This document shows, one piece after another, positions 1-64,000 of a DNA stretch of 64,000 nt. How positions within the stretch are numbered: the stretch's first letter is position 1; each line of letters begins with the position of its first letter. The translations under genes and the position numbers were made by a program. The stretch is from Thermodesulfobacteriota bacterium. GTDB lineage: Bacteria; Desulfobacterota; WTBG01; CAIYCZ01; CAIRTM01. The stretch covers positions 10,711-74,710 of the forward strand of contig JANQFE010000096.1 in NCBI GenBank assembly GCA_028278025.1. Direction: 5' to 3'. The notes under the pieces were generated by a model. It did not search any database. It was not told where the DNA came from and saw nothing but the letters and a program-made list of their open reading frames with translations.

Positions 1-2692
1 AGTCAGGAGCAGTAATAATTGCCCACACACGATCAATGGTGCCTGCAGTGGTAACATCTGATACCCAAATTTCCGCATCAGTTTGACCCTCAAGAATTTG
101 TTCAGGGCATATTTCACCAATTGTCGGTATGTCTTCGGCTGTTACAACCCCTAAACCGATATAGAAACCTTTAGCTAAAAAGCCATCGGATTTTTCATTT
201 GCTTTACCATTGCCATCATCATCCAAAACAGCATTTTGAAAGCCATGAAGTGACATTGCATTTTTTGCTGTTACATAAGAATCGTAGACAGTATTTCCTT
301 TGAATATTTCTCCCCAAAAATAATGGGAAAAAGAAATTACGCCATTATCAAGAAAATAGGCTTCCTCATCCGCAGAGGTGCTGCAGACTAAAATACGATC
401 ATTTCCCCTGGATGGCTTAAGGTATGGTGTAAAACTTCCAGATTGGCAAGCGTCATAAACAAAAACAACTTTGCCATTTATTGTGTCCTGAATTTCATCA
501 AGCCAGCGGTTTAGATTTTCTGCTTTTAGTATCTCATCTTCACCCATACGAAATTTACCATCATCACCATGATCTGTAATATAGAGAACTATATCATCAG
601 CATCCTGAGACCACTGTGTTAATGCATATTGCAAATTGGTATTGGTCGCGTCTGCATCAACATCAACAATACCATCAGAATCTATGTCCAGATTCATGTT
701 TGACGAAAGGTAATAAATAGTATCATTTGTAAAACCCTGGCTTATAAGAACCTGCCAGGCATAATTTGTACAAAGCTGTGTTGAATCCCAGAGGGTATTT
801 CCATCATACTGTCCGCCACCGGCAACAATTATAGCCTTTTGGTCCGGCATGTCCGCAGAAGATGATACCGTTACTTGAATGCTTTCTGATTGTGATACAG
901 CGAAATCATCATTGCCGCCAAAAAATGATTGAACTTCCCATGTGCCGGTTTGGTCCGGTATGATTTCCACTTCATAATAGCCATCCTGGTTTGTTATGGT
1001 AATTTCTTTTGTGGTTGTTTCATCGGGTGCAGTATAAATGACCTCAACAAGAGCGTCTTGAATTGGTGTTTCGTTTTGTTTGGTCAGGGTTCCATATGCT
1101 TTAAACCGTTGATTTATGGAAATGGTGTCTGAGGCAGTTTCACAACTGATGAATGAATTTTCTCTCAAACCATATTGAGTAATTGTTACATCCTGAGGAC
1201 TATTGGGAGCAGCCGGAGCAGTGATTCTTATGGTGCCAATTCTGGGTGATTTATTACTATTTTCAGTAAAGGAAAGTGTAATAGTACCGGTGTCAGCACC
1301 GGTTTCACCTGAGACAATAGACATCCATTCTTCGCCGGATATTATGTCCGTATACCAATACATATAACGGACTCCGACATTATCTACACTAAAAGATGTA
1401 GTGCCGGCGGAATCATCTACGTCTCTATTCAAAGGTGTTACTGAAAGTTCTTGTGTTTCATCATCGCAAAGATCACCTGTGCCGTCACCATCGGTGTCGA
1501 GCTGATCTGTGTTGTAGACTTCAGGGCAATTATCATTGCTGTCTGAGAAACCATCACAGTCTGCATCGTTTGAACAACCCCTGGAAGCTGTTTTTTTAGG
1601 GTTATATCTATACATGGGCCATGAACCATTATCCCCATCTGCTGCCTCAATACAATAAACTTTCTTGTCATAACTGCCGAAATATAAATACCCTTCAGAG
1701 AGTGCAGGAGTGGAGACAATGTTATTTCCTGCTGAAAAGTACCATTGTTCTTCACCCGTTACTGCATCAAAACAATAAATTTTATGGTCGATAGCAATAT
1801 AAATGAATTTATCTGTAACGATTGGAGAAGTGTGAATATGAAAATTTTTTTCTCCTATAAATTCCCATATCTTATTTCCGGTCAAGGCATCAAGACGGTA
1901 TAGCAAATCAGTACAACCAAAGAAAACTGAACCATCAGACACAACAGGAGCCGAACACTCGCCTTCCTCTGATTTAAACTCCCATACAACCTTGCCTGTC
2001 TCAGCGCTTAAACAGAATATTTTTCCTAATCTCTGATGACTTGTAAAAACATAGCCATCAGAGATTGCAGGTGCTGAAAGCTTTCCAGAAGATTTATTTT
2101 GGATTTGTTTGAATTCCCATATTGTGTTGCCATTTTTTATATTAAGACTGGAAATAATAGGCAGAGATAACTCGGTATCATAATGAGGTACATAAAAGTT
2201 ACTGCCATCAACAGCAGCAGTATTCTCAGCATCAGGAATGTATGTCTCCCAAATTATTTCACCCGTATTTGCATCCAAACAGAATGCATTATTGTCACTT
2301 GTAGTATAAACATATCCATTAAGAAATGCAGGGGACTGGTCCTTGCCCCAACTGTCCATTTTTGTTTCCCAGATCTGCTCACCAGTGTGAGCATTAAGAC
2401 AACGAAGGCCACTACTTCCCATAAAATAAACAAATCCGTTCACAACTACCGGTGAGGATCGTACCCAGTATGCGTCATGTGTCCAAATGGTTTCTCCGGT
2501 TGCGGCAGCGAGGCAGTACAGTTTACTATCATCACTGCCTATATATACATAGCCTTCATAAACTGCAGGGGAAGACTCGACATAATGGTTGGTTGTAAAT
2601 TCCCAAACTAAATCACCGCCTGCTGCAAAACAGAATGCAGCACTGTGCAATAAAAATATTTTTGCAATCAAGCAACAAATATATTTATTCAT
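1..2692 (-). CDS. Secreted multidomain protein, 5'-partial (continues past window start). From the N-terminus: signal peptide, PQQ-like beta-propeller repeats, Asp-rich Ca-binding (TSP3-like DxDxDG) stretch, carboxypeptidase-regulatory-like domain, peptidase C13 (legumain-like, clan CD) domain.
   Basis: ATG (rc cat) at 2690-2692. Manual minus-strand translation gives MNKYICCLIAKIFLLHSAAFCFAAG followed by repeated 'G..Y.G..D..LY..D..TG...W' propeller blades. Downstream come 'DGDGTGDLCDDETQ', 'YITDHGDDG' and 'VFVYDACQSGSF', which match the His/Cys dyad motifs of legumain (YFTDHG / EACESGS). No complete ORF is listed because it runs off the window. Confidence 0.7.
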   Translation of the reverse strand, partial: MNKYICCLIAKIFLLHSAAFCFAAGGDLVWEFTTNHYVESSPAVYEGYVYIGSDDSKLYCLAAATGETIWTHDAYWVRSSPVVVNGFVYFMGSSGLRCLNAHTGEQIWETKMDSWGKDQSPAFLNGYVYTTSDNNAFCLDANTGEIIWETYIPDAENTAAVDGSNFYVPHYDTELSLPIISSLNIKNGNTIWEFKQIQNKSSGKLSAPAISDGYVFTSHQRLGKIFCLSAETGKVVWEFKSEEGECSAPVVSDGSVFFGCTDLLYRLDALTGNKIWEFIGEKNFHIHTSPIVTDKFIYIAIDHKIYCFDAVTGEEQWYFSAGNNIVSTPALSEGYLYFGSYDKKVYCIEAADGDNGSWPMYRYNPKKTASRGCSNDADCDGFSDSNDNCPEVYNTDQLDTDGDGTGDLCDDETQELSVTPLNRDVDDSAGTTSFSVDNVGVRYMYWYTDIISGEEWMSIVSGETGADTGTITLSFTENSNKSPRIGTIRITAPAAPNSPQDVTITQYGLRENSFISCETASDTISINQRFKAYGTLTKQNETPIQDALVEVIYTAPDETTTKEITITNQDGYYEVEIIPDQTGTWEVQSFFGGNDDFAVSQSESIQVTVSSSADMPDQKAIIVAGGGQYDGNTLWDSTQLCTNYAWQVLISQGFTNDTIYYLSSNMNLDIDSDGIVDVDADATNTNLQYALTQWSQDADDIVLYITDHGDDGKFRMGEDEILKAENLNRWLDEIQDTINGKVVFVYDACQSGSFTPYLKPSRGNDRILVCSTSADEEAYFLDNGVISFSHYFWGEIFKGNTVYDSYVTAKNAMSLHGFQNAVLDDDGNGKANEKSDGFLAKGFYIGLGVVTAEDIPTIGEICPEQILEGQTDAEIWVSDVTTAGTIDRVWAIITAPD

Positions 2693-2901
2693 TTTTTTAT
2701 GAAAAACACAAAATGGTTTAGGTTTTAAAGCTAAAATTTTGATATATTTTAATAATTATTTAACAATATGTCAAAGGTGTCAAATGCTTTGCATGCAAAC
2801 AGAAAACAAAATTGGACTAATCAAGGAAAAATATGTCAAATAATACTTCAAATTCATAACCTGAATGAAAAGTTTAACTTAAGTTAAATAAGCATATAAC
2901 A

Positions 2902-2930
2902 AAGGGAGTGTTGTGTTATAACACTCCCTT
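2902..2930 (-). terminator. Intrinsic-terminator-like hairpin downstream of the M30-like peptidase gene (12-bp stem aaagggagtgtt / aacactcccttt, 7-nt loop)
   Basis: Perfect inverted repeat read directly. On the minus strand it is followed by a T-rich tract. Confidence 0.5.
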
Positions 2931-3006
2931 TATAAATTTTAATATTATGTAATTTATCGTCTAAGCTTTATTATACATTGTTAGTTCCATTATAATAGTT
3001 ACTGTT

Positions 3007-6000
3007 TCAGTCTAGAAGTGCGATGTTCAATTTGTTGAAAAGTGTACCCTCATTTAATTCCTGTTGCAGTTTATTAATAAAACTGCCCAGCGCAGGGCTC
3101 GCCTTTTTGATTACCTCAGTGCACATCTTATTAATTTTTTCTGAATTGTTTTTAGATATATTTACAGCATTACCGTTTATTGCAGACTGTATCTCTGGAA
3201 GAACCTGAAACAGCAATTCAAGTGATTTTACCCGCAGTGAGCGATCATTACTAATAATTGCTGTCAGCTCTTCAAAGTGTGTATAATATAAATTTATAAT
3301 TTCCCTGCCGGCTGCGGTGTTGCCAAGCACAGAGTCACGGAACTCTCTCAAAAGGCTGGTCTCTGCGGCAGTATCCCCCAGCATATACGCAAAGGGGCAT
3401 GCACCCTGGGGGGGTGGGTTTGTCTGGCCACAGCAAGATTCGTCGTACGGGTTGTCAAGACAGAAGGAATCTGGGCTTGGCGTTTTTGCACACAGGCCTT
3501 CATATGGTTCGTCCTGGCAATAGGGGTGGCTGTCAGGGCAGCAGATACCGTTACCACAGTCTATAGAAAAGCCATCAGGGCAGCTGCCGTCGTCATCATC
3601 ATCGTCGTCACCAGCATCGCAGCAGGAATCATCTGATGGATTATCAAGGCAGAACGGGTCGGGGTTCTGTGTTTTTGCACACATACCACCATATGGTCCG
3701 TCGAGGCAGTATGGGTGGCTGTCAGGACAGCAGATACCGTTACCACAGTCTATAGAAAAGCCATCAGGGCAGCTGTCATCATTATCGTCGTCATCACTGC
3801 CGGAATCACACACATTGCTGCCGTCCTGCTCGAAGAACCTGATGTTAGAGCCTGCACCGGTAGGGCAGGTATAGGATTCTGATATTTTTCTGTATACAAC
3901 TCCTCCATTGTGAATATTAACCCTGGATGATGTAGGGCCGTGAGCAGTCAGTATGAATTCACCTTTATAGCCGTAAGGGCCTGATCGGTCGTTTAGCAGG
4001 TTTGCCAGGGCCCAGTTTTTAAGCAGGTCTTCCCAGGTGTCTACATTAGGCAGGCGTTTTGATGCAACTGCTTCAACTGCCTGATAGTCACCAACACCAT
4101 GTTCAACCATGTAATCTAGGATTTCTTTAAAAATCTTATCATTAATGGAAGAATGAATGGCAAGATACTGACCAAAGATGTATGCCAAGGCGTAGTTTGC
4201 AAGCCTATCTTCATCGTTATTCGAGTCCCACCACGTAAGACCATGTCCGTTACGTATAGTCTTATTTTTATCATCATTGTAATAAGTGATCCTGGTAAGG
4301 TAACCATCATTAAGCATCTCTGGATTAGTGAAGGAGGGATCATCTTCTAGTTTTGCCTTTAAATACATGGTTTCTGACGCCATTGACATCATTTCAGTTA
4401 TCCATATGTCTGAAGAAAATCCATCTCTACCCAGGTTCCATCCGGTTTCGCAAAAATTGACCATATGCTGATACTCATGTATGAAAGTTGTCAAAATGTA
4501 TTTATGGTAGTAATTATTCGCATAATTACCGTTAACATAGAGCAAGTCCATCTCATTTGATTTTCTGTCTATACCTTCAGCATCAAGTATTTCCTGAGCA
4601 TAATAATCGTACGGAGCAAAAAATCCTCCGAGACCATTGTTTCCTAAATTACATAAAAGGATCGATACTTTTCCATTATGGTCTCTGTCGGTATATTCAC
4701 CGATCTTAGACCGCACTAATTCGTACATAACATCAAACTCTGTAATATATAATTCAAGTATATCATCAGGAATTGAAAGCGTTGTTTCGACAAATATATA
4801 ACCGTACCTGCCTTCTTTTTTTAGCGTTGCCGCAACCCTGTCACCCAAAACCCAGAAGTCTTTTTTGTCATCGAGGTTAAAAGTTTGAGAGGCTATTTTT
4901 ACAGTACGGCTTTTTTGTTCAAGGAGTTTACGCGTTTTATAAATCAACGATGCATCACATTTTGGCATGGGAACATCCTGCAGATAAAAACTGCGATTAG
5001 AATCTCTTGTTTTGAAGGATGGTGCAGCCTGGGAGAAATTTGATCCTGGAAGAGAACCGGAGGGTTCGGTTTGTTCATCATCTTCAGCTTTTATATTAAT
5101 TGCTACAAGGTAGTCAGAATCATTTTCTTCTATTGGAAAGACCGCAATAGTTGCAGAAGCAGTATCCGTTCCACCTGATCCCTTAACAGTTAATGTTGCC
5201 TGATATGTACCAGGCTCATCATAGGTATGTGAGATGTTTTTGCCAGAACCGGTTTTACCATTACCGAAGGTCCAGGCCCAAGAATAAATATCTCCTTTTG
5301 ATTGATCTGTAAATTGTACATTCAATGGGGCTTTGCCGCTTTTTGGGCTCGCGGTAAAAGCAGCTTCGGGTGCTTTGGATGTAACTGTAAGCCTGGCCGA
5401 GGAACTTGTTCTGCTTCCTTCTACATTGCTGACAACACAGCGAAAAAGGTCCCCGTTATCATCACTTGAAACTGGTGGTGTTGTATGTTTTGATTTGGTC
5501 GCACCGGAAATATCTGTATAATTTTTTTGCCACTGGTACTGCAAATCATCACCTTCAGCCTTAACTGAAAAGCGGGCAGTGTCACCTTCCTCAACAGTCT
5601 GGGATTCAGGGTGAGATGTGATTTGCGGAGGCTCAATGGTTTCTTCAATTACACTTAATTCCGCCCAATCACTTTCAACGCTGCCGGCACTATTGCTGAC
5701 GATACAACTGTATTCAGATCCATCATCGGCAAATGTGACCGGAGGAGTAGTATAGGAAGAAAAGGTTGCGTCGGGAATATGATAACCATCCTTTAACCAC
5801 TGGTACTGGAGGTCATCACCGTCGGCTTCAACTGAAAAGACTGCAATCTCCCCAATATATACTTCCTGGTCATCAGGTTGGTTTGTTATTTCAGGAGGTG
5901 CTGCAACAGAAGAGGGTTCAATGGGAAAATCTATTTTACTGTATTCCGGATAGTCACCATCGAGCATGACTGACCGCAGTTCATCCTGGTTGCAAGCAGA

Positions 6001-6423
6001 AGAAATATGCAAGCCGATACTGTCAGAGGAACTGATAGGTTCATTGACAGTTATGTAATAATTAACAATGTAGTAATAGCCATCTCCAGCAAGATCAACT
6101 TCTTGTGAGCCAATAGCAGTATCATTTTTTTTCAGTACAATATTAAACAGTGCTCCAGAAGTGTTATCCTCATTGAGTGCTTTTAATAACATTGTGCCTG
6201 ATATGTTTGAGTCTTCCAGTACAACTCCACCGGTAAGAAAACCTGAAAAGCTGATATCAAGTGAAGGTTGCCCAAGGTATTCTTCAGGTTCAGAACCATC
6301 ATAGGGTTGTGAAGTTAGCAGTCCGCCGCTGTTCAAATAGAGCCTCTCAATGGACTCGCTATATGCAAAGCTGCTTCCAAGGAGTATGGTTATTATGAGA
6401 ATTAAAGTTGTTAGGTGTTTCAT
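3007..6423 (-). CDS. Secreted multidomain metallopeptidase, M30 (hyicolysin)-like HEXXH family. Contains 2 Ig-like (I-set-like) domains, a PKD domain, two tandem Cys-rich repeats with poly-Asp stretches, and a conserved helical C-terminal domain (CTD-A).
   Basis: The ORF track gives 3007..6465 beginning at a TTG. The probable real start is ATG 6423 (MKHLTTLILIITILLGSSFAYS signal peptide) preceded by AGGAGA. Motif 'TTFIHEYQHMVNF...WITEMMSMASE' is paralogous to the 43544..45754 protein. PKD: 'ASPKSGKAPLNVQFTDQSKGDIYSWAWTFGNG'. C-terminus 'LLREFRDSVL...GREIINLYY'. Confidence 0.8.
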   Translation of the reverse strand: MKHLTTLILIITILLGSSFAYSESIERLYLNSGGLLTSQPYDGSEPEEYLGQPSLDISFSGFLTGGVVLEDSNISGTMLLKALNEDNTSGALFNIVLKKNDTAIGSQEVDLAGDGYYYIVNYYITVNEPISSSDSIGLHISSACNQDELRSVMLDGDYPEYSKIDFPIEPSSVAAPPEITNQPDDQEVYIGEIAVFSVEADGDDLQYQWLKDGYHIPDATFSSYTTPPVTFADDGSEYSCIVSNSAGSVESDWAELSVIEETIEPPQITSHPESQTVEEGDTARFSVKAEGDDLQYQWQKNYTDISGATKSKHTTPPVSSDDNGDLFRCVVSNVEGSRTSSSARLTVTSKAPEAAFTASPKSGKAPLNVQFTDQSKGDIYSWAWTFGNGKTGSGKNISHTYDEPGTYQATLTVKGSGGTDTASATIAVFPIEENDSDYLVAINIKAEDDEQTEPSGSLPGSNFSQAAPSFKTRDSNRSFYLQDVPMPKCDASLIYKTRKLLEQKSRTVKIASQTFNLDDKKDFWVLGDRVAATLKKEGRYGYIFVETTLSIPDDILELYITEFDVMYELVRSKIGEYTDRDHNGKVSILLCNLGNNGLGGFFAPYDYYAQEILDAEGIDRKSNEMDLLYVNGNYANNYYHKYILTTFIHEYQHMVNFCETGWNLGRDGFSSDIWITEMMSMASETMYLKAKLEDDPSFTNPEMLNDGYLTRITYYNDDKNKTIRNGHGLTWWDSNNDEDRLANYALAYIFGQYLAIHSSINDKIFKEILDYMVEHGVGDYQAVEAVASKRLPNVDTWEDLLKNWALANLLNDRSGPYGYKGEFILTAHGPTSSRVNIHNGGVVYRKISESYTCPTGAGSNIRFFEQDGSNVCDSGSDDDDNDDSCPDGFSIDCGNGICCPDSHPYCLDGPYGGMCAKTQNPDPFCLDNPSDDSCCDAGDDDDDDDGSCPDGFSIDCGNGICCPDSHPYCQDEPYEGLCAKTPSPDSFCLDNPYDESCCGQTNPPPQGACPFAYMLGDTAAETSLLREFRDSVLGNTAAGREIINLYYTHFEELTAIISNDRSLRVKSLELLFQVLPEIQSAINGNAVNISKNNSEKINKMCTEVIKKASPALGSFINKLQQELNEGTLFNKLNIALLD

Positions 6424-6471
6424 CGATGGTCTCCTTTCATTAAAGAACTTACTTATTGTTTTCAAAAAGTT

Positions 6472-6499
6472 TAGTCGTCTAATGAAAAATTTTATTTCT
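6472..6499 (-). promoter_or_regulatory. ECF-sigma-type promoter motif (coding orientation AGAAAT-N16-GACGACTAA) upstream of the M30-like peptidase gene
   Basis: Plus strand 'tagtcg' at 6472-6477 and 'atttct' at 6494-6499, with a 16-nt spacer. This is one of five copies of the same motif in the window. Confidence 0.55.
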
Positions 6500-6560
6500 A
6501 AAAAAATAATTTTTTTGTGTAGGGAGACAGATATGGCTTTAGATGGCAGTATATATTAAA

Positions 6561-6598
6561 TATAAAAGCAATATATTAAATAATATATTGCTTTTATA
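6561..6598 (-). terminator. Perfect AT-rich palindrome (17-bp arms, 4-nt loop) immediately downstream of the 6619..7230 gene; putative terminator
   Basis: tataaaagcaatatatt-aaat-aatatattgcttttata read directly. Confidence 0.4.
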
Positions 6599-6618
6599 TA
6601 AATACTTAATAAAAAATA

Positions 6619-7230
6619 TTAATTAAAAAAGATTTTTCCTAATGAAATTTTTTCTTGTGAGAAATTGAAAATATTGTACTCATCAACGGGAGATACATTA
6701 TTACTGAAATTGTTGATATCAAAAATATCTGAGCCACATGTATTGGTGCAATGACTTTCAAGGACTGGATCCCCTGAGTTTGTAAGTGTCAATAAAAGGG
6801 TTATATCTTCATCGCAATCATTAATAGGTATACAGCCCTCAAAATTAGCTATAAAGTCGCCGTCAATATAAAGTTTTATACTGCAAATATCATCAGAAAT
6901 TTCTCTGCAGTCTGAATATTCTCCTGATTCTGCAGCCCATGTTCCTTCAGATGTTTTCAGGGTTGCTTCCAGAGATCTACCATTGCTGTAGGAAAGATTA
7001 TTAAAAAAGTTTAGATTTTTCTCAGAACCTCCCGGCCCTTGTTGACCTTTTGCTGCCCCTTCGATAACAACACAATTGCGGTCTGAAGCATACGCCTGAG
7101 CTGCAAAAGGGTAACATGGTGAAAATATCAGACTTAAAATCAGTAGAAGGCTCATATACATAGTGTATGATATAACCATTTTATTATACTTGAAGATAAG
7201 CACTGTTAGTTTTAGAAAGTTTGCATTCAT
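6619..7230 (-). CDS. Small secreted Cys-rich protein (paralog of 7432..7980), function unknown
   Basis: ATG at 7230 with AGGAGA 6 nt upstream. Hydrophobic signal-like segment. Shares 'NFFNN(L/I)(S/A)YSxGxS(L/M)xA(T/K)L(K/E)TS(E/A)GTW(A/T)A(E/D)SGEYSxC' and a conserved Cys framework with the next gene. Confidence 0.6.
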   Translation of the reverse strand: MNANFLKLTVLIFKYNKMVISYTMYMSLLLILSLIFSPCYPFAAQAYASDRNCVVIEGAAKGQQGPGGSEKNLNFFNNLSYSNGRSLEATLKTSEGTWAAESGEYSDCREISDDICSIKLYIDGDFIANFEGCIPINDCDEDITLLLTLTNSGDPVLESHCTNTCGSDIFDINNFSNNVSPVDEYNIFNFSQEKISLGKIFFN

Positions 7231-7297
7231 GATTATTCTCCTATTGTATCTGGTTATTATTTCAAAATTTTCAACATTATGGTTGTTTTAATAGATA

Positions 7298-7325
7298 TAG
7301 TCGCAGTTATGAAAAAAAAATTTCA
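7298..7325 (-). promoter_or_regulatory. ECF-type promoter motif (TGAAAT-N16-CTGCGACTAT) upstream of the 6619..7230 gene
   Basis: 'tagtcg' at 7298-7303 and 'atttca' at 7320-7325, about 60 nt upstream of the ATG. Confidence 0.5.
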
Positions 7326-7431
7326 ATGATTCTCAAAAAAAGAAAAAAAGCCATCACAATTGTTGAGATGGCTTTCTAATAACTATTAGGAAAAGATGCC
7401 AGTGTTAAAGAACACTAACAAGTTTGATCAT

Positions 7432-7980
7432 TCAAAAAACAAGAGGTAGAAGAGGCTCCAGATCATCATTTTCACCTTCATCATTTAAATTACTAAAAAG
7501 ATCAATTTCAACTTCTATATTAATTATTGAAGCTGTATCAACTATATCAGCAAATCCTTCAAATGATTGTACATTCAAGATATCATTACCGCAATCATCA
7601 TGGCAGATCAACTTGAGAACAAAAGTGGAAGACCCCTCTAAAGTGAGCAGTAGTGTAGCATCAGTGCAATCTTCAATGTCAAGGCAATCATTAAAAGCAA
7701 ATTTATAATCACCATCAAAATAAACTCTAATGTCACATATTGAATTGTTTGAAACGGATTTGCAGCTCGAGTATTCGCCCGAATCTGCCGTCCAAGTGCC
7801 TGCAGAAGTTTCCAGTTTTGCAGACATGCTGTTTCCGCTGGAGTAGGCAATGTTATTAAAAAAATTAACACTATGAGGTGAACTGTTGCCACCCCCGCCT
7901 CCATCATCACCATCACAGCCAATCAAGGAGATTGATGCAATAATTGTTACAATATAAACAATACACTTAATTTTCTTCAT
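7432..7980 (-). CDS. Small Cys-rich lipoprotein (paralog of 6619..7230), function unknown
   Basis: ATG at 7980 with an AAAGGA SD. Lipobox 'SLIGC'. A Gly run follows, then the same conserved Cys pattern as the upstream paralog. Confidence 0.65.
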   Translation of the reverse strand: MKKIKCIVYIVTIIASISLIGCDGDDGGGGGNSSPHSVNFFNNIAYSSGNSMSAKLETSAGTWTADSGEYSSCKSVSNNSICDIRVYFDGDYKFAFNDCLDIEDCTDATLLLTLEGSSTFVLKLICHDDCGNDILNVQSFEGFADIVDTASIINIEVEIDLFSNLNDEGENDDLEPLLPLVF

Positions 7981-8103
7981 GGGATGTTCCTTTCATTAAG
8001 TTAAAATAAAATTGTTTTTGAATGCAAAGTGCTTATAAAAAAATCTCAATCCTCCTTCCTGTTTTGAATTTTTTAAAAAAAGCAGTTTTTGTACTGTTAT
8101 TGT

Positions 8104-8131
8104 TAGTCGCAGGAAGTAAAAAATTATTCTA
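8104..8131 (-). promoter_or_regulatory. ECF-type promoter motif (TAGAAT-N16-CTGCGACTAA) upstream of the 7432..7980 gene
   Basis: 'tagtcg' at 8104-8109 and 'attcta' at 8126-8131. Confidence 0.55.
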
Positions 8132-8210
8132 AAAAAATATTTTTTAGCAGATTTATTAAATTTAATGGGCATGAACAGGAATAAAGATATAAATAGCTGA
8201 TTAAGGCAGG

Positions 8211-8248
8211 AATAGTTAATTCCCGCCTATAGGCGGGAATTAACTATT
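8211..8248 (-). terminator. Perfect 38-bp palindrome (aatagttaattcccgcc-tata-ggcgggaattaactatt) between the lipoprotein gene and the promoter of the next gene; putative terminator or operator
   Basis: Read directly. No canonical U-tract on either side, so a protein-binding site is equally possible. Confidence 0.35.
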
Positions 8249-8279
8249 AGTAAAAAAGTAAGATGTAAGTATGTACCGT

Positions 8280-9005
8280 TTATTTTACAGCTATAATCTG
8301 CGGTTGCATTTCATACTGCGAATCAAGGCGTGCAATGCTGGTGGCCTGTATCTGGGCCACACGTTCAAGCAGCTTACTGCTTACAAAGGACCTGTATGAA
8401 TACTCAACCTTATCGGAAAACTCAGTGGTTATACCGGGATCATGATTTTGTGAATAGACCGCGCCGGCGCCCAGTGCACAAAGCCCCCACCCCGGGGCAA
8501 ACCAGCCCAGCAGAGAGGTTGCCGCACCTCTGCTGAAACTGGTGTATCTGATTTCATATGGAGTAACAATATTAAACTGATTGATTAATCTGCCGGTTTT
8601 AGGGTCAAGCACACGCACATCAGTATCAACTTCTATATAATACTTATACCCGAGCCAGGCATGCGAAAAGACCAGAAAGCCGGGAAATGCGATAGGAATA
8701 TTTTGAAGGGATGATTTATACTTAACTGTTTTATTAAGATCGCATATATAATCAAGGTCCATCCCGGCAGATGTATGACAATCCTTTTTTACGGCCTCAA
8801 CTGAAGAAGAAAGGCTTGTCTCGCTAATAATGGACCTGAGCAGGCGGTCCTGGGTCGGTGCAAATCCAAGTTTAACTGTTTCTCTTTGATAGGCATTTAC
8901 GGGTGTAAAAACATCTCTGTTGGTAACTTTAAGCGGGTGAGTGCACCCCATTGCTGCAAAAATGCTGGTGGCCAGTAAGCATATAATTTTTGTTGCTGTT
9001 TTCAT
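8280..9005 (-). CDS. Lipoprotein of unknown function
   Basis: ATG at 9005 with an AAGGAG SD. Signal 'LLATSIFAAMGC' (lipobox). Confidence 0.6.
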   Translation of the reverse strand: MKTATKIICLLATSIFAAMGCTHPLKVTNRDVFTPVNAYQRETVKLGFAPTQDRLLRSIISETSLSSSVEAVKKDCHTSAGMDLDYICDLNKTVKYKSSLQNIPIAFPGFLVFSHAWLGYKYYIEVDTDVRVLDPKTGRLINQFNIVTPYEIRYTSFSRGAATSLLGWFAPGWGLCALGAGAVYSQNHDPGITTEFSDKVEYSYRSFVSSKLLERVAQIQATSIARLDSQYEMQPQIIAVK

Positions 9006-9146
9006 TTTTTTCTCCTTTTGTGTATTGATTAAGTAGTTTTTTTTATTGTAATTTTAAAGCTGCAAACTGACTGATTAAGTAATTAATATTTTTCAAAATT
9101 CACCTCCTTTCAGGTAATCTAAAACTTTATTTGATTTTGATAGTAT

Positions 9147-9174
9147 TAGTCGCAGGAGTCTGAAAAATATTCCC
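9147..9174 (-). promoter_or_regulatory. ECF-type promoter motif (GGGAAT-N16-CTGCGACTAA) upstream of the lipoprotein gene
   Basis: 'tagtcg' at 9147-9152 and 'attccc' at 9169-9174. Confidence 0.55.
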
Positions 9175-9276
9175 GAAAGGAGTAATTTTTTATAAAGATG
9201 AGATGTTACCAGCCCAGCTTTGTTAAGTTTGATTTTTATGAAGCAAAAAAGAGAAGAGGCAAGAAGGGAAAGGCAG

Positions 9277-12108
9277 CTAATATGTCATAATGTCAGCAGA
9301 TTCAAAGATATTCTTAATGGTTTTTTTCTTTAGGTATGGTTTTACAAGTGAAAGATTATGTTTCAAAGTTGGAGGAGAGCTTTTTTGCAAGTCTATAAAA
9401 GCCTGCATCAAGCTGTTAACAAGTTCTTGGGGAAGTGCAACAGATTTATTCTTAAGGGCAGTATCTGTGATTAGAGCAGCAGAAGAAATTAATTCTAAAC
9501 AGCGCTGACTAAGTTTGGGATCTTTTTTTATAATATTCCAAACACCACAGGCTAAATCATAGTAGAGATCAACCAGCTGCCTTCCCGCTGGTGATTTTAC
9601 TAATATTTCATCACGAAACATCCTGAGTAGAATCAAATGATTATTCTGAGAAGTTTTTTCTACTAAATATTTAACAGGGCAGGTGCTGTTGTCCGGAGAT
9701 GTTCCGTTGTCATCATCATCATTTTCACCGACAACAGGCTTCATAATAATATCCTTATATACAACAGAACCGGGTGTGACCACTACAAGCGGAGTTGTTT
9801 CCTGGGTATAATATTTATGGTCTGATGACAGCATATGTTCACCGGCAGAGGCCAGGACTTCATAATAACCATCATGGTCACTGGTGTACTCGGGGCTGCC
9901 CTTGCAGGTAACGGTGGCATTATCGAGCAGATCTCCGGAGTCTGTTTTAACATATCCGTGAATTAAACCTATCAAACCTGATGAGGCCTCAAATAGCCCA
10001 GATGATGTACCTGCAAAGATAGGAGATAACGATAAAGGGGCACTTTTTTTAAGATGCAGGACTCGCGCAGATGTGCTGCCGGAAGCTGCTGAAGTATTTG
10101 CGTTTATGGTATGCAGGCTGTGCCCTGTAAGGCCTGCCTTGTTCCAGTACTCCCCGCCGTTGAGGCTCATATACACACCGCCAAAACTTACAAGGTCTTT
10201 ACGGTAGGCCATTGATAAACCTTGATAAACTATGTTGCTGTCTGATTTGTCGACACTAATGTCGGCTATGGTAAATTTCTCGGGCAATCCTTCAGATTTG
10301 TTTAACCAAGACGAACCACTGTCAGTGCTTTTGTAGATTCCGTTGCTGCGGCAGGCAGCATAAATTATATCAGGAGAAGAAGGTGCAAGTGCCAGCGCAT
10401 TTACGACTTCTTCATGTAAAGCTGTCTGCGACCACGTATCACCGCCATCAGTGCTTGCATACAGACCACCTGGCTTAACAGGAGAATAAACGTTCCCGGC
10501 ACCTGCAAAAATAATAGTTGAATCCTGTTGATTTACGGCAAGAACATTAATATCACAATCTGCCTGAAGCACTGTTTCAATTGTGCTTTTAGAGAAATTT
10601 TTTTGAGGGTCATCATCTATTCTTACAATCTGTCCTTTCGTGCCTGAAGAAAAACCAACCGCAGCTAAAACAATATCATTACCGGTTTCTTTCTCAATAA
10701 CGGCAATTGAATTTATGGAATTTGTATTAATAAGGTCCGGTAAATAGCGATACTGCCAGGTTGTGCCGCTGTCAGTGCTTTTTCCAAGTTTCCAAGCAAA
10801 ACCGGCATAGATAATATTTTTATCTTGAGGGTGAAAGCGAACAGCTTTACTAGAGTTTTTTTCAATGTGCTTCCATTCAGTATCAGTTTTAAGAAAAACA
10901 CCCGCAACAGTGCTCGCTACGATAGTTGAGGAATTATCAGGAGCAAAATCAGTTGAAAAAATTGCATTTGCCTTAATCCCGCTGTTTATAGTTTCCCAGG
11001 TTTCAGCGCCGTCGTTTGATTTAAAGATGCCGTTATGAATGCCGCCGGCATATATAGTATCTGGATTAAAGGGGTCTGATGCCAGCTTATAGAAATCATC
11101 AGGGGTTTCAAAAAAGTCCCAGGTAGCACCTTTATCAACGCTTTTAGCAATTGTTTTACCGGCAAGTCCAGCGAAGACGGTATCAGGTTCGGAGTTTGGA
11201 ATGCATAAAGTGTATGTAGGCTCGGCTAGCGATGTCCAGTACCAAGAACCGCTTTTAAGCGGACCGTCAACCTTGCGGGCTACACCTTTTGATCCACATG
11301 TAAAAAGAACAGATGGGTCAGAAGGATGAACTGCAATTGAGCCAAGCCAGCCAAACGAGCCAGAACCTTCATCTCCATAGGCTTCTGACCAGCTATGCCA
11401 TGTTGTACCGTTATCAGGGGAAACATACACAATGCCGTTTGTTTCAAACACACCCCATGATGAAGAAATTCCCCACAATTCACCAGGTTGTTGAGGGTTG
11501 ATGCCCAGGTCAATAATCGCATAAGGTGCCTCAAGGGACATTTCTTTGAAAAGAATAGACCCCTCAGTGCTTCGATAGAAATAACCGTAGCCATTATCAC
11601 TTGTTGGCCCGGTTCCAATATATATTGTATTACCCGTAGAATCGTGTGGATCAACTTCAACATTATGGCAAAAAAGCTTTGAAAATACTCCGTTAATGAA
11701 TCCGATATTCCATGTTTCACCATAATCGTAGCTGACATCAGTAAACATATTGGATGACACCCATATGGTTGACGGGTTGTTCGGATCAATATCAATGTCA
11801 AAAACTTCACGGTTGCGAAACCAGGTGTTGTTGTCGGTGGGGATTGTAATCCATGTCTGACCGCTGTCAGTGGTTCTGAACAGGCCGTCACCGTTCCAGC
11901 TGCCGGCATACAGTATCGAGCTGTCATCGGGATCAATAGCAAGGGATAGAATCTGACCGCCATACAGCCCCAAGTCTTCCCAATAAGAGTTTTCCTGTTG
12001 AGCATGTGCAGGGCAAAAAGTGCAAAATAGGATTAAAGGCACACAAAATGCAACATATGTGCAAAGTATTATAGAGTTGAGGGTGTTGAATATTTGATAT
12101 AATTTCAT
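9277..12108 (-). CDS. Secreted BNR/Asp-box repeat protein (sortilin/Ycf48-like beta-propeller repeats), followed by a carboxypeptidase-regulatory-like domain and the conserved C-terminal domain (CTD-B)
   Basis: The ORF track's 9277..12348 overlaps the upstream gene. The real start is ATG 12108 (MKLYQIF...CPAHAQQ signal). Eight or more S/TxDxGxTW motifs (TTDSGQTW, SYDYGETW, SPDNGTTW, VDKGATW, SNDGAETW, STDSGTTW, STDGGDTW, STDSGSSW). C-terminus 'LRMFRDEILVKSPAGRQLVDLYY'. Confidence 0.8.
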   Translation of the reverse strand: MKLYQIFNTLNSIILCTYVAFCVPLILFCTFCPAHAQQENSYWEDLGLYGGQILSLAIDPDDSSILYAGSWNGDGLFRTTDSGQTWITIPTDNNTWFRNREVFDIDIDPNNPSTIWVSSNMFTDVSYDYGETWNIGFINGVFSKLFCHNVEVDPHDSTGNTIYIGTGPTSDNGYGYFYRSTEGSILFKEMSLEAPYAIIDLGINPQQPGELWGISSSWGVFETNGIVYVSPDNGTTWHSWSEAYGDEGSGSFGWLGSIAVHPSDPSVLFTCGSKGVARKVDGPLKSGSWYWTSLAEPTYTLCIPNSEPDTVFAGLAGKTIAKSVDKGATWDFFETPDDFYKLASDPFNPDTIYAGGIHNGIFKSNDGAETWETINSGIKANAIFSTDFAPDNSSTIVASTVAGVFLKTDTEWKHIEKNSSKAVRFHPQDKNIIYAGFAWKLGKSTDSGTTWQYRYLPDLINTNSINSIAVIEKETGNDIVLAAVGFSSGTKGQIVRIDDDPQKNFSKSTIETVLQADCDINVLAVNQQDSTIIFAGAGNVYSPVKPGGLYASTDGGDTWSQTALHEEVVNALALAPSSPDIIYAACRSNGIYKSTDSGSSWLNKSEGLPEKFTIADISVDKSDSNIVYQGLSMAYRKDLVSFGGVYMSLNGGEYWNKAGLTGHSLHTINANTSAASGSTSARVLHLKKSAPLSLSPIFAGTSSGLFEASSGLIGLIHGYVKTDSGDLLDNATVTCKGSPEYTSDHDGYYEVLASAGEHMLSSDHKYYTQETTPLVVVTPGSVVYKDIIMKPVVGENDDDDNGTSPDNSTCPVKYLVEKTSQNNHLILLRMFRDEILVKSPAGRQLVDLYYDLACGVWNIIKKDPKLSQRCLELISSAALITDTALKNKSVALPQELVNSLMQAFIDLQKSSPPTLKHNLSLVKPYLKKKTIKNIFESADIMTY

Positions 12109-12142
12109 TTTAAAAAAAAATCTGCACATAGCGTTCATGCAC

Positions 12143-13495
12143 TTAAAAATGAATAATAACTGATGCCATAAACAGATGCTGGGTAACATCCGCATCAGTT
12201 GAAGGTATATCCAGAACCTCTCCCTCAACATCCTCTCCCCGGCGAAACTGGTAGGCAAAATCAAAAACAAGCCTTCCAGCTGAAAAACCTGTGCCCAGAG
12301 AAAATCCCCAGAAATCTTCAGGGCTTTTATTAGACGGCTCAGGATCATAAAAAAGTCCGCAACGCAACGGAATGATGGTTTTTACAAATATAAGGAGATA
12401 TTCTGCACCCAGTCTAATCTGGTGGGTTGCATTAACATGACTATCTTGTGAAGACTCACCGGTGATAGGACTTTTACGTTTGCCTTTACCGTTTTCAAGC
12501 ACAAAATGAGACCATTCAGTTCTGTGTACATCGAGTGAAAGAGTAAGTGTATCAGAAAAACGTAATGCAATCCCAAACCCATACGATAGGGGTATTTCAA
12601 GATCAACATCCTCGTCTATACGTGTTACCGAAGTGCTGGCAAAGCCTGTGGGCGGCTTCATTGTGATTTTTCCCACACGTTCATGCTGCAATTCACCGGT
12701 AAAGGGGGTCTTAATAACGCCGCCGATTGTTATATACCTGTTGATGTCCCATAAAAAACCAATATGCATGTTAAAACCGGAAAAGCCGTAATACCTGTCG
12801 CGGTCTTTAGATTTAAACTTTGTCGGTGCTCGTCCCGGACGAGATATTGCACCTGTAATAATAGTATCCGACTCCCAACCGTTACTCCAAAAAAGATTGT
12901 CAGTCCAAATATTGCATGTAAATCCAAAAGAAATATCGGGGGTAATTTGAATGGCATAAGCAGGAGATAGCGCACTCAGTTTGCCACGCTGGCGGAAATC
13001 CATATGCTGCTCGAAACGAACGGCAGGATTGTTAGACCGGGTAATAAAATCTGTTTCAATATTGCGATCAAATTCATAAAGGCGCTGGTAGTTAAGCGAA
13101 ACAATCATGTTGCGCTGAAACAGTTTGAAAGGATAAGCAATGCTCAAGTAATTAAGGTCTTTGCTGAGACTTCGCTGCAGTCCAGCCGCTTCAGGGTGAC
13201 TTTTTGAACTGTAATCCTCACGACGTCTGAAATAAGAAAACGCAAAAGAAATCTCGGGCTTACGCAGTTGAGTCAGACCGGCAGGATTCCATGAGGCTGC
13301 GGTGGCATCATCTGCAACAGCAATAAAGGCGCCCCCCATACCAACAGCGCGGGCACCTGAGCCAACAGGGTTGGGTGATGATGCTATAGTAATTTTTTGA
13401 GGTGCAGTTTGTGCCGAAACTGCAGTACACAATACGCCACCTGTAAGGCATAAAAAAATGAAATAAAAAAAACAGCGTAGAAGAAACAGTCTCAT
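12143..13495 (-). CDS. FadL/TodX/OMPP1-family outer-membrane beta-barrel (hydrophobic-substrate transporter family, which also contains T9SS PorV)
   Basis: Signal peptide. 'GMGGAFIAVADDATAASWNPAGL', the family-typical NPAGL N-terminal motif. C-terminal aromatic (..HF). The ATG overlaps the stop of the upstream gene (ATGA coupling). Confidence 0.8.
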   Translation of the reverse strand: MRLFLLRCFFYFIFLCLTGGVLCTAVSAQTAPQKITIASSPNPVGSGARAVGMGGAFIAVADDATAASWNPAGLTQLRKPEISFAFSYFRRREDYSSKSHPEAAGLQRSLSKDLNYLSIAYPFKLFQRNMIVSLNYQRLYEFDRNIETDFITRSNNPAVRFEQHMDFRQRGKLSALSPAYAIQITPDISFGFTCNIWTDNLFWSNGWESDTIITGAISRPGRAPTKFKSKDRDRYYGFSGFNMHIGFLWDINRYITIGGVIKTPFTGELQHERVGKITMKPPTGFASTSVTRIDEDVDLEIPLSYGFGIALRFSDTLTLSLDVHRTEWSHFVLENGKGKRKSPITGESSQDSHVNATHQIRLGAEYLLIFVKTIIPLRCGLFYDPEPSNKSPEDFWGFSLGTGFSAGRLVFDFAYQFRRGEDVEGEVLDIPSTDADVTQHLFMASVIIHF

Positions 13496-15618
13496 TTTGT
13501 GATTACTTTATCATTAATCTTAAGGTCTCGTTCTGTAAATTTTTCAAGAATCTTACCTTTAGCAAATTCTTTATTGACCTCTGTTGCAGTCACCAGCCCG
13601 AGAACCTCTGTTTTTCGGCCAAGTATTTTTTTTGTAACAGGATGTATGAGAGGGTCATTTTCTCTGAAGGCCAGAAGCTTCATGCCTGTGCATAAAGAAT
13701 GAGAGCTGCCAAGATCAATTGTTATGCTGCGTAATTTTTTACTGATTATGGTTCCTTCACACAAAGGAAAATGTTGTTTAAATTTAAGCGCAAGTCCTCC
13801 GATAGCATCACGAAGACCACGCAGATTTTCTCCTTCCCAGTATACGTCCTTTTCAGCCAGGATAAGGGATGTTTCCGTATCTACCATACGTGCAATAATT
13901 TCCACAGATTGTTCAGTTGTAAAAATGTCTCCAAGCAAAACTGTTTCAGATGCCATCAAACGGCCAAGACGAATAGCGGTCTGCTGATCAAAGATAGATT
14001 CCTGAGAGAGTTGCTGTTCAGTAAGCAATTGCTCCAATTGCTTTCTTTCAAGCACATTAAACCGTTTCTGCTGCACGAAGCATTTGGTTAGAAAAGATTC
14101 AATATAATCAGCCAGAGGCTCAGTATTTTGTTTGCTCTCTCTAAAAGGATAAATTGAAACAGTTAGGCGGGAGCCAACTTGTCGAATTGCAGGAATTTTT
14201 CTAATTACGGAAACAGCCTTGGTTATAGTTAAACCCTTGTGGTCAATAAGTTCAACAGAGACGGTATTTGCCTTTTCGTGCAGCTGTATAAGTTTGCTAA
14301 AGGAAAGTGTTTTCCTGGTGCTCTTGCCGAGCTCTCTTAAAAATGCCTTAAAAGATTTGTTCATGTCGGACTGTAGAAGTGATTGACCATTAACCCTTAT
14401 ATCTTTTATTCCCGCCGGAGTATAGACAAAGCCCTCAAGAAAAAGTGTATCTGATAAAACAGTTTGACCATCTTCACAGCCCTTCAGCTGAATATAAGGT
14501 TGTGACGGATGAGACGTTTGAGAATGGTAAGCTGTGAAATTACGTTCTGTTTGTCCAGAAGGTATTTTCATGACAGGAAGTGCTTCTCCAGAATATGCTA
14601 TAAGGGGTAATTTTGACGGAGGGCAGGAACTGGTTGACGAAACAACATGGATGAATCCGGTTGTGTGATTGCCGGCACGGTCTACTGCAACAAACTGAAT
14701 TTTATTCCCGCCTGATAATGTGTCCGACCTTACATAATAATTAATTTTTTCAAATTGCTTGTAACCAATCGGCAGATTGTTGTTGTTGATTGTAACTTTT
14801 GAGAGGGCTGAACTGTCAAAAACTGCACCACTGATATGGATTGTGTTATTGCCATCAGGCCTGGCTTCCAGAAAAACCAAAGGACCATTTCGATCAACCG
14901 TTACCTCAAACTTTACCGGAGGTGATTTTTTTTCAGTTAAATCCTCTGCCTGGACTGTAATAAGATTTTTTCCGTCATGAAGAATGATTTCTTTATGAAA
15001 TGTGACATCTTTTTGTGAAAGTTCAAGTGAAGTGGGGTTTCCGTTAACCAAGATTTTTGAAACATAGAAATCATCATGTGCAGAGCCGCTTACATTCATT
15101 GATAAGCTGCTGGTTACATAATCACGAGTGGGTGTAACCACTGCAAGGGTAGGTGGCATAGTATCTAAGCCTGTTTTTTTAAGCAGCTTTTGCCGGGCCT
15201 TATTAAGGTAAAATACAGCCCGGGCAGTTTTGAAATCTGAAAGAGATGCCTCAAGAGACTGAATGGCTTCTTCATGATTACCAAGATGATAACAGGCTAT
15301 TCCCAACTCACGTTTAGGGAAATAGTCTATAAAATGCATTCCATAAGTGCGGGCTCTGCGCTGATCCTTATCTCGCTGGGCAATTGCCTGTTTAAAATCT
15401 GATGAAGCGTCCTGCCAGAAGCCTCCCTGGCTGTATGAAAGACCGCGAAGGTAGTAATCGTTCCATTTTTCTTTAAAAAGGCCATCAACTGTACCGTAAA
15501 GCATGCCGTCCTTTTCGTAGACCGTGCTTTCTTTTACAGCACAGCTGTATTGCAGAAATGCAAAAATGACAGTGAAAACAAAAAAAATAGAATATATCTT
15601 TTTATATAACCAGCACAT
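13492..15618 (-). CDS. Lipoprotein with N-terminal TPR-like region, central Ig-like/beta region and C-terminal CsgG/HfaB-like domain
   Basis: ATG at 15618. 'FNVLERKQLEQLLTEQQL...AIRLGRLMASETVLLGDI' resembles the CsgG core LERxxLxxLLxE ... lG..lGAdylv.G. Confidence 0.55.
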   Translation of the reverse strand: MCWLYKKIYSIFFVFTVIFAFLQYSCAVKESTVYEKDGMLYGTVDGLFKEKWNDYYLRGLSYSQGGFWQDASSDFKQAIAQRDKDQRRARTYGMHFIDYFPKRELGIACYHLGNHEEAIQSLEASLSDFKTARAVFYLNKARQKLLKKTGLDTMPPTLAVVTPTRDYVTSSLSMNVSGSAHDDFYVSKILVNGNPTSLELSQKDVTFHKEIILHDGKNLITVQAEDLTEKKSPPVKFEVTVDRNGPLVFLEARPDGNNTIHISGAVFDSSALSKVTINNNNLPIGYKQFEKINYYVRSDTLSGGNKIQFVAVDRAGNHTTGFIHVVSSTSSCPPSKLPLIAYSGEALPVMKIPSGQTERNFTAYHSQTSHPSQPYIQLKGCEDGQTVLSDTLFLEGFVYTPAGIKDIRVNGQSLLQSDMNKSFKAFLRELGKSTRKTLSFSKLIQLHEKANTVSVELIDHKGLTITKAVSVIRKIPAIRQVGSRLTVSIYPFRESKQNTEPLADYIESFLTKCFVQQKRFNVLERKQLEQLLTEQQLSQESIFDQQTAIRLGRLMASETVLLGDIFTTEQSVEIIARMVDTETSLILAEKDVYWEGENLRGLRDAIGGLALKFKQHFPLCEGTIISKKLRSITIDLGSSHSLCTGMKLLAFRENDPLIHPVTKKILGRKTEVLGLVTATEVNKEFAKGKILEKFTERDLKINDKVITK

Positions 15619-15660
15619 TGCTTTTGTCTCAACCTTTAAAGCATCATGTAATAAACAAAA

Positions 15661-17778
15661 TTAATTAGATTCAACAACTCTCAGGCCTGGTACAATATTT
15701 TTTTTACTGCTAAGAATAGTCGCATACGAGTGATCCGGCATTGTTTGTACAGTCTTCAGCAATCCTATATGCTCCTTGTCATATGCAAGAGAAAGGTCAG
15801 ATTCGGCTAAGGAGTCATTTGTTGGAAGGATTGAGAAATCAGTACCCACTTGAACGCCACTGTCTGCACCGATGTTTAGCAGGACTTTTTCATTTTGCAA
15901 ACGGATGATTTTACCTTTAACTGGATAGAGGGACCTTGCTTCTTTTATAAGGGAGTTTGATAAATTATTAACAATAACCTTGGCGGCCCTGTTATCCAAC
16001 TCCTCATGCAATGCAATAATAATTTTAGAAGTGTCAGTTTCAAAAACACGTAAATTGACAGTAGTCAGATTTTTCAGCTTTACAATTTTTCCAACACCAA
16101 TGAGCCTGGCACCCATAAGCTTGCCGAGCATGGCAAGTGCCAAGGACTGATCGGCAATATCTGAGGTGCTGATCTGCAATTCTTTCAGCAGGGCGTTGAT
16201 TTTTTCACGCTCTACGAGTTGAACCCTGCCTGTGTTTATGAGTTCTCTGGAAAGGCTTGTGGTAAAGTATTGTTCAAGATTCTCACTGTCTTTAATGTTG
16301 CCAACACAGCTAAATCCAAGTATTGACATCGTCAAAGGGCTTGATGTCCATGAATCTACAGGATGTGATGAGCCCTTTATTTTTTTTTGTTTTTCATATT
16401 TTTCAGTAAGAGCTTTTAGAATAACTCGAATATTATCAGTAGAAGGTTTTACGGACTTAACGGCAGTTATAGAAGTTTTGTCAGTATGTTTTTGTTTAAG
16501 AAAAGGAAGTTTATCATGAGAGAGAAAAAGCAGAATAAATATTGCAGTTAAAAAAATGATGACAGAAGAAATTGTAAAGTTAAAGGTTTTGCGGTCAAGA
16601 GGAAGTGATCTTGTTGATCCTGTTGCAAGGGCCTCTTTATGCGTAGACATTTCTTCATAGGGCAGTTTTTTGTCTGCAGAAGAAAACTGGTTGTCATCAA
16701 GATAATTGAAAGATGGATGGCCATACAGAACATAGCTTGCCCAGATAATATTGCTCTCACCGTAAATGGAAATAAGATGCTCGCGAGACTTTTTTACAGC
16801 CTCTCCAATACAACAACCTTGGATAAGTTTTTGATAAAAACAAACAGAAAATTCACGGCTTGCATCATCCAGGACTTCCCAGAAGGTGCCGATGTAATGC
16901 AGTACTCCTGACACTAGAAATGAATGCGCAAGGCCGAAGATGTTAGTTTCAAAATCTTCATTAAGTTTCCATTCAAGTGTCTGGCCTGACTGGCAGGCAT
17001 TGGCAAAGATAAGATTAGGGAAAGGCCTGTTGCGCGACATGTGCATGATATCATGTGAAGTGAATTTACCGTTTTCCAGCAGCCAGCCGCTTTGTGAAGG
17101 ATCAGCAGCAACATAATCAGCATGGCCTGCATAGTGAATAATATCATAGTTGCGTATGTAGTCCCTTAATGTGGAGTTGTTGACTCTTCGATTAAAAAGA
17201 TCTGCGTGTATTAGTGCGGGGCTTTTATCCAGTTCAGATCTAATAAGGCTACCTTCAATGTAAGCATTTTCAAGATCGCCACTGGGGTCACACAAAATTA
17301 GAATTTTTAAGGGCGACGAGATCTTTTTGGGTTTTGGCTTGACGATGTTTTGATGGGTGCGCACAACCCTGCCTACATTAAATTTCCTGCAAAGGAAATC
17401 GCTGCCGTCATACAAAAGTTCCCAGGGAATATGGACCAGTCCGTCATCAATATTAATGATAAGGTTTTCAGAAGCAGTTTTGGAAAGCTCTTTTTGAACA
17501 TTGTGGGGCAATAAATCTTCAAAAAGCGAGAAACCGGTATTCTTTAATTGAGCAAGATTTTCTCCGGCAAGTGCGCCTCTCAGATTAGCATTGTTAAGCA
17601 GTCGGGTAAATTCTTTGCATTTATTAGTTATAAGATATGGATCAATGGTTTGCTCTGAAATATGTCTTAGCGTATCCTCTTCTATGTTTGTCTTAGTAAA
17701 GATACCAACCTTCAGACGGGTATGCTCTCGTGATAATTCAATTTCAATTGTTTTTTGCTGGTGGTCGTGTGTGCTCAT
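15661..17778 (-). CDS. CHAT-domain (caspase-like, clan CD) peptidase fused through a TM helix to a C-terminal CsgG-like domain
   Basis: ATG at 17778. 'HYAGHADYV' and 'FANACQSGQ' are the His/Cys dyad motifs of CHAT/caspase-HetF. TM helix 'VIIFLTAIFILLFLS'. C-terminus 'VQLVEREKINALLKELQ...LAMLGKLMGARLIGVGKI' (CsgG-like). Confidence 0.7.
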   Translation of the reverse strand: MSTHDHQQKTIEIELSREHTRLKVGIFTKTNIEEDTLRHISEQTIDPYLITNKCKEFTRLLNNANLRGALAGENLAQLKNTGFSLFEDLLPHNVQKELSKTASENLIINIDDGLVHIPWELLYDGSDFLCRKFNVGRVVRTHQNIVKPKPKKISSPLKILILCDPSGDLENAYIEGSLIRSELDKSPALIHADLFNRRVNNSTLRDYIRNYDIIHYAGHADYVAADPSQSGWLLENGKFTSHDIMHMSRNRPFPNLIFANACQSGQTLEWKLNEDFETNIFGLAHSFLVSGVLHYIGTFWEVLDDASREFSVCFYQKLIQGCCIGEAVKKSREHLISIYGESNIIWASYVLYGHPSFNYLDDNQFSSADKKLPYEEMSTHKEALATGSTRSLPLDRKTFNFTISSVIIFLTAIFILLFLSHDKLPFLKQKHTDKTSITAVKSVKPSTDNIRVILKALTEKYEKQKKIKGSSHPVDSWTSSPLTMSILGFSCVGNIKDSENLEQYFTTSLSRELINTGRVQLVEREKINALLKELQISTSDIADQSLALAMLGKLMGARLIGVGKIVKLKNLTTVNLRVFETDTSKIIIALHEELDNRAAKVIVNNLSNSLIKEARSLYPVKGKIIRLQNEKVLLNIGADSGVQVGTDFSILPTNDSLAESDLSLAYDKEHIGLLKTVQTMPDHSYATILSSKKNIVPGLRVVESN

Positions 17779-17835
17779 TATATACTGTTTCTTAATAAAG
17801 TTGTCTGATTAGTTTATGCAGCTAATGCAGAGATG

Positions 17836-18705
17836 CTATTGAATCAGAAATTGAACTCTTTTGATTTCCCTGCGGTTTCTGGATAATACTATATGATAAG
17901 TTCCAGGAGATATATCCTTAAACAGCGCCTTACCATCTTCTAGGAAGAGCGACACTATTTCGAGGGTATCATGAAACAAAGAAACTCTGATATTATCAAG
18001 AGAAGAGCGTAGGCCTGATGTTGAGAGAAAAACCAACACTTCAAATTTTTGTTTCTCAAGTTCTTCTATTTCAATTTTCAGCTCAATTCCCCCGGACCTG
18101 TCCATGATAATGGATATGTTTTCCTGGAGTTTTCTTTTACCCTTTCGAACCATTATAAGCTGCGGTTCAGATTGAGGAATAAAAAGTTCGGCAACAAAAT
18201 CCCTGCATTTTTGGAGAATGGATTTAGTAAGGTGTATCATTTGTGTGCTTAATGAAGTGTCAGTGCTTTTGCTAAGAGGATATTCCCGTGAGACTGCTTT
18301 AAGAAAACTATGCAGCCCATCTACTGGTTCCTTATGAAAAGTCATTTTTTGCATATCCTGCTCAAGATCAAGAAGCTGTGAGAAATATCTGTTACAGTCA
18401 GTACAACTATTAAGGTGTTGTTTAATTTCTTTTAGGCCCTTATCAGATAGCATTTCTCTCTGGTTAGCATACGCGACAAGAAGATCAGGGTCAATACAAC
18501 TGGAATCTGCATATTTTTCTGCAAGAACTGTCCTGTGTGTTGATAATGCGGCATCAATTTCACGCAGTTTTATAATCTCATGTCTGCATGCGGAGCACCC
18601 ATCAATATGTGCTGCAAGCGTTTTCATATCATTGCCGTTTAACTGCTTTTCAAGATAAAGCAGTAATTTGTCATTGAGCTCAGGTTTATCACATTGTGCT
18701 TTCAC
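17836..18705 (-). CDS. Anti-sigma factor, zinc-finger (ZAS, HxxxCxxC) type
   Basis: GTG start at 18705 overlaps the sigma stop (GTGA). 'HIDGCSACRHE'. Second Cys pair 'CTDC'. Position is immediately downstream of the ECF sigma gene. Confidence 0.65.
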   Translation of the reverse strand: MKAQCDKPELNDKLLLYLEKQLNGNDMKTLAAHIDGCSACRHEIIKLREIDAALSTHRTVLAEKYADSSCIDPDLLVAYANQREMLSDKGLKEIKQHLNSCTDCNRYFSQLLDLEQDMQKMTFHKEPVDGLHSFLKAVSREYPLSKSTDTSLSTQMIHLTKSILQKCRDFVAELFIPQSEPQLIMVRKGKRKLQENISIIMDRSGGIELKIEIEELEKQKFEVLVFLSTSGLRSSLDNIRVSLFHDTLEIVSLFLEDGKALFKDISPGTYHIVLSRNRREIKRVQFLIQ

Positions 18706-19304
18706 AAAAGATCTCCCTTGTTTTGTTCACAAAGGTTTCTCAACTCCAACAAACAGCGTTTCAGTCGTGACGCCACAGTGCCCATAGGAATATTAAGGGT
18801 AGATACAATTTTGTCATATGAAAAGTTATCAAAATATTTTAGTTTTATGATCTCACGGCACTTTGTTCCTATATTATCAAGAGCTGATGTCAGCAGCTCA
18901 CGTGTCTCGGTGCATTCAAGATGGTCATAAAAAGAAGAGTGCGTGTCTTCCAGTACCAAGCGGGGGGAGCCATCTTCATCTGCAGCATCAATTGACAAAC
19001 AGTTTTTTTCCCCCTCACGTTTTTGGGCTGTGATTTTTCTGATTTCTGAAACACATTTGTTTTTAGCGATATTTGAAGCAAAGGTTTCAAGAGAACAGTC
19101 AAATTTGAACGATTTTAATGAAGTGACAAGACCGGTAAATACTTCCTGTATTATTTCCTCTGCATCCTCAAAGTCAAAATTCCATTTTTTCCAATGGGCA
19201 ACGAACCGGATAGTATTATAGGTTCGTTTATAGAGGATGGACCAGGCTTCTTCGCTGCCGGTCAGGCATTGCGTAACAAGTTCTTTATCATCCTGCACTG
19301 CCAA
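18702..19304 (-). CDS. ECF-family RNA polymerase sigma-70 factor
   Basis: Sigma-70 region 2 ('EAWSILYKRTYNTIRFVAHW...EDAEEIIQEVF') and region 4 ('YFDNFSYDKIVSTLNIPMGTVASRLKRCLLELR'). The ORF track starts at 19460. A GAGGAGG SD 8 nt upstream of TTG 19304 gives an ECF-typical length of about 200 aa. Confidence 0.85.
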   Translation of the reverse strand: MAVQDDKELVTQCLTGSEEAWSILYKRTYNTIRFVAHWKKWNFDFEDAEEIIQEVFTGLVTSLKSFKFDCSLETFASNIAKNKCVSEIRKITAQKREGEKNCLSIDAADEDGSPRLVLEDTHSSFYDHLECTETRELLTSALDNIGTKCREIIKLKYFDNFSYDKIVSTLNIPMGTVASRLKRCLLELRNLCEQNKGDLL

Positions 19305-19876
19305 GAATGTTTCCTCCTCAAAGATATATATAACCAGATAACAAAAAGCTTTTGTATCTATAGATAAACATAAGCAATGCCTTTTCTCTGGAAGGTAGAT
19401 ACAGTAAACTGTAATATGATTGTGGTTTTGACGTCTGTTTGCTCTAATATTTTTTCTCATTTTTACATAAATTGCAATAAATAAACAGGATTAGAATTAT
19501 TTTTATTATAATCTATAATTAATTAGCTATTGTTAAAATTTTATTTCCCTTTTGGTGCAATGCTTAAAAGACATAATTAGAATACAATGAAAAATGGAGT
19601 TTCTCTAATATCTATTGTCGCAATCTGAAATAATTTGTTTCTAAAAAATGATTTATTTATTCAATCAACATAACAATCATTTTTCGCTCAGTTGATGCTG
19701 TTGGAAACAAGACCACATTTAATGCAGATGATTTCAAATGAAATGAGAAGTTTTATCAAGTGAGGTTTTTTCCTCAGGTGATAGCGAAGAACTAAAATTT
19801 TATTTAAAATATGATGGTTTAGAAAATTTTGCATAATGTTCACCTTTAGTGTTGGGTTGTTACTATTCAATGAATT

Positions 19877-19904
19877 TAGTCGCAAGAAGAATGAAATTAT
19901 TCTG
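19877..19904 (-). promoter_or_regulatory. ECF-type promoter motif (CAGAAT-N16-TTGCGACTAA) upstream of the sigma/anti-sigma operon; candidate autoregulatory promoter
   Basis: 'tagtcg' at 19877-19882 and 'attctg' at 19899-19904. It lies about 570 nt upstream of the proposed sigma start. Confidence 0.5.
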
Positions 19905-20169
19905 CAGTTTTTTTATTAATAGCTGACTTATGAGGAAAATAGACAGACGTACTAAATAAGAATGAAAAAAATGCTTACAAAGAACAAAGGAAAAGAAGAT
20001 GCTGCCTGGTGGTAATTGCTATGAGCATAATTTTAAAGGAATTGTAGTGAACAAATACATTACAGAGCAGCAAAGCAGGTGCACGCAAGAAAATGTAAAA
20101 AAGGGTAATAAAGATATTCATGCAGACAACGATACGAAGAAGGGATTATTATAATGGCGATACTCTTTG

Positions 20170-22131
20170 TCAAACATCTGAGGGCGTGATCAATTCCCAT
20201 GTAACCATAAATTCATTCAGGTAAGATATCTGATCATTACTTCTGTAGCGGACGGCTATAACTTTTTCGCCGTTCAGCCATACCCGCCCATTGGAAACTG
20301 TTTGCTTCAGCGGATCATTAGGTTTGCCAAGATGCCCGGGTGTAATATAGGGGCTGATCCAAATTCCCGAAATCGCATTGTCAGGAACGATTCTATGGGT
20401 AACCACCTTGCCATTGCAGAGTTTGTAATCGATAAACATTTCACGTTCTTTATATAATAGTCGTTTCACCCGGCCAAAGAAAGTTCTTTGGAAAAACGTT
20501 TTTGCACGCAAGATTGTTTCCTGGTGCTCTGGAATAGTAATCCACTCTTCCCAGGCAGCGGTGATCGTATCGGTTTCCTCGGGCATTGAGAACAGGGGGG
20601 ACGCGCTTTTTGATAACAGCATTACATGGTTAGCTGCGAGGTGTAGGTAATAATTGCGTATGATCTCAAATATTGTGTTGGGTTCATCACTGAGCAGATA
20701 CCTATTGTCTATGCTAATGAAATTATTTTTATTGTTTTTAACGTTCCACAGGATAAAGTCAGGAGCGGAGGTGCTCTTTATAAAGTCAGCGTTTTTGGCA
20801 TCAAGCCAGGGTGTATACGCAATATAGGATTGAAAAACCGGCCGAGGATGCCAGTTTAAACTATTTGCAAAAACGTACGCTGTTTCCCAGGGATAAATAT
20901 CAACAGGGGCTTGTGAGATTGTATTGAGAATTTTTTTGTCGATAACATAGTTCTGCAAATATTTTTTTGAATAATTGTTAATATTTTTTTCAAAATTTCT
21001 TATTTTGAAGATTGTAGAAAAATTATTATACCGTTTTGAATAAAAAGATTTTTTAATATGTCTCATAAGAAAATCTTTGGTGTGAAAATATGGAAGACTG
21101 TTGATCGTTATAGTAACCAGTATCATAGAGATGATCAGCAGTAAAAGGCAGTACATTTTGTGTTTTATACTGTCGGCATATATAAACAAAATGGTGAGCA
21201 TTATAAAAATTAAAACCAGGAAATATGGAGCATGACCTACCCTGGAAAATGAGTATTTAAACCAAACAGCCATTGGTAATAAAAAAATGAAGCTAAACTT
21301 TTTAACCCGAGAGGGTTGTGACAGGATAAATATACAAATCAACAATAGTGCTATGACAAAAGGTATCCAGTTCATGGACGCACTTTTACTCATTGCACTG
21401 GAATTGCCGGAAGAAAGCTCAAGGGTTGCTATAACAAAATTATAGAGTGTTATAATGCTTCCAACGGCAATACTCCAGAGTACAACTAAGCAAAGCAAAG
21501 CGGTTCCCGCTGTTGACAAAAGCATTTTTATTTTTTTGGTAGAGGGATACCTTATAAGAATATAAGATATTAAAAATGCCAGGGAAAGGATTGTATATGC
21601 AGGTTTTACCAGGAACATAAAGGCTGATAAAAAGGCAGCAATAAAGAGAAAATGCGCTAGGTTCCATTTGTCTGCGATACATATAAGCAAAACTATAAGG
21701 GCAACGGTAATTTCACCGGTACCGAAATAGACAAGTACATTACCGAGAAAAAATGAAATTATCAGTACAGCTGTTTGTAAAAAACGGTTTGTATTGGATA
21801 TTGTTGAAAAAAGTATCTGAAAATAGCACAGTATAAAACCAAGCAGGATCAGGGTATAAAAAACAGTACCGAATAAGATATTGTGGCCGACCGGCTGCGG
21901 TACCAATAAAAAACCTAGAGGACCGTATGTAAAAAAAATATCTTTACCGACAAAAATATTATTATCAAAAAAATAATTAAGGGCTGCCTCGTAAGATGGA
22001 TCAAGGCCGGGTATGATCGGTCTTCCGATGAGATGAAAACTAAACATGAAAAACAGACCGGAGATTGCCAGGGGATAAATAATGTGCTTGTTTGGAGGAA
22101 TATCGATATTTTTTGAAACGGTCGGCGACAT
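20170..22131 (-). CDS. Polytopic integral membrane protein (more than 10 TM helices) with C-terminal soluble domain, function unknown (possibly envelope glycan-related)
   Basis: Long hydrophobic segments throughout the N-terminal 350 aa. Adjacent to an LtaS-like sulfatase-family gene. Confidence 0.55.
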   Translation of the reverse strand: MSPTVSKNIDIPPNKHIIYPLAISGLFFMFSFHLIGRPIIPGLDPSYEAALNYFFDNNIFVGKDIFFTYGPLGFLLVPQPVGHNILFGTVFYTLILLGFILCYFQILFSTISNTNRFLQTAVLIISFFLGNVLVYFGTGEITVALIVLLICIADKWNLAHFLFIAAFLSAFMFLVKPAYTILSLAFLISYILIRYPSTKKIKMLLSTAGTALLCLVVLWSIAVGSIITLYNFVIATLELSSGNSSAMSKSASMNWIPFVIALLLICIFILSQPSRVKKFSFIFLLPMAVWFKYSFSRVGHAPYFLVLIFIMLTILFIYADSIKHKMYCLLLLIISMILVTITINSLPYFHTKDFLMRHIKKSFYSKRYNNFSTIFKIRNFEKNINNYSKKYLQNYVIDKKILNTISQAPVDIYPWETAYVFANSLNWHPRPVFQSYIAYTPWLDAKNADFIKSTSAPDFILWNVKNNKNNFISIDNRYLLSDEPNTIFEIIRNYYLHLAANHVMLLSKSASPLFSMPEETDTITAAWEEWITIPEHQETILRAKTFFQRTFFGRVKRLLYKEREMFIDYKLCNGKVVTHRIVPDNAISGIWISPYITPGHLGKPNDPLKQTVSNGRVWLNGEKVIAVRYRSNDQISYLNEFMVTWELITPSDV

Positions 22132-22190
22132 TTTTTAGAAAAAAAGTTTTTTCATCAAATAGCCACAAATGATCATAGTAATATATACTC

Positions 22191-22325
22191 TCCTTCGCCG
22201 GAATGCCCGTCCGGAAGGGCGGGATGAATGGCGAGGAGAACCCTGCGTAGCTTCAGCGTAGGAGGGCGCAAGGCTACGGGGAGTTCCGCAATTCTTATAA
22301 ATAGTAGGATGCCCCGCGCTGTGCT
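22191..22325. repeat. GC-rich structured element in the 3' region of the sulfatase-like gene (multiple short GC stems); REP-like or small RNA
   Basis: Sharp GC jump against AT-rich flanks. Stems such as gccc-g-tccgga-a-gggc and ccctgcgtagc...gctacgggg. The overlapping 64-aa ORF is Arg/Pro-rich, a GC artifact. Confidence 0.35.
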
Positions 22326-24059
22326 TCACTGTATATATCCAAGCTGTTTCAATTGTTCAATCTGCTCTTTATCATAAGAGATAGGGCCTTCTGAATTTTT
22401 TGAGGCGTGCCCTTGCACGATGATTGAATGCAGCTGTTCCGACTCTGCAATTTTTTCTGCAATTTTTTCAGTAAGTGTCTTTTTGATAGGAATATTGTTA
22501 GCTGCAAGATTGTTTTGCTCAAGAGGATCGTTTTCTATATTGAACAGCTTCAGCCTTTTTTCTTCCAGTCCCTGATCGCTCATCAATTTCCAGCGCTTTG
22601 ACCGGACAAAGAAACTACCTTTCAAGTTAAAACCATACACATATTCTTTACCCTCACCATTACCGTATAACAGATTTTTAAAGCTTTTTCCCTGAACACG
22701 TGCAGGTGTTGTAATATCCAGCAAGTCAAGTGTTGACGGCATTATATCAATTGATTCCACTAACCCTGCAATTCTTCTTTTATCGGCAGATTGTATTGGG
22801 CTGCCGTGTGGCAGTTTAATGATTAAAGGAACATGTATAAGCTCGTCATAATAATACGGATTGCTGTGAAGCAGATAACCATGCTCCTGGAACTCTTCGC
22901 CATGGTCTGAAGTAATGATTATCAGGGAGTTTTCATAGAGATCAAGTTCTTTAAGCATGGCAAAAAAGTCCCCAATACACTGATCCATGTAGGCAATGCT
23001 ATTATCATACAGTGCAGCAAGGTAGTCTAATTGCTCTTTAGTTAAGGCCTGTTGACGCTTATTTATGTGAACCATTGCGATAGAGGCGGATTCTTCAGTA
23101 AATCCAAGGTCAATCGAATTCAATTTTGTAAACAGAGTATTAAAAGGGGGGGGTGAGCTATAGGGAGTTTGGCCGTGGTCGGAGTGTACATCGAAAAAAT
23201 GCACAAAGAGAAAAAAGTTCTTCTTAACATTTTTTTGCAAATAGTTTTTTATAAAAACGGTTTGAAATTCAGCATTTCTAGAAGGCTCGCTAGGACTGTA
23301 ATTAAAAAGCTTTATATATGAATCAAACCCCTGATAAAATCCCGCTTGTGCATCCATAAAAATGCCGGCATTTGCAAAAGCCAATGTCTGGAAGCCTTCA
23401 TTCTTAAGAACTTCAGCCAACGTTACAAATGCAGGACTTAAGGCCCTCCCGGTATAAAGATCAACCTTTTGAGTGATAGGGTAAAGAGAAGTAAGCATAG
23501 ACATGTGTGAAGTGAGCGTCCAGGGTTCATGTACAAAACAGTTTTCAAACAAAATATTATCTTTTGCAAAAGCGTCAAGATAGGGGGACGTGTTACGGGT
23601 GTATCCATAGCAACCCAAATGATCGGCTCTGAGGTCATCAATTGAAATAAGTATAATGTTGGGATAGTGGGGTGTGCGATCAATAACTGCTATAACCACT
23701 ATATTAAAAGATACAACACCCGCTAAAAGTATGTATGCAGGCATCCTAACCCAGGTGCGGTCAAACAATGCTGCATATCGTGTAAAATATACTGTTATAG
23801 GCTTTTTGTAAAGCAGTTGAAAGCAGTACAGAGCGCCTAACAAAATTACTATGATGCAGACAGCGCATATACATGCTGCCAGCAACCAGTAATTAAGATT
23901 CTCCTGGAAAGAATAAAAAATAAGTCTGTTTAAATTATGGGTGCTATAATTGTTGAGCGTAACGACCTGTGCTGCTTTGACTGCACCAATAACAGATCCA
24001 ATAATGACCGCTAAGCACAGCGGTCCTCGACATGCCTTTTTCCACATAATACCTTCCAA
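22326..24059 (-). CDS. Membrane-anchored sulfatase / alkaline-phosphatase-superfamily protein (LtaS/phosphoglycerol-transferase-like)
   Basis: N-terminal TM helices. 'ILISIDDLRADHLGCYGY', the sulfatase-family metal-binding N-terminal motif. 'ITSDHGEEF'. Confidence 0.75.
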   Translation of the reverse strand: MEGIMWKKACRGPLCLAVIIGSVIGAVKAAQVVTLNNYSTHNLNRLIFYSFQENLNYWLLAACICAVCIIVILLGALYCFQLLYKKPITVYFTRYAALFDRTWVRMPAYILLAGVVSFNIVVIAVIDRTPHYPNIILISIDDLRADHLGCYGYTRNTSPYLDAFAKDNILFENCFVHEPWTLTSHMSMLTSLYPITQKVDLYTGRALSPAFVTLAEVLKNEGFQTLAFANAGIFMDAQAGFYQGFDSYIKLFNYSPSEPSRNAEFQTVFIKNYLQKNVKKNFFLFVHFFDVHSDHGQTPYSSPPPFNTLFTKLNSIDLGFTEESASIAMVHINKRQQALTKEQLDYLAALYDNSIAYMDQCIGDFFAMLKELDLYENSLIIITSDHGEEFQEHGYLLHSNPYYYDELIHVPLIIKLPHGSPIQSADKRRIAGLVESIDIMPSTLDLLDITTPARVQGKSFKNLLYGNGEGKEYVYGFNLKGSFFVRSKRWKLMSDQGLEEKRLKLFNIENDPLEQNNLAANNIPIKKTLTEKIAEKIAESEQLHSIIVQGHASKNSEGPISYDKEQIEQLKQLGYIQ

Positions 24060-24114
24060 AATTTTGGTTAGTGCTCTGACACAATATACAAATTATTAAA
24101 AAACAAAACAACAT

Positions 24115-25680
24115 TTAATCTTTTTCTCCAAACCCTCCGCCACCGGGAGTTTCAATACGCAGGTGATCACCTTTGTATAAGGTCATATTGAATTTGCCGG
24201 GTTTATGCTTTGTAACGCCGTTTTTTATGACACTGTTTTTACCAGGCTGTCCATGACTGCCGCCAAAAAGACCATAGGGAGCGTGTGTGCGTCTTTCAGA
24301 CAAAACGGTTACCTCGGCATCTGAAAGCAGTTGTATCTCGCGCACAACACCATCACCTCCATTAGACCGCCCTCTGCCGCCGGATCCCCTGCGCACCGAA
24401 TATTCTTTTACGAGAAAAGGGCAGGTGTATTCTAAAGCCTCTACCGGTGTGTTCAGAGTATTTGTCATGTGGGAATGAACTGCACTTTCACCATGATGTC
24501 CTGCTGTTGCACCCATTCCCCCTGCAATGGTTTCGTAGTAGGCAAATGGTTTCCCGGTTCTATGGTCAAGACCGCCGATAGCAACGTTGTTCATGGTACC
24601 CTGACTTGCAGCAGGAATGCTACCAGGAAGTGCCTGCGACAGGGCTCCCAGGACCAGATCGACAATCCTCTGCGATGTTTCAACATTACCGCCGGCAACA
24701 GCGGCAGGAAATCGTGCATCAACAATGGAACCTTTTTCTGTAGTTATGCTGATAGGCCGCAGGCAGCCTGCATTAGCGGGAATGTCTTCGGTAACCAGAC
24801 ATCTAGATGTATACAAAACGGCAGAGAGCGTTATAGCATAGACCGCATTAATACAACCTGAAACCTGGGGTGCTGACTGTGAAAAATCCAGAACAGCATT
24901 TTCGTTGTTAATCTCAAGCATAAGACTAAGAGGAATATGCTCTGAGGAAAATCCGTCGTCATCCATAACATCTTCAAACCGGTAGAGACCATCGGGGATA
25001 CTTTTAATGGTTTTGCGCATAATGCGTTCAGCATAGTCCATGAGGCTGCGAGAGTAAAAAAACACGGTTTCAAAACCAAATTTGTCGATAAGCTGTTTCA
25101 TCCGGCGGACGCCCGTCGTATTTGCCATGATCTGAGCGGCAAAATCTCCTTCCCGTTCTGTCGGGGTCCTCACATTGCTTAAAAAAAAGTCCATAACTTT
25201 TCTGTCTATATTACCCCGGTCAACAAGTTTTAAGGGTGGTATAATCAAACCTTCCTGATAAATAGATGATGAAAGCGGCATGGATCCCGAACTTATCCCG
25301 CCAACATCTGCATGATGGGCACGGTTGGCAATATAAAAGGATGGTGAATCGTCCCGGACAAACACAGGTGCTACAAGTGTAATATCCGGTAAATGAGTAC
25401 CCCCTTTATAAGGGTCATTTAATATTACCATATCTCCCTCGCTGAAGACCGTACTTTCTATGGCAGATTTTACCGATAAAGGCATGGAGCCAAGATGTAC
25501 AGGTATATGGGCAGCCTGGGCGATCATGTCACCCTGCTGATCAAATACTGCACAGGAACAGTCCCGTCTCTCTTTGATATTTGGCGAAAAAGATGTGCGC
25601 GTTAGGGTGACCCCCATCTCTTCTGCAATGGAAGCAAAACGGTGTTTAAAAAGTTCAAGGAGAATGGGGTTTGGCAGCAT
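24115..25680 (-). CDS. hyuB: Hydantoinase B / 5-oxoprolinase (HyuB) family protein; could be an acetone/acetophenone-carboxylase-type subunit
   Basis: Whole-length HyuB-like sequence ('...LTRTSFSPNIKERRDCSCAVFD...'). Confidence 0.85.
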   Translation of the reverse strand: MLPNPILLELFKHRFASIAEEMGVTLTRTSFSPNIKERRDCSCAVFDQQGDMIAQAAHIPVHLGSMPLSVKSAIESTVFSEGDMVILNDPYKGGTHLPDITLVAPVFVRDDSPSFYIANRAHHADVGGISSGSMPLSSSIYQEGLIIPPLKLVDRGNIDRKVMDFFLSNVRTPTEREGDFAAQIMANTTGVRRMKQLIDKFGFETVFFYSRSLMDYAERIMRKTIKSIPDGLYRFEDVMDDDGFSSEHIPLSLMLEINNENAVLDFSQSAPQVSGCINAVYAITLSAVLYTSRCLVTEDIPANAGCLRPISITTEKGSIVDARFPAAVAGGNVETSQRIVDLVLGALSQALPGSIPAASQGTMNNVAIGGLDHRTGKPFAYYETIAGGMGATAGHHGESAVHSHMTNTLNTPVEALEYTCPFLVKEYSVRRGSGGRGRSNGGDGVVREIQLLSDAEVTVLSERRTHAPYGLFGGSHGQPGKNSVIKNGVTKHKPGKFNMTLYKGDHLRIETPGGGGFGEKD

Positions 25681-25821
25681 TTTTTTTAATGTTTATGTTT
25701 AATATACTGTAATTATCTACCGCATTGAGCAGCGCACCGATCAAGCCGTTTTTTCCAACGTAGGTTGTGACTATCATCCAGTGATATTAACTTTAGGACT
25801 CGTAAAACATAACACGCTATA

Positions 25822-27807
25822 TTAGGTGATTTCCATTACTATATTTCCAAACTCATCAACAACTGCACTGGCAAAAGGTGGCATAACAATAGTGCCGGAA
25901 TATTCTACGATAACAGCAGGCCCTGTTAACTGATTTCCGCTAAGGAGATGGTCACGTTTGATAATTTTTGTGCGGCGATTTTTTCCTTCAAAAAAAGTAT
26001 CTTTTTCTCCCAGCACGGCCTCATCAGGAGCATGTCTACCACCGGCTTTTTGTCTTTTTACAGCAGGTTTTTCCACTGTCCCTATGGCTCTGAGTCTGGT
26101 ACCTACAATTTCTACGGGCATACTATTGTTTCTGTGCCCATAGGTTTGTTCATGAAGAGCATGAAAGCTTTCAATAAAATCGTACCTGTAAGGTACAAGA
26201 ATTTCAAAGGATTGGCCTTTATAGCGCATATCAAGTCCGTGCTCAAAAGTAATTTTGTCATGATTGATCCCTTCAGATGCAAGTTCCGAAATTGCTTTAT
26301 TTTCAAGTTCCTTAACATACTTGTCCAGGTCAGAAGATTCTGTTTGCAGAGCATCAAGCATGACCGTACGCGAATAATCTTTTATAATATCAGCCAATAG
26401 CATGCCGATTGCAGACAGTATTCCCGGGTTTTGCGGAATGATGACCCGAGGGATATTAAGAAGATGTGCAAGAAATGCTGCGTGCATGCCGCCGGCCCCA
26501 CCGAAAGCAAAAAGCGAAAAATCCCGGGGATCATGGCCCCGTTCAACTGATATGACCCGGATGGCACGTTCCATACATGTGTTGGCAACATCAAGGATAC
26601 CTTCTGCAAGTTCTACAGAGGTTAAGCCAAGCTTTTTAGACATAAGCTCAAAAAACGAATCAAGCCGGGTATACTGCAAACTCATGGCGCCACCCAAAAA
26701 GTGTTCAGCAATGAGCCTACCAAGATACAAATGTGCATCAGTAACCGTAATCTGATTACCCTTACCGTAGCATATCGGTCCAGGGTCTGCTCCGGCACTT
26801 TTCGGACCGACCTGTAAAGAACCACCGGTATCGATTCGGGCGATAGATCCACCACCGGCACCCACGGTATGAATATCAATCATGGGGAGCTTAAGCGGAT
26901 ATTCTGAGATAGTTGACTCCAGAGTAAGTGATGGTTTTTGCAGAATCAGAGAGACATCAGTAGATGTGCCGCCCATGTCTAAGGTTATAAGATTTGTAAA
27001 GCCGGCAATTTTGCCAATTTCATAAGCACCTATGACCCCTCCCGCGGGACCGGACAGTATGGTTCGTGCTGATTCATTCATTGCGGTAGAGGCAGATATG
27101 CTGCCTCCATTAGATTGCATGATCCTGAGAATATCTTGAGGGGAAAACTCAGTTTGCATACCGTCAAGATATTTTTTCATGATTGGTGATACATAGGCAT
27201 TAATTACGGTAGTAGATGTCCTTTCAAATTCACGGAATTCTGCGAGGATTTCATGCGAAAGGGAAACAGACATGTTCAGTTTCGATAACAGCTCACCTAG
27301 GTGCTTTTCATGACAGGGATTTGTATAAGAAAACAATAAACATACGGCAACTGATTCAGCACCGGTTTCATGTACAGAATTGACTACACGTTGAAGCTCC
27401 GCAGGGTCAAGTTCTTCCAAAACCATGCCGCTATACAGTATTCGTCCTGTAATTCCAAAACGCAAACTGTACGGTACAATACAGGGTGTTTTTTTATAGG
27501 CTAGATCATAAAGCCTGCTTCTGTTTTGACGGCCTATTTCAATAACATCTTCAAAACCTTTATTGGCAATCAGGGCTGTTTTGACTCCTTTCCTTTCCAG
27601 GATTGCATTTGTTGCTACAGTTGAACCGTGCACAACCTGTTTAGGTGTGCCGGCAGCAAGCATCCTGAGCCCTTTAATGACGGCCTTGGAAGGATTGTGC
27701 GGGGTAGAGAGGACTTTATGCACACCCCAGCCGTTGTTGTCTTTAAAAACAAAGTCAGTAAATGTGCCACCGGTATCCACACCGATAATAATATGAGATG
27801 ATTGCAT
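25822..27807 (-). CDS. hyuA: Hydantoinase A / 5-oxoprolinase (HyuA) family protein
   Basis: 'IIGVDTGGTFTDFVF', the HyuA N-terminal ATPase motif. Length 661 aa. Adjacent to hyuB. Confidence 0.85.
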   Translation of the reverse strand: MQSSHIIIGVDTGGTFTDFVFKDNNGWGVHKVLSTPHNPSKAVIKGLRMLAAGTPKQVVHGSTVATNAILERKGVKTALIANKGFEDVIEIGRQNRSRLYDLAYKKTPCIVPYSLRFGITGRILYSGMVLEELDPAELQRVVNSVHETGAESVAVCLLFSYTNPCHEKHLGELLSKLNMSVSLSHEILAEFREFERTSTTVINAYVSPIMKKYLDGMQTEFSPQDILRIMQSNGGSISASTAMNESARTILSGPAGGVIGAYEIGKIAGFTNLITLDMGGTSTDVSLILQKPSLTLESTISEYPLKLPMIDIHTVGAGGGSIARIDTGGSLQVGPKSAGADPGPICYGKGNQITVTDAHLYLGRLIAEHFLGGAMSLQYTRLDSFFELMSKKLGLTSVELAEGILDVANTCMERAIRVISVERGHDPRDFSLFAFGGAGGMHAAFLAHLLNIPRVIIPQNPGILSAIGMLLADIIKDYSRTVMLDALQTESSDLDKYVKELENKAISELASEGINHDKITFEHGLDMRYKGQSFEILVPYRYDFIESFHALHEQTYGHRNNSMPVEIVGTRLRAIGTVEKPAVKRQKAGGRHAPDEAVLGEKDTFFEGKNRRTKIIKRDHLLSGNQLTGPAVIVEYSGTIVMPPFASAVVDEFGNIVMEIT

Positions 27808-28035
27808 CCGGCTATTGAATCCAAGTCATTGAATTTGTATAACAAAACAGCTCTTGCCTACAGGAGTACAGGCTGTTCGGTTTGAAGTGATGTTTGTAAT
27901 GCAAAATATCTTATTTTGATCATGCATGAAAAGCAATAACTTTTCATTGACAAAAAATGTTTGTAACAGTACAGAACATAAGCAACGTCTGTGCTTATGA
28001 ACTAAATAAAAAAATTGTGTAAATATTTAATATAA

Positions 28036-28497
28036 CTATTCACCAATAATTTTCACCAGTACACGTTTTTTTCTTCTACCGTCAAATTCACCATAAAAGA
28101 TCTGCTCCCAGGGCCCAAAGTCAAGCTTTCCTTTTGTTATGGCAACCACTACTTCACGGCCCATAACCTGACGTTTTAAATGTGCATCTCCATTGTCTTC
28201 ACCGGTACGGTTATGCAGATACTGAGATACAGGTTCATGGGGTGCCAACTTTTCAAGCCACTTTTCATAATCCTGGTGCAGGCCGGATTCATTATCATTA
28301 ATAAAAACGGAAGCAGTTATGTGCATTGCATTAACCAGGGCCAAGCCCTCAGTAATGCCGCTTTCCATGAGACAGGCTTCAACATCATGAGTAATGTTAA
28401 CAAATGCCCGGCGGGTTTTTATGTTGAACCAGAGTTCCTTGCGATAGCTTTTCATGGGGGATCTCCTCACAGTATAAATTTTTTTTTGGTTTAACAT
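28036..28497 (-). CDS. yjbQ: YjbQ/UPF0047 family protein (secondary thiamine-phosphate synthase-like)
   Basis: '[18 protein letters not shown]...[42 protein letters not shown]' matches the family signature. Confidence 0.8.
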
Positions 28498-28604
28498 TTA
28501 GTATGTTCATTAATAATAAGTCTATAATAACTATGCCGCAAAACATTACAACAATTTTTTAGTACGTACAACTATTACACATTGATATTTTATTTTTTCG
28601 TATA

Positions 28605-28721
28605 CGTTGGCCCCCTTTGGTTTGATTGCTGCGGGCTATATGCTCGCTGAAAAAAGCTTAAAGCTTTCATCACGGCCCGTGTTCACACCGCCCTTACGGC
28701 TCAAGCCAAGGGGGGCCAACG
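28605..28721. repeat. About 117-nt GC-rich palindromic element (copy 1); long imperfect hairpin with arms cgttggccccctttggtttga / tcaagccaaggggggccaacg
   Basis: Read directly. It shares a core (ggttt(t)gattgctgcgggcta..tgctcgctg ... caccgccctt..gctcaa) with copy 2. Confidence 0.5.
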
Positions 28722-28888
28722 TATGAAACACAATTTTAATTTGAGGATTACTCAAATTAAAATGTGACGCTGTAGACAGGCTGTATTGATAGTGCATTGC
28801 AAAACACAACATAACAAGCATTGTGAAAAAAGATAATTGTGCTAGAGTACTTATACAGTGCAAGATAGAATAACAAAGGAGCATATTC

Positions 28889-29683
28889 ATGATTATTGAT
28901 ATTCACAATCACGTGACTGTCAAGCACAGTCCTTTTCATTTATCAGCCGAAGAATACATTAAAGCAATGGATGACGCGGGCGTAGATAAGATTGTTATTC
29001 TTGGTAAGGATTATGGGATGCTGGGAGACAGACAGAACAATAACCTTCCTGATGAAGATGTAACTGATTTTATTGAGCAGTATCCTGACCGCTTTATTGG
29101 ATTTACAGCGGCCCATCCAGACAGGGAAATTTCACAGAATGTAGAGCGCATTGAGCGGGCTGTGCATGACCTTGGTTTTAAGGGAATAAAACTTAACCCT
29201 GCTGCCGGGTTTTATCCTAATGATGAACGGCTTTATCCTGTTTATGAAAAAGCATCAGAGCTGGGGATACCGGTTGTGATTCATATGGGTGTAAAGCCGC
29301 CGGCAGAGGGGTGCCGCCTAAAGTTTTGTAATCCGCTGTCGCTTGATGATATAACCGTTGATTTTTCCGACCTTAAGCTGGTTGTGGCCCATGCAGGCTA
29401 TCCCTGGGTAGAGGAGACAATCATGGTCGGGCTGTATGCCGAAAATGTGTTTGTTGATATTTCCACCCTTAATCAGATAGAAGAAACTCTCGGGTATGAT
29501 GTGGTTTTACCGACACTTCGCAAACTAACCAGTTCACTGGGAAGCAGAAGGGTAGTATTCGGCTCGGATGGTATTTTTAATTTTGAACCGCTTATTGATA
29601 GTGTTAAAAATGCGGATTTTCTTTCAGAAAGTGATAAGGAAAGAATCTTGTGGCAGAATGCAAAAGAAATTTTGGGATTGTAA
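28889..29683 (+). CDS. Amidohydrolase-2 family (TIM-barrel metal-dependent hydrolase)
   Basis: 'MIIDIHNHV', the metal-binding HxH N-terminus. Length 264 aa. AGGAG SD. Confidence 0.75.
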   Translation: MIIDIHNHVTVKHSPFHLSAEEYIKAMDDAGVDKIVILGKDYGMLGDRQNNNLPDEDVTDFIEQYPDRFIGFTAAHPDREISQNVERIERAVHDLGFKGIKLNPAAGFYPNDERLYPVYEKASELGIPVVIHMGVKPPAEGCRLKFCNPLSLDDITVDFSDLKLVVAHAGYPWVEETIMVGLYAENVFVDISTLNQIEETLGYDVVLPTLRKLTSSLGSRRVVFGSDGIFNFEPLIDSVKNADFLSESDKERILWQNAKEILGL

Positions 29684-29747
29684 ACATACTAAAAAATGTA
29701 TTGCATTGCAGTAGTAGTTCATGACACTTTAATTTTTTATTTGATCG

Positions 29748-29860
29748 GTGAAGGTCTTTGGTTTTGATTGCTGCGGGCTACGTGCTCGCTGGAATGACCG
29801 TCTTTATAGTATAGGCAATTGCTCGCACCGCCCTTGCTGCTCAAAACCAAAGACCTTCAC
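29748..29860. repeat. About 113-nt GC-rich palindromic element (copy 2), in direct orientation with copy 1, so the pair flanks the amidohydrolase gene
   Basis: Arms gtgaaggtctttggttttga / tcaaaaccaaagaccttcac. Shared internal core with copy 1. Confidence 0.5.
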
Positions 29861-29913
29861 TAAAGTATACCAACAGATTTAAGTGTCACGTTGTAGTAGT
29901 ATGTAAAAGAATG

Positions 29914-30555
29914 CTATCGCCAGCCGCGCCAGCCTCCTCCCCCGAAACCACCTCCTCTAAAAGGCCCGGAGCCGCTGCGGATAGGACCGTTTCCAAAGGA
30001 ACGCCCTGAACGATGACCCCATTGCCCTCGTCGGTCGTCACGCCTGTCCTGGCGATTGTCCCTGACATTTTCAATACGCTGCTGGCGTTGTTGCTTGCGT
30101 TCATCATAAAAATCTATAATTGCTTCAGCTTTTTTTTCACGGGCTTCCTTGCGCTTTTTGAGAAAATCAGCTAAATGCTCATCAATACCATCATCTTCAG
30201 TATCTTCAAAATAATCCTCCCAGTCATCATAATACCAGTAATAAGGATCATACCAGTAAGGATAATAGCCGTAGTAATAGGGGTAATGGTATGGATAATA
30301 GGGGTAATACCCCATGTAGAACGGATCATACCAATAAGGATAATAGTGCCGGGGATATTCAGTATAGCGATCCGGGCCGGCAGAATAAGGAACCGGTTGA
30401 GAAGCATTATCTGAATCATCTGATGCATCCAGGTAAGATATACTGTTTTCATTCAACACAGCTTGCGGGGATGATGATATTTCATTTTTTTGAGCAATGG
30501 TGGCACAGCTCAGTACAATAAACACTATAGATGTGATAATAGATATTTTTGTCAT
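29914..30555 (-). CDS. Secreted low-complexity protein with a Tyr/Pro/Trp-rich core (YYPYWYDPFYMGYYPYYPYHYPYYYGYYPYWYDPYYWYY), an acidic segment, a Lys/Glu/Arg/Gln-rich helix and an RG/GGF-rich tail
   Basis: ATG at 30555. Signal peptide MTKISIITSIVFIVLSCATIAQ. Composition read directly. ORFs on the opposite strand here are mirror artifacts. Confidence 0.5.
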   Translation of the reverse strand: MTKISIITSIVFIVLSCATIAQKNEISSSPQAVLNENSISYLDASDDSDNASQPVPYSAGPDRYTEYPRHYYPYWYDPFYMGYYPYYPYHYPYYYGYYPYWYDPYYWYYDDWEDYFEDTEDDGIDEHLADFLKKRKEAREKKAEAIIDFYDERKQQRQQRIENVRDNRQDRRDDRRGQWGHRSGRSFGNGPIRSGSGPFRGGGFGGGGWRGWR

Positions 30556-30689
30556 GCTGCAAAATAATATGGTTTTTCTTTACACATTTAATTATATCAT
30601 AAAAACAGTTTTCAATCATTATTCCATCTGATAGTATATAAACATTATATATGTGGATTAAAAAAAATTTAATGTGCAGGAGTTGCCGA

Positions 30690-31667
30690 GTGAAACATGA
30701 AAAGGAATTACACATAGCGCTTGATGCAGTTAAAAAGGCATCAAATCTTTGCAGCAGTGTTCAAAACAGGCTGGTGGACATTCAGGCAGTTGAAAAACAG
30801 GACAGGTCACCTGTAACTGTTGCCGATCTGGGCAGTCAGGCGGTTATCGTCAGCATGCTTCTTGATGTATTCCCCAAAGATTCAATTGTTGGTGAAGAGG
30901 AGGCCGATATTTTGCGCAGTAATGCTGATCTGCGACGGCAGGTGGTTGAGCTTGTTAATGAACAAATACCGGGTACAACCGAACAGCAGGTGCTGGAGTC
31001 AATCGATTTTGGTGCACGGCAGACCGATTTTACACAAAGATACTGGACCGTAGACCCGATTGATGGAACAAAAGGTTTTTTACGCGGTGAACAGTATGCC
31101 ATAGCTCTGGCACTTGTGGAAAAGGGACAGGTGGTTTTGGGTGTCCTCGGCTGCCCGAATTTTATGATTGAAACAAATGATGACTCTGGCAGCAAAGGCT
31201 GCATATTTTTTGCAGTTAAAGGGCAGGGGGCTTTTGTGCAGCCATTAGGGAGTTCTGAAAAAACAAATGTTTCAGTAGACAGGATTGTAAATGCTGCCGG
31301 GGCTGTTTTTTGTGAATCTGTTGAGAAAGCCCATGCCTCCCATGAAGATCATGCCCGGATTTCAGCCCATCTGGGCATTACCGCCGTGCCATACCGCATC
31401 GACAGCCAGGCAAAATATGCTGCGGTAGCATGCGGGAAGGCTTCAATATATCTGCGGCTGCCCCGCAGCAAGGAGTACCGGGAAAAAATCTGGGATCATG
31501 CTGCCGGATGTATCATTATAAGTGAAGCCGGTGGTAAGGTAACTGATTTCAGTGGTAAAACTCTGGATTTTTCGGCAGGTAAGAAACTTATAAAAAACGA
31601 AGGTATTCTAGCAACTAATGGTCATTTACATCAGAAAGCACTTGATGCAATTGCACATGTTCTATAG
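30690..31667 (+). CDS. cysQ: 3'(2'),5'-bisphosphate nucleotidase / inositol-monophosphatase family (CysQ/HAL2-like)
   Basis: 'WTVDPIDGTKGFLRGEQYAIALAL' (IMPase DPIDGT motif). The ORF track starts at 30651. An AGGAG SD 7 nt before GTG 30690 is the preferred start. Confidence 0.75.
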   Translation: MKHEKELHIALDAVKKASNLCSSVQNRLVDIQAVEKQDRSPVTVADLGSQAVIVSMLLDVFPKDSIVGEEEADILRSNADLRRQVVELVNEQIPGTTEQQVLESIDFGARQTDFTQRYWTVDPIDGTKGFLRGEQYAIALALVEKGQVVLGVLGCPNFMIETNDDSGSKGCIFFAVKGQGAFVQPLGSSEKTNVSVDRIVNAAGAVFCESVEKAHASHEDHARISAHLGITAVPYRIDSQAKYAAVACGKASIYLRLPRSKEYREKIWDHAAGCIIISEAGGKVTDFSGKTLDFSAGKKLIKNEGILATNGHLHQKALDAIAHVL

Positions 31668-31766
31668 AAAGCTTTAAAAGCGCCACAAATGCAAACTAAA
31701 AAAGACTCCTCACTATTACAGATGAGGAGTCTTTTTGTAAACTGGTAAGGAATATACGTTACGTTA

Positions 31767-33245
31767 TTATCTTGAATCTGCTGTCAGCTTTTCTATTACA
31801 GGCAGTACTGTTTCCAGTATGGTCTTTGCAATAGAGGTAACTGCCGGGTATGTATCCATTAAATCGACAATTGCAGCTGACTGGGCATAATAGAGTTTTA
31901 TAAGAGCTTTGCCGGTCTTGTTTTGTGCAAGGACTCTGTCTCGGAATTGCCGCAGCGTTTCAAGACAGGGATCCGCCTCACCAAGCAGCTCGATGGCCGG
32001 ACATGGGAGAAGAGGCGCTACCGTTACCTGCTGCGATGCAGTGTTCGTGAGCGCTTCAGGGTCCTTAACTTGCAGTATAATGGTATATGTACCGGGCTCT
32101 GCATAGGTAGTGGTTGCCGTTTTAGTTGGGCTGTATTGAGTATCCCAGGTACCGTCATTTTCCCAGTCCCAGCGCACTTCAAGAGAATCCGAGCTATCCT
32201 CTGCATCAGTGGAGGCCGAGGCATCAACGCTGAATTCAGTACGGGTGTTACCTGATATAGGATCAACAGAAAATAAAGCGGTTGGGGCAGTATTGGTAGG
32301 CACGGAAGTTGTTGTAGTTGTTGTTTCCGAGACCGGGGAGAAGTAACGCAGTATGATACCATCATTGCCAACGGCATAGGCTTCATTTGAAGGGCTTACC
32401 CAAAGGCCCTGGAGAAGTTTTGAAACACCGCTTTCCATCTTCATCCAGGTGTTTGACCGATAGTTATAAATAATACCGTCTTCACCCGCAGTAAAGATAT
32501 TAGGAGCGGTGGTGCCTTCAATATCCCAAAAATCTTTTTTGGTACCGGCACTCTGCTTAGTCCATGTTTCACCGTTATAGATAAGTAGTGTGCCGTTTTT
32601 GCCGACAGCAAAAACATTTGTTGCAGACGTACCCCAAATGCTGTAAAGATCATCCTCGACAAAACTTTCCTGTACGGTCCAATCACTGCCGTCAAAGTGC
32701 AGAATAACGCCCTTTTCACCAACGGTAAAGATATCATCGGCAGCGCTGCCCCAAATGTCCAAAAGAGTGTCGCTTACAGGACTCAGCATGCTTGAGCAGG
32801 AGGATTCATTACACTGCTTGATTATACCCTTTTCCCCGACAAAAAACATTTCAGAGAAAGAAGTGCCCCATATCCCGTAAAGGTTAACTGAAGTGTCACT
32901 GGGCACCGGCTGCCAGGCAGATTCATTTTTTTTCAAGATGGTGCCGTCATTGCCAGCAATAAATATGCTGTCATTAGCAGGACCCCAAATTCGATTGAGC
33001 GTATTGGCAGTACCACTGTCTAATTCTTTCCAGGTTGTGCCGTTGTCAAAAAGAAGCGTACCGGCAAAGCCTACCGCATAGATGCTGGTATCTGAGGTCC
33101 CCCATACATCTTTCAGTACCTCCTTTGTCGGACTTTTCATACCTGTCCACTCCTGGGCGTAAAGGCCACCGGCAGTAAAGAGTAAAATAAATGTGATCAT
33201 TAAAAAAAAAAGTGATTTTTTCATACGGTACCTCCAATTTTGCAT
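31767..33245 (-). CDS. Secreted 7-bladed beta-propeller protein with PKD domain and the conserved C-terminal domain (CTD-C)
   Basis: Signal peptide. Seven repeats of 'IWG(T/S)S...(F/Y)AVG..G.IL....(S/E)W'. PKD 'FSVDASASTDAEDSSDSLEVRWDWENDGTWD'. C-terminus 'CPAIELLGEADPCLETLRQFRDRVLAQNKTGKALIKLYY'. Confidence 0.75.
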   Translation of the reverse strand: MQNWRYRMKKSLFFLMITFILLFTAGGLYAQEWTGMKSPTKEVLKDVWGTSDTSIYAVGFAGTLLFDNGTTWKELDSGTANTLNRIWGPANDSIFIAGNDGTILKKNESAWQPVPSDTSVNLYGIWGTSFSEMFFVGEKGIIKQCNESSCSSMLSPVSDTLLDIWGSAADDIFTVGEKGVILHFDGSDWTVQESFVEDDLYSIWGTSATNVFAVGKNGTLLIYNGETWTKQSAGTKKDFWDIEGTTAPNIFTAGEDGIIYNYRSNTWMKMESGVSKLLQGLWVSPSNEAYAVGNDGIILRYFSPVSETTTTTTSVPTNTAPTALFSVDPISGNTRTEFSVDASASTDAEDSSDSLEVRWDWENDGTWDTQYSPTKTATTTYAEPGTYTIILQVKDPEALTNTASQQVTVAPLLPCPAIELLGEADPCLETLRQFRDRVLAQNKTGKALIKLYYAQSAAIVDLMDTYPAVTSIAKTILETVLPVIEKLTADSR

Positions 33246-33424
33246 AAATTATAATCATCTACTTTTGGTTTATGTTGTTCAAAAACCTGGATAAGATAAT
33301 TAAGGTTATCATTTCAATATCGGTTTTTTTACAGATATCCCAAGCAAATATTGAACATGCCTATAACAAAAACCAGTCTTTTGTAAGGAGATTTATAAAA
33401 GATATTTAACCGGCAGCAGCACTA

Positions 33425-34561
33425 TTACTGATTTTTGCTCTGCAGAAGCCAGCTGAAAATTGTTACAAGGAAAAACAGGGATGCTGAGACAGTCATGGGA
33501 TAGAAAAGGTATTGAATAGAGGAAACCTCAAGGACCCATCCGGTTATTAAGGGGCCTATGACAGAGCCTAACCCATAAAAAAAGGTGAAAGAAGCATTAG
33601 CAACACCGATCTTATGGGCAGGTACAAGCTCCCCAATCAGAGACAATGCAACCGGATACAAAGCACCTGCAATCAGGCCAATACAACAGGTGAGTAGACA
33701 TATTATCCAGTAATTTTGGAAAAAATTAAAAGACAGGGTAGACAGAACAAGCACTGCTCCACAGCACGACAGTACAGGGCGTTTGCCCCATCGGTCAGCA
33801 ACCAGTCCGGCAGGGTAAGGTGAAACTGCACCGCCTATTGCAAAGAAGGTAAAAACAATACCAAGATATTTTCCGGAGATAGACATGTTGTCCAGGTACA
33901 GAGACAGAAATGAGGCGATAGAAACCTCTACAAAAGCATAGCACAGGGCTGCTGTCAGCGGGATCAACAGTATACCCAGTAAATTTAAAAAACCGAATTC
34001 GGTCTTTTTAACCGGAACTTTTGTCTCTGCAAATCCGATGAATAACACCACACTAGCAATAAAACAGCAAACAGCGCCCAAGATAAAGGGCCCGGCCGTG
34101 TTGACGGCATAAAGACTTGTACCAACTACCGGTCCAAAGGCAAAACCGACAGCAAATACGAGACCATACAGACCCAGATTAGCACCTCTTTTTTCGGGCG
34201 GTGAGATAATGTTGATCGCAGCTTCGGTCGGAGCAAAGATAAATGCTGAACCGATACCCTGAATAATACGAATCAGGTAAAAAAGCTTCGGCCCGGGCAT
34301 GTAGGGCATCAAAAAAATTGCCAAACTAAAGATTGTTAATCCCGCAAGAATAATCTTTTTCGACCCAATGCGATCAATCCAGCGGCCCAACAAAAGTGTT
34401 GTAATGGTGAAAGAAAGAAAATAGGTAGTCTGTATTTGTCCGATTGATGCCGTTGAAGCACCTATGCTTTTAAGGAGCAGGGGCACCAGGGGTGAAACAA
34501 AACTCATTCCAAAAGCAAGAAAAAAAACAGTCAAAAGGATTGAAAAAAGGGCTGCATTCAT
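33425..34561 (-). CDS. MFS transporter
   Basis: 12 hydrophobic segments. 'LLLGRWIDRIGSKKI' MFS motif-A-like loop. Confidence 0.8.
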   Translation of the reverse strand: MNAALFSILLTVFFLAFGMSFVSPLVPLLLKSIGASTASIGQIQTTYFLSFTITTLLLGRWIDRIGSKKIILAGLTIFSLAIFLMPYMPGPKLFYLIRIIQGIGSAFIFAPTEAAINIISPPEKRGANLGLYGLVFAVGFAFGPVVGTSLYAVNTAGPFILGAVCCFIASVVLFIGFAETKVPVKKTEFGFLNLLGILLIPLTAALCYAFVEVSIASFLSLYLDNMSISGKYLGIVFTFFAIGGAVSPYPAGLVADRWGKRPVLSCCGAVLVLSTLSFNFFQNYWIICLLTCCIGLIAGALYPVALSLIGELVPAHKIGVANASFTFFYGLGSVIGPLITGWVLEVSSIQYLFYPMTVSASLFFLVTIFSWLLQSKNQ

Positions 34562-34803
34562 GAATGTATTGCAAAAAGTTTACTATAGTAATAAATCTCT
34601 CAGGCGTATGACGGAATTTTTCAGTTCTCTAAGAGTCATATAATTTGGATTGCCGGCGTAAAGGAGTATTGAGAATTGTTTTTATGAAATACTCCGGTGT
34701 GAATAGTAAATCCAGATTATATAAGTATTAACTGGGAACTTATCAGGTAACAGCGTATTTTACGAAAAATTTGCTTTTTTTATGAAAATACATTGAGTAT
34801 AGT

Positions 34804-36798
34804 GTGGTACACAAAAATCAGTTTGATATTTTCTATCATAACAGTACCTACTATGACAACCGTGTTATGAAAAAAAAGCACAATTTTTTATTAAACAAAA
34901 CAGAAGAAAAAGAACCCCAAAGTTCTATGCGAATTGCGGCAATCAGCAGCATTCTGATAATTTTAATTATATATCTTATTAGTATGTGTCCGACGATCTA
35001 TTCGGGAGATGCACCGGAGCTTGCTACGGCAGGCGCCACTTTCGGCATTCCTCATCCTCCCGGTTATCCGCTGTATGTGCTGTGTGCAAATATTTTTTCA
35101 GGGCTTATGCCGTTTGGGAACCCGGCTTGGGAAATTAATCTTATGTCAGTGATTGCAGCGACCGGCGCTGTGGCCGGTGTGTTCGGCATAGCTCTGCTTT
35201 TGTATGAATCATGGGTACCGGCTGTTTTTGCAGCCCTTGGACTTGGTGTCGGTGCAACAATGTGGTCACAGGCACTGATTTCCGAGGTTTATGCATTTGA
35301 CCTGCTGCTGGCTGCGGCTACACTCTATAGTGCACTCAAGGCACGGCAGAAGCAGACCTTAACCAGTTGTGCCCTTACCGTTTTTCTGGCGGCAAGCTGG
35401 ACCGGTCATAGAACGGTCAATATACTGTATATTTTATCGGTTCTAATACTGCTTGGGCCTGTACTGCAAAAAACAGTATGTAGCGTTAAAGGCTGTCTTA
35501 TCATCGCTTTGGCATGTATAGCACCGTTTCTTGTTTTTTTGTATCTTCCGCTGGCCTCATCCTACAATCCGATGCTCGATACCGGTGATCCGGAAACTTG
35601 GCAACGTTTTTGGGATATGGTTACTGCTTCAGTTTATAAACAGTATCTTTTTGGTGGTGGTATAAATACATTTTTTATTCAGCTCATATACATTTTTTCA
35701 TCTTTGCCCAAAGAACTGGGCGCGGCCATAATACTTGCACCGGTTGGTGCTGTTTTTTTATGGCTGCAGAAAAAAACCGAAGCAGTAGCTTTGCTTTATC
35801 TGGCAGGTGCAAACTTGTTTTTTGCAGCAAATTATCAGGTGCTTGATGTAATGGTGTTTACCCTGCCGTCGCTGCTGGCACTGCATGTACTGTCAGGGGC
35901 CGCGATTAGGGGCATGTTTGGAAAGCTGCCTAAAATGTATACGATAACTATAATTATAGGGCTCGTTATTGCAACAGCCGTATATACAAGTGCAGAGAAC
36001 AACTTGCGTGAGCAAACCCTTTGCCGTGATTTTGCCCGCGATGCATTAAACTGTGCTGAAGACAATGCCCTTATCTTAAGTAATGTTGACAGTGTTACCT
36101 TTGCACTTTGGTATATGCAGTATGCAGAATCATACAGAGAAGATATCCTGGTTGTTTCAAAGGGCCGATCAGTTGACTGGTATCAAGAGCAGACAAAGAA
36201 GCAGAGACCGGATTTAATCATACAGAAATATCAGGGAGCTGATGCTGCAAGCAGATGGCCGGCCATGCTGGCCGAAAACAATGCCGGTACTGTACTGGTC
36301 TACCTTACAGCAAATATGAAGGGCTATTTTTTGCCTATTGACATGATGAGATTAAACAATGTAGTGACCGAGGTGCCTTCAGGGATATTGATGCAGATTG
36401 TGCCGCGTGATGCTGTGCCTTCACCAGAAAAGGTTATTGTGCGTAATGAAACCTTATGGGATCAGTTGTGGCCTCACGCAGTCAAGGCACGCACGCAGAA
36501 CCTGGCAACCGATATGACGGCCCTGCTTTTGCATTATGCAAGTATGCGAGTACTGTTTGCACGGTATTGTTTGTGGCATGGACATGCCGGGGCTGCAAAA
36601 AATGCTTCGCAGGATGTTATTGAACTTGATACTGATGAGTTGATTACAAAGGTCAATAAAACCTTTCAACGCAAAGGCTTCAGGTACCATATGTCCGATA
36701 TGTCTCAGCAGGCTGTTATGCTCAATCGCCTTGCATTGTTGTTGCAGCAAGAAAAACTTGACCTCATACAGATAAGAAGAAAGCTGGCAGGAGCGTAA
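34804..36798 (+). CDS. Polytopic membrane protein, DUF2723/TMEM260-like putative GT-C glycosyltransferase; the true start is probably downstream (M at about 34867 or 34927)
   Basis: N-terminal TM-rich region 'CPTIYSGDAPELATAGATFGIPHPPGYPLY' followed by a large soluble C-terminal domain. Confidence 0.5.
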   Translation: MVHKNQFDIFYHNSTYYDNRVMKKKHNFLLNKTEEKEPQSSMRIAAISSILIILIIYLISMCPTIYSGDAPELATAGATFGIPHPPGYPLYVLCANIFSGLMPFGNPAWEINLMSVIAATGAVAGVFGIALLLYESWVPAVFAALGLGVGATMWSQALISEVYAFDLLLAAATLYSALKARQKQTLTSCALTVFLAASWTGHRTVNILYILSVLILLGPVLQKTVCSVKGCLIIALACIAPFLVFLYLPLASSYNPMLDTGDPETWQRFWDMVTASVYKQYLFGGGINTFFIQLIYIFSSLPKELGAAIILAPVGAVFLWLQKKTEAVALLYLAGANLFFAANYQVLDVMVFTLPSLLALHVLSGAAIRGMFGKLPKMYTITIIIGLVIATAVYTSAENNLREQTLCRDFARDALNCAEDNALILSNVDSVTFALWYMQYAESYREDILVVSKGRSVDWYQEQTKKQRPDLIIQKYQGADAASRWPAMLAENNAGTVLVYLTANMKGYFLPIDMMRLNNVVTEVPSGILMQIVPRDAVPSPEKVIVRNETLWDQLWPHAVKARTQNLATDMTALLLHYASMRVLFARYCLWHGHAGAAKNASQDVIELDTDELITKVNKTFQRKGFRYHMSDMSQQAVMLNRLALLLQQEKLDLIQIRRKLAGA

Positions 36799-36828
36799 TG
36801 TGTTTTACATACATAACCGTCCAGGAAA

Positions 36829-37491
36829 ATGAAGATATTAGCAATCAACGGTAGTCCGCGCCGCAAAGGAAATACAACAATCCTGCTGCACGAGCTCTTA
36901 CAGGAAGCTCAAAAGGCAGGTGCCCTGACCGAAGAAATTTATGCAGAAGAACTTAACTTAAAATACTGCCGCGGCTGCCTGCGATGTAACCTGATCAAAC
37001 GCTGTGCAATACGGGGAGATGACTGGAACAGAGTAAGCGAAAATATTAGGCAGGCTGATGCCTTAATTTTTGCGACACCAGTGTACTTCCGTCATGTGAC
37101 GGCGTCTTTAAAAAAAGTATTGGACCGGTTTCGATCTTTTGTACATGTGCAGATAACATCAGATGGTTTGCAGCATACCCCCTGGCAACAATGGGAAAAA
37201 AAATTTATACTGATTACATGTATGGGTTCTCCCGATCCCGGCGAAGCAAAGCCTGTTGTTGATCTGTTCAGTTTTATTGCATCTATACTCGGCCCTGATA
37301 ATTCAATAGAATCGGTTATCGGCACTCGTTTAGCTGTTCCTGAACAGGTAACCATGACTAAAGCACGGCTCAGTAAACTCTACCATAAACTGAACATCTC
37401 TGGTGAGCTGGTTGAAACGGATTATGCACGGAACCGGATGATACTTACTACGTGTCGTGCAATCGGCAGGAATTTGGTACTTGGGAAATAG
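36829..37491 (+). CDS. Iron-sulfur flavoprotein (Isf) / NADPH-dependent FMN reductase-like
   Basis: 'MKILAINGSPRRKGNT' flavodoxin-like N-terminus. Compact Cys motif 'CRGCLRCNLIKRC' (C-x2-C-x2-C-x5-C). Confidence 0.75.
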   Translation: MKILAINGSPRRKGNTTILLHELLQEAQKAGALTEEIYAEELNLKYCRGCLRCNLIKRCAIRGDDWNRVSENIRQADALIFATPVYFRHVTASLKKVLDRFRSFVHVQITSDGLQHTPWQQWEKKFILITCMGSPDPGEAKPVVDLFSFIASILGPDNSIESVIGTRLAVPEQVTMTKARLSKLYHKLNISGELVETDYARNRMILTTCRAIGRNLVLGK

Positions 37492-37717
37492 TTGATAAGA
37501 TAAATTTCTAAACCTATCGCCACTGGAGGTGGCTCCTGAAATCCCTGCACTCGGCTGCGTTGCAATGGGATCAGAAGCCCCCTTCAGGTGGGGATCATTA
37601 CTTAAATCTATACAGTAATTTAAATTCTATGATTTAGAATTGCTGCACTTGGTAACGGGCAACCCCGAAGCGTAGTTTATCCCGAATCCATGCGGGAAAA
37701 AGTAACCAGCAAAGAAT

Positions 37718-39451
37718 TCACATTTTCTTAAGCAATACATCCATTTTCTTTTTGTATTTTCTCCTGTAAAGGGCCTGTCCCATTTTTTCCTGCTTATTGA
37801 GAATTTCTTTTAAAATTAAGCGGTTGGTTAACGGATTGACAGTAACAGAACGAAGCACAACAATCAGCTGTGGATAATAGGAGGTTGCTTTAAGCGCAGT
37901 CCTGGACACAAAGGTCGTGTCTTCGGCACGTATTGCACGATGCAGATCAACATTCAGGTGATTGAGCAGGTCGTTGACAGCATGCATCTTTTTCTTAACA
38001 CCTGTTTTTTTATTTTTGCATTTGGTTTGCTGTAAGAGCTTTTTTAAACTCTCCTGGACATATCCGGGAACGAAACGGTAGACATGAATAAAAAGCTGGG
38101 GATTATTCATGGGTTCAAAATTCTCAGAAGCGGTCACAAGCTGGTTCATGTCTGCCGTTAGGGTAAAGGCATGATCAAACAGTATCTGAAACCCATCAGT
38201 TCCCAGTATTTTTAAAGATGCCCAGGGTTTGAGCACATCAAATTGACGTGAACCTTCAAGCGTAAAGCGGCCTTGATCAACAGAACTTCTTCTGACAACA
38301 TATTCGGCAGTATATTTTACGAGAGAAAGATCTTTTTCATTGCGAAACAGGACCATGCCCATACTCATGGGAGTGTAGAAGAGTTTGTGTGCATCAATGG
38401 AAACAGAGTCGGCTAGTTCAATACCCTCCAGCAGGTGTTTGTAACGTCTGGCAAGCAGGGTCGCACCACCCCAGGCAGCATCAACATGGAAGTGGGTGTT
38501 GCATTCATTGGCAACCTCCCGTAATTCCTGAAGATCGTCAATATTGCCTGTCTCTGTTGTTCCTGCGATACCCACCAGAGCCATAATCCTACATTTGGCT
38601 CGACGAAGCTCTTTAACTTTACTGCGCAACTTCTTGATGTTAATCTGATTGTTAGTGTTTACCGGAATTCTGATCAGGTTTTTACTGCCAAGACCCAGGA
38701 CGTCAACGGCCTTGTCAAGAGAATAGTGCCCTAGACTAGATACTAAAACAGCAGCAGAAGAATAGCCGGATTTTTTTAAAGCTGTCTGGAAACCTTCTTT
38801 GCGGATTCCCTTGAAGCCTTTTCTGGGGGGGAAGGCCTTTTCCCTGGCTATCCACAGTGCAGTTAGATTTGCAATAGTACCATCAACGGTAACGTTTCCA
38901 AGAGAAAGCTCATGATTTTGTATATTGCGGCGGTAAAATTTTTCCGAACGATTAAAAACCAGTCTATGTATCCAGGCCAGAAACTCACGCTCTACAAAGC
39001 TTGAAGCCTTGGCAGTCTCGATTTTAATCTGATTCTGGTTTAGAGCAGCAATGATCATTTCAATAAGGATCATAAAGTAGGGAATGGCGCTTGTCATGTG
39101 GCCGATATAATGAGGGTTGCCGACCTTGACCGAATGGGCAATAACATTCTGTTTGATTTCAATCAGGACATCTCTAATAAGCTTTGGATCGCTGGGTGGA
39201 GTTGTGTTAGAGAAAATCTTGGAAAGGTCGGGAAGGCTGATCGAGGAATGTATGCCGCCTTTTTCTTGGAAAAAATCATGAATCATGTTGAGCAGGGCAT
39301 CGCCGAAGGCCACAAATTTATCTGACGTATCCGGCATAATGAACAGTTTGGAAAGGTAATCTATCGAAGCAATGATCTTCTTGTCCTTTTTTCGTGATGG
39401 CGCCAACACATGATCACTGATATCGATTTTGAGTTCTTTGCGAGGGTTCAT
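37718..39451 (-). CDS. PLP-dependent group II amino-acid decarboxylase (glutamate/tyrosine/DABA decarboxylase family)
   Basis: 'SVSIDAHKLFYTPMSMGMVLF' (PLP-Lys in the HK motif). Length 577 aa. Confidence 0.8.
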   Translation of the reverse strand: MNPRKELKIDISDHVLAPSRKKDKKIIASIDYLSKLFIMPDTSDKFVAFGDALLNMIHDFFQEKGGIHSSISLPDLSKIFSNTTPPSDPKLIRDVLIEIKQNVIAHSVKVGNPHYIGHMTSAIPYFMILIEMIIAALNQNQIKIETAKASSFVEREFLAWIHRLVFNRSEKFYRRNIQNHELSLGNVTVDGTIANLTALWIAREKAFPPRKGFKGIRKEGFQTALKKSGYSSAAVLVSSLGHYSLDKAVDVLGLGSKNLIRIPVNTNNQINIKKLRSKVKELRRAKCRIMALVGIAGTTETGNIDDLQELREVANECNTHFHVDAAWGGATLLARRYKHLLEGIELADSVSIDAHKLFYTPMSMGMVLFRNEKDLSLVKYTAEYVVRRSSVDQGRFTLEGSRQFDVLKPWASLKILGTDGFQILFDHAFTLTADMNQLVTASENFEPMNNPQLFIHVYRFVPGYVQESLKKLLQQTKCKNKKTGVKKKMHAVNDLLNHLNVDLHRAIRAEDTTFVSRTALKATSYYPQLIVVLRSVTVNPLTNRLILKEILNKQEKMGQALYRRKYKKKMDVLLKKM

Positions 39452-39666
39452 ATTGTTAACCTTACTATGAGTATTGATTTTGACCGGAGTATAGGATAAA
39501 GGAGAGCAAAAGTCAATAGGTGTGGTATTACAATATGTTAAGTGGTTTTATTAACACTGTCTATATGTTTTTAATAGTATTGTTTTCTACCGCATGCATA
39601 TCATGCGAAGAGAACTGAGAAACATCAAAAGAGAGAAAGTTGTTAACTAAAACTATTGTAGCATTT

Positions 39667-41097
39667 TTATTCCGTTACCGTAACTGTTAGTGATGCAATA
39701 TCAGAAAGTTCGTTTTGGTAGTCACCTACCTGAACGCGGGCGGTATATTCACCCGGAACAAAATAAACATACTGGTATTGACTTAAAAATAAACATTCTG
39801 CTGGAAAACCGTCACCCATATCCCAGCAATAGAATTGGATGCCAGTGCCATCAGGATCATGAGCAGTACAGGTGAAAGTAAATATAGTTTGCAAGGCCAC
39901 ACCACTAGTCGGTTCGACAGTGAAAGAATCAATGATTGGAGCTCCGGAACCGGATGAAACAGACGTAGTTGTGGTTGGATCACCTGATATAGATGTGCTG
40001 GTAGTTGTATCCGCACCGGGTACGGTAGTGGTTGTGTTTGTTCCGTCGGGAACGGTAGTAGTTGCGGGGGGTGTCTCTCCGGTTTCGATATAGGTAATGG
40101 CCCGCTCAAGCACATAGTCATGGGTGTCGTCAAAGCTTTGCTCAGAGGATATCCCAATATCAGGAGGAACGCCGTTATCCTCTATCACTTTGTCATAATA
40201 GGTATAGGCCATCCAGCTGGAAATTGCATAGCTTACCCTGTTGGGCAGTTCATAGGTCTGGGGAAAGCCTGAGGCTCCGCGGGTTCGTTCACCGATAAGG
40301 GCAATGTTCGGATTGCGCTTCATCATCAGCGTGAACCATTCAGCCGAGCTCATGCAGCGTTTTCCGATCAGTCCTACAACCGGTCCACTGAAATGAGTAC
40401 CGGCATTGGGGTCCAGGGCATGAGACACGGGTGGGTCAAAATCGTCGTGGTTGGGACCGTTGCGGGTTGTTGTATAGCCGTACTCGTACGATTCATCAGT
40501 TAAACGGGAACAAAACAGCGCAGCATTTTCTTCATTTCCGCCGTTGTTCGCGCGGATATCGATAATCATGCCGTCGGCATTTGCATACTTCTGAAAAATC
40601 TCATCAATGGCATTATCGGTTATTGACCGAAAAGCACTGTCTTCCAGCGTAACGATATCAATGTAGGCAATATTATTGCCGACAATACCGTGCGTTATTG
40701 TTCCGTTGGCAAGGTCTGTTGCATCGGTTATATACTGACTTGTTACCGACCAATCGGGTCGATTAACGTTGTAGGAACCATCGTAGCCGTACACATTGCC
40801 TGTGGGCGATGCAACCGACACATGCCAGTCATGCAGTACCTGCAGCATTTCATTGAGCTGCTGGGCGAACTGCTCAGCATCCATTTCCTCCTGAAAGTTG
40901 GGTGCATACTGTTGCTTGACCGCGTTCCAGTCAACATTCTTATAGGTAAAGTACGAGTAATGCTGATCAAAATCGCTCCAGGCCTGCTCAAAGAGTTCAG
41001 AGGTGGGGGTTCCAATGATGCAGCCTCTTTGGCCGCAGATAAACGGTATACATGCCAAAAGCAGAAGCAACTGAAAGAATCTTATAAGATAGTTCAT
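39667..41097 (-). CDS. Secreted S41-family peptidase (tail-specific/C-terminal-processing protease-like) with Thr-rich linker and C-terminal PKD-like domain
   Basis: 'IIDIRANNGGNEENAA' and 'GKRCMSSAEWF' are S41-like motifs. 'TTTVPDGTNTTTTVPGADTTTS' linker. C-terminal PKD-like module shared with the 41203..42543 protein. Confidence 0.75.
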   Translation of the reverse strand: MNYLIRFFQLLLLLACIPFICGQRGCIIGTPTSELFEQAWSDFDQHYSYFTYKNVDWNAVKQQYAPNFQEEMDAEQFAQQLNEMLQVLHDWHVSVASPTGNVYGYDGSYNVNRPDWSVTSQYITDATDLANGTITHGIVGNNIAYIDIVTLEDSAFRSITDNAIDEIFQKYANADGMIIDIRANNGGNEENAALFCSRLTDESYEYGYTTTRNGPNHDDFDPPVSHALDPNAGTHFSGPVVGLIGKRCMSSAEWFTLMMKRNPNIALIGERTRGASGFPQTYELPNRVSYAISSWMAYTYYDKVIEDNGVPPDIGISSEQSFDDTHDYVLERAITYIETGETPPATTTVPDGTNTTTTVPGADTTTSTSISGDPTTTTSVSSGSGAPIIDSFTVEPTSGVALQTIFTFTCTAHDPDGTGIQFYCWDMGDGFPAECLFLSQYQYVYFVPGEYTARVQVGDYQNELSDIASLTVTVTE

Positions 41098-41202
41098 AAC
41101 AGTACTCCATAAAAAAACAGCAATTATTTACTTAATATAATACTTTGTTTTATATTGGATAAAAATATGCTAAAAACATATAATGCTATAATTATGAATT
41201 TT

Positions 41203-42543
41203 TTACTCCTCGGTAACTTCAAAAGATGCGGATGCTATAGTATAATTATCCTGGTCGTCCCATACAGACACATAAGCTGTAAAGGTTCCAGCAATATAGG
41301 CAGTAGCTGAAAAAGTGCTGCTGAGTGTTGTTGCATCCCATTCCCAGAATTGCTCGACAGAACCGCCGCTGCTGCCGTCAAAATCCCACCAGTACGCAAC
41401 AATTGAACCGTCCGGATCATGTGCCTCACACGTAAAGGTAAAAAATGTTTCATAAATCTGTCCGGAGGTAGGACTGATGGTAAAGGAATCAATGACAGGT
41501 GCCCCAGAGTTAGAATCAACAGTCGTTGTTGTTGTCGCAGTGCCGGGTACTGAAGAAGATGTAGTTGTATCACCACCCGGGGAAGGCGTATTTTCAAGCA
41601 ATCCGGGTCGGTATGCCAGGATGTTTGCCTGAATACGTTCAGCCTGACCGGGAGTGAATTCTGTTAAACAGGGATCAGAGGAATAATCCATATAGTTATG
41701 AATCGGGTCTTTGCCGGGGCGTAGCGGACAGGAATTGCGGGAATCAGGACAGCCGCTTGTAGAGGTACGCTGGGCCGGTGTATCATCTACATAATCCCCA
41801 TTGCCGTAACAAAAACGAGGGGCCTCGAAAGTATGGTAGAGACCCAGCCAATGACCGGTTTCATGGACGGCAGTATCGCCTTCATTGTAATCTTCAAAGT
41901 CGCCGCCGGGAAGGGAAGAGTATGTAACAACCACACCATCAACCGCAGGGGCAGACTCCAGATCCCATGGAAATTTGGCGTATCCGAGTTTGTTTTCTTC
42001 AAGAACGGCTGAGTAAAGATTTAAATAATAGTGAGGATCCAGGTTTAGGGCCGCTTTTGCTTCAACCTCTGAAGTTTCTTTTTCCATTTTAAACCACTCA
42101 GGATCATCAGTATAGTCTACTTGTACCAGCAGGAATTGTACACCCATTGACCGGTATGCTTGGTTCATAACATTTAATTGTGCATCAATATCTTCCTGTG
42201 TAAGGAGACCCTCCTGACCGTTATGCATAACATGAAAAGCAACCGGTATAGTCAGTCCAGAAGCTGGAAAGTCCTGGATCATGCCGCGTCTCTTGTTATA
42301 ATCAGGATCATCTGGATCAGGTAAAAGTGGTGAAATAGTTTCCTGTAGAAGCCGTGCTTCTTCAGGAGTAACATCACGAGTTGAGCACCGTATTATAGAA
42401 GATGGGGGTTCATTTTCACCATCAAGATAAGTTTCGGATGCAAATACTCCTGTTTTTCCTGAAAGAACATAACTGCTTGGAGAATAAACTAGAATTACAC
42501 TAAGAAATATAATTGCATACACATATAATCGTCTGCTTTTCAC
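41203..42543 (-). CDS. Secreted M43 (pappalysin/cytophagalysin-like) zinc metallopeptidase with Thr-rich linker and C-terminal PKD-like domain
   Basis: 'VHETGHWLGLYHTF' (HExxHxxGxxH). Signal peptide. C-terminal module paralogous to the S41 protein's. Confidence 0.8.
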   Translation of the reverse strand: MKSRRLYVYAIIFLSVILVYSPSSYVLSGKTGVFASETYLDGENEPPSSIIRCSTRDVTPEEARLLQETISPLLPDPDDPDYNKRRGMIQDFPASGLTIPVAFHVMHNGQEGLLTQEDIDAQLNVMNQAYRSMGVQFLLVQVDYTDDPEWFKMEKETSEVEAKAALNLDPHYYLNLYSAVLEENKLGYAKFPWDLESAPAVDGVVVTYSSLPGGDFEDYNEGDTAVHETGHWLGLYHTFEAPRFCYGNGDYVDDTPAQRTSTSGCPDSRNSCPLRPGKDPIHNYMDYSSDPCLTEFTPGQAERIQANILAYRPGLLENTPSPGGDTTTSSSVPGTATTTTTVDSNSGAPVIDSFTISPTSGQIYETFFTFTCEAHDPDGSIVAYWWDFDGSSGGSVEQFWEWDATTLSSTFSATAYIAGTFTAYVSVWDDQDNYTIASASFEVTEE

Positions 42544-42574
42544 ATAACCCCCCTTCTACAGTGAATATTAATAA

Positions 42575-43492
42575 TCACAACTCGCTATCGTCAAGCAAGC
42601 CCGGGCGATACATCAGGGTCATGGCCTGCATACGCTCATTCTGGCCAGGCGTAAACTCGTACAGGCAGGTATCATAGGAATAATCCATGTAATTGTGAAT
42701 TGGATCGAGCCCCGGCCGCAGGGGACAGGAATTGCGGGAATTCGGACAGCCGCTGGTAGAAGACCGCTGGGCCGGGGTATCAGCTACGTAATCCCCGTTT
42801 CCCGAGCAGAGCCTTTGACGCTGGAATGTATGGTAGAGACCAAGCCAATGTCCAACTTCATGCACTGCAGTATCACCCTCATTAAAGTTTTCGGTTTCTC
42901 CTCCCGGGATTGAAGAATAAAGCATTACCACTCCGTCCACTTCGGGATTTGTTGCCAGATCCGACGGAAATTTGGCATACCCGAGCAGGCTGTCTTCCAG
43001 TCCGGCTGAATACAGGTTTAAATAATTGAAAGGATCAAGGTTAAGGGCCGATTTTGCCTCTAACTCAATCTCACCTCTTTCCATGGTAAACCATACAGGA
43101 TCGTCAGTAAAATCAACCTGTGCCAGCGAGAACTGAAAACCGGTACCCTGGTAGGCCTCATTCATAACACTGATCTGGGCATCAATATCTTCCTGGGTAA
43201 GCAGCCCGTCATCACCATTGTGCATCACGTGAAAAGCTACCGGGATGACTATTCCTTCTGCTGGAAAATCCTGGATCATACTGTTCTGATTCTTGGAGCC
43301 CGGGGCATCCCGATCAGGTAACAGAGGAGCAATTATTTCCTGAATCCGTTGGGCTTCTGCAGGCGCTACATCACGTGTTCCACAACGAATGACTGTGGTA
43401 CTTTCCCCAAAGGATGGAGTTGTGTTTATGGCAAAAACCGGTAAAAAAACAGCGATTGCACTAAATAACCTACCTACATTTTTCATGCTCAA
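42575..43492 (-). CDS. Secreted M43 zinc metallopeptidase (tandem paralog, lacks C-terminal extension)
   Basis: 'VHEVGHWLGLYHTF'. Collinear with 41203..42543 over the catalytic domain. Confidence 0.8.
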   Translation of the reverse strand: MSMKNVGRLFSAIAVFLPVFAINTTPSFGESTTVIRCGTRDVAPAEAQRIQEIIAPLLPDRDAPGSKNQNSMIQDFPAEGIVIPVAFHVMHNGDDGLLTQEDIDAQISVMNEAYQGTGFQFSLAQVDFTDDPVWFTMERGEIELEAKSALNLDPFNYLNLYSAGLEDSLLGYAKFPSDLATNPEVDGVVMLYSSIPGGETENFNEGDTAVHEVGHWLGLYHTFQRQRLCSGNGDYVADTPAQRSSTSGCPNSRNSCPLRPGLDPIHNYMDYSYDTCLYEFTPGQNERMQAMTLMYRPGLLDDSEL

Positions 43493-43543
43493 TCCTCCAA
43501 CAAAAATTGTACTATTAATGATTTTACATTACAATAATATACT

Positions 43544-45754
43544 CTATTCAATAGTTAAATCGTTTAACAGGGTACCCGTAAGCAAATCGTTTTGTAATGT
43601 TTCAATAGCATAAGTCAAATCAGGCCCGGCATGCTGCTTTAGTGCTTCACACAATTTATTTATACGGGATATCTCAAAAGAAGTGAGTTTTAGATGATTC
43701 TTTTTAACGGCATAGTCCAGTGCGGGCAGCAGGTCAACCAGAGTTTTACCTGCCAGGGCTCTCACCTTGGGCTTGTTTGTTACAATTGAAACAACTTCTG
43801 CAGTATGCAGATAATACAAATCAATTAATTCTCTGCCATAACCTGTCTTGCGAAGCACTGTATCCCTGAAATTTCTTATTAATGCAGTTTTTGCAGATTT
43901 GTGGCCGAGTAACCGGGCAATACCGCAAGCACCGCCGCTGACTGTTGTGGTTGTGTCTCCGCCACCACCACTAGGAACAGTGGTGGTGCCCGGTGTAACG
44001 CTGGCACTGGTTTCATGAAATCTAATGCTGGGGCCAGCATCAGCAGGAGCGCTCCAGGCACCATCGACTTTGCGGTATACTGCACCGCTGTTATGAATGT
44101 TGACACTGTCGGCAGTCGGTCCCTGGGCACTGACGGTAAAATTACTGTTGTAGCCGTAACGTCCCGAAGCTTCATTTGCAAGATTGGCAAAATAAAAGCT
44201 CTTTAACAAGTCTTCCCATGACCCAATACCAGAGATTCTTTGAGACGCTGCCCCAACAACACCCTGATAGTCATGCACACCATTAGCAATCATATAGTCA
44301 AGGATTGCTTTAAATATATCCTGACCCGTTGACGATTGAATTGCAAGGTACTGACCAAACAGATATGAAAGGGTATAATTTGCAAAAACATCACCCTGGT
44401 TATCCCAGAATGAAAGGCCATGGCCGTTTTTAATGCTGTCACGGGGGTCAATGTTGTAGTATTCGATTCTATCTGCAAGATAGCCCTGGCCCTGCATGCT
44501 GGGGTGCGAATATGCAGTATCATTTTGGAGCTTATATTTGAAATACATGGTTTCAGAAGCCATAGCCATCATTTCATCTATCCAGACATCTGAAAAATCA
44601 CCGCTGTTGCCCTGGGTCCAGACTTTAATGCAGAAGTGAACCAGGTGCTGATATTCATGAACAAGCGTTGTAAGATTGTAATTATAGAAATCATAATCTG
44701 TCTCAGTTGACCACCCTTGCGGCTCGTTGCCCCTGATGTAAATAATATCCATTTCATTGCTGCGGATTCCCTGTACACTGGTCGTGGAATCATTAAGGTA
44801 ATCCTTGCTCCAGAAATAGCCGCCCATATAACCGGTAGCAACACTGCCGTCGTCATTCATGGCATACAGCAGTACGGCAACCTTGTTATCTCCGTTTCTG
44901 TCGGTAAAAACACCGATATTGTCTCTAACAACTGTGTACATAGTTTCAAACTCGGTTGCATACTCTTCAAGGTTTTCATTTGAGATAGAAATAGTATTAT
45001 CTACAAAAATGTTTGCATGCGTACCTGACTTCTGTACGGTGGCCGACACCTGACGCCAGGCAGAATCATTATTATCCTTAACCCAGAAAAAGCCGGTATC
45101 GCCGACATCATAAACCGTAACATCCTCAGAGTGTAACGTCTCAGCTCTTTTTTTAAGAACTTCTTTTGTCTGCCTGATCGACGATAAATCAGGGCGAGGG
45201 AAGGGCTGATCATGCCAACGGATTAGCGGCTTGCCGTCCTGCCTGTACAACATGGGTGTGCTTTCAAAAAAGCTTGTACCAGGAAGGGTGCCCGACGATT
45301 CGGGAGAATCATTTTCACCATTGCCGTTAATATTAATTGCCGCAATATACTGACCAGCCGAGGAGGAGCCGCCGGGAATAGTTGTGGTTGTATCACTGCC
45401 GGGGACAGTAGTTGTCGTACCGCCTTCAGGTATTGTAGTTGTTGACGGAGAAGAATCTTTTAAGCATTGCTGATCTGCATTATAATAATCACCACATGAT
45501 GTACCTGCAGGACAGCACCAGTAATTAAAAACATCGTCAAAACAGCATACCGTAAAATCCTGGTGGCAGCAGAAATAATCAAAGCCGTCAAAACATTCAA
45601 TTGTGTATTCCGGAAATCCACTGGGTGGACAATTTTGACCATACGAAATACCCTGCGGCAGCAGCAAAGGGTGGAAAAACAAAAGCAAAGGTAATTGGAA
45701 ATAGATTCTCAGTTTCATTCGATATGCTCCATGATAGATATTTAAAATATTCAT
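43544..45754 (-). CDS. Secreted M30 (hyicolysin)-like metallopeptidase with Thr-rich linkers and the conserved C-terminal domain (CTD-D); paralog of 3007..6423
   Basis: 'TTLVHEYQHLVHFC...WIDEMMAMASETMYFKYKL'. C-terminus 'ALIRNFRDTVLRKTGYGRELIDLYY'. The true start is possibly M13 (MKLRIYF..., 45718). Confidence 0.8.
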   Translation of the reverse strand: MNILNIYHGAYRMKLRIYFQLPLLLFFHPLLLPQGISYGQNCPPSGFPEYTIECFDGFDYFCCHQDFTVCCFDDVFNYWCCPAGTSCGDYYNADQQCLKDSSPSTTTIPEGGTTTTVPGSDTTTTIPGGSSSAGQYIAAININGNGENDSPESSGTLPGTSFFESTPMLYRQDGKPLIRWHDQPFPRPDLSSIRQTKEVLKKRAETLHSEDVTVYDVGDTGFFWVKDNNDSAWRQVSATVQKSGTHANIFVDNTISISNENLEEYATEFETMYTVVRDNIGVFTDRNGDNKVAVLLYAMNDDGSVATGYMGGYFWSKDYLNDSTTSVQGIRSNEMDIIYIRGNEPQGWSTETDYDFYNYNLTTLVHEYQHLVHFCIKVWTQGNSGDFSDVWIDEMMAMASETMYFKYKLQNDTAYSHPSMQGQGYLADRIEYYNIDPRDSIKNGHGLSFWDNQGDVFANYTLSYLFGQYLAIQSSTGQDIFKAILDYMIANGVHDYQGVVGAASQRISGIGSWEDLLKSFYFANLANEASGRYGYNSNFTVSAQGPTADSVNIHNSGAVYRKVDGAWSAPADAGPSIRFHETSASVTPGTTTVPSGGGGDTTTTVSGGACGIARLLGHKSAKTALIRNFRDTVLRKTGYGRELIDLYYLHTAEVVSIVTNKPKVRALAGKTLVDLLPALDYAVKKNHLKLTSFEISRINKLCEALKQHAGPDLTYAIETLQNDLLTGTLLNDLTIE

Positions 45755-45777
45755 GATTGTTTTACGGTCATGAGTGG

Positions 45778-47256
45778 CTACTCCACAATTTCAAAATCAG
45801 CAGACATCGTGTTAGATTGCTCATCCGCTGAAATGTTCGTAACACTTACACCGGTATCAGTGCCGGTGTAATCACTGCTGTTAGGAATTGACTCGGGTGT
45901 AAATTCAGTCCCCGGTACATAAAAATCATCGGGATCGAAATATGATTCCTGCCATGACAGGTTCTCAATCTCCTCACGTCCGTCAGCCTCCATAAGGCGC
46001 AGCAGTTTATGGTCTGTATAGCTGTTGTCGAAAGCAAAATCAGTCCCTTCCATGTTAAGGACTGCATCAACATGCCAGATAAGATACCCGTTATTCGGGA
46101 TATTGTAATCATTTTCAGTTGCTGAGCGGTGCTGTACCAGAAAATATTCTGAGAACGGATCAATGCTGCCGGTTTGCGAAGGCATTATGGCAATGCAATC
46201 CTGCATTTCAGATGATGGATTGAGTGCCGGGGCCTTTGAGCCGCCGGTTATAACATCGGGCGTGATCCAGCCCAGCATCCATTTGCTGAAACAGTTATGA
46301 TCAAACTCATTGCCGTCCATCATATCAAGCCCGCCCACACCCCCGCCTGGGCCCTGATTCTCATCATAATCATAATAGTCGGGCAATCCAAGCGCATGCC
46401 CGGTTTCATGAATAATTGTTACCGGAGAGTATACATACTCCTCCAGTCGTTCATTGATTTCCCACTGCCAGGAGAAAACGCCGAGCCTTTTTCCATCGAT
46501 GGTGAACGGATCGCCGGCCCAAAGGGCACCGTCGTGCTGGGCCCACCCCCACCAGACAGAGCCCCAGCCGGTATCGGGCCCGGTCCAGATAACCGCAAAA
46601 TAGTCTATTGTGCCATCTCCATCATTGTCATATTGTGCAAAGTCGTGCGAACCGTCATAAGAAAGTAATGCTTCTTTAATCAGTTTCTTTATGCCGTTGA
46701 TACTATGTCTGGTAAATAAACCAAAGCTGTACCAGCCCCTTCTGTGCTGAGCTTGATACCATCCCAACACATCGCCCTGGATAGTGAGCGATCCGTATGA
46801 TGAACGGTCATAATAATTGGTAAGACTTTCATAGGGGTATTCGGACTGATCCCCATCTCCAAAAATTTTTCTATTAAAAACTGCTACATCCGTTGCATGT
46901 GGAAAATTGGGAAACTCAATAAGTAAAATGAAAATCTTCGGGGTACCTTGGGACGGCAATCCGGTATTATAAGGAAACAGGGCTTCTGTAGGGTCTTGCT
47001 GTAATAATCTTACCCCCGGTTTTTTTTGCTGAATGAGGGAGGGGTGGAATCGGTGATTATTTAAAAACCGGACAAAACTGATGCGATGATCAAAGCTGCC
47101 GTCCCTTTTATAGCGCTCTATTTCCCCAGGTTGTGGCGGCTCAAGACAAAAGGCATCAGGGGGGAGCATACAAAGAACCAGCGCAGATATAGTGATATAA
47201 TTTATAGAAAAAAAATATTTTACTGATTTTTTGTTATGTTTTTGGTTTTTGATCAT
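45778..47256 (-). CDS. Secreted M6 (immune inhibitor A-like) metallopeptidase
   Basis: 'IIHETGHALGLPDYYDYD' (M6 HExxH...LGLPD motif). N-terminal signal/TM. Confidence 0.7.
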   Translation of the reverse strand: MIKNQKHNKKSVKYFFSINYITISALVLCMLPPDAFCLEPPQPGEIERYKRDGSFDHRISFVRFLNNHRFHPSLIQQKKPGVRLLQQDPTEALFPYNTGLPSQGTPKIFILLIEFPNFPHATDVAVFNRKIFGDGDQSEYPYESLTNYYDRSSYGSLTIQGDVLGWYQAQHRRGWYSFGLFTRHSINGIKKLIKEALLSYDGSHDFAQYDNDGDGTIDYFAVIWTGPDTGWGSVWWGWAQHDGALWAGDPFTIDGKRLGVFSWQWEINERLEEYVYSPVTIIHETGHALGLPDYYDYDENQGPGGGVGGLDMMDGNEFDHNCFSKWMLGWITPDVITGGSKAPALNPSSEMQDCIAIMPSQTGSIDPFSEYFLVQHRSATENDYNIPNNGYLIWHVDAVLNMEGTDFAFDNSYTDHKLLRLMEADGREEIENLSWQESYFDPDDFYVPGTEFTPESIPNSSDYTGTDTGVSVTNISADEQSNTMSADFEIVE

Positions 47257-47607
47257 ATTAGGTATTCCTAAAGGGTAAATAGTTAAAATAATACAAAAAA
47301 AATAACGAATATGGTGATAACAGGTTTTGATAAAAAAGTGTCGGAGAAAAGAAATATGGTAGATGTTTTTTCACAGGTTAGAGGCCTTATAGGTAACATG
47401 CTTTAGTAATAAGCATAATTATATTAATATCATACTGTACTTGAAAAAGAAAGTTCCAAACGACTATACAATAGTGGAATAATTAGTAAAAAGTAAAGGA
47501 AATAAGGATTGCAAAATATATTTTTAAAAAATTACAAGACAACAACTCCCGGATTGAAGCAGGACGTCTACGCCCCAACAGTTTTTTTACAGTTGCCGGG
47601 TTGTCTC

Positions 47608-47637
47608 TTGAAAATTATTAATATTTCATTATATATA
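47608..47637 (+). promoter_or_regulatory. Sigma70-like promoter (TTGAAA-N18-TATATA) of the candidate small RNA
   Basis: Read directly. The transcript would start near 47644 at GGAAGGAGG. Confidence 0.35.
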
Positions 47638-47640
47638 TAA

Positions 47641-47890
47641 GTGGAAGGAGGTGTGTTCAGCTCGATACCCTTGGGCAAAAATTATAAAATTTTGATTACC
47701 ACAGTATGCTGTGGAAACCGACTGATAATTACAAAATGTCAGTTGGTCAAAAAAAGATTGTTAACTTAGCAGAAAGGATTTTCTAACACAAATTCTTTTG
47801 CACTAAAAATAAATTCACCTCCTTCCTTCCACTTTTTTAAAAATGGGTTTTATAAAAAGCAGGATTACCATATAGTCCTGCTTTTTTATA
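47641..47890 (+). ncRNA. Candidate small RNA (about 250 nt). The 5' GGAAGGAGGUG is complementary to the 3' CACCUCCUUCCUUCC, giving a terminal clamp stem, followed by an intrinsic terminator (8-bp stem 47857-47883 plus U-tract)
   Basis: Long-range inverted repeat gtggaaggaggtg (47641) / cacctccttccttccac (47817). Terminator aaaaagcagga-loop-tcctgctttttt. No convincing ORF; the best candidate is a 26-aa peptide. Confidence 0.35.
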
Positions 47891-48400
47891 TTTGATTAAG
47901 AAGTCTTCAGATTAGTAAAAAAAAGAATTTGGTTAAGTAACTTATTTTTTCTTGTTTCATAGAATCAACCGTACTATATTTTTACATAACGTGCTGAACA
48001 TATGTTGTGCTTGTTGGCTTGTTTTTAAGATTATAACATTGAACGAATACTGGTACAGCGTCACCGATGAACTGACACATTAAAGTGTGACGCCGTACTA
48101 GGCCGCTAATGCAGAGCAGTATGCGAAAAAGAAAAAAAGCAGTCAATATCCAGAGTACCTTTAGATGGTGTGACAGGGAAGAAAAGTATATTGCAATTGC
48201 CTCCTGTACCAAAAAGGGCGCAATAAAACCACGTTGCCGCAAATGTTTGATGACATGGCAGCGAACTCGCTATCAGTTGCCTTTGCCGTTTTCGATTGAG
48301 CAAAGGCGGTCAAAGCGATGAATTTATTATAATCACAATACTGCCGAACCGAACTATTTTTGAGGAAGACACTATCCGTGTAATTAGAGTTATACAATAG

Positions 48401-49714
48401 ATGCAACAAGCAGGTAAATACTGCTATCCTGTAACTGCCCGGGCTAATATCATGTTTAGATTTTCACCAAAAGAATCTGTTTGGGTCTCATGGCTATATG
48501 TTGCGCTATGTACAATTGTTATTTACGGCACTATACCATTTGCGCGCGTTATTCAGAAATTTATTGACGAACAATACGGCAGACAGTTTTTTTTTAATCT
48601 TACTCTCACCTGTATAATAATAACTATTTTTTTTCTGGTAGTATACCTCTTGCGTATACGCACGTTGCTCATAGTGCGGAAAGTTTTATGGCTGCTCACG
48701 GCCGGAGGTGTTTGGATATACTCCATAATGCAGTTTAAACATTCTCCGGAAGAGACGCTGCATTTTATTGAATACGGTTTGGTAGGATTGTTGCTTTACC
48801 GTGCACTTATGCATCATGTAAAAGACCCATTGATATATCCATGTGCTGTCTTAGTGGGTATTATCATCGGCATTCTTGATGAAATAATTCAATGGATAAC
48901 TCCCGGCAGGTATTGGCATATACGTGATGTGTTTATTAACTCATTGTCGGTTTTTTTGATGCAGGTGACAATATCTATGGGAATCCAGCCGGCAGCTATA
49001 TCCTATCCAATTAAGAAGGCCTCACTGCGTTTGGTTTGTCGCCTGAGTATCGCTGTATTGATACTTTTGGGTCTCTGCCTTTCAAATACACCCCAAAATG
49101 TTATGTGGTATGCCGACCGCATACCCGGATTGAAATTTCTAAAAAAAAATGAAAACATGATGACAGAATATGGTTATCGCCATATTGATCCTGATATCGG
49201 GACATTTTATTCTCGTTTTACCTTGCGGGATATTTATAATGAAGACAAGCATCGATACGCTGAGGTTGCTGCCATTATCGACAGCTATCAGGGTCGCGAA
49301 GGGTATAAGAATTTCCTGAAGACCTATACACCAGCGGTTGACCCATTTGCGCATGAGGTACGAGTACGCTTGTTTAGACGTAATTATTATTTAAAAGAAC
49401 AGGCTGATTACAATGAAAATGATGATCAGAAATATGATTACTGCACAATTGCATATAAAGAACATCAGTTGATTCGAAAATACTTCAGTGCTACGCTGTT
49501 GCATTCTGCATATATGATCTCTGATGAGACTATTGATTATCTGCGTGCCAGGCTTAATACAAACACGCATTATGTGAGCAAGGTAAGCATGCAGCTTATT
49601 ACTTCCTTTTCAAAGAAACAGATACTGGTTATTATTGCAGCGCTGTTAATTATATTGTTTTTCATTGATCGTTATTATTGCAGGTGCGTAACAACAGAAA
49701 AAAGCAAAACTTAA
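48401..49714 (+). CDS. VanZ-like family membrane protein with long C-terminal extension
   Basis: 'GILDEIIQWITPGRYWHIRDVFINSLSVF' matches the VanZ DExxQxxxPxRxxxxxDxxxN signature. Confidence 0.55.
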   Translation: MQQAGKYCYPVTARANIMFRFSPKESVWVSWLYVALCTIVIYGTIPFARVIQKFIDEQYGRQFFFNLTLTCIIITIFFLVVYLLRIRTLLIVRKVLWLLTAGGVWIYSIMQFKHSPEETLHFIEYGLVGLLLYRALMHHVKDPLIYPCAVLVGIIIGILDEIIQWITPGRYWHIRDVFINSLSVFLMQVTISMGIQPAAISYPIKKASLRLVCRLSIAVLILLGLCLSNTPQNVMWYADRIPGLKFLKKNENMMTEYGYRHIDPDIGTFYSRFTLRDIYNEDKHRYAEVAAIIDSYQGREGYKNFLKTYTPAVDPFAHEVRVRLFRRNYYLKEQADYNENDDQKYDYCTIAYKEHQLIRKYFSATLLHSAYMISDETIDYLRARLNTNTHYVSKVSMQLITSFSKKQILVIIAALLIILFFIDRYYCRCVTTEKSKT

Positions 49715-49741
49715 AAAAAAGACATACAGAAAAAGATTGCA

Positions 49742-50695
49742 GTGAATATAATTACAACAAAGATAACACGACGCCGTTTTTTACAGACAGCCGGTCTTGG
49801 TGGTGCAATGCTTGCTGCTGGTTTGCCCACTACTGTAACATGGGCCCGTCCGGGACCTTCTGCAAAAAAGCTGAGGTTCATCTTCTATACTGATGTACAT
49901 GCAAGAACTGAATGGGACACACCTCGGGCCCTCCAGAGGGCTTCAGAGGCAATGAATGTGCAAAAGGCTGATTTTATGATTGCCGGAGGTGATCTGATTA
50001 CTGATGGTTTTCAATCCGGAGCTGCAAAGATAAAACATCGTTGGGATATATACCTGAAAATGCATCAGGGTATACCTGTACCCGTATACCCGGTCCTTGG
50101 TAATCATGACCTGGTTGCTGCAATACCTGAAGATGGAACAAACCCTTCTGATGACCCCCGCAGGATATTCAGGGACATCTTCGGGCTGCACAGCACATAT
50201 TACTCTTTTACCGCCTGCGGCTATCACTTCATTATACTGGATTCCATCTTGATTAGCGGTGGTGAGCTTAAGTATCAGGGTACGATACTGCCGGACCAGC
50301 TGGAATGGTTAAGAGAGGATCTTTCAGGTGTTTCCAAGGATATGCCGATTATTATTATAACGCATATTCCCCTTGTTACTGCTTTTTACCAATTAACATA
50401 TGGTACTACGGGTCCAGCTCCCAAGAACCGTGTGATTGTCAATAATCGTCAGGTTATTAATCTGTTCAACGAGCATAATCTTATACTGGTTCTTCAGGGT
50501 CACCTGCATATTAAGGAAAGAGTAATGTTGAATGGGACAACATTCATTACAGGTGGTGCGATATGCGCCAAGTGGTGGCGGGGCCCTTGGTATGATACTG
50601 AAGAAGGATTTTCAGTCATTACTCTGGATAATAACAAGGTATTCTGGGAGTATATTGATTATGACTGGATAGCACGGCGTCCGATTAGCCGGTAG
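49742..50695 (+). CDS. Tat-exported calcineurin-like metallophosphoesterase
   Basis: Twin-arginine signal 'RRRFLQTAGLGGAMLAAGLP'. 'FIFYTDVH', 'GGDLITDG' and 'VLGNHD' are phosphoesterase motifs. Confidence 0.8.
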   Translation: MNIITTKITRRRFLQTAGLGGAMLAAGLPTTVTWARPGPSAKKLRFIFYTDVHARTEWDTPRALQRASEAMNVQKADFMIAGGDLITDGFQSGAAKIKHRWDIYLKMHQGIPVPVYPVLGNHDLVAAIPEDGTNPSDDPRRIFRDIFGLHSTYYSFTACGYHFIILDSILISGGELKYQGTILPDQLEWLREDLSGVSKDMPIIIITHIPLVTAFYQLTYGTTGPAPKNRVIVNNRQVINLFNEHNLILVLQGHLHIKERVMLNGTTFITGGAICAKWWRGPWYDTEEGFSVITLDNNKVFWEYIDYDWIARRPISR

Positions 50696-51072
50696 TTACT
50701 GTTATTGCATAGCAGCTTGTAGGAAGTTATCAAGGAAGAGATAAAAGGGTTATTACCCTGCGATTGCAAAACAGAAGTAGTATATAACCAGGAATACGGC
50801 GTAGGAGATGCCGAGCAATAAAGCCTTGATAAATTTAGGCTTCTTAAAAAACCCCATTCTTTTGCCCAAAATTGTTAGTGTGGATTTGTTACCCAGTTAT
50901 TAGGTTGCTTTAGGATATATGATAAAAGAATTTACTATGGTTTGTCAAGTAAAAAAGCGCATAATTTAGAATAAATATGATAATTTGGACTAACAGTATA
51001 AAAAATAAAAAGTTTTTTTAAAAAAAATTTACCTATAAAATATCAAGAAATAATAAATTATATAGAAATAAC

Positions 51073-52251
51073 TTATTCGCCATTGGGCATTATAACTCTT
51101 ACCATGGTCACGCCATCAACAGCCCGCAGCTTTTTAATCAGGGTATTGTCTATAGGGCTATCTATATCAATTATATTGTAGGCATAGTCACCCTTGCTTT
51201 TATTCAACATATCAGCAATATTAATTTTCCCCTGGGCTAAAATAGGGGTGATCTGCCCAATCATGTTCGGGACATTCCTGTTAGCCACAAGTATTCGGTT
51301 TGTACCTGCAGGCGCCAGGGTGCAGTCGGGGAAGTTTACCGAGTTTTTGATATTGCCGTTTTCGAGAAAATTACGCAGTTGATTAACAGCCATGACAGCA
51401 CAGTTTTCTTCAGATTCAGGGGTTGAAGCCCCAAGGTGAGGTAGAGGGATTACATTGTCTAAACTAAGAAGATCGTCAGTGGGAAAATCAGTAACGTAGG
51501 TTTCAACAATTCCATCGGTGATAGCTTCTTTAAGGTCTTCATTATTAACCAATTCACCGCGGGCGAAATTAAGGATTCGAACGCCTTTTTTCATGACGGC
51601 AAATTTCTCTTTATTGATCATGCCTTTGGTATTGTCATTAAGAGGGACATGTAGTGAGATATAATCAGATTCGGCAATAAGGCTATCGAGGCTTACCGAT
51701 TTTTTTACAGTTCGTGAAAGACCCCAGGCTGCTTCAACCGACATATACGGGTCATACCCGCACACATCCATGCCAAGTGCTTCAGCATCATTTGCAACCA
51801 TAACACCAATTGCACCCAATCCGACAACACCGAATTTCTTACCCCTTATCTCAGGACCTGCAAAGTCTGATTTGCCTTTTTCTATCAGTTTTGTAACCTC
51901 CTGGCCTTTCCCGGTAAGGGTTCTGGCCCAGTTTATACCCTGAAAAATCCTGCGGGATGAAATAAAAAGGCCCATTAAAACCAGCTCCTTAACACCATTA
52001 GCATTCGCACCGGGAGTATTGAAAACTATGATGCCGCATTCGGAACATTTATCTACCGGTATATTATTGACACCGGCTCCTGCGCGAGCAATTGCTTTTA
52101 AGTTTTCCGGCAATTCCATATCAAGCATTTTATAACTTCTAACAAGAACAGCATCAGGGTTAAGTATTTCAGAGGCGTATTCATACTTTTCACGGGGTAA
52201 CAGATCGAGACCTTTGGGTGATATTTTATTGAGTGTTTGTACCTTGAACAT
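51073..52251 (-). CDS. serA: D-3-phosphoglycerate dehydrogenase-type 2-hydroxyacid dehydrogenase with C-terminal ACT domain
   Basis: 'GVVGLGAIGVMVA' NAD-binding motif. Catalytic R/E/H region 'LNFARGELV...HLGAST'. ACT-like C-terminus. Confidence 0.7.
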   Translation of the reverse strand: MFKVQTLNKISPKGLDLLPREKYEYASEILNPDAVLVRSYKMLDMELPENLKAIARAGAGVNNIPVDKCSECGIIVFNTPGANANGVKELVLMGLFISSRRIFQGINWARTLTGKGQEVTKLIEKGKSDFAGPEIRGKKFGVVGLGAIGVMVANDAEALGMDVCGYDPYMSVEAAWGLSRTVKKSVSLDSLIAESDYISLHVPLNDNTKGMINKEKFAVMKKGVRILNFARGELVNNEDLKEAITDGIVETYVTDFPTDDLLSLDNVIPLPHLGASTPESEENCAVMAVNQLRNFLENGNIKNSVNFPDCTLAPAGTNRILVANRNVPNMIGQITPILAQGKINIADMLNKSKGDYAYNIIDIDSPIDNTLIKKLRAVDGVTMVRVIMPNGE

Positions 52252-52308
52252 CGTAACTGCTCCTTATTGCAATAAAATAATGAATGTTTGTTTGCATGTA
52301 AGTCTGTA

Positions 52309-54336
52309 TTACTTTTTCAGCAGCTTTCTGGCACGCAGCACAACACTATCCACTGTGAATCCGTACTGTTTAAACAATTCCTTATAGGGTGCGCTGGCAC
52401 CAAACGTAGTAATGCCCATTATGTCACCGGCATCTCCAACCCAGTCACGCCAGCCCAGGGGAGAACCTGCTTCCACAGCAAGACGAACGGTTGTTGCCGG
52501 GGGCAGTACCTCATCCCGGTAAGCAGGGGATTGATCCTTAAACAGTTCCCAGCTCGGCATGCTTACCACACGGGCATCAATACCTTCATTTGCCAAATTG
52601 TCCTGAGCCTTCAAAATTAATTCAACCTCAGAGCCGGTAGCCAAAAGAACAATATCAGGCACAGAGCCCTTTTCTTTGGAGAGGATATAGGCACCGTTGA
52701 GGGCTCCTTCAGCAGGGGCATATATAGTACGGTCCAGTACAGAAAGCTTCTGCCTGGTCAAAACCAGCATGGTAGGGCCGGTCGTGCGCATCAGGGCAAC
52801 TTGCCAGGCAAAGGCGACCTCATTTGCATCTGCCGGTCTGATGACATACAGATTGGGTATGGCCCGCAGTGAGGCAAGATGCTCAATGGGCTGATGAGTC
52901 GGCCCGTCTTCACCAAGACCAATGGAGTCATGTGTCATGACATAGATTACCGGTAAGCCCATGAGCGCAGCAAGGCGGATAGCAGGCCGTGCATAGTCGG
53001 TAAAGACAAAAAAAGTTGCAGCAAATGGTCGAATACCGCCATGCAGGGCCATGCCTGAAGAACAGGAACACATAGCATGTTCACGCACTCCCCATGCTAT
53101 ATTCCGGTTTTCATAGCGTCCTTTGCCAAAATAGTCAGTGGTTTTTATAAGGCTGTTGTTGGAAGGGGCCAAGTCGGCGCTGCCGCCTACTACATATGGT
53201 ACATGTTCTGCAAAGGCGTTAATGACTTTGCCTGAAGCTGAACGGGTCGCAAGGGGACCATCAGAGGGTGCAAACTCCGGTATCCCTTTGTCCCAGCCTT
53301 TTGGCAGTTCATTTCTTAATGCGGTATCAAGCTGTAAAGCCGCATCCGGAAAAGCTTGCCGGTATGAAGCACATTGCTTGTTCCATTCATCCTCATAGCG
53401 GATGCCTCTCTCAACAGCTTTTTGCATATACTCAAGAGCATTCTCAGGGACCAGAAACTTCTCATGTTCCGGCCAGCCGTAGACTCTTTTAGTACGTGCA
53501 GCTTCATCTTCCCCCAGCGGTGCACCGTGCGCATCGGGTGTATCCTGAAAGCTGGGTGAGCCATAGCCAATGTGGCTGCGTACAATAATAATGGAAGGGC
53601 GGTCTTTTTCCTGCCGGGCATTACTAAATGCCTGAGAAAGAGCGCCGACATCGTTGGCATTGTCGCCGATATCCTGTACATGCCAGTGATAGGCCTCAAA
53701 CCTGGTTTTGACATCATCAGTATAAGCGATTTCTGTTTGGCCCTCTATACTGATATGATTATCATCATACAGAAAAATCAATTTGCTCAGGCCAAGATGT
53801 CCTGCCAGGGAAGCCGCCTCATGTGAAGCCCCTTCCATGAAATCACCGTCACTGCAAAAAGCATAGGTATAATGGTTTATAATTTCATGTCCCTTGCGGT
53901 TAAAGGTCGCTGCGAGATGAGCCTCGGCAATTGCCATACCCACCGCATTCATAATTCCCTGGCCCAGCGGGCCGGTAGTCGTTTCTACTCCGGGTGTAAG
54001 TATATTTTCGGGATGCCCGGGTGTTTTGCTTTTTAGTTGACGAAAATTTTTAATGTCGTCCAGTGACAGGTCATAACCGGTTAAATAGAGCATGGCATAC
54101 AGGAGCATGGAAGCATGGCCGTTAGACAAAATAAAACGGTCACGGTTAAACCACGATGGATTGCGGGGATTATAGCGCATGATCTTTGTCCACAGTGTGT
54201 AGGCGGCAGGTGCCAGCGCCATAGGAGCACCGGGATGGCCCGAGTTGGCCTTCTGGACTGCATCTATTGAAAGGGTCCGAATGGTATTGATGCAGAGCAG
54301 CTCAAGAGCGTCGTTTTGGGGCGATGTGTCAGACAC
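52309..54336 (-). CDS. tkt: Transketolase
   Basis: '[27 protein letters not shown]' and TPP-binding 'GDGDFMEG' region. Confidence 0.95.
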
Positions 54337-54562
54337 GTTAATTTCCTTATGAATTTTAGGTAAATAGTGGTTTAAAGAGCGATAGTATTTAAGGCTGGAA
54401 GTATAGAAGAATGCACCAGATATGTCAAGAAAAAGGGGGTAAGACGGGATGTAACTGATGCTCTAAGCAATGTTTTAAAAACCCGGCATACTAAAATTTT
54501 AGTAATTTAGTAAATAATAGTATATAAAAAGAGTTAGTTAATTTTCTAAACCGGAGGAACTT

Positions 54563-56539
54563 GTGACGGAAAAAAATTCAAGTACAAAAAATATTTTTGG
54601 ATGGAGGGGCAACATTCTACGAGTTAATCTTACTCAATCAAAGATATGGGTTGAAGATCTTCCGGAAGAATATATGGATAAATACATCGGCGGGGCAGGT
54701 ATCAATGCCCGGTTGCTGTATGACATTATGAAAGACAATTTACAGACAGATCCCCTTGATCCTGTAAGTCCGCTTATATTCGGCTGCGGGCCTATGGTTG
54801 GAACAAAATTTCCTTGTGCCAGCCGATTTACGGTCACTGCTAAAAGTCCGCTGACCGGGATTTTCGGGGATACAAATGCGGGGGGATATTTTCCGGTACG
54901 ACTCAAGCAGGCAGGTTATGACCATATTGTTATTCAAGGCAGAGCTGAAAAGCCGGTAGCACTTCTGATTGAGAAAGACAACCTGCCGGAGATCGTAGAT
55001 GCCCGTGACCTATGGGGTCTTGATATTTATGCTGTCGACGAAGCCCTACAGGAAAAATACGGGAGCTGTGAAACAGCCCGTATAGGGTCTGCCGGAGAAA
55101 ACCTGGTGCGCTATGCAAGCATCCTATCCGGTTCAAAAAGGGTAAGTTCAAATGGCCGCACCGGTATGGGATGTGTGATGGGCTCAAAAAATTTAAAAGC
55201 CGTCATTGTAAAAAGTACCGGCACAGTGCCGGTTGCCGATGAGCAGGCAGTTGATGTTTTGGCGAAACGCTATCGCGAAGTGTGGCACAAGGGGCCCGGT
55301 ACCACACTTAAAAGAGAGTACGGTACGCTCACCTTGATGTCACAGAAAGGAGAAACAGAACGTATTAAGAACGATCAGGAGCATATTACACAAGAGCAGC
55401 TTAACGCTTATGACCTTGAAGATTTTAAACAAAATTACAAAACCGGGCAGACCGCATGCTATCGTTGTCCGGTAGCCTGCAGCCAGAAATGGGCAATAAA
55501 GCAGGGTCCCTTTAAGGGGGACAGGGGTGACAAGGTTGAATACGGACATATGCTGCACCTGGGTCCTATGCTGGGAATATTTGATTTTTCTGCCATGCTG
55601 CATCTCACAGATGTATGTAACCGCATGGGTATGGACTGTATCCAGTTCGGATACAATACTGCCATGGCGATGGAATGTTTTCAGAGGGGTATCATAGGCA
55701 GCGAGGAATCCGGGGGCATCACGCTGCAATGGGGTGATGTTCAGGTTGTGGAGAAGCTGATGATGATGACGGCACACAGAGACGGCTTCGGTGATATTTT
55801 GGCTGAGGGTGCAACCGGTATGATTGCACGACTGGGACCCGGGACAGAGGTCTGCGGATCGCACATTAAGGGCATGTCTTTTACCTATAGCTGCAGCCAT
55901 GGAGTGCCTATGAGCCTGGCTTCATCGGTAGCAACCAGAGGGGGTGATCACCTCAAAGGACATCCCTTTGCAGCTATCATAGGCCACGAGGAGATGCTTG
56001 AAAAAATGTTCGGCAAGGATTTGCCCGAAGAAATTGCAGACCACACCAGTCCGGTTGCCAAGGGCCGTGTAGTGTGGTGGCAGGAAAACTACAAAATGAT
56101 TATGGACTGTCTGGGATTATGTTTTTTGCCGGTAATAAATGCAAATGTATGGAGCGATCCTCTTATACTGACAAAAGAGATGGGTGAGATGTATCAGACC
56201 ATAACAGGACGTGATCCGAAAAACCTGTTTGAATCGGCTGAGCGGGCCTATCAGGTTGAGCGTTGTTATAATGCACTACTGGGAATTACCCGCAAAGATG
56301 ATGCCTGGCAAGGCAATCTGCGCGGTGGTAAAAACCCCATTAACCATCCGGGTATGCTTGATGAGTATTATTTTTATAGGGGGTGTTCCAGTGACGGGTT
56401 GCCTACACTCAAAAGACTTAAAGAAATAGGGTTATCAGATATTGCCGGGGACCTGGCTAAAAATAAAAAACTTGCCGAAGAGGTAGCATGTCCTGATATA
56501 CGGGAACTGGTAAAGGATTCTCCTGATATTGTCGGGTAA
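54563..56539 (+). CDS. aor: Tungsten-containing aldehyde:ferredoxin oxidoreductase (AOR family)
   Basis: GTG start after GGAGG. 'ILRVNLTQSKIWVEDLPEEYMDKYIGGAGINARLLYD', AOR N-terminal domain. Length 658 aa. Confidence 0.9.
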   Translation: MTEKNSSTKNIFGWRGNILRVNLTQSKIWVEDLPEEYMDKYIGGAGINARLLYDIMKDNLQTDPLDPVSPLIFGCGPMVGTKFPCASRFTVTAKSPLTGIFGDTNAGGYFPVRLKQAGYDHIVIQGRAEKPVALLIEKDNLPEIVDARDLWGLDIYAVDEALQEKYGSCETARIGSAGENLVRYASILSGSKRVSSNGRTGMGCVMGSKNLKAVIVKSTGTVPVADEQAVDVLAKRYREVWHKGPGTTLKREYGTLTLMSQKGETERIKNDQEHITQEQLNAYDLEDFKQNYKTGQTACYRCPVACSQKWAIKQGPFKGDRGDKVEYGHMLHLGPMLGIFDFSAMLHLTDVCNRMGMDCIQFGYNTAMAMECFQRGIIGSEESGGITLQWGDVQVVEKLMMMTAHRDGFGDILAEGATGMIARLGPGTEVCGSHIKGMSFTYSCSHGVPMSLASSVATRGGDHLKGHPFAAIIGHEEMLEKMFGKDLPEEIADHTSPVAKGRVVWWQENYKMIMDCLGLCFLPVINANVWSDPLILTKEMGEMYQTITGRDPKNLFESAERAYQVERCYNALLGITRKDDAWQGNLRGGKNPINHPGMLDEYYFYRGCSSDGLPTLKRLKEIGLSDIAGDLAKNKKLAEEVACPDIRELVKDSPDIVG

Positions 56540-56555
56540 CTTTTTTAGGTGATTA

Positions 56556-57935
56556 TTACGTAAGTTTTTTGATTTTTTTCCGCTTGTAGCGGAAAGCATA
56601 GTATGACATATGCAGCAATTCGGCGGCACGTTTTTCGTTGCCGCCGGCTTTTTTATATGCTTGGCGTATATAGTGTTTTTCAAGGGCATCCAGGTCAATG
56701 CCGTCATTAGGCAAAGATGGAAAATGAGGAGTACTGCCATCCTGTTCAACTGCGTGCTCCAGCGTAACTTTTTGCATGCCGAGGTCTTCAAGGGTTATAT
56801 TCGGCCCGCTTCCAACGAGAACTCCGCGTTCGATCATATTTTTAAGCTCACGTATGTTGCCTTTCCACTGGTGATTCTCCAGAAATGATTCAGCCTCAGG
56901 GGCAATACCGATAAAAGACTTGCCGTGTTTGTTGTTAAACTCAGCCAGAAAATGTCGTGCTATGGGTACGATATCCTCGGGCCGCTCATTCAGCGATGGG
57001 ATTTCTATTTTAATGACGGCAAGACGGTAATAGAGGTCCTGCCTGAAAAGCTCCTTTTGTACCATCTGTTCAAGGTCCTTATTGGTAGCAGAAACAATAC
57101 GTGTTGTTAAGGAAAGCTTCTGGGTACCCCCCACCCGGTAGTACTCGCCGTCTTCAAGAAAACGCAGCAGTTTTGCCTGGGCCTGCAGGCTCAAATCAGC
57201 AACCTCATCCAGAAACAGTGTGCCGCCGGCAGCCTCTTCAACCAGACCTTTTTTGCCGGCAATTAAGGCGCCGCTGAAAGCACCTTTTTCATATCCGAAA
57301 AGTTCACTTTCTATAAGATCCTTTGGTATGGCCGCACAGTTTATTGAAACAAACGGTCCCCTGAAATTGGGGCTGTTATAATGAACCGCCCCGGCAATAA
57401 GCTCCTTACCGGTTCCTGTTGCTCCTATTATCAGGACAGGTGTATCGGGGCTTTGAGCTACTTTGTCCACAAACTGCATAACATCCTGAATAACGTTGCT
57501 CTCAGCAACAAAACAGGGAATATTTTCCTTAAGAGTCTGCTCCTGAAGGGTCTGTATTTCTTTGCGCAGCTTAATAGTGTCCAGGGCTCTGGTAATACTG
57601 TGCTTGAGGGAATCCATGTGCAGGGGTTTGACAATGTAATCGTGTGCACCGGATTTCATAGCGGCAAGCACAGTGTCAATGTCCTCATAGGCCGTTGCCA
57701 TAATGACAAGTATGTTAGGGTTACGCTTTTTGATCTCCTGGAGTGCTTCAATGCCGCTCATTCCCGGCAGTCCAATGTCAAGCAGCACCAGATCAGGTAC
57801 ATCAGTGTCAATTTCAACAAGAGCAGCCTCTGCAGAGTCAAAAGCCTTAACGCGGTACTGTTTTCTCAAGCCAAAGGTTACTCCGTCCCTGATGCTTTTT
57901 TCATCATCAACAATATAAATAAAATAGTCTATCAT
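56556..57935 (-). CDS. Sigma54-dependent response regulator (NtrC family: receiver, AAA+ sigma54-activator and HTH domains)
   Basis: 'VLLDIGLPGMSGI' receiver. 'GATGTGKELIAGAVH' Walker A. 'GAFSGA' GAFTGA-like motif. C-terminal HTH. Confidence 0.9.
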   Translation of the reverse strand: MIDYFIYIVDDEKSIRDGVTFGLRKQYRVKAFDSAEAALVEIDTDVPDLVLLDIGLPGMSGIEALQEIKKRNPNILVIMATAYEDIDTVLAAMKSGAHDYIVKPLHMDSLKHSITRALDTIKLRKEIQTLQEQTLKENIPCFVAESNVIQDVMQFVDKVAQSPDTPVLIIGATGTGKELIAGAVHYNSPNFRGPFVSINCAAIPKDLIESELFGYEKGAFSGALIAGKKGLVEEAAGGTLFLDEVADLSLQAQAKLLRFLEDGEYYRVGGTQKLSLTTRIVSATNKDLEQMVQKELFRQDLYYRLAVIKIEIPSLNERPEDIVPIARHFLAEFNNKHGKSFIGIAPEAESFLENHQWKGNIRELKNMIERGVLVGSGPNITLEDLGMQKVTLEHAVEQDGSTPHFPSLPNDGIDLDALEKHYIRQAYKKAGGNEKRAAELLHMSYYAFRYKRKKIKKLT

Positions 57936-57943
57936 GGCCTGTA

Positions 57944-60103
57944 TTATCCTTTATAGGCAGAGGGAATTCTTATAATAAATTCAGCACCGCCCCATTGTGA
58001 ACCGGTAATAGAAATACTACCCCGGTGGTCGGTGATGATACGCTGACAAATACTCAGTCCGATCCCTGAGCCGTCTTTTTTAGTGGTATAGAAAGGATCA
58101 AATATTTTTTCTCTGTTTGCAGCAATAATTCCAGGACCCGAATCGGCAACATGGATGGTTACGGACCCGTTTTCCAAGGCTGTGCTTACCGCAATGATTC
58201 TTTCTCCCGCTCTATTTTTTAAGGCTTCAGCGGCATTGTTTATAAGGTTTAATATGACCTGTTCCATCTGCTGCAGATCAATCTTTATAGTCGGCAGATC
58301 CTCCGCTAAATCGGTATGTATGGATATTTTGGATTTCCGCAGGGTAACATGCGCAAGCATTAAGGCCTCATTAACGGCCACATTGATGTTGGCCGGCTTA
58401 AACCTGGGTGTCCCCGGTCTGGTAAAATCAAGTACCCGTTTAATGACCGTTTCTATTTTGCCTGCAGCAGCCTGGGCCTGGCTAATGAGGGTCTTAATAT
58501 CTTCAGTGCTTTCGGGGTCCTGAAAATTTTCACGTATACCGTCAAGAAACATATTGACTCCGGAAAGGGGATTGCGAATTTCGTGGGCAATGCCCGCGGC
58601 CACATGGCCCAGAGAAATCATCCTGTCCTTGGCTTCCAGGAGGTTTTCCAGTTCTCGGGTCCTGGTAACGTCCATCATATTCACAAGAATAGCCTTTTGA
58701 CCCATATATTCTATAAGATTTGCACGGCAGTGTGCCCAGCGTACTGCACCGCTTTTGTGTCCGTCAGTTGATGAATAAAAACGGTAATCTGTGTCGGCTT
58801 TTTGCACTTCCCCGGAAAGCAGGCTTTCATAAAATATTTTAACCTTTTCAACATCATCAGGATGTACTCTTTGAAAGTTGGTAATGGTAAAACCCTCGGG
58901 CAGCGGGCCGAAAAGGCGTTCCTGTTCCGGATTGCGGTAAACAATCCGCTCATTTTGCACAATAAAAATACCTGTATGTGAGTTTTCAACCAGGCTGCGA
59001 AAACGTTCTTCGCTTTCCTCCAGTACATGCAGTGCCTGTTGCTGATCGGTTATATCAAGCAATGATCCTACACTGCTTCTGCTGCCCGGAATCACAGCAG
59101 TGGTGAAAGAAACAGTTCGGATATGGCCCTTCCAGGTAACAAAACTAAATTCAAAGCTGTGAGGTGCGGATGCGGTGTTGAACATGCTCGCAGAGCAATA
59201 ACTTTTTAAGCCCTCGCTGTCTTTGCCGGAAGCAAAATCGGAAAAAATACTTTTACCCTCTATATCAGCCTTGGTATAGCCGGAGAGTTTTTCAAATTCA
59301 CTGTTTGCGAGCATGACAACCAGGTCCTCATTGAGAATAACCGTAGCAGTTCCCGTGTTTTCAAAAATAATGCGGTATTTTTCCTCGGAGGCCCGTAGGG
59401 CATTTTCTGTTTCGGCACGTTGCCTCTCGGTCTGGAGGTTCTGCACCGTTAAAAAAATCAAGAGTAATGCAATGACTGCCACAATGGCAAGGGATATAAG
59501 GACGACATTTCGGTTTATAGAGGCCATTTCCAAAGCAACATCTTCTATGTAAATACCTGTGCCGATTATCCAGCCCCACGGTGCAAAGCCCTTCACGTAG
59601 GATATTTTAGGTACTATGCGATTTTGGTCATCTTTCCACTGCCACATATATTCAATGTAGCCCGCGCCGGACTTTTTAACAACGTTAACAAATTCTATAA
59701 AGACTTGTTTGCCGTTCGGATCTGTATAATTGCTTAAATCTTTGCCGTTCAAATCACTTCGGTAGGGGTGGATTACCATACGCGGATGCATGTCATTAAT
59801 CCAGAAATAATCTTTCATCTGCTGCCCGTAATGCAGGTTTCTGATCTGCTCAACCGCCAGACGCTGAGCTTCTTGACGGGTAAGCAGGCCCCGGCGTTCG
59901 TCATATTCGAATTTAGCAAGGATATTCCAGGCAGAATTAGTCAATTCTCTGATCATCTCACGCTTGTGATCAAGACTGATTTTCTCAATGACCGGTATGA
60001 TGATGATAAAAATTGAGGAGATAAAAAGTACTATAGTGAGCACGGTCGGGAGGATTACCCGAACCAGAAAAGACTTCCATTGCACAGATAAACTTTGCAT
60101 CAT
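57944..60103 (-). CDS. Sensor histidine kinase with periplasmic Cache-like domain, two PAS domains, HisKA and HATPase
   Basis: Two TM segments flank a periplasmic domain. 'HEIRNPLSGV' H-box. G-box 'DSGPGI'. Confidence 0.85.
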   Translation of the reverse strand: MMQSLSVQWKSFLVRVILPTVLTIVLFISSIFIIIIPVIEKISLDHKREMIRELTNSAWNILAKFEYDERRGLLTRQEAQRLAVEQIRNLHYGQQMKDYFWINDMHPRMVIHPYRSDLNGKDLSNYTDPNGKQVFIEFVNVVKKSGAGYIEYMWQWKDDQNRIVPKISYVKGFAPWGWIIGTGIYIEDVALEMASINRNVVLISLAIVAVIALLLIFLTVQNLQTERQRAETENALRASEEKYRIIFENTGTATVILNEDLVVMLANSEFEKLSGYTKADIEGKSIFSDFASGKDSEGLKSYCSASMFNTASAPHSFEFSFVTWKGHIRTVSFTTAVIPGSRSSVGSLLDITDQQQALHVLEESEERFRSLVENSHTGIFIVQNERIVYRNPEQERLFGPLPEGFTITNFQRVHPDDVEKVKIFYESLLSGEVQKADTDYRFYSSTDGHKSGAVRWAHCRANLIEYMGQKAILVNMMDVTRTRELENLLEAKDRMISLGHVAAGIAHEIRNPLSGVNMFLDGIRENFQDPESTEDIKTLISQAQAAAGKIETVIKRVLDFTRPGTPRFKPANINVAVNEALMLAHVTLRKSKISIHTDLAEDLPTIKIDLQQMEQVILNLINNAAEALKNRAGERIIAVSTALENGSVTIHVADSGPGIIAANREKIFDPFYTTKKDGSGIGLSICQRIITDHRGSISITGSQWGGAEFIIRIPSAYKG

Positions 60104-60341
60104 TGTATAGATCGTAAGCTGCCTTTGCCCAAAAAGAGTTAAGACGGTATAGGGAGTATAAGCATACTGTATATAAGATATTAAAAAAGCACATTACATT
60201 TTTTATACTAATGATTTTTTCACCATTTGTCAATGATGTATTTGGCCATTTGGCCAAATATTGGGGTTGGTAACGGGTTGTTGATGATAAAAATAAATAA
60301 AATAAAAAAACAAAACATATTAATTTATTAAAATAACTTAA

Positions 60342-60357
60342 TGGCACCATTACTGCA
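60342..60357 (+). promoter_or_regulatory. Sigma54 (-24/-12) promoter TGGCAC-N5-CTGCA upstream of the satP-like gene. Palindromic candidate enhancer sites (atttggccaaat, ggccatttggcc) lie at 60243-60262.
   Basis: Read directly. Located between the divergent NtrC-type TCS operon and the YaaH-family gene. Confidence 0.5.
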
Positions 60358-60473
60358 ATTATCTGTTTACAAAACTGTGACACCAAAAGCCGAATTACAT
60401 AAGCGGGACCAACACAGCCAATTGATTCGGCCCTGTACAATAACCAAACTTATGATGAGGAGGTAAAACAATA

Positions 60474-61181
60474 ATGGAATATGCTCAACAAGAGGCCTAT
60501 GAAAGAGCGGAAATGATTAATGCCTTGGACAATCACCTGAAACAGACAACAGATGCAAAAGTTATCAGCTTAGCAGAGGTTCTTTTAAAACAGCAGGAAG
60601 CCCGCCGGGCTGTACAGATTGAGGATACGACCTCAAATCCGGCACCCCTGGGACTGCTGGGGTTCGGCATGACAACCATACTGCTTAACATTCACAATGC
60701 CGGTTATACGGCCCTTGATACCATGATTTTGGGAATGGGTATTTTTTACGGCGGTTTGGCCCAGATCATTGCCGGCATCATGGAATGGAAAAAGAAAAAT
60801 ACCTTTGGAACGACAGCTTTTACTTCATACGGACTGTTCTGGCTGACACTGGTCGGCCTGCTGGTTCTGCCGAAATTCGGTATCGGAGATGCACCTACAG
60901 CCCATGCCATGGGAACCTATCTGTTTATGTGGGGGCTGCTCACAGCGTTTTTATTTATCGGCACTTTCAAGATGAACCGGGTCCTGCAGCTTGTATTCTT
61001 TACCCTGACCGCGCTTTTCTTTATGCTGGCTACGGCCGATTTTACGGGCGTTGCCATGATAAAAACAGTAGCCGGATACGAAGGCATAGTTTGCGGACTG
61101 TTAGCCTGTTATGCCGCGCTTGCTCAGGTTTTAAATGAAGTGTTCGGCAAGGATATCTTCCCCCTTGGTCCCGTGAAATAG
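60474..61181 (+). CDS. satP: GPR1/FUN34/YaaH-family succinate-acetate/proton symporter (SatP-like) with about 45-aa N-terminal extension
   Basis: '[24 protein letters not shown]', the family hallmark. GAGGAGG SD. Confidence 0.85.
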
Positions 61182-61204
61182 TACCCTCCTGTTTCATGTG
61201 AGAA

Positions 61205-61239
61205 AAAAGGGCGGGTATGCAAATTCCGCCCTTTTTTCT
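61205..61239 (+). terminator. Rho-independent terminator (gggcgg-loop-ccgccc plus T6) after the satP-like gene
   Basis: Read directly at 61204-61238. Confidence 0.7.
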
Positions 61240-61353
61240 TTGCGTGCACTCAAGTACTCAGAAGCATTTTATTCCATTTGACATATTGCTGTTAAGCAAG
61301 TATATTCTCTGCCTCTTAAGCACTACTATATTTACTGATACACCGACGGTATT

Positions 61354-61584
61354 ATGAGTTCCTGCAAACACGAAATTCTAACCCTGGTGCAGATCAAAAA
61401 TAACAAACTGCGCTGCAGACACTGCCATCTTACTATCAGCGCAGATGAGCTTAGCAACGGCTGCTGTCCGGAATGTCTTGATGTGCATAAAGTGAGGCGC
61501 AGAGATTTTGATGAAATTGTAGAAGTCGGCAAAGATACCATCCGCTATTGCTGCGAGCGCTGTGGAATGGTGGTGGATTGCTAG
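61354..61584 (+). CDS. Small zinc-ribbon protein (three CxxC pairs), function unknown
   Basis: 'CRHC', 'CPEC' and 'CERC'. Weak SD. Supported only as an ORF. Confidence 0.4.
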   Translation: MSSCKHEILTLVQIKNNKLRCRHCHLTISADELSNGCCPECLDVHKVRRRDFDEIVEVGKDTIRYCCERCGMVVDC

Positions 61585-61950
61585 CAGATGATAAACTGCC
61601 TTTTTATTGTGAAGCTCTTCTCGCAACCCAGGAGCGCTGTTCGGGCTTATTGGTACGGTATCCCGGGGTTAGCTCACAGAAGGGGTACTGGTTTTTGCGG
61701 CACTCACTACCGCTGCGGCGATCAATTCTGGAACGCACTGTAAAAACTCCATATTTTTGATCTTTACCTATTCTATTCATTATTAAACGCCATTTTTGTA
61801 CCTCAAAAACAGCAAAACCTTTTTATGACAAATGCAATGTAATGGTTTGAGTATAAAATTCAATGATTAAAAAACATGCATATATTCTCAAAATAAGATA
61901 AAATTTTAAAGTATATTTTTTTGAAGAAAAAATGAAAGGAGTTACCTAAA

Positions 61951-62589
61951 ATGCTTATAGGATTTAACGGCAGTCCAAAACCGCACAGCAATCTTCGCAG
62001 AATAATTGAGATGGTGTTACAGGAATCCGGCCAAGAATACCGGATATATGATCTGGCACAGATGAATATAAAACCATGCACAGGATGTGTTCAGTGTGCC
62101 AAAGATAATCGCTGCGTAGTGAAAGATGATATGTTTGCTCTCTATGATGAAATCATTGCCTCAGACGGGATTGTTGTCGGGGCCGTAGTCTATTTTAAAA
62201 AGGCCAATGGTTTCACACATAATTTTCTTGAGCGTCTTTTTCCATTACGGCATGTCGAACCCCGGACTATGGGAAAGCCTGCCGTAGCAGTAGCCGTTGG
62301 TGGAAATGAAGCGGAGGAAGTGGCAGAAGAAATAACCTATCAGTTAAGCAGCTATTTTAATTTTAATGTAGTGGACAGCCTGTTTTACAATTCCATGACA
62401 CCTCCGTGTTTTATATGCGGCTATGGAACTACCTGCCGGTATGGCGGGCCGGCACGTTGGATGTCCCCCGAAGAATTTGAAAACCTTAATGAGATCACAC
62501 CGGACATGTTTCAGCGATTTGAAACAGACAGTGAACTTGTAGAAAGAGTAAAGGCAATAGGTGAAAAACTGAGGGGGGTAACCCAGTAA
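61951..62589 (+). CDS. Iron-sulfur flavoprotein (Isf-like) / NAD(P)H-dependent FMN reductase family
   Basis: 'MLIGFNGSPKPHSN'. Compact Cys motif 'CTGCVQCAKDNRC' (C-x2-C-x2-C-x5-C), the same as in 36829..37491. AAAGGAG SD. Confidence 0.7.
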   Translation: MLIGFNGSPKPHSNLRRIIEMVLQESGQEYRIYDLAQMNIKPCTGCVQCAKDNRCVVKDDMFALYDEIIASDGIVVGAVVYFKKANGFTHNFLERLFPLRHVEPRTMGKPAVAVAVGGNEAEEVAEEITYQLSSYFNFNVVDSLFYNSMTPPCFICGYGTTCRYGGPARWMSPEEFENLNEITPDMFQRFETDSELVERVKAIGEKLRGVTQ

Positions 62590-62750
62590 GTCAGTTATCT
62601 CTATTCCTGAATACCAGGGTGATCAGCGGCGGTCCTTAACATGTAGCGTAGATAAAATGTACAAAACAACAGGCTGCAATTAGAGCATTTCGTAAAAAAG
62701 TGTAGCCTTACAGTTGAGGCAGCACAGGCTATAGAAAAAAGGGCAATGCT

Positions 62751-63776
62751 CTAGGTCTGGTTATTAACAGCGTGAGGTATGTTTGTATCGGGCCGTTTAT
62801 TCTTCATAGCTTTATCAACACCGGCAAGGATATCCGGAATTTGAGGCAGAACGTATTTTTCCATCACCGGACTGAAAGGCATGGGGACATCCTTGGCGGC
62901 AACTCTCACAACCGGACCTCTGAGATATTCAAACAGATCTTCGTTAATGCGTGCGGCCAGTTCTGCACCAAACCCTCCGGTAAGACATGCTTCGTGAACA
63001 ACTATGGCATGTTGTGTTTTTTTGACTGATTGGGCAATCAGCTCAAAGTCAAGAGGGCACAGGGTTCTCAGATCAATGATTTCAGCATCAATGCCATTTT
63101 GTACGAGGGCCCTGGAAGCTTCCATACATTCATAGGTCATACGTGAATAGGTCAATATGGTGATGTCCTTTCCGGGACGTTTTATCGCAGCTTTTCCAAG
63201 GGGAATAACATATTCTTCCTCAGTAACGGGACCGGTCCAGTTAAACAGACGCTTATGTTGAAAAAAGACAACAGGATCATCATCACGGATGGCCGCTTTA
63301 ATAAGTCCTTTAACATCAGCAGGTTCATATGGCGCTACGACTTTAAGTCCGGGTGTATGAATAATCCAGCTCTCCAGACACTGAGAATGCTGGGCCGCCG
63401 CGCTAATGCCACCACCGTCAGGTGCCCACAGTACCAGGGGAAGCGTGGCCTGACCTCCGAACATATATCTTATTTTGGCCATTTGATTAACGATTTCGTC
63501 CATAGCGGTAGTAACAAAGTCGGCAAAGTGCATATCTATAAAAGGACGCATTCCTGTCAGGGCGGCACCAACTCCGGCCCCGACGATGCTGGTTTCCGAA
63601 ATGGGTGTATCGATGAGACGGTCGGGAAATTTTTTGGAAAGGCCCCTGAACTGGCCAAAAATACCGCCCTGGGCGGTTAAATCTTCACCAATTATAAAAA
63701 TAGTCTCATCCTGTTCCATTTCTTCCATCAGCGCTTCAGCCATGGCCAGTGAACAGGACAGGTCTCTGACTCCCAT
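62751..63776 (-). CDS. pdhB: 2-oxoacid (pyruvate/acetoin) dehydrogenase E1 component beta subunit
   Basis: The ORF track starts at 63872. The real start is ATG 63776 with an AAGGAG SD (MGVRDLSCSLAMAEAL...). Transketolase-like pyrimidine-binding and C-terminal domains. Confidence 0.85.
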   Translation of the reverse strand: MGVRDLSCSLAMAEALMEEMEQDETIFIIGEDLTAQGGIFGQFRGLSKKFPDRLIDTPISETSIVGAGVGAALTGMRPFIDMHFADFVTTAMDEIVNQMAKIRYMFGGQATLPLVLWAPDGGGISAAAQHSQCLESWIIHTPGLKVVAPYEPADVKGLIKAAIRDDDPVVFFQHKRLFNWTGPVTEEEYVIPLGKAAIKRPGKDITILTYSRMTYECMEASRALVQNGIDAEIIDLRTLCPLDFELIAQSVKKTQHAIVVHEACLTGGFGAELAARINEDLFEYLRGPVVRVAAKDVPMPFSPVMEKYVLPQIPDILAGVDKAMKNKRPDTNIPHAVNNQT

Positions 63777-63789
63777 AGTGTGAATCTCC

Positions 63790-64000
63790 TTAGGGGTTGG
63801 TAAATAAATCCTTAAGTGCGTCTTCCGGTTTGGGCAGCGGTGAATCCAGACCGTATTGGGCGGCTTCATCAATAAATGTTTTAGTCTCAGCCCAGATTGC
63901 TGCTACAGCTTTTTTTGTCAAGACGCCTTCTTCGATAAGCACTGTTTGAAACCGGTCAATGGGATCACGATGCATCCTGTAATGCTGAATTTCATCCTGA
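63790..64000 (-). CDS. pdhA: 2-oxoacid dehydrogenase E1 component alpha subunit, 3'-terminal part only (gene continues past window end)
   Basis: The reading frame stays open upstream of the listed M at 63975 (...QDEIQHYRMHRDPIDRFQ...). It sits adjacent to and upstream of E1 beta. Confidence 0.75.
   Translation of the reverse strand, partial: QDEIQHYRMHRDPIDRFQTVLIEEGVLTKKAVAAIWAETKTFIDEAAQYGLDSPLPKPEDALKDLFTNP

Follow-up and report, generated by a model that had tools for sequence, protein, structure and literature searches.

Gene content of the locus

The window, which is the whole stretch of 64,000 nucleotides that was analysed, contains a run of six genes on the reverse strand (Table 1). 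The run is made up of an ECF-type sigma factor, an anti-sigma factor, a single-pass membrane protein with a CHAT protease domain, a TPR protein that is probably a lipoprotein, a FadL/PorV-like barrel, and a secreted beta-propeller protein. The sigma and anti-sigma genes overlap by 4 nt, as do the lipoprotein and barrel genes, and 34 nt separate the barrel gene from the propeller gene. The reading frame of the CHAT protein had already been called in the first-pass annotation with the same position and length, and this call is borne out. A generic promoter and terminator scan of positions 8000-20400 returned counts equal to those of shuffled sequence.

Table 1. Genes, domains, and residues of the cassette, in positions of the window
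Feature	Position	Strand	Evidence
ECF-type sigma factor, first cassette gene	18702..19460	(-)	Pfam Sigma70_r2, Sigma70_r4_2, Sigma70_ECF; TIGR02937 E=3e-25
Soluble zf-HC2 (CHCC-type) anti-sigma factor, 289 aa	17836..18705	(-)	Pfam zf-HC2 E=7.8e-8
Zinc motif C70...H97-x3-C101-x2-C104 of anti-sigma factor	18394..18498	(-)	Kept in 88-93% of 60 homologs
Arg187 codon, 'V-R' motif in anti-sigma linker	18145..18147	(-)	97% conserved, 60 homologs
Anti-sigma C-terminal beta-sandwich, aa 197-288, family-specific	17842..18117	(-)	AF2 pLDDT 85-94, eight strands
Single-pass CHAT membrane protein, 705 aa	15661..17778	(-)	ORF, Pfam, hydropathy, homolog alignment, AF2, Foldseek
CHAT (clan CD, caspase-like) protease domain, aa 84-353	16720..17529	(-)	PF12770 E=2.9e-29
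Catalytic His219 codon	17122-17124	(-)	CHAT domain, YAGHA motif
Catalytic Cys262 codon	16993-16995	(-)	CHAT domain, NAC motif
Single transmembrane helix, aa ~399-420	16519..16584	(-)	KD19 maximum 2.73, sole segment >1.6
Alpha/beta domain, TolB-N/LpoB/FlgT-N/CsgG fold class, aa ~482-617, 'VERE' and 'ETxTS' motifs	15928..16335	(-)	
FlgT_C-like beta-barrel, aa ~621-703, motif YPLxGKI...LNIGxxxGV	15670..15918	(-)	Pfam, Foldseek, AF2
Exported TPR and Ig-like (Glucodextran_B) protein with module copy	13492..15618	(-)	Pfam, signal peptide and Cys
FadL/PorV-like outer-membrane beta-barrel	12143..13495	(-)	Pfam Toluene_X E=6.5e-17
Secreted BNR/sortilin-type beta-propeller, last gene of run	9277..12108	(-)	Pfam Sortilin-Vps10 E=1.1e-22

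The CHAT protease domain

The Pfam CHAT match (PF12770) of the 705-aa protein scores 102.8 bits against a cut-off of 24 and covers profile positions 6-288 of 289. Motifs are located at aa 215 (HYAGH), 259 (ANACQSG), 519 (VQLVEREK), and 548 (LAMLGKLMGA). His215, His219, and Cys262 are invariant in 18/18 full-length homologs, which share 34-53% identity, and are at least 90% conserved across 46 homologs. The earlier assignment as a CHAT peptidase with His and Cys motifs is thus confirmed, including the conservation of those motifs in orthologs. Judged by its sequence, the CHAT domain is catalytically intact.

Membrane topology

The one hydrophobic segment of the CHAT protein keeps its position in all homologs. 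No N-terminal signal peptide was found, and the N-terminus is hydrophilic (MSTHDHQQK...), in agreement with the earlier proposal of an internal transmembrane helix in place of a lipobox. The K+R content around the helix (3.17 vs 2.67) gives a weak positive-inside signal that is insufficient alone to set the topology. Most relatives carry an N-terminal cyclase, a hint at further or different outputs. These cyclase fusions and the absence of a signal peptide strongly indicate that the CHAT domain (N-terminal 395 aa) is cytoplasmic, that the C-terminal 230 aa are periplasmic, and that the protein is anchored in the inner membrane.

The C-terminal periplasmic module

The C-terminal ~230 aa had been described as a CsgG core. 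In the AF2 model, this region is composed of two other domains, an alpha/beta domain and a beta-barrel. The alpha/beta domain is ~135 aa long, with 10-residue strands and tight turns, and extended hairpins are absent. The strands of the FlgT_C-like barrel span model residues 167-249. The best Foldseek match of the two-domain unit is FlgT (E=1.1e-12), and the module has the FlgT layout of a TolB-N-like domain with an FlgT_C barrel. Fold comparison alone was successful here; searching PDB sequences with phmmer gave no meaningful match for the C-terminal region. The FlgT_C profile (PF16538) matches aa 629-688 with E=0.031 and 15.2 bits, below its cut-off of 27, and relatives match it with E-values of 1e-4 to 3e-8.

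The CsgG profile scores 24.1 bits (cut-off 20.8) over aa 490-568 only, which corresponds to profile positions 18-101 of 210. Relatives match about positions 35-105. The Pfam LpoB match has E=0.0028, and the C-terminal region is not above the equivalog or Pfam cut-off for LpoB (TIGR02722 / PF13036). CsgG is not the closest structural relative of the module. FlgT, TolB, and LpoB score above it in both searches, which answers the earlier question of whether non-CsgG families align better. The full-length CsgG profile with two transmembrane beta-hairpins was not found in the module, and the CHAT protein has neither the lipoprotein signal peptide nor the lipobox Cys that are traits of CsgG. No curli genes (csgA/B/E/F) or equivalent secretion partners are among the cassette neighbours. 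The module forms no pore, and the CHAT protein is not a CsgG secretion channel. A Pfam CsgG match of this kind is a tempting mis-annotation, corrected here.

The module is used in combination with many outputs. Kinases, cyclases, TIR proteins, CHAT proteins, and caspase proteins bear the same periplasmic module among the relatives searched, and it recurs in some 2,500 protein clusters. A possible link to the Sinorhizobium receptor cyclases CyaK and NsrA was dropped; the paper examined did not contain the relevant terms.

The sigma factor and anti-sigma factor

The first two genes have the make-up of an ECF/ZAS pair, with Sigma70 regions 2 and 4 in one protein and an adjoining zf-HC2 protein (H-x3-C-x2-C). 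The sigma factor probably starts further downstream than the first ATG. The anti-sigma factor is soluble: no transmembrane segment was found (maximum KD19 0.78), and only 2/60 family members exceed 1.6. Its CHCC zinc motif is invariant in A4. Within the C-terminal beta-sandwich, R240, E249, S252, F262, and Y270 are conserved. A single-sequence homolog search returned only 2 proteins, and the family was gathered by profile search.

Arg187 lies in a low-confidence AF2 coil (aa 171-193) that joins the last helix to the beta-sandwich and is a candidate cleavage or recognition residue. The model was built with 17 database homologs and has an overall pLDDT of 68.8; at this moderate confidence, the disordered linker is a prediction. 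An ECF-type bipartite promoter was sought upstream of 48 sigma genes by counting 5-mer/4-mer pairs. Only AT-rich pairs were recovered, no better than in the reverse-complement control, so that a regulon could not be defined.

The lipoprotein, barrel, and propeller

The gene after the CHAT gene encodes a TPR protein that ends in a copy of the module, as the first-pass annotation had noted. The two modules are paralogous (direct BLASTP, 23% identity over 185 aa, E=8e-12), and the copy in the TPR protein matches the CsgG profile with E=2.2e-8. At 6/7 loci, its signal peptide precedes a conserved Cys, with a canonical LAGC lipobox at L002 and L003 and AGGC at L007. The barrel protein carries a signal peptide and, at its C-terminus, an ...HF signal. 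Its NCBIfam matches to BamG (62.5 bits) and PorV_fam (60.4 bits) each fall short of the cut-off. The signal peptide of the propeller protein starts at an internal Met (nt 12108), and its NCBIfam matches, F510_1955 glycosylhydrolase-like and CFI-box-CTERM, are likewise below cut-off. The propeller protein is possibly a regulated target or a ligand.

Conservation of the cassette

The conserved cassette is composed of the ECF sigma factor, the anti-sigma factor, the CHAT protein, the probable outer-membrane lipoprotein, the FadL-like barrel, and usually a large propeller protein. It is widely conserved and unstudied, and systems of this type occur in hundreds of genomes from sulfate reducers and Nitrospirota. 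At 42/57 evaluable loci, the CHAT gene has a sigma homolog upstream. An anti-sigma homolog lies directly upstream of the CHAT gene at 46 of the 57 and is absent from that position at 11. Retrieval from the anti-sigma side found CHAT adjacency in 3/3 evaluable contexts. Among loci of the same CHAT architecture, the lipoprotein gene is downstream in 8/9 evaluable cases and the barrel in 7/9. Large propeller proteins follow the cassette at L001, L003, L006, L088, and L090. Seven loci are without the transmembrane helix, module, lipoprotein, and barrel, and all seven keep the anti-sigma/CHAT linkage. Since this linkage outlives the loss of the other parts, CHAT and anti-sigma form the tightest partnership of the cassette.

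The genes beside the cassette are housekeeping or envelope genes and differ among genomes.

Comparison with known systems

HetF is the founding CHAT protein and is membrane-bound and divisome-associated. In Anabaena sp. PCC 7120, HetF has an N-terminal CHAT domain, one predicted transmembrane helix, and a C-terminal non-catalytic domain (PMC8406250). The likeness to the 705-aa protein extends to this layout and nothing more. The NCBIfam HetF match (NF045509, aa 282-390, E=7e-6) scores 24.6 bits against an equivalog cut-off of 1200, and the protein is therefore not a HetF ortholog. HetF ends in TPRs, whereas the module here is FlgT/TolB-like. HetF partners FtsI in cell division, and a sigma/anti-sigma cassette is unreported for it.

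Craspase is the closest mechanistic analogue of the proposed cleavage. Its TPR-CHAT protease Csx29, of type III-E CRISPR-Cas, cleaves soluble Csx30, which holds the ECF sigma factor RpoE, and a transcriptional response follows (PMC10028731). Target RNA bound to Cas7-11 switches Craspase on, and the system is wholly cytoplasmic, whereas the protease here is membrane-anchored, with a periplasmic module and a lipoprotein and porin partner. A zf-HC2 anti-sigma factor, not Csx30, is its proposed substrate. The type III-E partners Cas7-11 (gRAMP), Csx30, and Csx31 are absent: no cas-related Pfam match was found in the cassette or at 10 homologous loci.

DdvA/DdvS of Myxococcus xanthus is made up of a transmembrane CHCC zinc anti-sigma factor with a TPR-CHAT region, plus an ECF sigma factor (PMC11506125). 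Both systems place a CHCC anti-sigma factor, an ECF sigma factor, the membrane, and CHAT within one signalling unit. DdvA is a single polypeptide with a periplasmic CHAT domain whose active site is described as incomplete, and release via RseP has been proposed. In the cassette, CHAT is cytoplasmic, the soluble anti-sigma factor is encoded by a separate gene, and the periplasmic part is FlgT/TolB-like; a fusion of ZAS, transmembrane helix, and periplasmic TPR-CHAT was not found.

Cell-surface signalling of the FecI/FecR/FecA type likewise combines genes for an ECF sigma factor, its anti-sigma factor, and a barrel of the outer membrane, in a trans-envelope relay that ends in anti-sigma proteolysis. 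Prc and RseP cut the Fec anti-sigma factor, which is itself membrane-spanning, and the role of the barrel falls to a TonB-dependent transducer. The present cassette differs in its soluble anti-sigma factor, in a dedicated CHAT protease as the membrane-spanning part, and in a FadL-like barrel.

FlgT (Vibrio flagellar H-ring), the TolB N-domain, and LpoB share only 11-17% sequence identity with the module. Their flagellar, Tol-Pal, and PBP contexts are absent, no flagellar genes are present in the cassette at any examined locus, and the module here ends a signalling protein. CsgG differs from the CHAT protein in its lipobox, transmembrane hairpins, and the second half of its profile. The CHAT protein is instead helix-anchored in the inner membrane, and csgE/csgF/csgA neighbours are absent.

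Proposed signalling mechanism

Few groups of bacterial signal-transduction systems are larger than that of the ECF sigma factors. To our knowledge, the route of anti-sigma inactivation is unknown for many ECF groups. The CHAT protein may be a single-pass inner-membrane signalling protease that frees the sigma factor by cutting the soluble anti-sigma factor, a proposal with about equal chances of being right and wrong. An envelope or surface cue would reach the periplasmic module by way of the paired barrel and lipoprotein, and the module would activate the cytoplasmic CHAT domain through one helix. The activated protease would cleave the flexible linker of the anti-sigma factor, perhaps at Arg187, which is nearly invariant, and the freed sigma factor would transcribe the cassette and its targets. 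Sigma/anti-sigma binding, the choice of the anti-sigma factor as CHAT substrate, and release by cleavage are proposed from synteny. Against the proposal stand the loci with no anti-sigma gene directly upstream (11/57), the weak positive-inside signal, the promoter search that recovered no shared ECF motif, the moderate confidence of the anti-sigma model, and the cyclase of most relatives.

The alternative that survives best, unlikely but of real weight, is that the sigma/anti-sigma pair does no more than control the operon, for instance as a redox ZAS switch, and is no substrate of CHAT. CHAT, lipoprotein, and barrel would then be a trans-envelope complex that cleaves something else, such as CHAT itself, the fused cyclase of relatives, or a factor that makes or anchors the downstream giant surface protein. 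The CHCC motif fits redox control. Thiol oxidation can switch off ZAS anti-sigma factors with no need of a protease, which counts against the cleavage model. The frequent presence of lipoprotein and barrel (8/9 and 7/9) and the recurring propellers also fit this alternative, and the relatives of the module (FlgT, LpoB, PelC, and TolB-N) are envelope-assembly or scaffold proteins. However, redox sensing needs neither the family-specific beta-sandwich nor the conserved linker Arg, cargo once exported is out of reach of a cytoplasmic protease, and the anti-sigma/CHAT linkage outlasts the loss of the envelope parts in 7/7 loci.

An anti-phage or programmed-cell-death module, with CHAT as a death protease triggered by envelope damage as in gasdermin- or CRISPR-associated CHAT systems, is improbable. 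In its favour, CHAT, caspase, and TIR domains, each of which occurs on this module, are typical conflict-system effectors, and DdvA and Craspase connect CHAT, ECF sigma factors, and defence. The PADLOC match of the CHAT protein to BovA is marginal (E=7e-4), and PADLOC is blank for the other five cassette proteins. No gasdermin, CRISPR-Cas, or CBASS genes are present in any listed locus, and the varying neighbours are of the housekeeping or envelope kind.

A non-catalytic scaffold that binds the anti-sigma factor or other partners, for which the incomplete CHAT site of DdvA (PMC11506125) is a precedent, is very improbable, as a dead enzyme is not expected to conserve its dyad, with the YAGHA and NAC surroundings, to ~27% identity. 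Scarcely credible is the first-pass reading of a CsgG-type nonameric outer-membrane channel with CHAT processing cargo at the export site: it is contradicted by a module that matches less than half of the profile, lies behind an inner-membrane helix with no lipoprotein signal peptide or extended hairpins, scores higher with other families, and also ends kinases, cyclases, and TIR proteins, and by the cytoplasmic placement of CHAT. Of that annotation, the CHAT domain, the transmembrane helix, and the motifs stand, the CsgG wording does not, and the interpretation is supported in part.

Under the proposed anti-sigma cleavage, a caspase-like protease as transmembrane transducer would be a new mode of ECF activation, and two isolated cases, Craspase-Csx30-RpoE and DdvA, would be tied to a widespread housekeeping-type system. 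A broader and more tentative claim, possible though on balance doubtful, is a new form of cell-surface signalling in which a membrane-anchored caspase-like protease relays an envelope signal. The CHAT protease would be the signal carrier, replacing a membrane-spanning anti-sigma factor and its site-1/site-2 proteases. The FlgT/TolB-like module would define a family of single-pass envelope receptors with swappable outputs, namely CHAT protease, class-III cyclase, Ser/Thr kinase, and TIR, which would assign a role to a common, unstudied periplasmic module that ends all four. The layout of the TIR form resembles that of Toll-like receptors.

The CHAT protein

The CHAT protein is a member of an abundant, uncharacterised family of membrane-anchored CHAT proteases, and its gene lies in an envelope cassette that is conserved and includes an ECF sigma/anti-sigma pair. 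Translation of its minus-strand ORF gives the 705 aa read in the first-pass annotation, and the four motifs quoted there are found at aa 215, 259, 519, and 548. The N-terminal part is a CHAT peptidase, as that reading held, with PF12770 matching aa 84-353 (E=2.9e-29 in a Pfam scan). A hydropathy scan finds one strongly hydrophobic segment, at aa ~399-420 (KD19 2.73). The N-terminus is hydrophilic and no signal peptide is seen in the sequence, in agreement with the single internal TM first described. NCBIfam yields weak HetF and LpoB similarities, far under its cut-offs, and nothing else.

A database search retrieved 567 homologs, called "CHAT domain-containing protein" where sources give a name. 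Homologs of ~700 aa with the identical layout share 34-53% identity with the CHAT protein; many others carry an extra N-terminal class-III cyclase domain, C-terminal TPRs, or both. H215, H219, and C262 never vary across 18 aligned full-length homologs, so the Cys/His motifs hold in orthologs. All 18 have the TM at the same position and none has an N-terminal signal peptide. Invariant residues of the C-terminal region are E523 and R524 ("VERE"), R577, T583, and P619 and G622 ("YPLxGKI").

Topology

The CHAT domain is strongly inferred to be cytoplasmic because a 395-aa globular domain that precedes the sole TM and has no signal peptide should stay on that side. In all cyclase-fused relatives examined, a single TM lies 180-200 aa past the catalytic His, and none has a TM at the N-terminus or between cyclase and CHAT. 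The ATP-using cyclase and CHAT thus share one compartment. The paralogous C-terminal module of the neighbouring gene is preceded by a signal peptide and a conserved Cys, and Pfam scans of relatives place signal-peptide proteins among the other module carriers. Together with the cyclase fusions, both observations support a cytoplasmic CHAT domain. The positive-inside signal around the TM is weak.

Fold of the C-terminal module

Modelling aa 455-705 with AF2 from 46 sequences (mean pLDDT 85.4, pTM 0.77) gives a compact alpha/beta domain at aa ~482-617, whose strands of ~10 residues connect through tight turns, and then a small beta-barrel at aa ~621-703. Foldseek matches the model to FlgT (E=1.1e-12), TolB (~2e-7), LpoB (~5e-6), and CsgG (~5e-5). 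The CsgG Pfam match is weak (24.1 bits, cut-off 20.8) and takes in only aa 490-568, aligned to no more than positions 18-101 of the 210-position profile; the relatives tested all match positions ~35-105 only. Below threshold are LpoB, at E=0.0028, and FlgT_C, at E=0.031 over aa 629-688. The model, the Foldseek ranking, and the partial CsgG match together make the domain a member of the broad TolB-N/LpoB/FlgT/CsgG/PelC fold class.

A CsgG-type pore is essentially excluded. CsgG has a lipobox and a hairpin-bearing second half that makes the channel, whereas the domain here has neither. The first-pass observation of a CHAT fusion was largely correct, but its CsgG core did not hold: in Foldseek CsgG is outscored by FlgT (the best match), TolB, and LpoB, and better alignment to a non-CsgG family was the outcome named at first pass as refuting it. 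A protease placed at a CsgG secretion channel or export site is not supported.

The cassette and its conservation

The cassette is made up of six genes arranged head to tail. The modules of the CHAT and TPR/Ig proteins are paralogous (23% identity, E=8e-12), confirming the report of the same module with TPRs in the next gene.

Cassette genes and neighbouring genes in the window
Feature	Coordinates	Strand	Remarks
ECF sigma factor	18702..19460	-	Pfam, NCBIfam
zf-HC2 anti-sigma factor	17836..18705	-	4-nt overlap with sigma gene
CHAT protein	15661..17778	-	57-nt gap after anti-sigma gene
TPR/Ig protein with paralogous module	13492..15618	-	42-nt gap after CHAT gene
FadL/PorV-like barrel	12143..13495	-	4-nt overlap with TPR/Ig gene
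Secreted BNR/sortilin protein	9277..12108	-	34-nt gap after barrel gene
Three ORFs, 180-240 aa	6619-9005	-	No Pfam match; upstream of PKD/Ig-repeat gene
PKD/Ig-repeat protein, 1152 aa	3007-6465	-	Just downstream of cassette
Polytopic membrane protein, 653 aa	20170-22131	-	Very hydrophobic; no Pfam match; adjoins sulfatase gene
Membrane-anchored sulfatase	22326-24059	-	PF00884, E=2e-50
Hydantoinase/oxoprolinase B/A pair	24115-27807		After sulfatase gene

Besides FadL, the best NCBIfam matches of the barrel are BamG (62.5 bits) and PorV/PorQ (60.4 bits), all sub-cut-off, with the PorV-like match at aa ~45-91 in the N-terminal region. The BNR/sortilin-Vps10 beta-propeller protein further carries a CarboxypepD_reg-like domain and, ~75-120 aa before the C-terminus, matches CFI-box-CTERM just short of threshold (36.5 bits, cut-off 40). 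As listed, the ORF begins at 12348, which overlaps the upstream gene; the signal peptide starts at an internal Met, nt 12108.

A species-representative genome scan, the search for the fusion elsewhere that had been proposed at first pass, finds relatives in at least 570 loci. Thermodesulfobacteriota and Nitrospirota make up most of the hosts, all MAGs or SAGs, and some are Nitrospinota, Omnitrophota, or Planctomycetota. Six homolog loci were retrieved through exact protein matches, and all six, cyclase- and TPR-fused forms included, have the same gene order; a giant propeller-rich protein often comes next. In other loci, the slot of the BNR/sortilin protein holds large propeller proteins: NHL/Peptidase_C13, Kelch/LamG (6544 aa), or Beta_propel.

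Synteny was scored with profiles from seven loci applied to 85 distinct loci. An anti-sigma homolog lies immediately upstream of the CHAT gene in 46/57 evaluable loci, and a sigma factor upstream in 42/57. Loci with the window's architecture have sigma and anti-sigma (12/14), the lipoprotein (8/9), and the barrel (7/9). Anti-sigma is kept in all seven loci whose CHAT protein lacks the periplasmic module, and by these counts CHAT and anti-sigma are the tightest partners in the cassette. Approached from anti-sigma homologs, the next gene is CHAT in 3/3 evaluable contexts.

At one locus (L090:7729-9656, Nitrospinota MAG GCA_048054665.1), gene calling puts the CHAT domain (362 aa) and an LpoB/CsgG-like module (246 aa) in two adjacent genes; the cause is a natural split, a frameshift, or an assembly error. 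This cassette likewise ends with a BNR/sortilin protein. Another relative with sigma and anti-sigma upstream (L074, CAZSVW010000119.1) is binned as Candidatus Hydrothermarchaeota, an archaeal label; on a contig of 3.7 kb, misbinning is more likely than true presence in an archaeon.

The anti-sigma factor

Among 60 homologs, the anti-sigma factor has a CHCC zinc motif (C70, H97, C101, C104), a conserved C-terminal domain, and an R187 ("V-R") conserved in 97%. The family is essentially without TM, since only 2/60 exceed the hydrophobicity threshold. In the AF2 model (17 sequences, mean pLDDT 68.8), the N-terminal half is helical, a beta-sandwich at aa 197-288 is confident (pLDDT 85-94), and R187 falls within a low-confidence coil (aa 171-193). 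R187 may be a cleavage or recognition site: it is conserved, the linker around it is predicted to be flexible, and the gene for this soluble anti-sigma lies beside that of a cytoplasmic clan-CD protease.

The window's anti-sigma aa 1-60 (18526-18705, minus strand) hold an additional H-x3-C-x2-C copy (HIDGCSACRHE), full in only one homologous locus (L001); in another (L002) the His is replaced (RDCVVC). More distant family members begin ~50-60 aa later.

Proposed mechanism and alternatives

The CHAT protein may be a signalling protease that spans the membrane. A cue from the envelope would reach its periplasmic module by way of the barrel and the lipoprotein, and the cytoplasmic CHAT domain would become active. 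Activated CHAT would cut the soluble anti-sigma, freeing the ECF sigma factor. This mechanism is testable.

The main live alternative is that sigma/anti-sigma merely regulates the operon (e.g., by redox) and the CHAT substrate is elsewhere, in a trans-envelope complex tied to the downstream surface protein. A role in defence or cell death has little support, as PADLOC yields just a marginal BovA match. Because the dyad is invariant, the CHAT domain is unlikely to be a dead enzyme that acts as a scaffold.

The closest precedents for the proposed system are Craspase, DdvA, and HetF. In Craspase, Csx29 cleaves Csx30, a protein linked with an ECF sigma factor (PMC10028731); it is a CRISPR system, whereas the cassette has no cas genes. 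DdvA joins a membrane-spanning anti-sigma and a periplasmic TPR-CHAT domain in one polypeptide (PMC11506125), whereas here CHAT is inferred to be cytoplasmic and anti-sigma is a separate protein. HetF is a CHAT-TM-TPR membrane protein (PMC8406250) with TPRs after the TM, where the CHAT protein has a FlgT/TolB-like periplasmic module with lipoprotein and porin partners. Regulated anti-sigma proteolysis and HetF-like membrane CHAT proteins are kinds already known, and the cassette is probably a variant combining such features. A full-text search of limited literature, which is not proof of novelty, found no publication joining "CHAT domain" with CsgG or an ECF-group context with CHAT.

The module in other receptor-like proteins

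The module alone (228 aa), searched against 1.84 billion representative proteins, has matches in 2,481 clusters (E<=1e-3), with 333 at E<=1e-10. CHAT is present in only 26 of 135 new top matches. Pfam scans of 20 non-CHAT module proteins include Ser/Thr kinase-TM-TPR-module (P0155, P0207, P0229), class-III cyclase-TM-TPR-module (P0145, P0158, P0172, P0203, P0216, P0246), TIR-TM-TPR-module (P0152, P0190), signal peptide-AhpC/TSA-TPR-module (P0142, P0150, P0161, P0176, P0192), and caspase (C14)-TPR-module (P0199, P0235) proteins. Receptor-like proteins of several kinds reuse the module as their extracytoplasmic end, and CHAT is one of several cytoplasmic outputs, since kinase, cyclase, TIR, and caspase domains are also found on it. 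With an N-terminal TIR, one TM, periplasmic TPRs, and the FlgT/TolB-like module, the two TIR proteins have a layout reminiscent of Toll-like receptors.

Follow-up and report, generated by a model that had tools for sequence, protein, structure and literature searches.

The open reading frame at 29914..30555 on the minus strand of the window (the whole stretch of 64,000 nucleotides analyzed here) is a real gene kept by selection and, taken jointly, the reality of this gene and the assignment of its 213-aa product as a lipoprotein are near certain. The product, a predicted Lgt/LspA substrate that would be attached to the membrane by a lipid anchor, belongs to a protein family that is small, rare and fast-evolving, that is without a curated model or a characterised member, and that has so far been found only in metagenome genomes of the Thermodesulfobacteriota type (sulfate-reducer type). 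Even without a function the family, new to both Pfam and NCBIfam, is of interest for its clear module order, its conserved lipidation site and two short motifs. As to what the protein does, a membrane-anchored multivalent 'sticker' scaffold or adhesive appears to be the best explanation overall, a reading drawn from the protein sequences to which we give slightly less than an even chance. The gene and its modules are arranged as follows.

29914..30555, minus strand: complete gene, 213 codons plus stop; ATG start, stop codon at 29914-29916
30505..30555, minus strand: predicted lipoprotein signal peptide, aa 1-16 (MTKISIITSIVFIVLS), plus lipobox Cys17; PROSITE-PS51257-style pattern
30370..30504, minus strand: acidic Ser/Asn/Asp-rich linker, aa 18-62, net charge -6; predicted disordered
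30229..30369, minus strand: Tyr/Pro/Trp block, aa 63-109, net charge -1; predicted disordered
30178..30228, minus strand: acidic patch, aa 110-126 (DDWEDYFEDTEDDGIDE), net charge -11; family consensus YYDDFEDYLED
29998..30177, minus strand: R/K/E/D/Q-rich amphipathic helix, aa 127-186, net charge +7; AlphaFold2 helix 124-186
29917..29997, minus strand: basic Gly-rich tail, aa 187-213 (FGNGPIRSGSGPFRGGGFGGGGWRGWR), net charge +4; aromatic-Arg-Gly/Asn motif, basic C-terminus

The gene and its predicted lipid anchor

A sequence-only reading of this DNA had preferred a genuine gene over an artefact of periodic DNA, and this preference is borne out by homologues, purifying selection (dN/dS), codon usage, a separate assembly and a conserved position (synteny); the 213-aa sequence it quoted is matched exactly by the translation of 29914..30555 on the minus strand, an ORF that is monocistronic. 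A phmmer search of 1.84 billion cluster representatives returned 11 homologues (E 5e-13 to 8e-4), 10 of which have the module order in common, and a profile search yielded two further family members beyond the phmmer set. Homologous ORFs thus exist, their absence having been named earlier as an outcome that would speak against a gene, and their small number agrees with the remark that this is an uncommon type of bacterial protein. Paralogues of the 213-aa protein are absent from the window. Searching genome and metagenome contigs with the A2 family alignment gave pattern matches, none of which was confirmed by tblastn, and no added members; the missing confirmation may be due to low-complexity masking and fast divergence.

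The orthologues P0005 and P0012, each 251 aa in length, are 77% identical without indels, with a dN/dS of 0.35 overall and of 0.25 in the helix, which is the most constrained module. Codon usage, proposed earlier as a check, is consistent with that of the host: Tyr is encoded by TAT and TAC in a ratio of 19:9 (0.67:0.33 in 26 other ORFs), GAT and GAA are favored as in the host's other genes, and a GC3 of 0.38 is similar to that of the neighboring genes. A 7.7-kb Logan contig from a separate assembly (run SRR20820740) is identical to positions 29831-37564 of the window, and a gene caller applied to this contig gave an identical 213-aa product, such that the frame, whose interruption would have counted against a gene, is intact there as well. 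The view that the ORF is a spurious product of low-complexity periodic DNA could invoke the overlapping ORFs (79 and 93 aa) that the repeat DNA contains in other frames, as well as a Shine-Dalgarno sequence and promoter that are not clearly found for the 213-aa ORF, but it is effectively refuted by the homologous family with its common module order, the dN/dS of 0.35 without indels, host-like codon usage, conserved synteny and the invariant lipobox Cys; the overlapping ORFs are by-products of the repeat. In a promoter and terminator scan around the gene, counts were not above those in shuffled sequence.

The signal peptide consists of a positive n-region (MTK), a hydrophobic h-region (ISIITSIVFIV) and L-S-C17, with ITSIVFIVLSC as the lipobox region, and Cys17 is the predicted acylated first residue of a mature protein of 197 residues. 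The Cys directly after the hydrophobic segment is invariant in two alignments (11/11 and 13/13 aligned members). The PROSITE-PS51257-style lipobox pattern is matched by the query and seven relatives, the lipoboxes of the remaining members being either near-canonical (LSGC, FAGC) or odd (LPAC, LPVC, LPFC, MNGC). The sequence-only reading was therefore right in regarding the product as exported, but the predicted signal peptide is of the lipoprotein type, with its Cys17, rather than of the plain secretory type, and the lipid anchor had been missed. According to the sorting rule established for E. coli, a lipoprotein without Asp at position +2 is directed to the outer membrane. Since Asp occupies this position in no family member, we infer by this rule that the lipid anchor would reside in the outer membrane.

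Module anatomy and family relationships

Within the linker, which is otherwise unalignable across the family, D-N-A-S (aa 49-52, nt 30400-30411) is the only conserved motif; D-N-[AIL]-[ST] is present at the equivalent site in 8/13 members, and P0012 has DNAI. With regard to N-glycosylation, whose sequon is N-x-S/T, an STT3/PglB domain is absent among the annotated ORFs of the window. The Tyr/Pro/Trp core highlighted by the sequence-only reading is indeed exceptional: of the 57 residues at positions 63-119, 25 are Tyr, 8 Pro, 4 Trp and 2 Phe. The six frames of the window contain 78 stop-to-stop ORFs with a length of 100 aa or more, and the next best 57-aa stretch among them has 9 Tyr; the Tyr background in 26 other ORFs is 4.0%. 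Imperfect YYPYWYDP(F/Y)Y units make up the block. In the DNA, a 31-nt stretch is present in two copies that lie 78 nt apart and are 87% identical, and TRF detected only a weak 18-nt array, which argues for coding sequence that is repetitive and against a tract of simple sequence.

AlphaFold2 predictions made with the family alignment for the query and for P0004 agree in a signal-peptide helix, a linker and Tyr block with pLDDT values below 50, a single long helix and a tail that is again disordered. Disorder extends over residues 28-109 of the query and the helix over its residues 124-186 (pLDDT up to 95), in line with the charged helix described earlier; in P0004, the helix spans residues 125-228 in segments 125-135, 138-209 and 211-228 (pLDDT up to 98). 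Hydrophobic periodicity of the helix peaks at 3.6-3.67 residues and lies there above that at 3.5 in 12/13 members (power of 13.1 versus 2.5 in P0004), pointing to an amphipathic helix whose hydrophobic stripe runs straight, and not to a heptad coiled coil; the signal of the query's own helix is weak, at about 5 versus 10-13 in relatives. The identity autocorrelation of the helix has peaks at lags of 18, 11 and 22 in most members. The tail, which had been likened to RGG/GGF sequences, contains RSGRSFGNGPIRSGSGPFRGGGFGGGGWRGWR in the translation, and most members (e.g., the query, P0001, P0004, P0009 and P0013) carry an aromatic-Arg/Lys-Gly/Asn motif that is followed by a basic C-terminus. The C-terminal residue is basic in 13/13 members (Arg in 10, His in 1, Lys in 2); Gly-richness of the tail is confined to some of them.

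Aliphatic residues account for 8% of the mature protein (25% in the background), R/(R+K) is 0.73 versus 0.43 in the background, and Y/(Y+F) is 0.80 versus 0.46. Charge is segregated in the query, whose N-terminal half is acidic and whose C-terminal half is basic and biased towards Arg; this bias and the succession of acidic and basic parts are repeated across the family. Purifying selection preserves composition and length more strictly than the sequence itself.

The Pfam scan of the query gave no match, and the NCBIfam scan gave one sub-threshold match (TIGR04260, discussed below) and nothing else. When all members were scanned against Pfam, Apolipoprotein A1/A4/E (PF01442) was obtained for 2/11 members with a best E of 0.016 and not for the query, while YtxH scored at chance level. 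The PDB profile search returned non-significant amphipathic-helix echoes only, namely ApoA-I (E 0.24-0.97), SHERP and an uncharacterised repeat protein, and the literature searched contained nothing relevant on a Tyr-rich bacterial lipoprotein. One titled metagenome-assembled genome (MAG) with a family member and the best matches of a BNR/PKD gene neighboring the query gene are labelled delta proteobacterium or Thermodesulfobacteriota, which makes the host a probable member of this phylum.

The analysis also brought up a much larger, likewise unannotated Bacteroidota family of analogous design, represented by the weak phmmer match P0010 (E 4e-4), whose link to the query is confined to the low-complexity block. 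It comprises at least 259 proteins, all termed 'hypothetical protein' and without Pfam domains. These proteins resemble the query family in having a lipobox Cys, a Tyr/Pro-rich block (YYDPFY-like in their case) and a long polar, basic and disordered C-terminal region that ends in RR, but they possess an extra conserved N-terminal domain (…YDPxFYNVVVMGDQVWVEPRY…) and have a Ser/Thr/Arg tail where the query family has its helix. An hhalign comparison of the query family (A1) with the Bacteroidota family (A5) covered 26 columns that correspond to the signal peptide only, and the likeness thus represents either convergence (analogy) or undetectable homology.

A proposed sticker-type scaffold and its alternatives

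The mechanism we propose for the sticker-type scaffold would begin with cleavage at Cys17, giving rise to a 197-residue mature protein held on the membrane by its N-terminal acyl chains and composed of five modules: an acidic disordered linker, a Tyr/Pro/Trp block of about 50 residues, an acidic patch, an Arg-rich helix and a basic tail, probably without a folded active site. Tyr and Trp rings of the aromatic block would touch Arg guanidinium groups in the helix and tail of neighboring molecules (cation-pi contacts), and the acidic N-terminal half would pair with the basic C-terminal half of such neighbors. Together, these contacts might produce a self-associating, gel-like or adhesive layer at the membrane surface, and the basic tail could also bind anionic envelope polymers. 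A self-assembling, adhesive or phase-separating role would fit a composition that prefers Tyr to Phe and Arg to Lys, as well as the charge blocks and the predicted disorder, and the conservation of composition and charge pattern over exact sequence is what would be expected for a function of the sticker type.

Several observations speak against the sticker reading, however. Aromatic residues make up about 54% of the block, a density that greatly exceeds the values of known phase-separating domains and could lead to aggregation or membrane insertion instead; the numbers of aromatic and basic residues are not significantly correlated across members (Spearman 0.30, p 0.32); the tail is rich in Gly in some members only; the helix periodicity is equally compatible with a helix lying on a lipid surface; and there is no conserved partner gene that would point to a pathway. 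The assembly mechanism, when judged alone, is rather doubtful in our view.

Precedents for disordered or condensing proteins beyond the cytoplasm are available, inasmuch as a preprint reports an extracytoplasmic bacterial condensate of CsgF (bioRxiv 10.1101/2022.10.20.513119) and a second source describes disordered regions of B. subtilis RsgI and PBP1 outside the cytoplasm (PMC9732909); these proteins are unrelated to the query in sequence, composition and organism. Tyr-Arg cation-pi contacts underlie the phase separation of FUS (PMC5927716). With FUS-type prion-like/RGG proteins the query shares Tyr-rich disordered and Arg/Gly-rich segments, the preference of Tyr over Phe and of Arg over Lys, and the conservation of composition rather than sequence, a likeness that rests on sequence composition and predicted disorder. 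Unlike these proteins, it is bacterial, exported, predicted to be lipid-anchored, devoid of an RNA-binding domain and without sequence homology to them; aromatic residues are about four times as dense in it and are mixed with Pro and Asp and not with Ser, Gly and Gln. We consider it unlikely that the family uses a eukaryote-like Tyr/Arg grammar to build a membrane-tethered condensate, gel or adhesive in anaerobic bacteria of the sulfate-reducer type, with the Bacteroidota proteins as a convergent second case.

Adhesives such as mussel foot protein-3 and -5 are small, secreted, disordered and rich in Tyr, Gly, Arg and Trp, and mussel adhesive proteins require oxidation of Tyr to DOPA. The query is likewise small, exported, predicted to be disordered and very rich in Tyr, along with Gly, Arg and Trp, but it differs from the mussel proteins in that no tyrosinase is found among the annotated ORFs of the window, the host is likely an anaerobe and homology is lacking. 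If the proposed mechanism were true, the family would provide a compact and genetically simple extracytoplasmic low-complexity scaffold tethered to the membrane in bacteria, as well as a natural Tyr-based adhesive that works without oxidative DOPA chemistry, and would be relevant to the envelope biology of uncultured sediment anaerobes and to biomaterials.

Among the alternatives to the sticker reading, the one that survives best, though unlikely, is an apolipoprotein- or LEA-type lipoprotein that binds the membrane surface: the helix stripe and the Tyr/Trp block would lie in the membrane interface and the Arg tail on phosphates of lipid or LPS, and the protein's role under stress would be to stabilise an envelope membrane, to bridge it or to shape it. 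A periodicity of 3.6-3.67 instead of 3.5, the self-repeats of 18, 11 and 22 residues in most members, the constraint on the helix (omega 0.25) and the predicted lipid anchor would all be in line with this idea. The long helix, its periodicity and the 11/18/22-residue repeats are also shared with exchangeable apolipoproteins and 11-mer repeat proteins (PF01442), and weak echoes of Apolipoprotein A1/A4/E, YtxH and SHERP appeared in our searches. These matches are all far from significance, however, and the query helix is far richer in Arg and Asp than that of PF01442 apolipoproteins, which have nothing that corresponds to the Tyr block or the lipid anchor. The weak periodicity of the query (about 5 versus 10-13) and the narrow hydrophobic face likewise argue against surface binding, which would leave the conserved acidic patch and the extreme Tyr content unexplained.

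Somewhat less probable still is a tether or spacer of the Lpp/TolA type, in which the protein would be fixed in one membrane, the helix would form a rod of ~9 nm and the basic tail would contact peptidoglycan or another anionic layer non-covalently. Braun's lipoprotein Lpp is a small lipoprotein with one dominant long helix and a basic C-terminus. The query, as a predicted small lipoprotein, shares these features, and its order of N-terminal lipid anchor, linker, long helix and basic C-terminus would suit a tether; moreover, a PG_binding_1 gene adjoins the family gene in one lineage, and a YkuD L,D-transpeptidase gene is located nearby at locus L006. On the other hand, neighbors related to peptidoglycan are missing from the window and from loci L005, L088 and L002, and the query has neither a heptad periodicity nor a conserved C-terminal Lys, while about 110 disordered low-complexity residues are present in addition. 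Because 11/13 members end in Arg or His and only 2/13 in Lys, a covalent linkage as in Lpp is unlikely.

A surface binder of minerals or metals (e.g., Fe or FeS) that would act through clustered Asp/Glu and Tyr strikes us as improbable: dense acidic patches do lie beside Tyr, and the family MAGs are labelled delta proteobacterium or Thermodesulfobacteriota, but the argument is one of composition, metal motifs built from His or Cys are missing, and no metal-handling genes are adjacent. A precursor of a radical-SAM-modified cyclophane peptide (GrrA/OscA1, TIGR04260), as might be suggested by the match at aa 141-212 (E 0.0011, 19.5 bits) and by aromatic-X-Asn/Gly motifs in the tail, is effectively refuted, given that the score falls below the curated cutoff of 31 bits, that the model is matched by 1/11 family members, that no radical SAM gene is found among the annotated window ORFs at 3-52 kb or in the gene lists of L002, L005, L006 and L088, and that the match, limited to the Gly/Arg-rich tail and the helix, looks compositional.

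Gene neighborhood and the adjacent hairpin repeat

The surroundings of the gene include two flanking genes and two copies of a palindromic repeat:

30651-31667, plus strand: Inositol_P (CysQ-like) gene, divergent from the lipoprotein gene
28889-29683, plus strand: Amidohydro_2 gene, convergent with the lipoprotein gene
29748-29860, plus strand: hairpin repeat copy B, 54 nt 3' of the lipoprotein stop codon, between the convergent genes
28602-28724, plus strand: other hairpin repeat copy, 1.2 kb from the lipoprotein gene

Further neighbors on the Inositol_P side encode a secreted BNR-like propeller/PKD protein, an MFS transporter, a TMEM260-like GT-C glycosyltransferase and an FMN reductase; on the amidohydrolase side are a UPF0047 gene and hydantoinase A/B genes. 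The order of BNR/PKD gene, lipoprotein gene and convergent Amidohydro_2 gene is kept in the window and at L005 and L088. In a second lineage, the family gene is positioned between a 79-aa gene and the PG_binding_1 gene, and the neighborhood of P0007 is wholly different from that of the window. Homologues of the BNR/PKD protein are encoded at 80 genome loci on 79 contigs, and an HMM search and a Tyr-composition screen detected no family member within 10 kb of any of them, which led us to reject a functional link to the secreted BNR/PKD protein and indicates that the shared order reflects an inherited position in close relatives rather than an operon-like arrangement. A conserved partner gene thus does not exist, and synteny is lineage-specific. 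We also considered sulfation of tyrosines, prompted by the acidic EDY context and the CysQ-like Inositol_P gene, but set it aside: the window is without a sulfotransferase, and the Inositol_P gene is missing from the syntenic loci L005 and L088.

The sequence-only reading had described the gene as flanked by a palindromic element. This holds for the 3' side, where copy B is located, but no copy is present 5' of the ORF; it is the Amidohydro_2 gene that the two copies bracket. Each copy is self-complementary, with a conserved inner core and differing outer stems, and the two window copies fold far above the level of shuffled sequence (z = -9.6 and -7.8). A search of Rfam gave no match for the hairpin at gathering thresholds, and below these only chance-level matches to microRNAs. 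The exact core recurs in seven more stretches from JGI metagenome contigs in unrelated contexts, five of them full and two truncated. Two Logan contigs, L001 and L091, break off within the element, as would fit a sequence that is repeated in the genome. When seven full copies are compared, compensatory changes are seen at 14 of the 37 stem pairs. The hairpin element is thus a real dispersed repeat with covarying stems, and its copy B is a candidate terminator.

The dispersed hairpin repeat

The palindromic element, two copies of which bracket the amidohydrolase gene convergent to the Tyr-rich lipoprotein ORF, is a dispersed repeat unit of about 115–125 nt, with copies at the following places:

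28602-28724, plus strand, copy in the window
29748-29860, plus strand, copy in the window
L093, L095, L096, L097 and L098, metagenome contigs, full copies outside the window
L092 and L094, metagenome contigs, truncated copies

The inner core (TTGATTGCTGCGGGCTAYRTGCTCGCTG ... CACCGCCCTTGCTGCTCAA) is kept between copies, and the outer stems diverge from copy to copy with retention of self-complementarity, compensatory changes being found at 14 of 37 pairs (n = 7 copies). Fold z-scores of the two window copies were -9.6 and -7.8. The genomic surroundings are unrelated from one copy to the next, and the repeat has no matching family in Rfam. In separate, unitig-style assemblies of run SRR20820740, the Logan contigs L091 and L001 end within the element, at window positions 29831 and 28620/29773, at either side of the amidohydrolase gene. 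Contig ends inside the element imply that the same genome or sample contains additional copies of the core at other places.

A further stretch resembles sequence adjacent to the hairpin:

48066-48102, 35–37 nt, inside the 1.1-kb non-coding gap 47257-48400

Its 86–89% identity to the sequence immediately following the element in L095 and L098 suggests a second dispersed repeat module. Several inverted repeats also lie within this gap.

Tyr-rich lipoproteins inside and outside the window

One short motif stands out in the disordered linker of the window ORF:

30400-30411, D-N-x-S/T, aa 49–52, with equivalent sites in the relatives P0002-P0006, P0008 and P0009

It is kept in 8 of 13 family members, the surrounding linker being otherwise unalignable, and could serve as a sequon for N-glycosylation or be a short linear motif of some other kind; an oligosaccharyltransferase was not found among the annotated ORFs of the window.

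A second family member, P0004 (277 aa), is encoded on L007 (Logan SRR20820740_258151), from the same run as the window's own contigs; its source is either another locus of the same genome, which would make it a paralogue, or a co-occurring relative, which would make it the orthologue. The convergent 475-aa ORF that follows it has no Pfam match.

Outside the window, P0010 and P0015-P0133 belong to a large family of Bacteroidota lipoproteins that lacks annotation and numbers at least 259 members (350–520 aa), all named 'hypothetical' and devoid of Pfam domain matches. These proteins combine a conserved domain (DDLYYSP...YDPxFYNVVVMGDQVWVEPRY) with a block rich in Tyr and with a Ser/Thr/Arg tail that terminates in RR.

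Other gene clusters in the window

39667-47256, minus strand, run of predicted secreted peptidases
12143-19460, minus strand, envelope/signalling gene cluster

The peptidase run comprises an S41 peptidase that carries a PKD domain, along with two M43 peptidases and an M6-like one; its unannotated ORF 43544-45754 (736 aa) has no Pfam match. The other cluster encodes an ECF sigma factor, a zf-HC2 anti-sigma factor and a CHAT-domain protein, together with a TPR/Glucodextran_B/CsgG-like protein and a FadL/TodX-type outer-membrane channel, and is followed downstream by large PKD/Ig and Sortilin-Vps10 (BNR) proteins. As listed, the ORF at 9277-12348 shares about 200 nt with the one at 12143-13495, so the start of one or the other was probably miscalled.

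Follow-up and report, generated by a model that had tools for sequence, protein, structure and literature searches.

A row of five predicted secreted peptidase genes from four families in a Thermodesulfobacteriota genome

Results

Layout of the peptidase genes

The analysed window is a stretch of 64,000 nucleotides from a Thermodesulfobacteriota bacterium. Five co-directional ORFs, all on the minus strand and spanning 39667-47256, were assigned to four peptidase families, i.e., S41, M43B (two tandem paralogs), M30, and M6 (Table 1). The intergenic gaps are 105, 31, 51, and 23 bp in coordinate order. The genes are probably co-transcribed, judging from their shared direction and the 23-105 bp gaps. 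A consensus scan, in itself uninformative, gave no terminator-like sites on the minus strand in these gaps.

Table 1. Positions of the peptidase genes, their modules, and related features in the window
Feature	Position	Strand	Size	Basis
PQQ-like beta-propeller, BACON, and C13 (legumain-like) peptidase, predicted secreted, partial ORF	2..2692	-		Pfam
M30 paralog, outside the cluster	3007..6465	-	1152 aa	BLASTP, Pfam
BNR/sortilin-type beta-propeller protein with CFI-box CTD	9277..12348	-		Sortilin-Vps10 E=1e-22; NF041770 36.5 bits; CTD BLASTP
PKD/tectonin-like protein, predicted secreted, short CFI-box CTD	31767..33245	-	492 aa	NF041770 49.8 bits (cut-off 40); Pfam PKD
S41 serine peptidase, predicted secreted	39667..41097	-	476 aa	Pfam, PDB sequence matches
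PKD-like C-terminal module of S41 protein (aa ~392-476)	39670..39924	-		Pfam
M43-1, M43B (ulilysin/mirolysin-type) metzincin, predicted secreted	41203..42543	-	446 aa	PF05572, PDB matches
M43-2, M43B paralog without linker or tail, predicted secreted	42575..43492	-	305 aa	PF05572
M30 zinc peptidase (lugdulysin/hyicolysin family), predicted secreted	43544..45754	-	736 aa	phmmer, profile, AF2/Foldseek
M30 C-terminal domain (aa 604-736)	43547..43945	-	~130 residues	NF041770, AF2
M30 catalytic core (aa ~130-585)	44000..45367	-		
M30 Cys-rich module (aa 42-97)	45464..45631	-		
M6 (immune inhibitor A-like) metallopeptidase, predicted secreted, first of the row	45778..47256	-	492 aa	TIGR03296, PF05547
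Divergent intergenic region upstream of M6 gene, AT-rich (GC ~0.36)	47257..48400		1.14 kb	Composition

The catalytic motifs are intact in all five row proteins. Every N-terminus was judged heuristically to be signal-peptide-like, i.e., K/R in the n-region and then a hydrophobic h-region, and Thr-rich linkers of the form TTTT[VI]PG are present in the S41, M43-1, and M30 proteins. An initial annotation had described this layout, i.e., five consecutive secreted peptidases on the minus strand with short gaps, signal peptides on all, and Thr-rich linkers in three, and these points were confirmed, the signal peptides by the heuristic only. Its four family assignments were upheld in Pfam, NCBIfam, and PDB searches, and the HExxH motifs are placed within genuine peptidase folds and not, as the annotation had allowed for, in non-peptidase folds.

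On the assumption that peptidases make up 2-5% of genes, a genome of 4,000 genes would contain 1e-5 to 1e-3 runs of five by chance, and the probability of seven peptidases among the 38 window ORFs is 1e-5 to 3e-3.

The S41 peptidase

The S41 protein is built of a Tricorn_C1 domain (Pfam, 40.6 bits, E=2.4e-10) and an S41 domain (PF03572, 83.6 bits, cut-off 24, E=1.5e-23), without PDZ. These are followed by a Thr-rich linker at aa ~341-384 and a PKD-like module (Pfam PKD, 30.3 bits, E=4e-7). The candidate nucleophile is the Ser in CMSSAEW (aa 248-254), and a candidate His was found in HDWHVSV (aa 89-95). In PDB, the sequence matched 8VCB (E=1e-38) and 4L8K (E=9e-29), plus IRBP and CPAF, and NCBIfam models of the CtpA/Prc type scored far under their cut-offs. 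By these matches the protein is assigned to the tricorn-core/IRBP-like type.

The M43B pair

PF05572 was found in M43-1 at 45.3 bits (E=1.1e-11) and in M43-2 at 49.9 bits (E=4.4e-13), with a cut-off of 23. M43-1 carries the motif HETGHWLGLYHTF at aa 227 and the Met-turn NYMDY at aa 283; the Cys of IIRCSTRD (aa 50-57) may act as a cysteine switch. The corresponding positions in M43-2 are HEVGHWLGLYHTF at aa 211, NYMDY at aa 267, and VIRCGTRD at aa 34. The best PDB sequence matches of M43-1 were mirolysin (6R7W, E=9.4e-28) and ulilysin (E=1.8e-23). The true start of M43-2 is likely the ATG two codons further in, and the Logan gene call (locus L081) has 303 aa. The two proteins are 70% identical across 272 aa and their DNA forms a repeat of 997-bp period with 71-74% identity, by which M43-2 is taken as a tandem duplicate of M43-1. 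Tandem M43 genes were also found in 13 of 80 metagenome loci.

The C-terminal part of M43-1 consists of a Thr-rich linker and a PKD-like tail in common with the S41 protein. That these two proteins share a PKD-like module had been proposed before, and it agrees with the 46% identity of the tails across 135 aa, with Pfam PKD, and with the PDB matches of both tails to ColH PKD domains (E=9e-5 for M43-1).

In both M43 proteins, the motif RC[SG]T is placed directly past the signal peptide. Mirolysin is kept latent via an N-terminal Cys (QRTCG), and M43B enzymes have Xaa-Arg/Lys specificity (PMC8259862). The window enzymes are probably also made as zymogens, with latency kept by the pro-segment cysteine.

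The M30 peptidase and its paralog

The M30 assignment is the weakest of the family calls: the protein had zero Pfam matches, even at E<=10. Sequence and predicted structure nevertheless show its clear homology to the solved M30 enzyme lugdulysin: phmmer matched 7BB8 at E=3.2e-28, the family profile gave E=1.8e-93, and the AF2 model (pLDDT 80.6, core above 90) matched 7BB9/7BB8 in Foldseek with E=2e-22 and TM 0.84-0.90. Translation probably begins at Met13 (45718), which gives a protein of 724 aa. The order of parts is signal peptide, Cys-rich module, Thr-rich linker, catalytic core, second Thr/Gly linker, and helical CTD. The catalytic residues are H366-E367-xx-H370, E394, and Y460; the HExxH, Glu, and Tyr are invariant in 39 aligned sequences.

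A second M30 near the window start, claimed in the initial annotation, is real, since BLASTP showed 42% identity to the cluster M30 across 486 aa. This paralog has Ig and PKD domains (Pfam), two Cys-rich repeats, and a CFI-box CTD, and PF10460 reached only 16.1 bits on it against a cut-off of 25.8.

The CFI-box C-terminal domain

The M30 CTD consists of a CFI-box-CTERM core (Cys610 ... LRxFRDxVL ... G ... LYY) and a helical extension of ~55 aa, together a bundle of 6-7 helices without a TM segment. Modelled alone by AF2 it reached pLDDT 91 and pTM 0.82, and its fold search against PDB gave no match (best E=3.3). NF041770 scored 32.6 bits on this CTD, under the cut-off of 40, and 53.6, 41.1, and 40.8 bits on orthologs. 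A CTD shared by M30 and other window proteins had been suggested earlier, and BLASTP and NF041770 agree on it. It was found on four proteins (43544-45754, 3007-6465, 9277-12348, and 31767-33245), one of them above the NF041770 cut-off; the M30 paralog scored 31.0 bits. By alignment, the CTD of 31767-33245 is a short form without the helical extension. The ORF start of 9277-12348 is over-extended, as it overlaps with 12143-13495. The domain is placed at the C-terminus of 6,180 representative clusters with varied cargo, and no paper on it was found in the literature.

The M6 peptidase and its upstream region

The M6 protein was recognized by TIGR03296 (148.8 bits, cut-off 110.8, E=2.9e-43) and PF05547 (34.2 bits, cut-off 22, E=2.2e-8), and has the motif HETGHALGLPDYY at aa 283. 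A sequence search of PDB gave no match to any solved structure. The region upstream is likely the promoter region of the peptidase row. Several sigma-70-like sites, consensus matches only, were found in it on the minus strand, including 47447-47418 and 47279-47252, and a consensus-type scan showed a hairpin with a 14-bp stem at 47854-47886. The region has no ORF of note and no Rfam match.

Other genes of the window

Domain calls cover 29 of the 38 window ORFs, i.e., 25 scanned and four with precomputed Pfam calls (locus L081). Seven peptidases have family support, i.e., S41, two M43, two M30, M6, and C13, where at least eight secreted ones had been counted in the initial annotation. The only candidate for an eighth is a CHAT (caspase-like) protein at 15661-17778, whose N-terminus is not signal-peptide-like. 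The C13 peptidase reported at the window start was supported (Peptidase_C13 E=3.6e-11) in an ORF that also has PQQ_2 (E=5e-42) and BACON (E=3e-8) domains and whose C-terminus lies past the window edge.

The flanking genes with domain calls are of housekeeping type, i.e., PLP decarboxylase, VanZ-like, metallophosphoesterase, and 2-hydroxyacid dehydrogenase. The flank transketolase matches named transketolases at 69-76% identity, spread across Calditrichota, KSB1, Deltaproteobacteria, and Bacteroidota. Also present in the window are genes for a sulfatase and for a BNR glycosidase-like protein, as well as an aldehyde:ferredoxin oxidoreductase (AFOR)-like gene (54563-56539; 31% identity to the AFOR gene of the closest relative, locus L001). 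These genes would fit a polymer-degrading, amino-acid-fermenting anaerobe.

Composition and synteny

The row has a GC of 0.46 and a GC3 of 0.44, compared with 0.43 +/- 0.04 and 0.40 +/- 0.05 in the other 33 window genes. Its codon-usage distance is under the window mean, and all three measures are within 1 SD. No tRNA was found in the window, no direct or inverted repeats bound the row, and no integrase or transposase domain was found in the 25 scanned proteins or, by precomputed Pfam calls, in four flank genes.

Among the loci compared, the full five-gene set was found solely in this organism. Locus L001, with flanking proteins 76-79% identical, retains the order 2-hydroxyacid dehydrogenase ... 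M30 ... S41; two S8 peptidases and a PD40/tricorn-like gene occupy the position of the M43 pair, and there is no M6. In other Thermodesulfobacteriota MAGs, the M30 gene neighbours S41 and a second M30 (L085), an M6 with a CFI CTD (L008), or a metzincin with a CFI CTD (L002 and L010). Five of ten related loci with usable flanks pair M30 with an S41, M6, metzincin, or S8 gene. In the remaining half M30 stands alone amid housekeeping genes; thus, it tends to lie near other peptidase genes but does not do so consistently.

Discussion

The peptidase cluster is real and chromosome-native, yet unremarkable in kind. With moderate confidence, we read it as encoding five exported endopeptidases, probably from one transcript, that most likely serve nutrition by digesting protein outside the cytoplasm. 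Each row protein would be exported via Sec by its N-terminal signal peptide. The chemistries would be complementary, i.e., the zinc enzymes M6, M30, and two M43B, and a PDZ-less, tricorn-core-like S41 serine enzyme. Thr-rich linkers would set the catalytic domains apart from accessory modules, i.e., PKD-like tails in S41 and M43-1, and the Cys-rich module and helical CFI-box CTD in M30, and these modules most likely keep the enzymes on the substrate or the cell envelope. The host, an uncultured anaerobe, most likely uses them in nutrition. The cluster probably grew by local tandem duplication (the M43 pair) and accretion of peptidase genes round an older M30...S41 backbone, rather than via a mobile element. 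The initial annotation had pointed to an extracellular proteolytic or predatory lifestyle. From family membership and export signals the former is a reasonable core reading, whereas nothing in the window supports predation.

The row enzymes may also act elsewhere, e.g., on surface proteins of the cell itself or on proteins of competitors. Surface-protein maturation, in which proteins exported by the cell itself would be the main substrates, with the peptidases for example trimming or releasing CFI-box-CTERM cargo and S41 removing C-terminal domains, would agree with four CFI-box CTD proteins in one 64-kb window and with the recurrence of S41 and M30-CTD genes together (adjacent in L085, 7 kb apart in L001). 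The S41 members CtpA/Prc are C-terminal processing enzymes. However, the window S41 lacks the PDZ that CtpA/Prc use for reading C-termini, it is far under every Ctp model cut-off with tricorn-core-like or IRBP-like nearest solved relatives, an S41 neighbour is missing at many M30-CTD genes, and four broad-specificity endopeptidase families exceed the needs of a processing task. This explanation is unlikely.

Antagonism, i.e., lysis or digestion of other microbes as by myxobacterial or bdellovibrio-like predators, is also improbable, slightly more so. The peptidase density is high (7/38 ORFs), and pathogen members of M6/InhA, M30, and M43B attack host defence proteins (PMC4404884, PMC8259862), but no cell-wall lytic, toxin-delivery, or predation-associated genes were seen in the 29 ORFs with domain calls, and orthologs are widespread in sediment and groundwater MAGs beside housekeeping genes. 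By sequence alone, predation is inseparable from nutritional proteolysis. A horizontally acquired mobile island with peptidase cargo, which the initial annotation had suggested checking by composition and synteny, is very improbable and largely refuted. The slot content differs (two M43 and M6 here, two S8 and PD40 in L001) and the five-gene set was found in this organism only, but the native GC, GC3, and codon usage, the absence of tRNA, flanking repeats, and integrase or transposase domains in scanned proteins, and the M30 and S41 backbone common with L001 all argue against it.

Comparison with known systems

The window S41 has the PDZ-less Tricorn_C1 and S41 pair of the tricorn-core/IRBP/CPAF branch (8VCB, 4L8K, 9FRX, 3DOR), and the match to 8VCB extends across 283 residues. 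Conservation in these alignments includes the C1-domain His and the motif with the Ser, whereas the Thr-rich linker and PKD-like tail are additions. Its nearest solved relatives bear no fuller name than 'uncharacterized protein', 'putative peptidase', or an accession code.

The M30 core is homologous to lugdulysin of Staphylococcus lugdunensis (MEROPS M30) over ~360 residues, with 23% identity when structurally aligned. HEYQH is identical to lugdulysin/hyicolysin, and a downstream Glu in W-x-[ND]-E and a Tyr in N-Y-[ST]-L-S-Y are common to lugdulysin and the window protein; this Tyr is the counterpart of the residue mutated in the PDB 7BB9 'E242Q Y315F' entry. Unlike lugdulysin, the window M30 falls in a separate, unannotated clade of Thermodesulfobacteriota MAGs (41-55% identity within; 27-35% to Bacillota and Thermotogota M30 proteins). 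It adds the Cys-rich module, Thr-rich linkers, and CFI-box helical CTD, and escapes PF10460. As in NF041770, the window CTDs are placed at the extreme C-terminus, past a low-complexity linker, on signal-peptide proteins, with the conserved Cys followed by LRxFRDxVL ... G ... LYY. However, most copies are the ~130-aa long form, and the model, with 69 positions, misses the helical extension.

Like immune inhibitor A (InhA, MEROPS M6), the window M6 has HExxHxLGLPD and exceeds the trusted cut-off of TIGR03296. Compared with InhA it is a short form, without a sequence match to solved structures, and it lacks the CFI CTD of the ortholog-like M6 in L008. The M43 proteins share HExxHxxGxxH(TF), the NYMDY Met-turn, and the conserved Cys pattern with mirolysin of Tannerella forsythia and ulilysin of Methanosarcina acetivorans, the 'unicellular pappalysins' of MEROPS M43B. 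Their Cys near the signal-peptide cleavage site resembles the Cys23 cysteine switch of mirolysin (PMC8259862). Unlike those enzymes, they occur as a tandem pair, of which one member has a Thr-rich linker and PKD-like tail, and have neither the T9SS CTD nor the KLIKK extension.

As an array of clustered secreted-protease genes, the row is like the KLIKK protease arrays of Tannerella forsythia, which are missing from a close relative of that species (PMC4404884). The window organism is an environmental anaerobe with no virulence link, not a host-associated Bacteroidota. All six KLIKK proteases have a nearly identical CTD (PMC4404884), whereas in the window row two proteins share a PKD-like tail and one has the CFI-box CTD.

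Peptidase gene row and family assignment

Five peptidase ORFs were found on the minus strand at 39667-47256, exactly at the positions of the initial annotation. The row is a genuine cluster of known enzyme families that is well explained and not random. The intergenic gaps within it were 105, 31, 51, and 23 bp. A divergent AT-rich intergenic region of 1.14 kb is placed 5' of the M6 gene, and the S41 gene at the other end is followed, after 215 bp, by a PLP-dependent decarboxylase gene on the same strand. Midway along the 1.1-kb divergent region lies a perfect 14-bp-stem hairpin between A and T runs (47854-47886), and neither an ORF nor an Rfam family accounts for it. Rfam showed zero matches in the window, and the promoter and terminator scan returned consensus noise only. 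An identical copy of the locus was detected in the Logan assembly of SRR20820740 (contig L081).

In line with the signal peptides that had been claimed, each of the five N-termini combines a basic n-region with a hydrophobic h-region, by heuristic only. The S41 N-terminus contains a possible lipobox (LLAC, aa 13-16). The HExxH motifs were not located in non-peptidase folds, so the family assignments stand. The count of at least eight secreted peptidases in the window was too high, as family support was obtained for seven. The CHAT protein at 15661-17778 was considered as the eighth and rejected, because its N-terminus is not signal-peptide-like.

Coordinates of the peptidase genes and of the CFI-box-type C-terminal domains (CTDs)
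Feature	Position	Strand	Remark
S41 peptidase	39667-41097	-	476 aa
M43-1 peptidase	41203-42543	-	446 aa
M43-2 peptidase	42575-43492	-	305 aa
M30 peptidase	43544-45754	-	736 aa
M6 peptidase	45778-47256	-	492 aa; first gene of row
CFI-box-type CTD, M30 protein	43547-43945	-	
CFI-box-type CTD, M30 paralog	3010-3417	-	
CFI-box-type CTD, BNR/sortilin protein	9280-9720	-	
CFI-box-type CTD, PKD/tectonin protein	31770-32060	-	

M30 peptidase

The M30 assignment was doubtful because the protein had zero Pfam matches even at E ≤ 10, PF10460 included. By sequence and structure searching, the "M30-like" protein can now be called a genuine yet divergent M30 member that Pfam misses. In a phmmer search of PDB sequences, aa 179-542 matched lugdulysin of Staphylococcus lugdunensis (7BB8/7BB9, E=3.2e-28), and a profile built on 39 homologs reached lugdulysin at E=1.8e-93. 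Staphylococcus, Macrococcus, and Bacillaceae M30 genes were found by tblastn at 27-35% identity. The AF2 model showed a pLDDT of 80.6 overall and above 90 in the core; the catalytic domain is delimited as aa 130-585. Its only strong Foldseek matches were 7BB9/7BB8 (E=2e-22, target-normalised TM 0.84-0.90), and the next-best, thermolysin-like enzymes, had E above 1e-3.

The residues H366, E367, H370, E394, and Y460 were invariant across 39 aligned M30-family sequences, and the catalytic motifs aligned with HEYQH, WLNE, and NYSLSY of lugdulysin. E367 and Y460 correspond to the residues mutated in 7BB9 ('E242Q Y315F'), where chain index and entry numbering are offset by 27. E394 would be the third zinc ligand. 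The M30 paralog (3007-6465) scored 16.1 bits for PF10460 against a cut-off of 25.8, and a precomputed PF10460 match was present in 3 of 54 M30 homologs. The PF10460 miss reflects the limited sensitivity of the model and does not speak against homology.

S41, M43, and M6 peptidases

In the S41 protein, the Pfam domains Peptidase_S41 (PF03572, 83.6 bits) and Tricorn_C1 (40.6 bits), each with a cut-off of 24, and PKD (30.3 bits, above the gathering score) were identified. A C-terminal processing peptidase of the CtpA/Prc type (S41A) was rejected. Pfam found no PDZ domain, and the scores for the CtpA, CtpB, CtpC, CtpZ, and prc models, 27-43 bits, were far below the cut-offs of 218-665. The closest solved relatives were 8VCB (E=1e-38), 4L8K, IRBP modules, and CPAF. 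The protein is therefore placed by sequence in the tricorn-core-like branch of S41. The candidate Ser motif, CMSSAEW, aligned to RSFSATN of 8VCB and HSYSATN of 4L8K, and the candidate His motif of the C1 domain, HDWHVSV, aligned to QDGHVNL and KDGHTNL. The Lys of the CtpA-type dyad was absent from the protein, which has GERTRGASG there.

Both M43 proteins were recognized by PF05572 (45.3 and 49.9 bits, cut-off 23) and matched mirolysin (E=9.4e-28) and ulilysin, with E values of about 1e-23 to 1e-27. The metzincin motif HE[TV]GHWLGLYHTF and the Met-turn NYMDY are present in both. The two proteins share 70% identity, and the DNA repeat period is 997 bp. A motif RC[SG]TRD is placed just after the predicted signal peptide, i.e., at aa 50-57 in M43-1 (Cys53) and aa 34-41 in M43-2 (Cys37). 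It is similar, by motif alone, to the QRTCG of mirolysin that contains Cys23 (PMC8259862). A zymogen form controlled by a cysteine switch and a preference for Xaa-Arg/Lys are probable for the M43 enzymes, by analogy with mirolysin (PMC8259862). The M6 protein was assigned by TIGR03296 (148.8 bits, cut-off 110.8) and PF05547 (34.2 bits, cut-off 22), and its HExxH-type motif, HETGHALGLPDYY, was found at aa 283.

Linkers and accessory modules

Thr-rich TTTT[VI]PG linkers were verified in the S41, M43-1, and M30 proteins, two of them in the M30 protein. The second C-terminal module described as common to S41 and M43-1 was also recovered; it is PKD-like and shows 46% identity over 135 aa. The linkers could be O-glycosylated. 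A gene for a TMEM260-like protein O-mannosyltransferase is located at 34804-36798 on the plus strand, 3 kb from the cluster, and a PMT_2 gene was observed near the M30 ortholog of a related locus (L082).

Near its N-terminus, the M30 protein contains a Cys-rich module (aa 42-97; 45464-45631 in the window), which the AF2 model shows as stacked beta-hairpins. A related six-Cys unit, with the consensus CPx[DE]YP[VI]DCGNGYCCPxxxP[VY]CGxGxxxGxC, recurs across the M30 clade, N-terminal or directly before the CTD, and the M30 paralog carries such module(s) at aa ~900-1010. The module had no significant Pfam match, and kinship with granulin was rejected since the Pfam Granulin E value of 0.4-1 is not significant.

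CFI-box C-terminal domain

The last ~130 residues of the M30 protein form a CTD of probable CFI-box-CTERM type (NF041770), which is the most novel element touching the cluster. Alignment of the four window CTDs showed an invariant C, R-x-FRD, G, and LYY. In the M30 protein, Cys610 might pair in a disulfide with a second conserved Cys, in ...KLCEA... The NF041770 cut-off of 40 bits was exceeded by the PKD/tectonin protein (49.8), and the M30 protein (32.6), its paralog (31.0), and the BNR/sortilin protein (36.5) scored below it; the M30 orthologs P0009, P0013, and P0005 reached 53.6, 41.1, and 40.8 bits. The CTD of the M30 protein was predicted as a helical bundle, with a pLDDT of 91 and a pTM of 0.82 when modelled alone. 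Foldseek detected no solved structural relative of the CTD (best E=3.3), and literature searches on the name and the motif string of the domain found nothing.

By exhaustive HMMER searching with the four window CTDs, 6,180 representative clusters were detected at E ≤ 1e-3 and 1,341 at E ≤ 1e-10; an earlier word-indexed search with a 16-sequence alignment gave 2 matches. In nearly all of the best 150 of the 6,180 matches the CTD ends within ~25 residues of the C-terminus, and its carriers are proteins with signal peptides. The cargo among 54 long matches comprised beta-propellers, PKD, CarboxypepD_reg, and peptidases C25, C1, and C13, and M6 cargo was also found (e.g., in locus L008). A role in anchoring or sorting is suggested by where the CTD is placed, by its conserved leading Cys, and by how varied its cargo is.

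A run of envelope genes was observed at 12143-19460 on the minus strand. It includes an ECF sigma factor and a zf-HC2 anti-sigma factor, CHAT (caspase-like) and TPR/Ig proteins with a common CsgG/LpoB-like C-terminal half, and a FadL-like outer-membrane protein, and it is directly adjoined by the BNR/sortilin protein. The idea that the nearby CHAT, CsgG-like, and FadL-like genes (12143-17778) make up a CTD-processing system was dropped because, in ten related loci, CTD proteins had no homologs of the envelope genes beside them. With its mechanical ORF start, the BNR/sortilin gene (9277-12348, minus strand) runs ~200 bp into the upstream FadL-like gene. The true start is probably ~80 codons further downstream, since the hydrophobic segment at aa ~89-113 resembles the real signal peptide. 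Between this gene and the M30 paralog, tandem small secreted paralogs are encoded at 6619-7230 and 7432-7980 (minus strand), with 46% identity over 126 aa and no Pfam family.

Comparison with related loci

No close copy of the locus was found in GTDB representative genomes. The nearest M30 orthologs, with 41-47% identity, belong to Thermodesulfobacteriota or delta-proteobacterial MAGs, followed by Bacillaceae, Staphylococcaceae, and Thermotogota genes at 27-35%. In the closest contig (L001), the flanking proteins are 76-79% identical to those of the window and the order 2-hydroxyacid dehydrogenase ... M30 ... S41 is kept. Its slot for the M43 pair is occupied by two S8 peptidases and a PD40/tricorn-like gene on the opposite strand, and the M6 gene is absent. 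The M30 gene has an S41 gene and a second M30 gene as neighbors in L085, an M6 gene with its own CFI CTD in L008, and a metzincin with a CFI CTD in L002 and L010. In L003, L004, L007, L082, and L083, its neighbors are housekeeping genes only. The synteny of the row was thus retained in part: M30 is paired with another secreted peptidase in 5 of 10 loci, with partner families that are seen here, but the complete five-gene row is specific to this lineage.

In 80 metagenome loci with M43 homologs (≤57% identical), no other cluster member was detected, and tandem M43 copies were present in 13. For transketolase, homologs at 69-76% identity were spread over several phyla, so the organism is placed in Thermodesulfobacteriota only tentatively, from the M30 orthologs in Thermodesulfobacteriota and delta-proteobacterial MAGs.

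A SAM hydroxide adenosyltransferase (SAM_HAT/DUF62) gene divergently adjoins the M30 gene in most related MAGs, the loci with an entry just upstream of the M30 ortholog being L002, L006, L008, L010, L082, and L085. This arrangement is lost in the lineage of the window. A DsbA-like oxidoreductase was observed near the M30 gene in two loci, which fits disulfide-rich modules. The coordinates given with these observations are 11826-12686 in L003 and 14897-15766 in L083.

Origin and role of the gene row

The initial annotation raised the possibility of a mobile island, and this explanation found little or no specific support. Compared with the other 33 window genes, the GC content (0.462 vs 0.430 +/- 0.037), GC3 (0.438 vs 0.399 +/- 0.054), and codon-usage distance (0.117 vs 0.132 +/- 0.032) of the cluster were all within 1 SD. 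The 64-kb window encodes no tRNA, no repeats bound the cluster, and no integrase or transposase Pfam domain was found among the 29 of 38 window ORFs that were scanned or had precomputed calls. Flank genes with domain calls are of housekeeping type. By these criteria, within the window and the ORFs covered, the cluster is not a mobile island.

Most economically, the row is read as a set of exported endopeptidases that is native, accreted locally, and probably co-transcribed; it would break down extracellular protein, and its accessory tails would hold the enzymes on the substrate or the envelope. The other window genes would fit a polymer-degrading anaerobe, i.e., a sulfatase, the BNR glycosidase-like CFI-box protein, a C13 peptidase, and an aldehyde:ferredoxin oxidoreductase-like gene. 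The peptidases might instead serve maturation of the cell's own surface, or antagonism or predation, as the initial annotation had proposed with its surface remodelling and predatory lifestyle; for either role there is little or no specific support.

A wider reading can be put forward only tentatively and is considered rather improbable. It takes the CFI-box CTD as an undescribed surface sorting or anchoring module with its own recognition machinery, and the row as a locus where peptidases are swapped around M30 ... S41. The CTD may then parallel the T9SS CTD or SLH domains in function and be structurally unrelated to them, and Thermodesulfobacteriota-like anaerobes may swap secreted peptidases while the M30 ... 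S41 backbone stays fixed.

In anoxic sediments and groundwater, the pace of detrital protein recycling is governed by extracellular peptidases. To our knowledge, the organisms and enzymes behind this recycling are poorly catalogued. The locus is a concrete example from an uncultured anaerobe, with four known peptidase families in one row; it fills in detail and leaves current understanding unchanged. Standard Pfam annotation leaves an entire clade within M30 "hypothetical", and therefore surveys based on Pfam/MEROPS models would under-count its members. Among the by-products, the CFI-box CTD, a large family with a confident predicted structure, holds the most promise. Because it is present on many exported enzymes, its candidacy as a signal for surface display or sorting can be put to the test.

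In organisation, the row comes closest, among described systems, to the KLIKK protease arrays of Tannerella forsythia, in which the proteases all share one CTD (PMC4404884). Unlike in those arrays, the CFI CTD occurs in the row on the M30 protein only, and M43-2 and M6 have neither tail. Whereas the common CTD of the KLIKK arrays is nearly identical, the tail shared here is common to the S41 and M43-1 proteins only, at the 46% identity of their PKD-like module.
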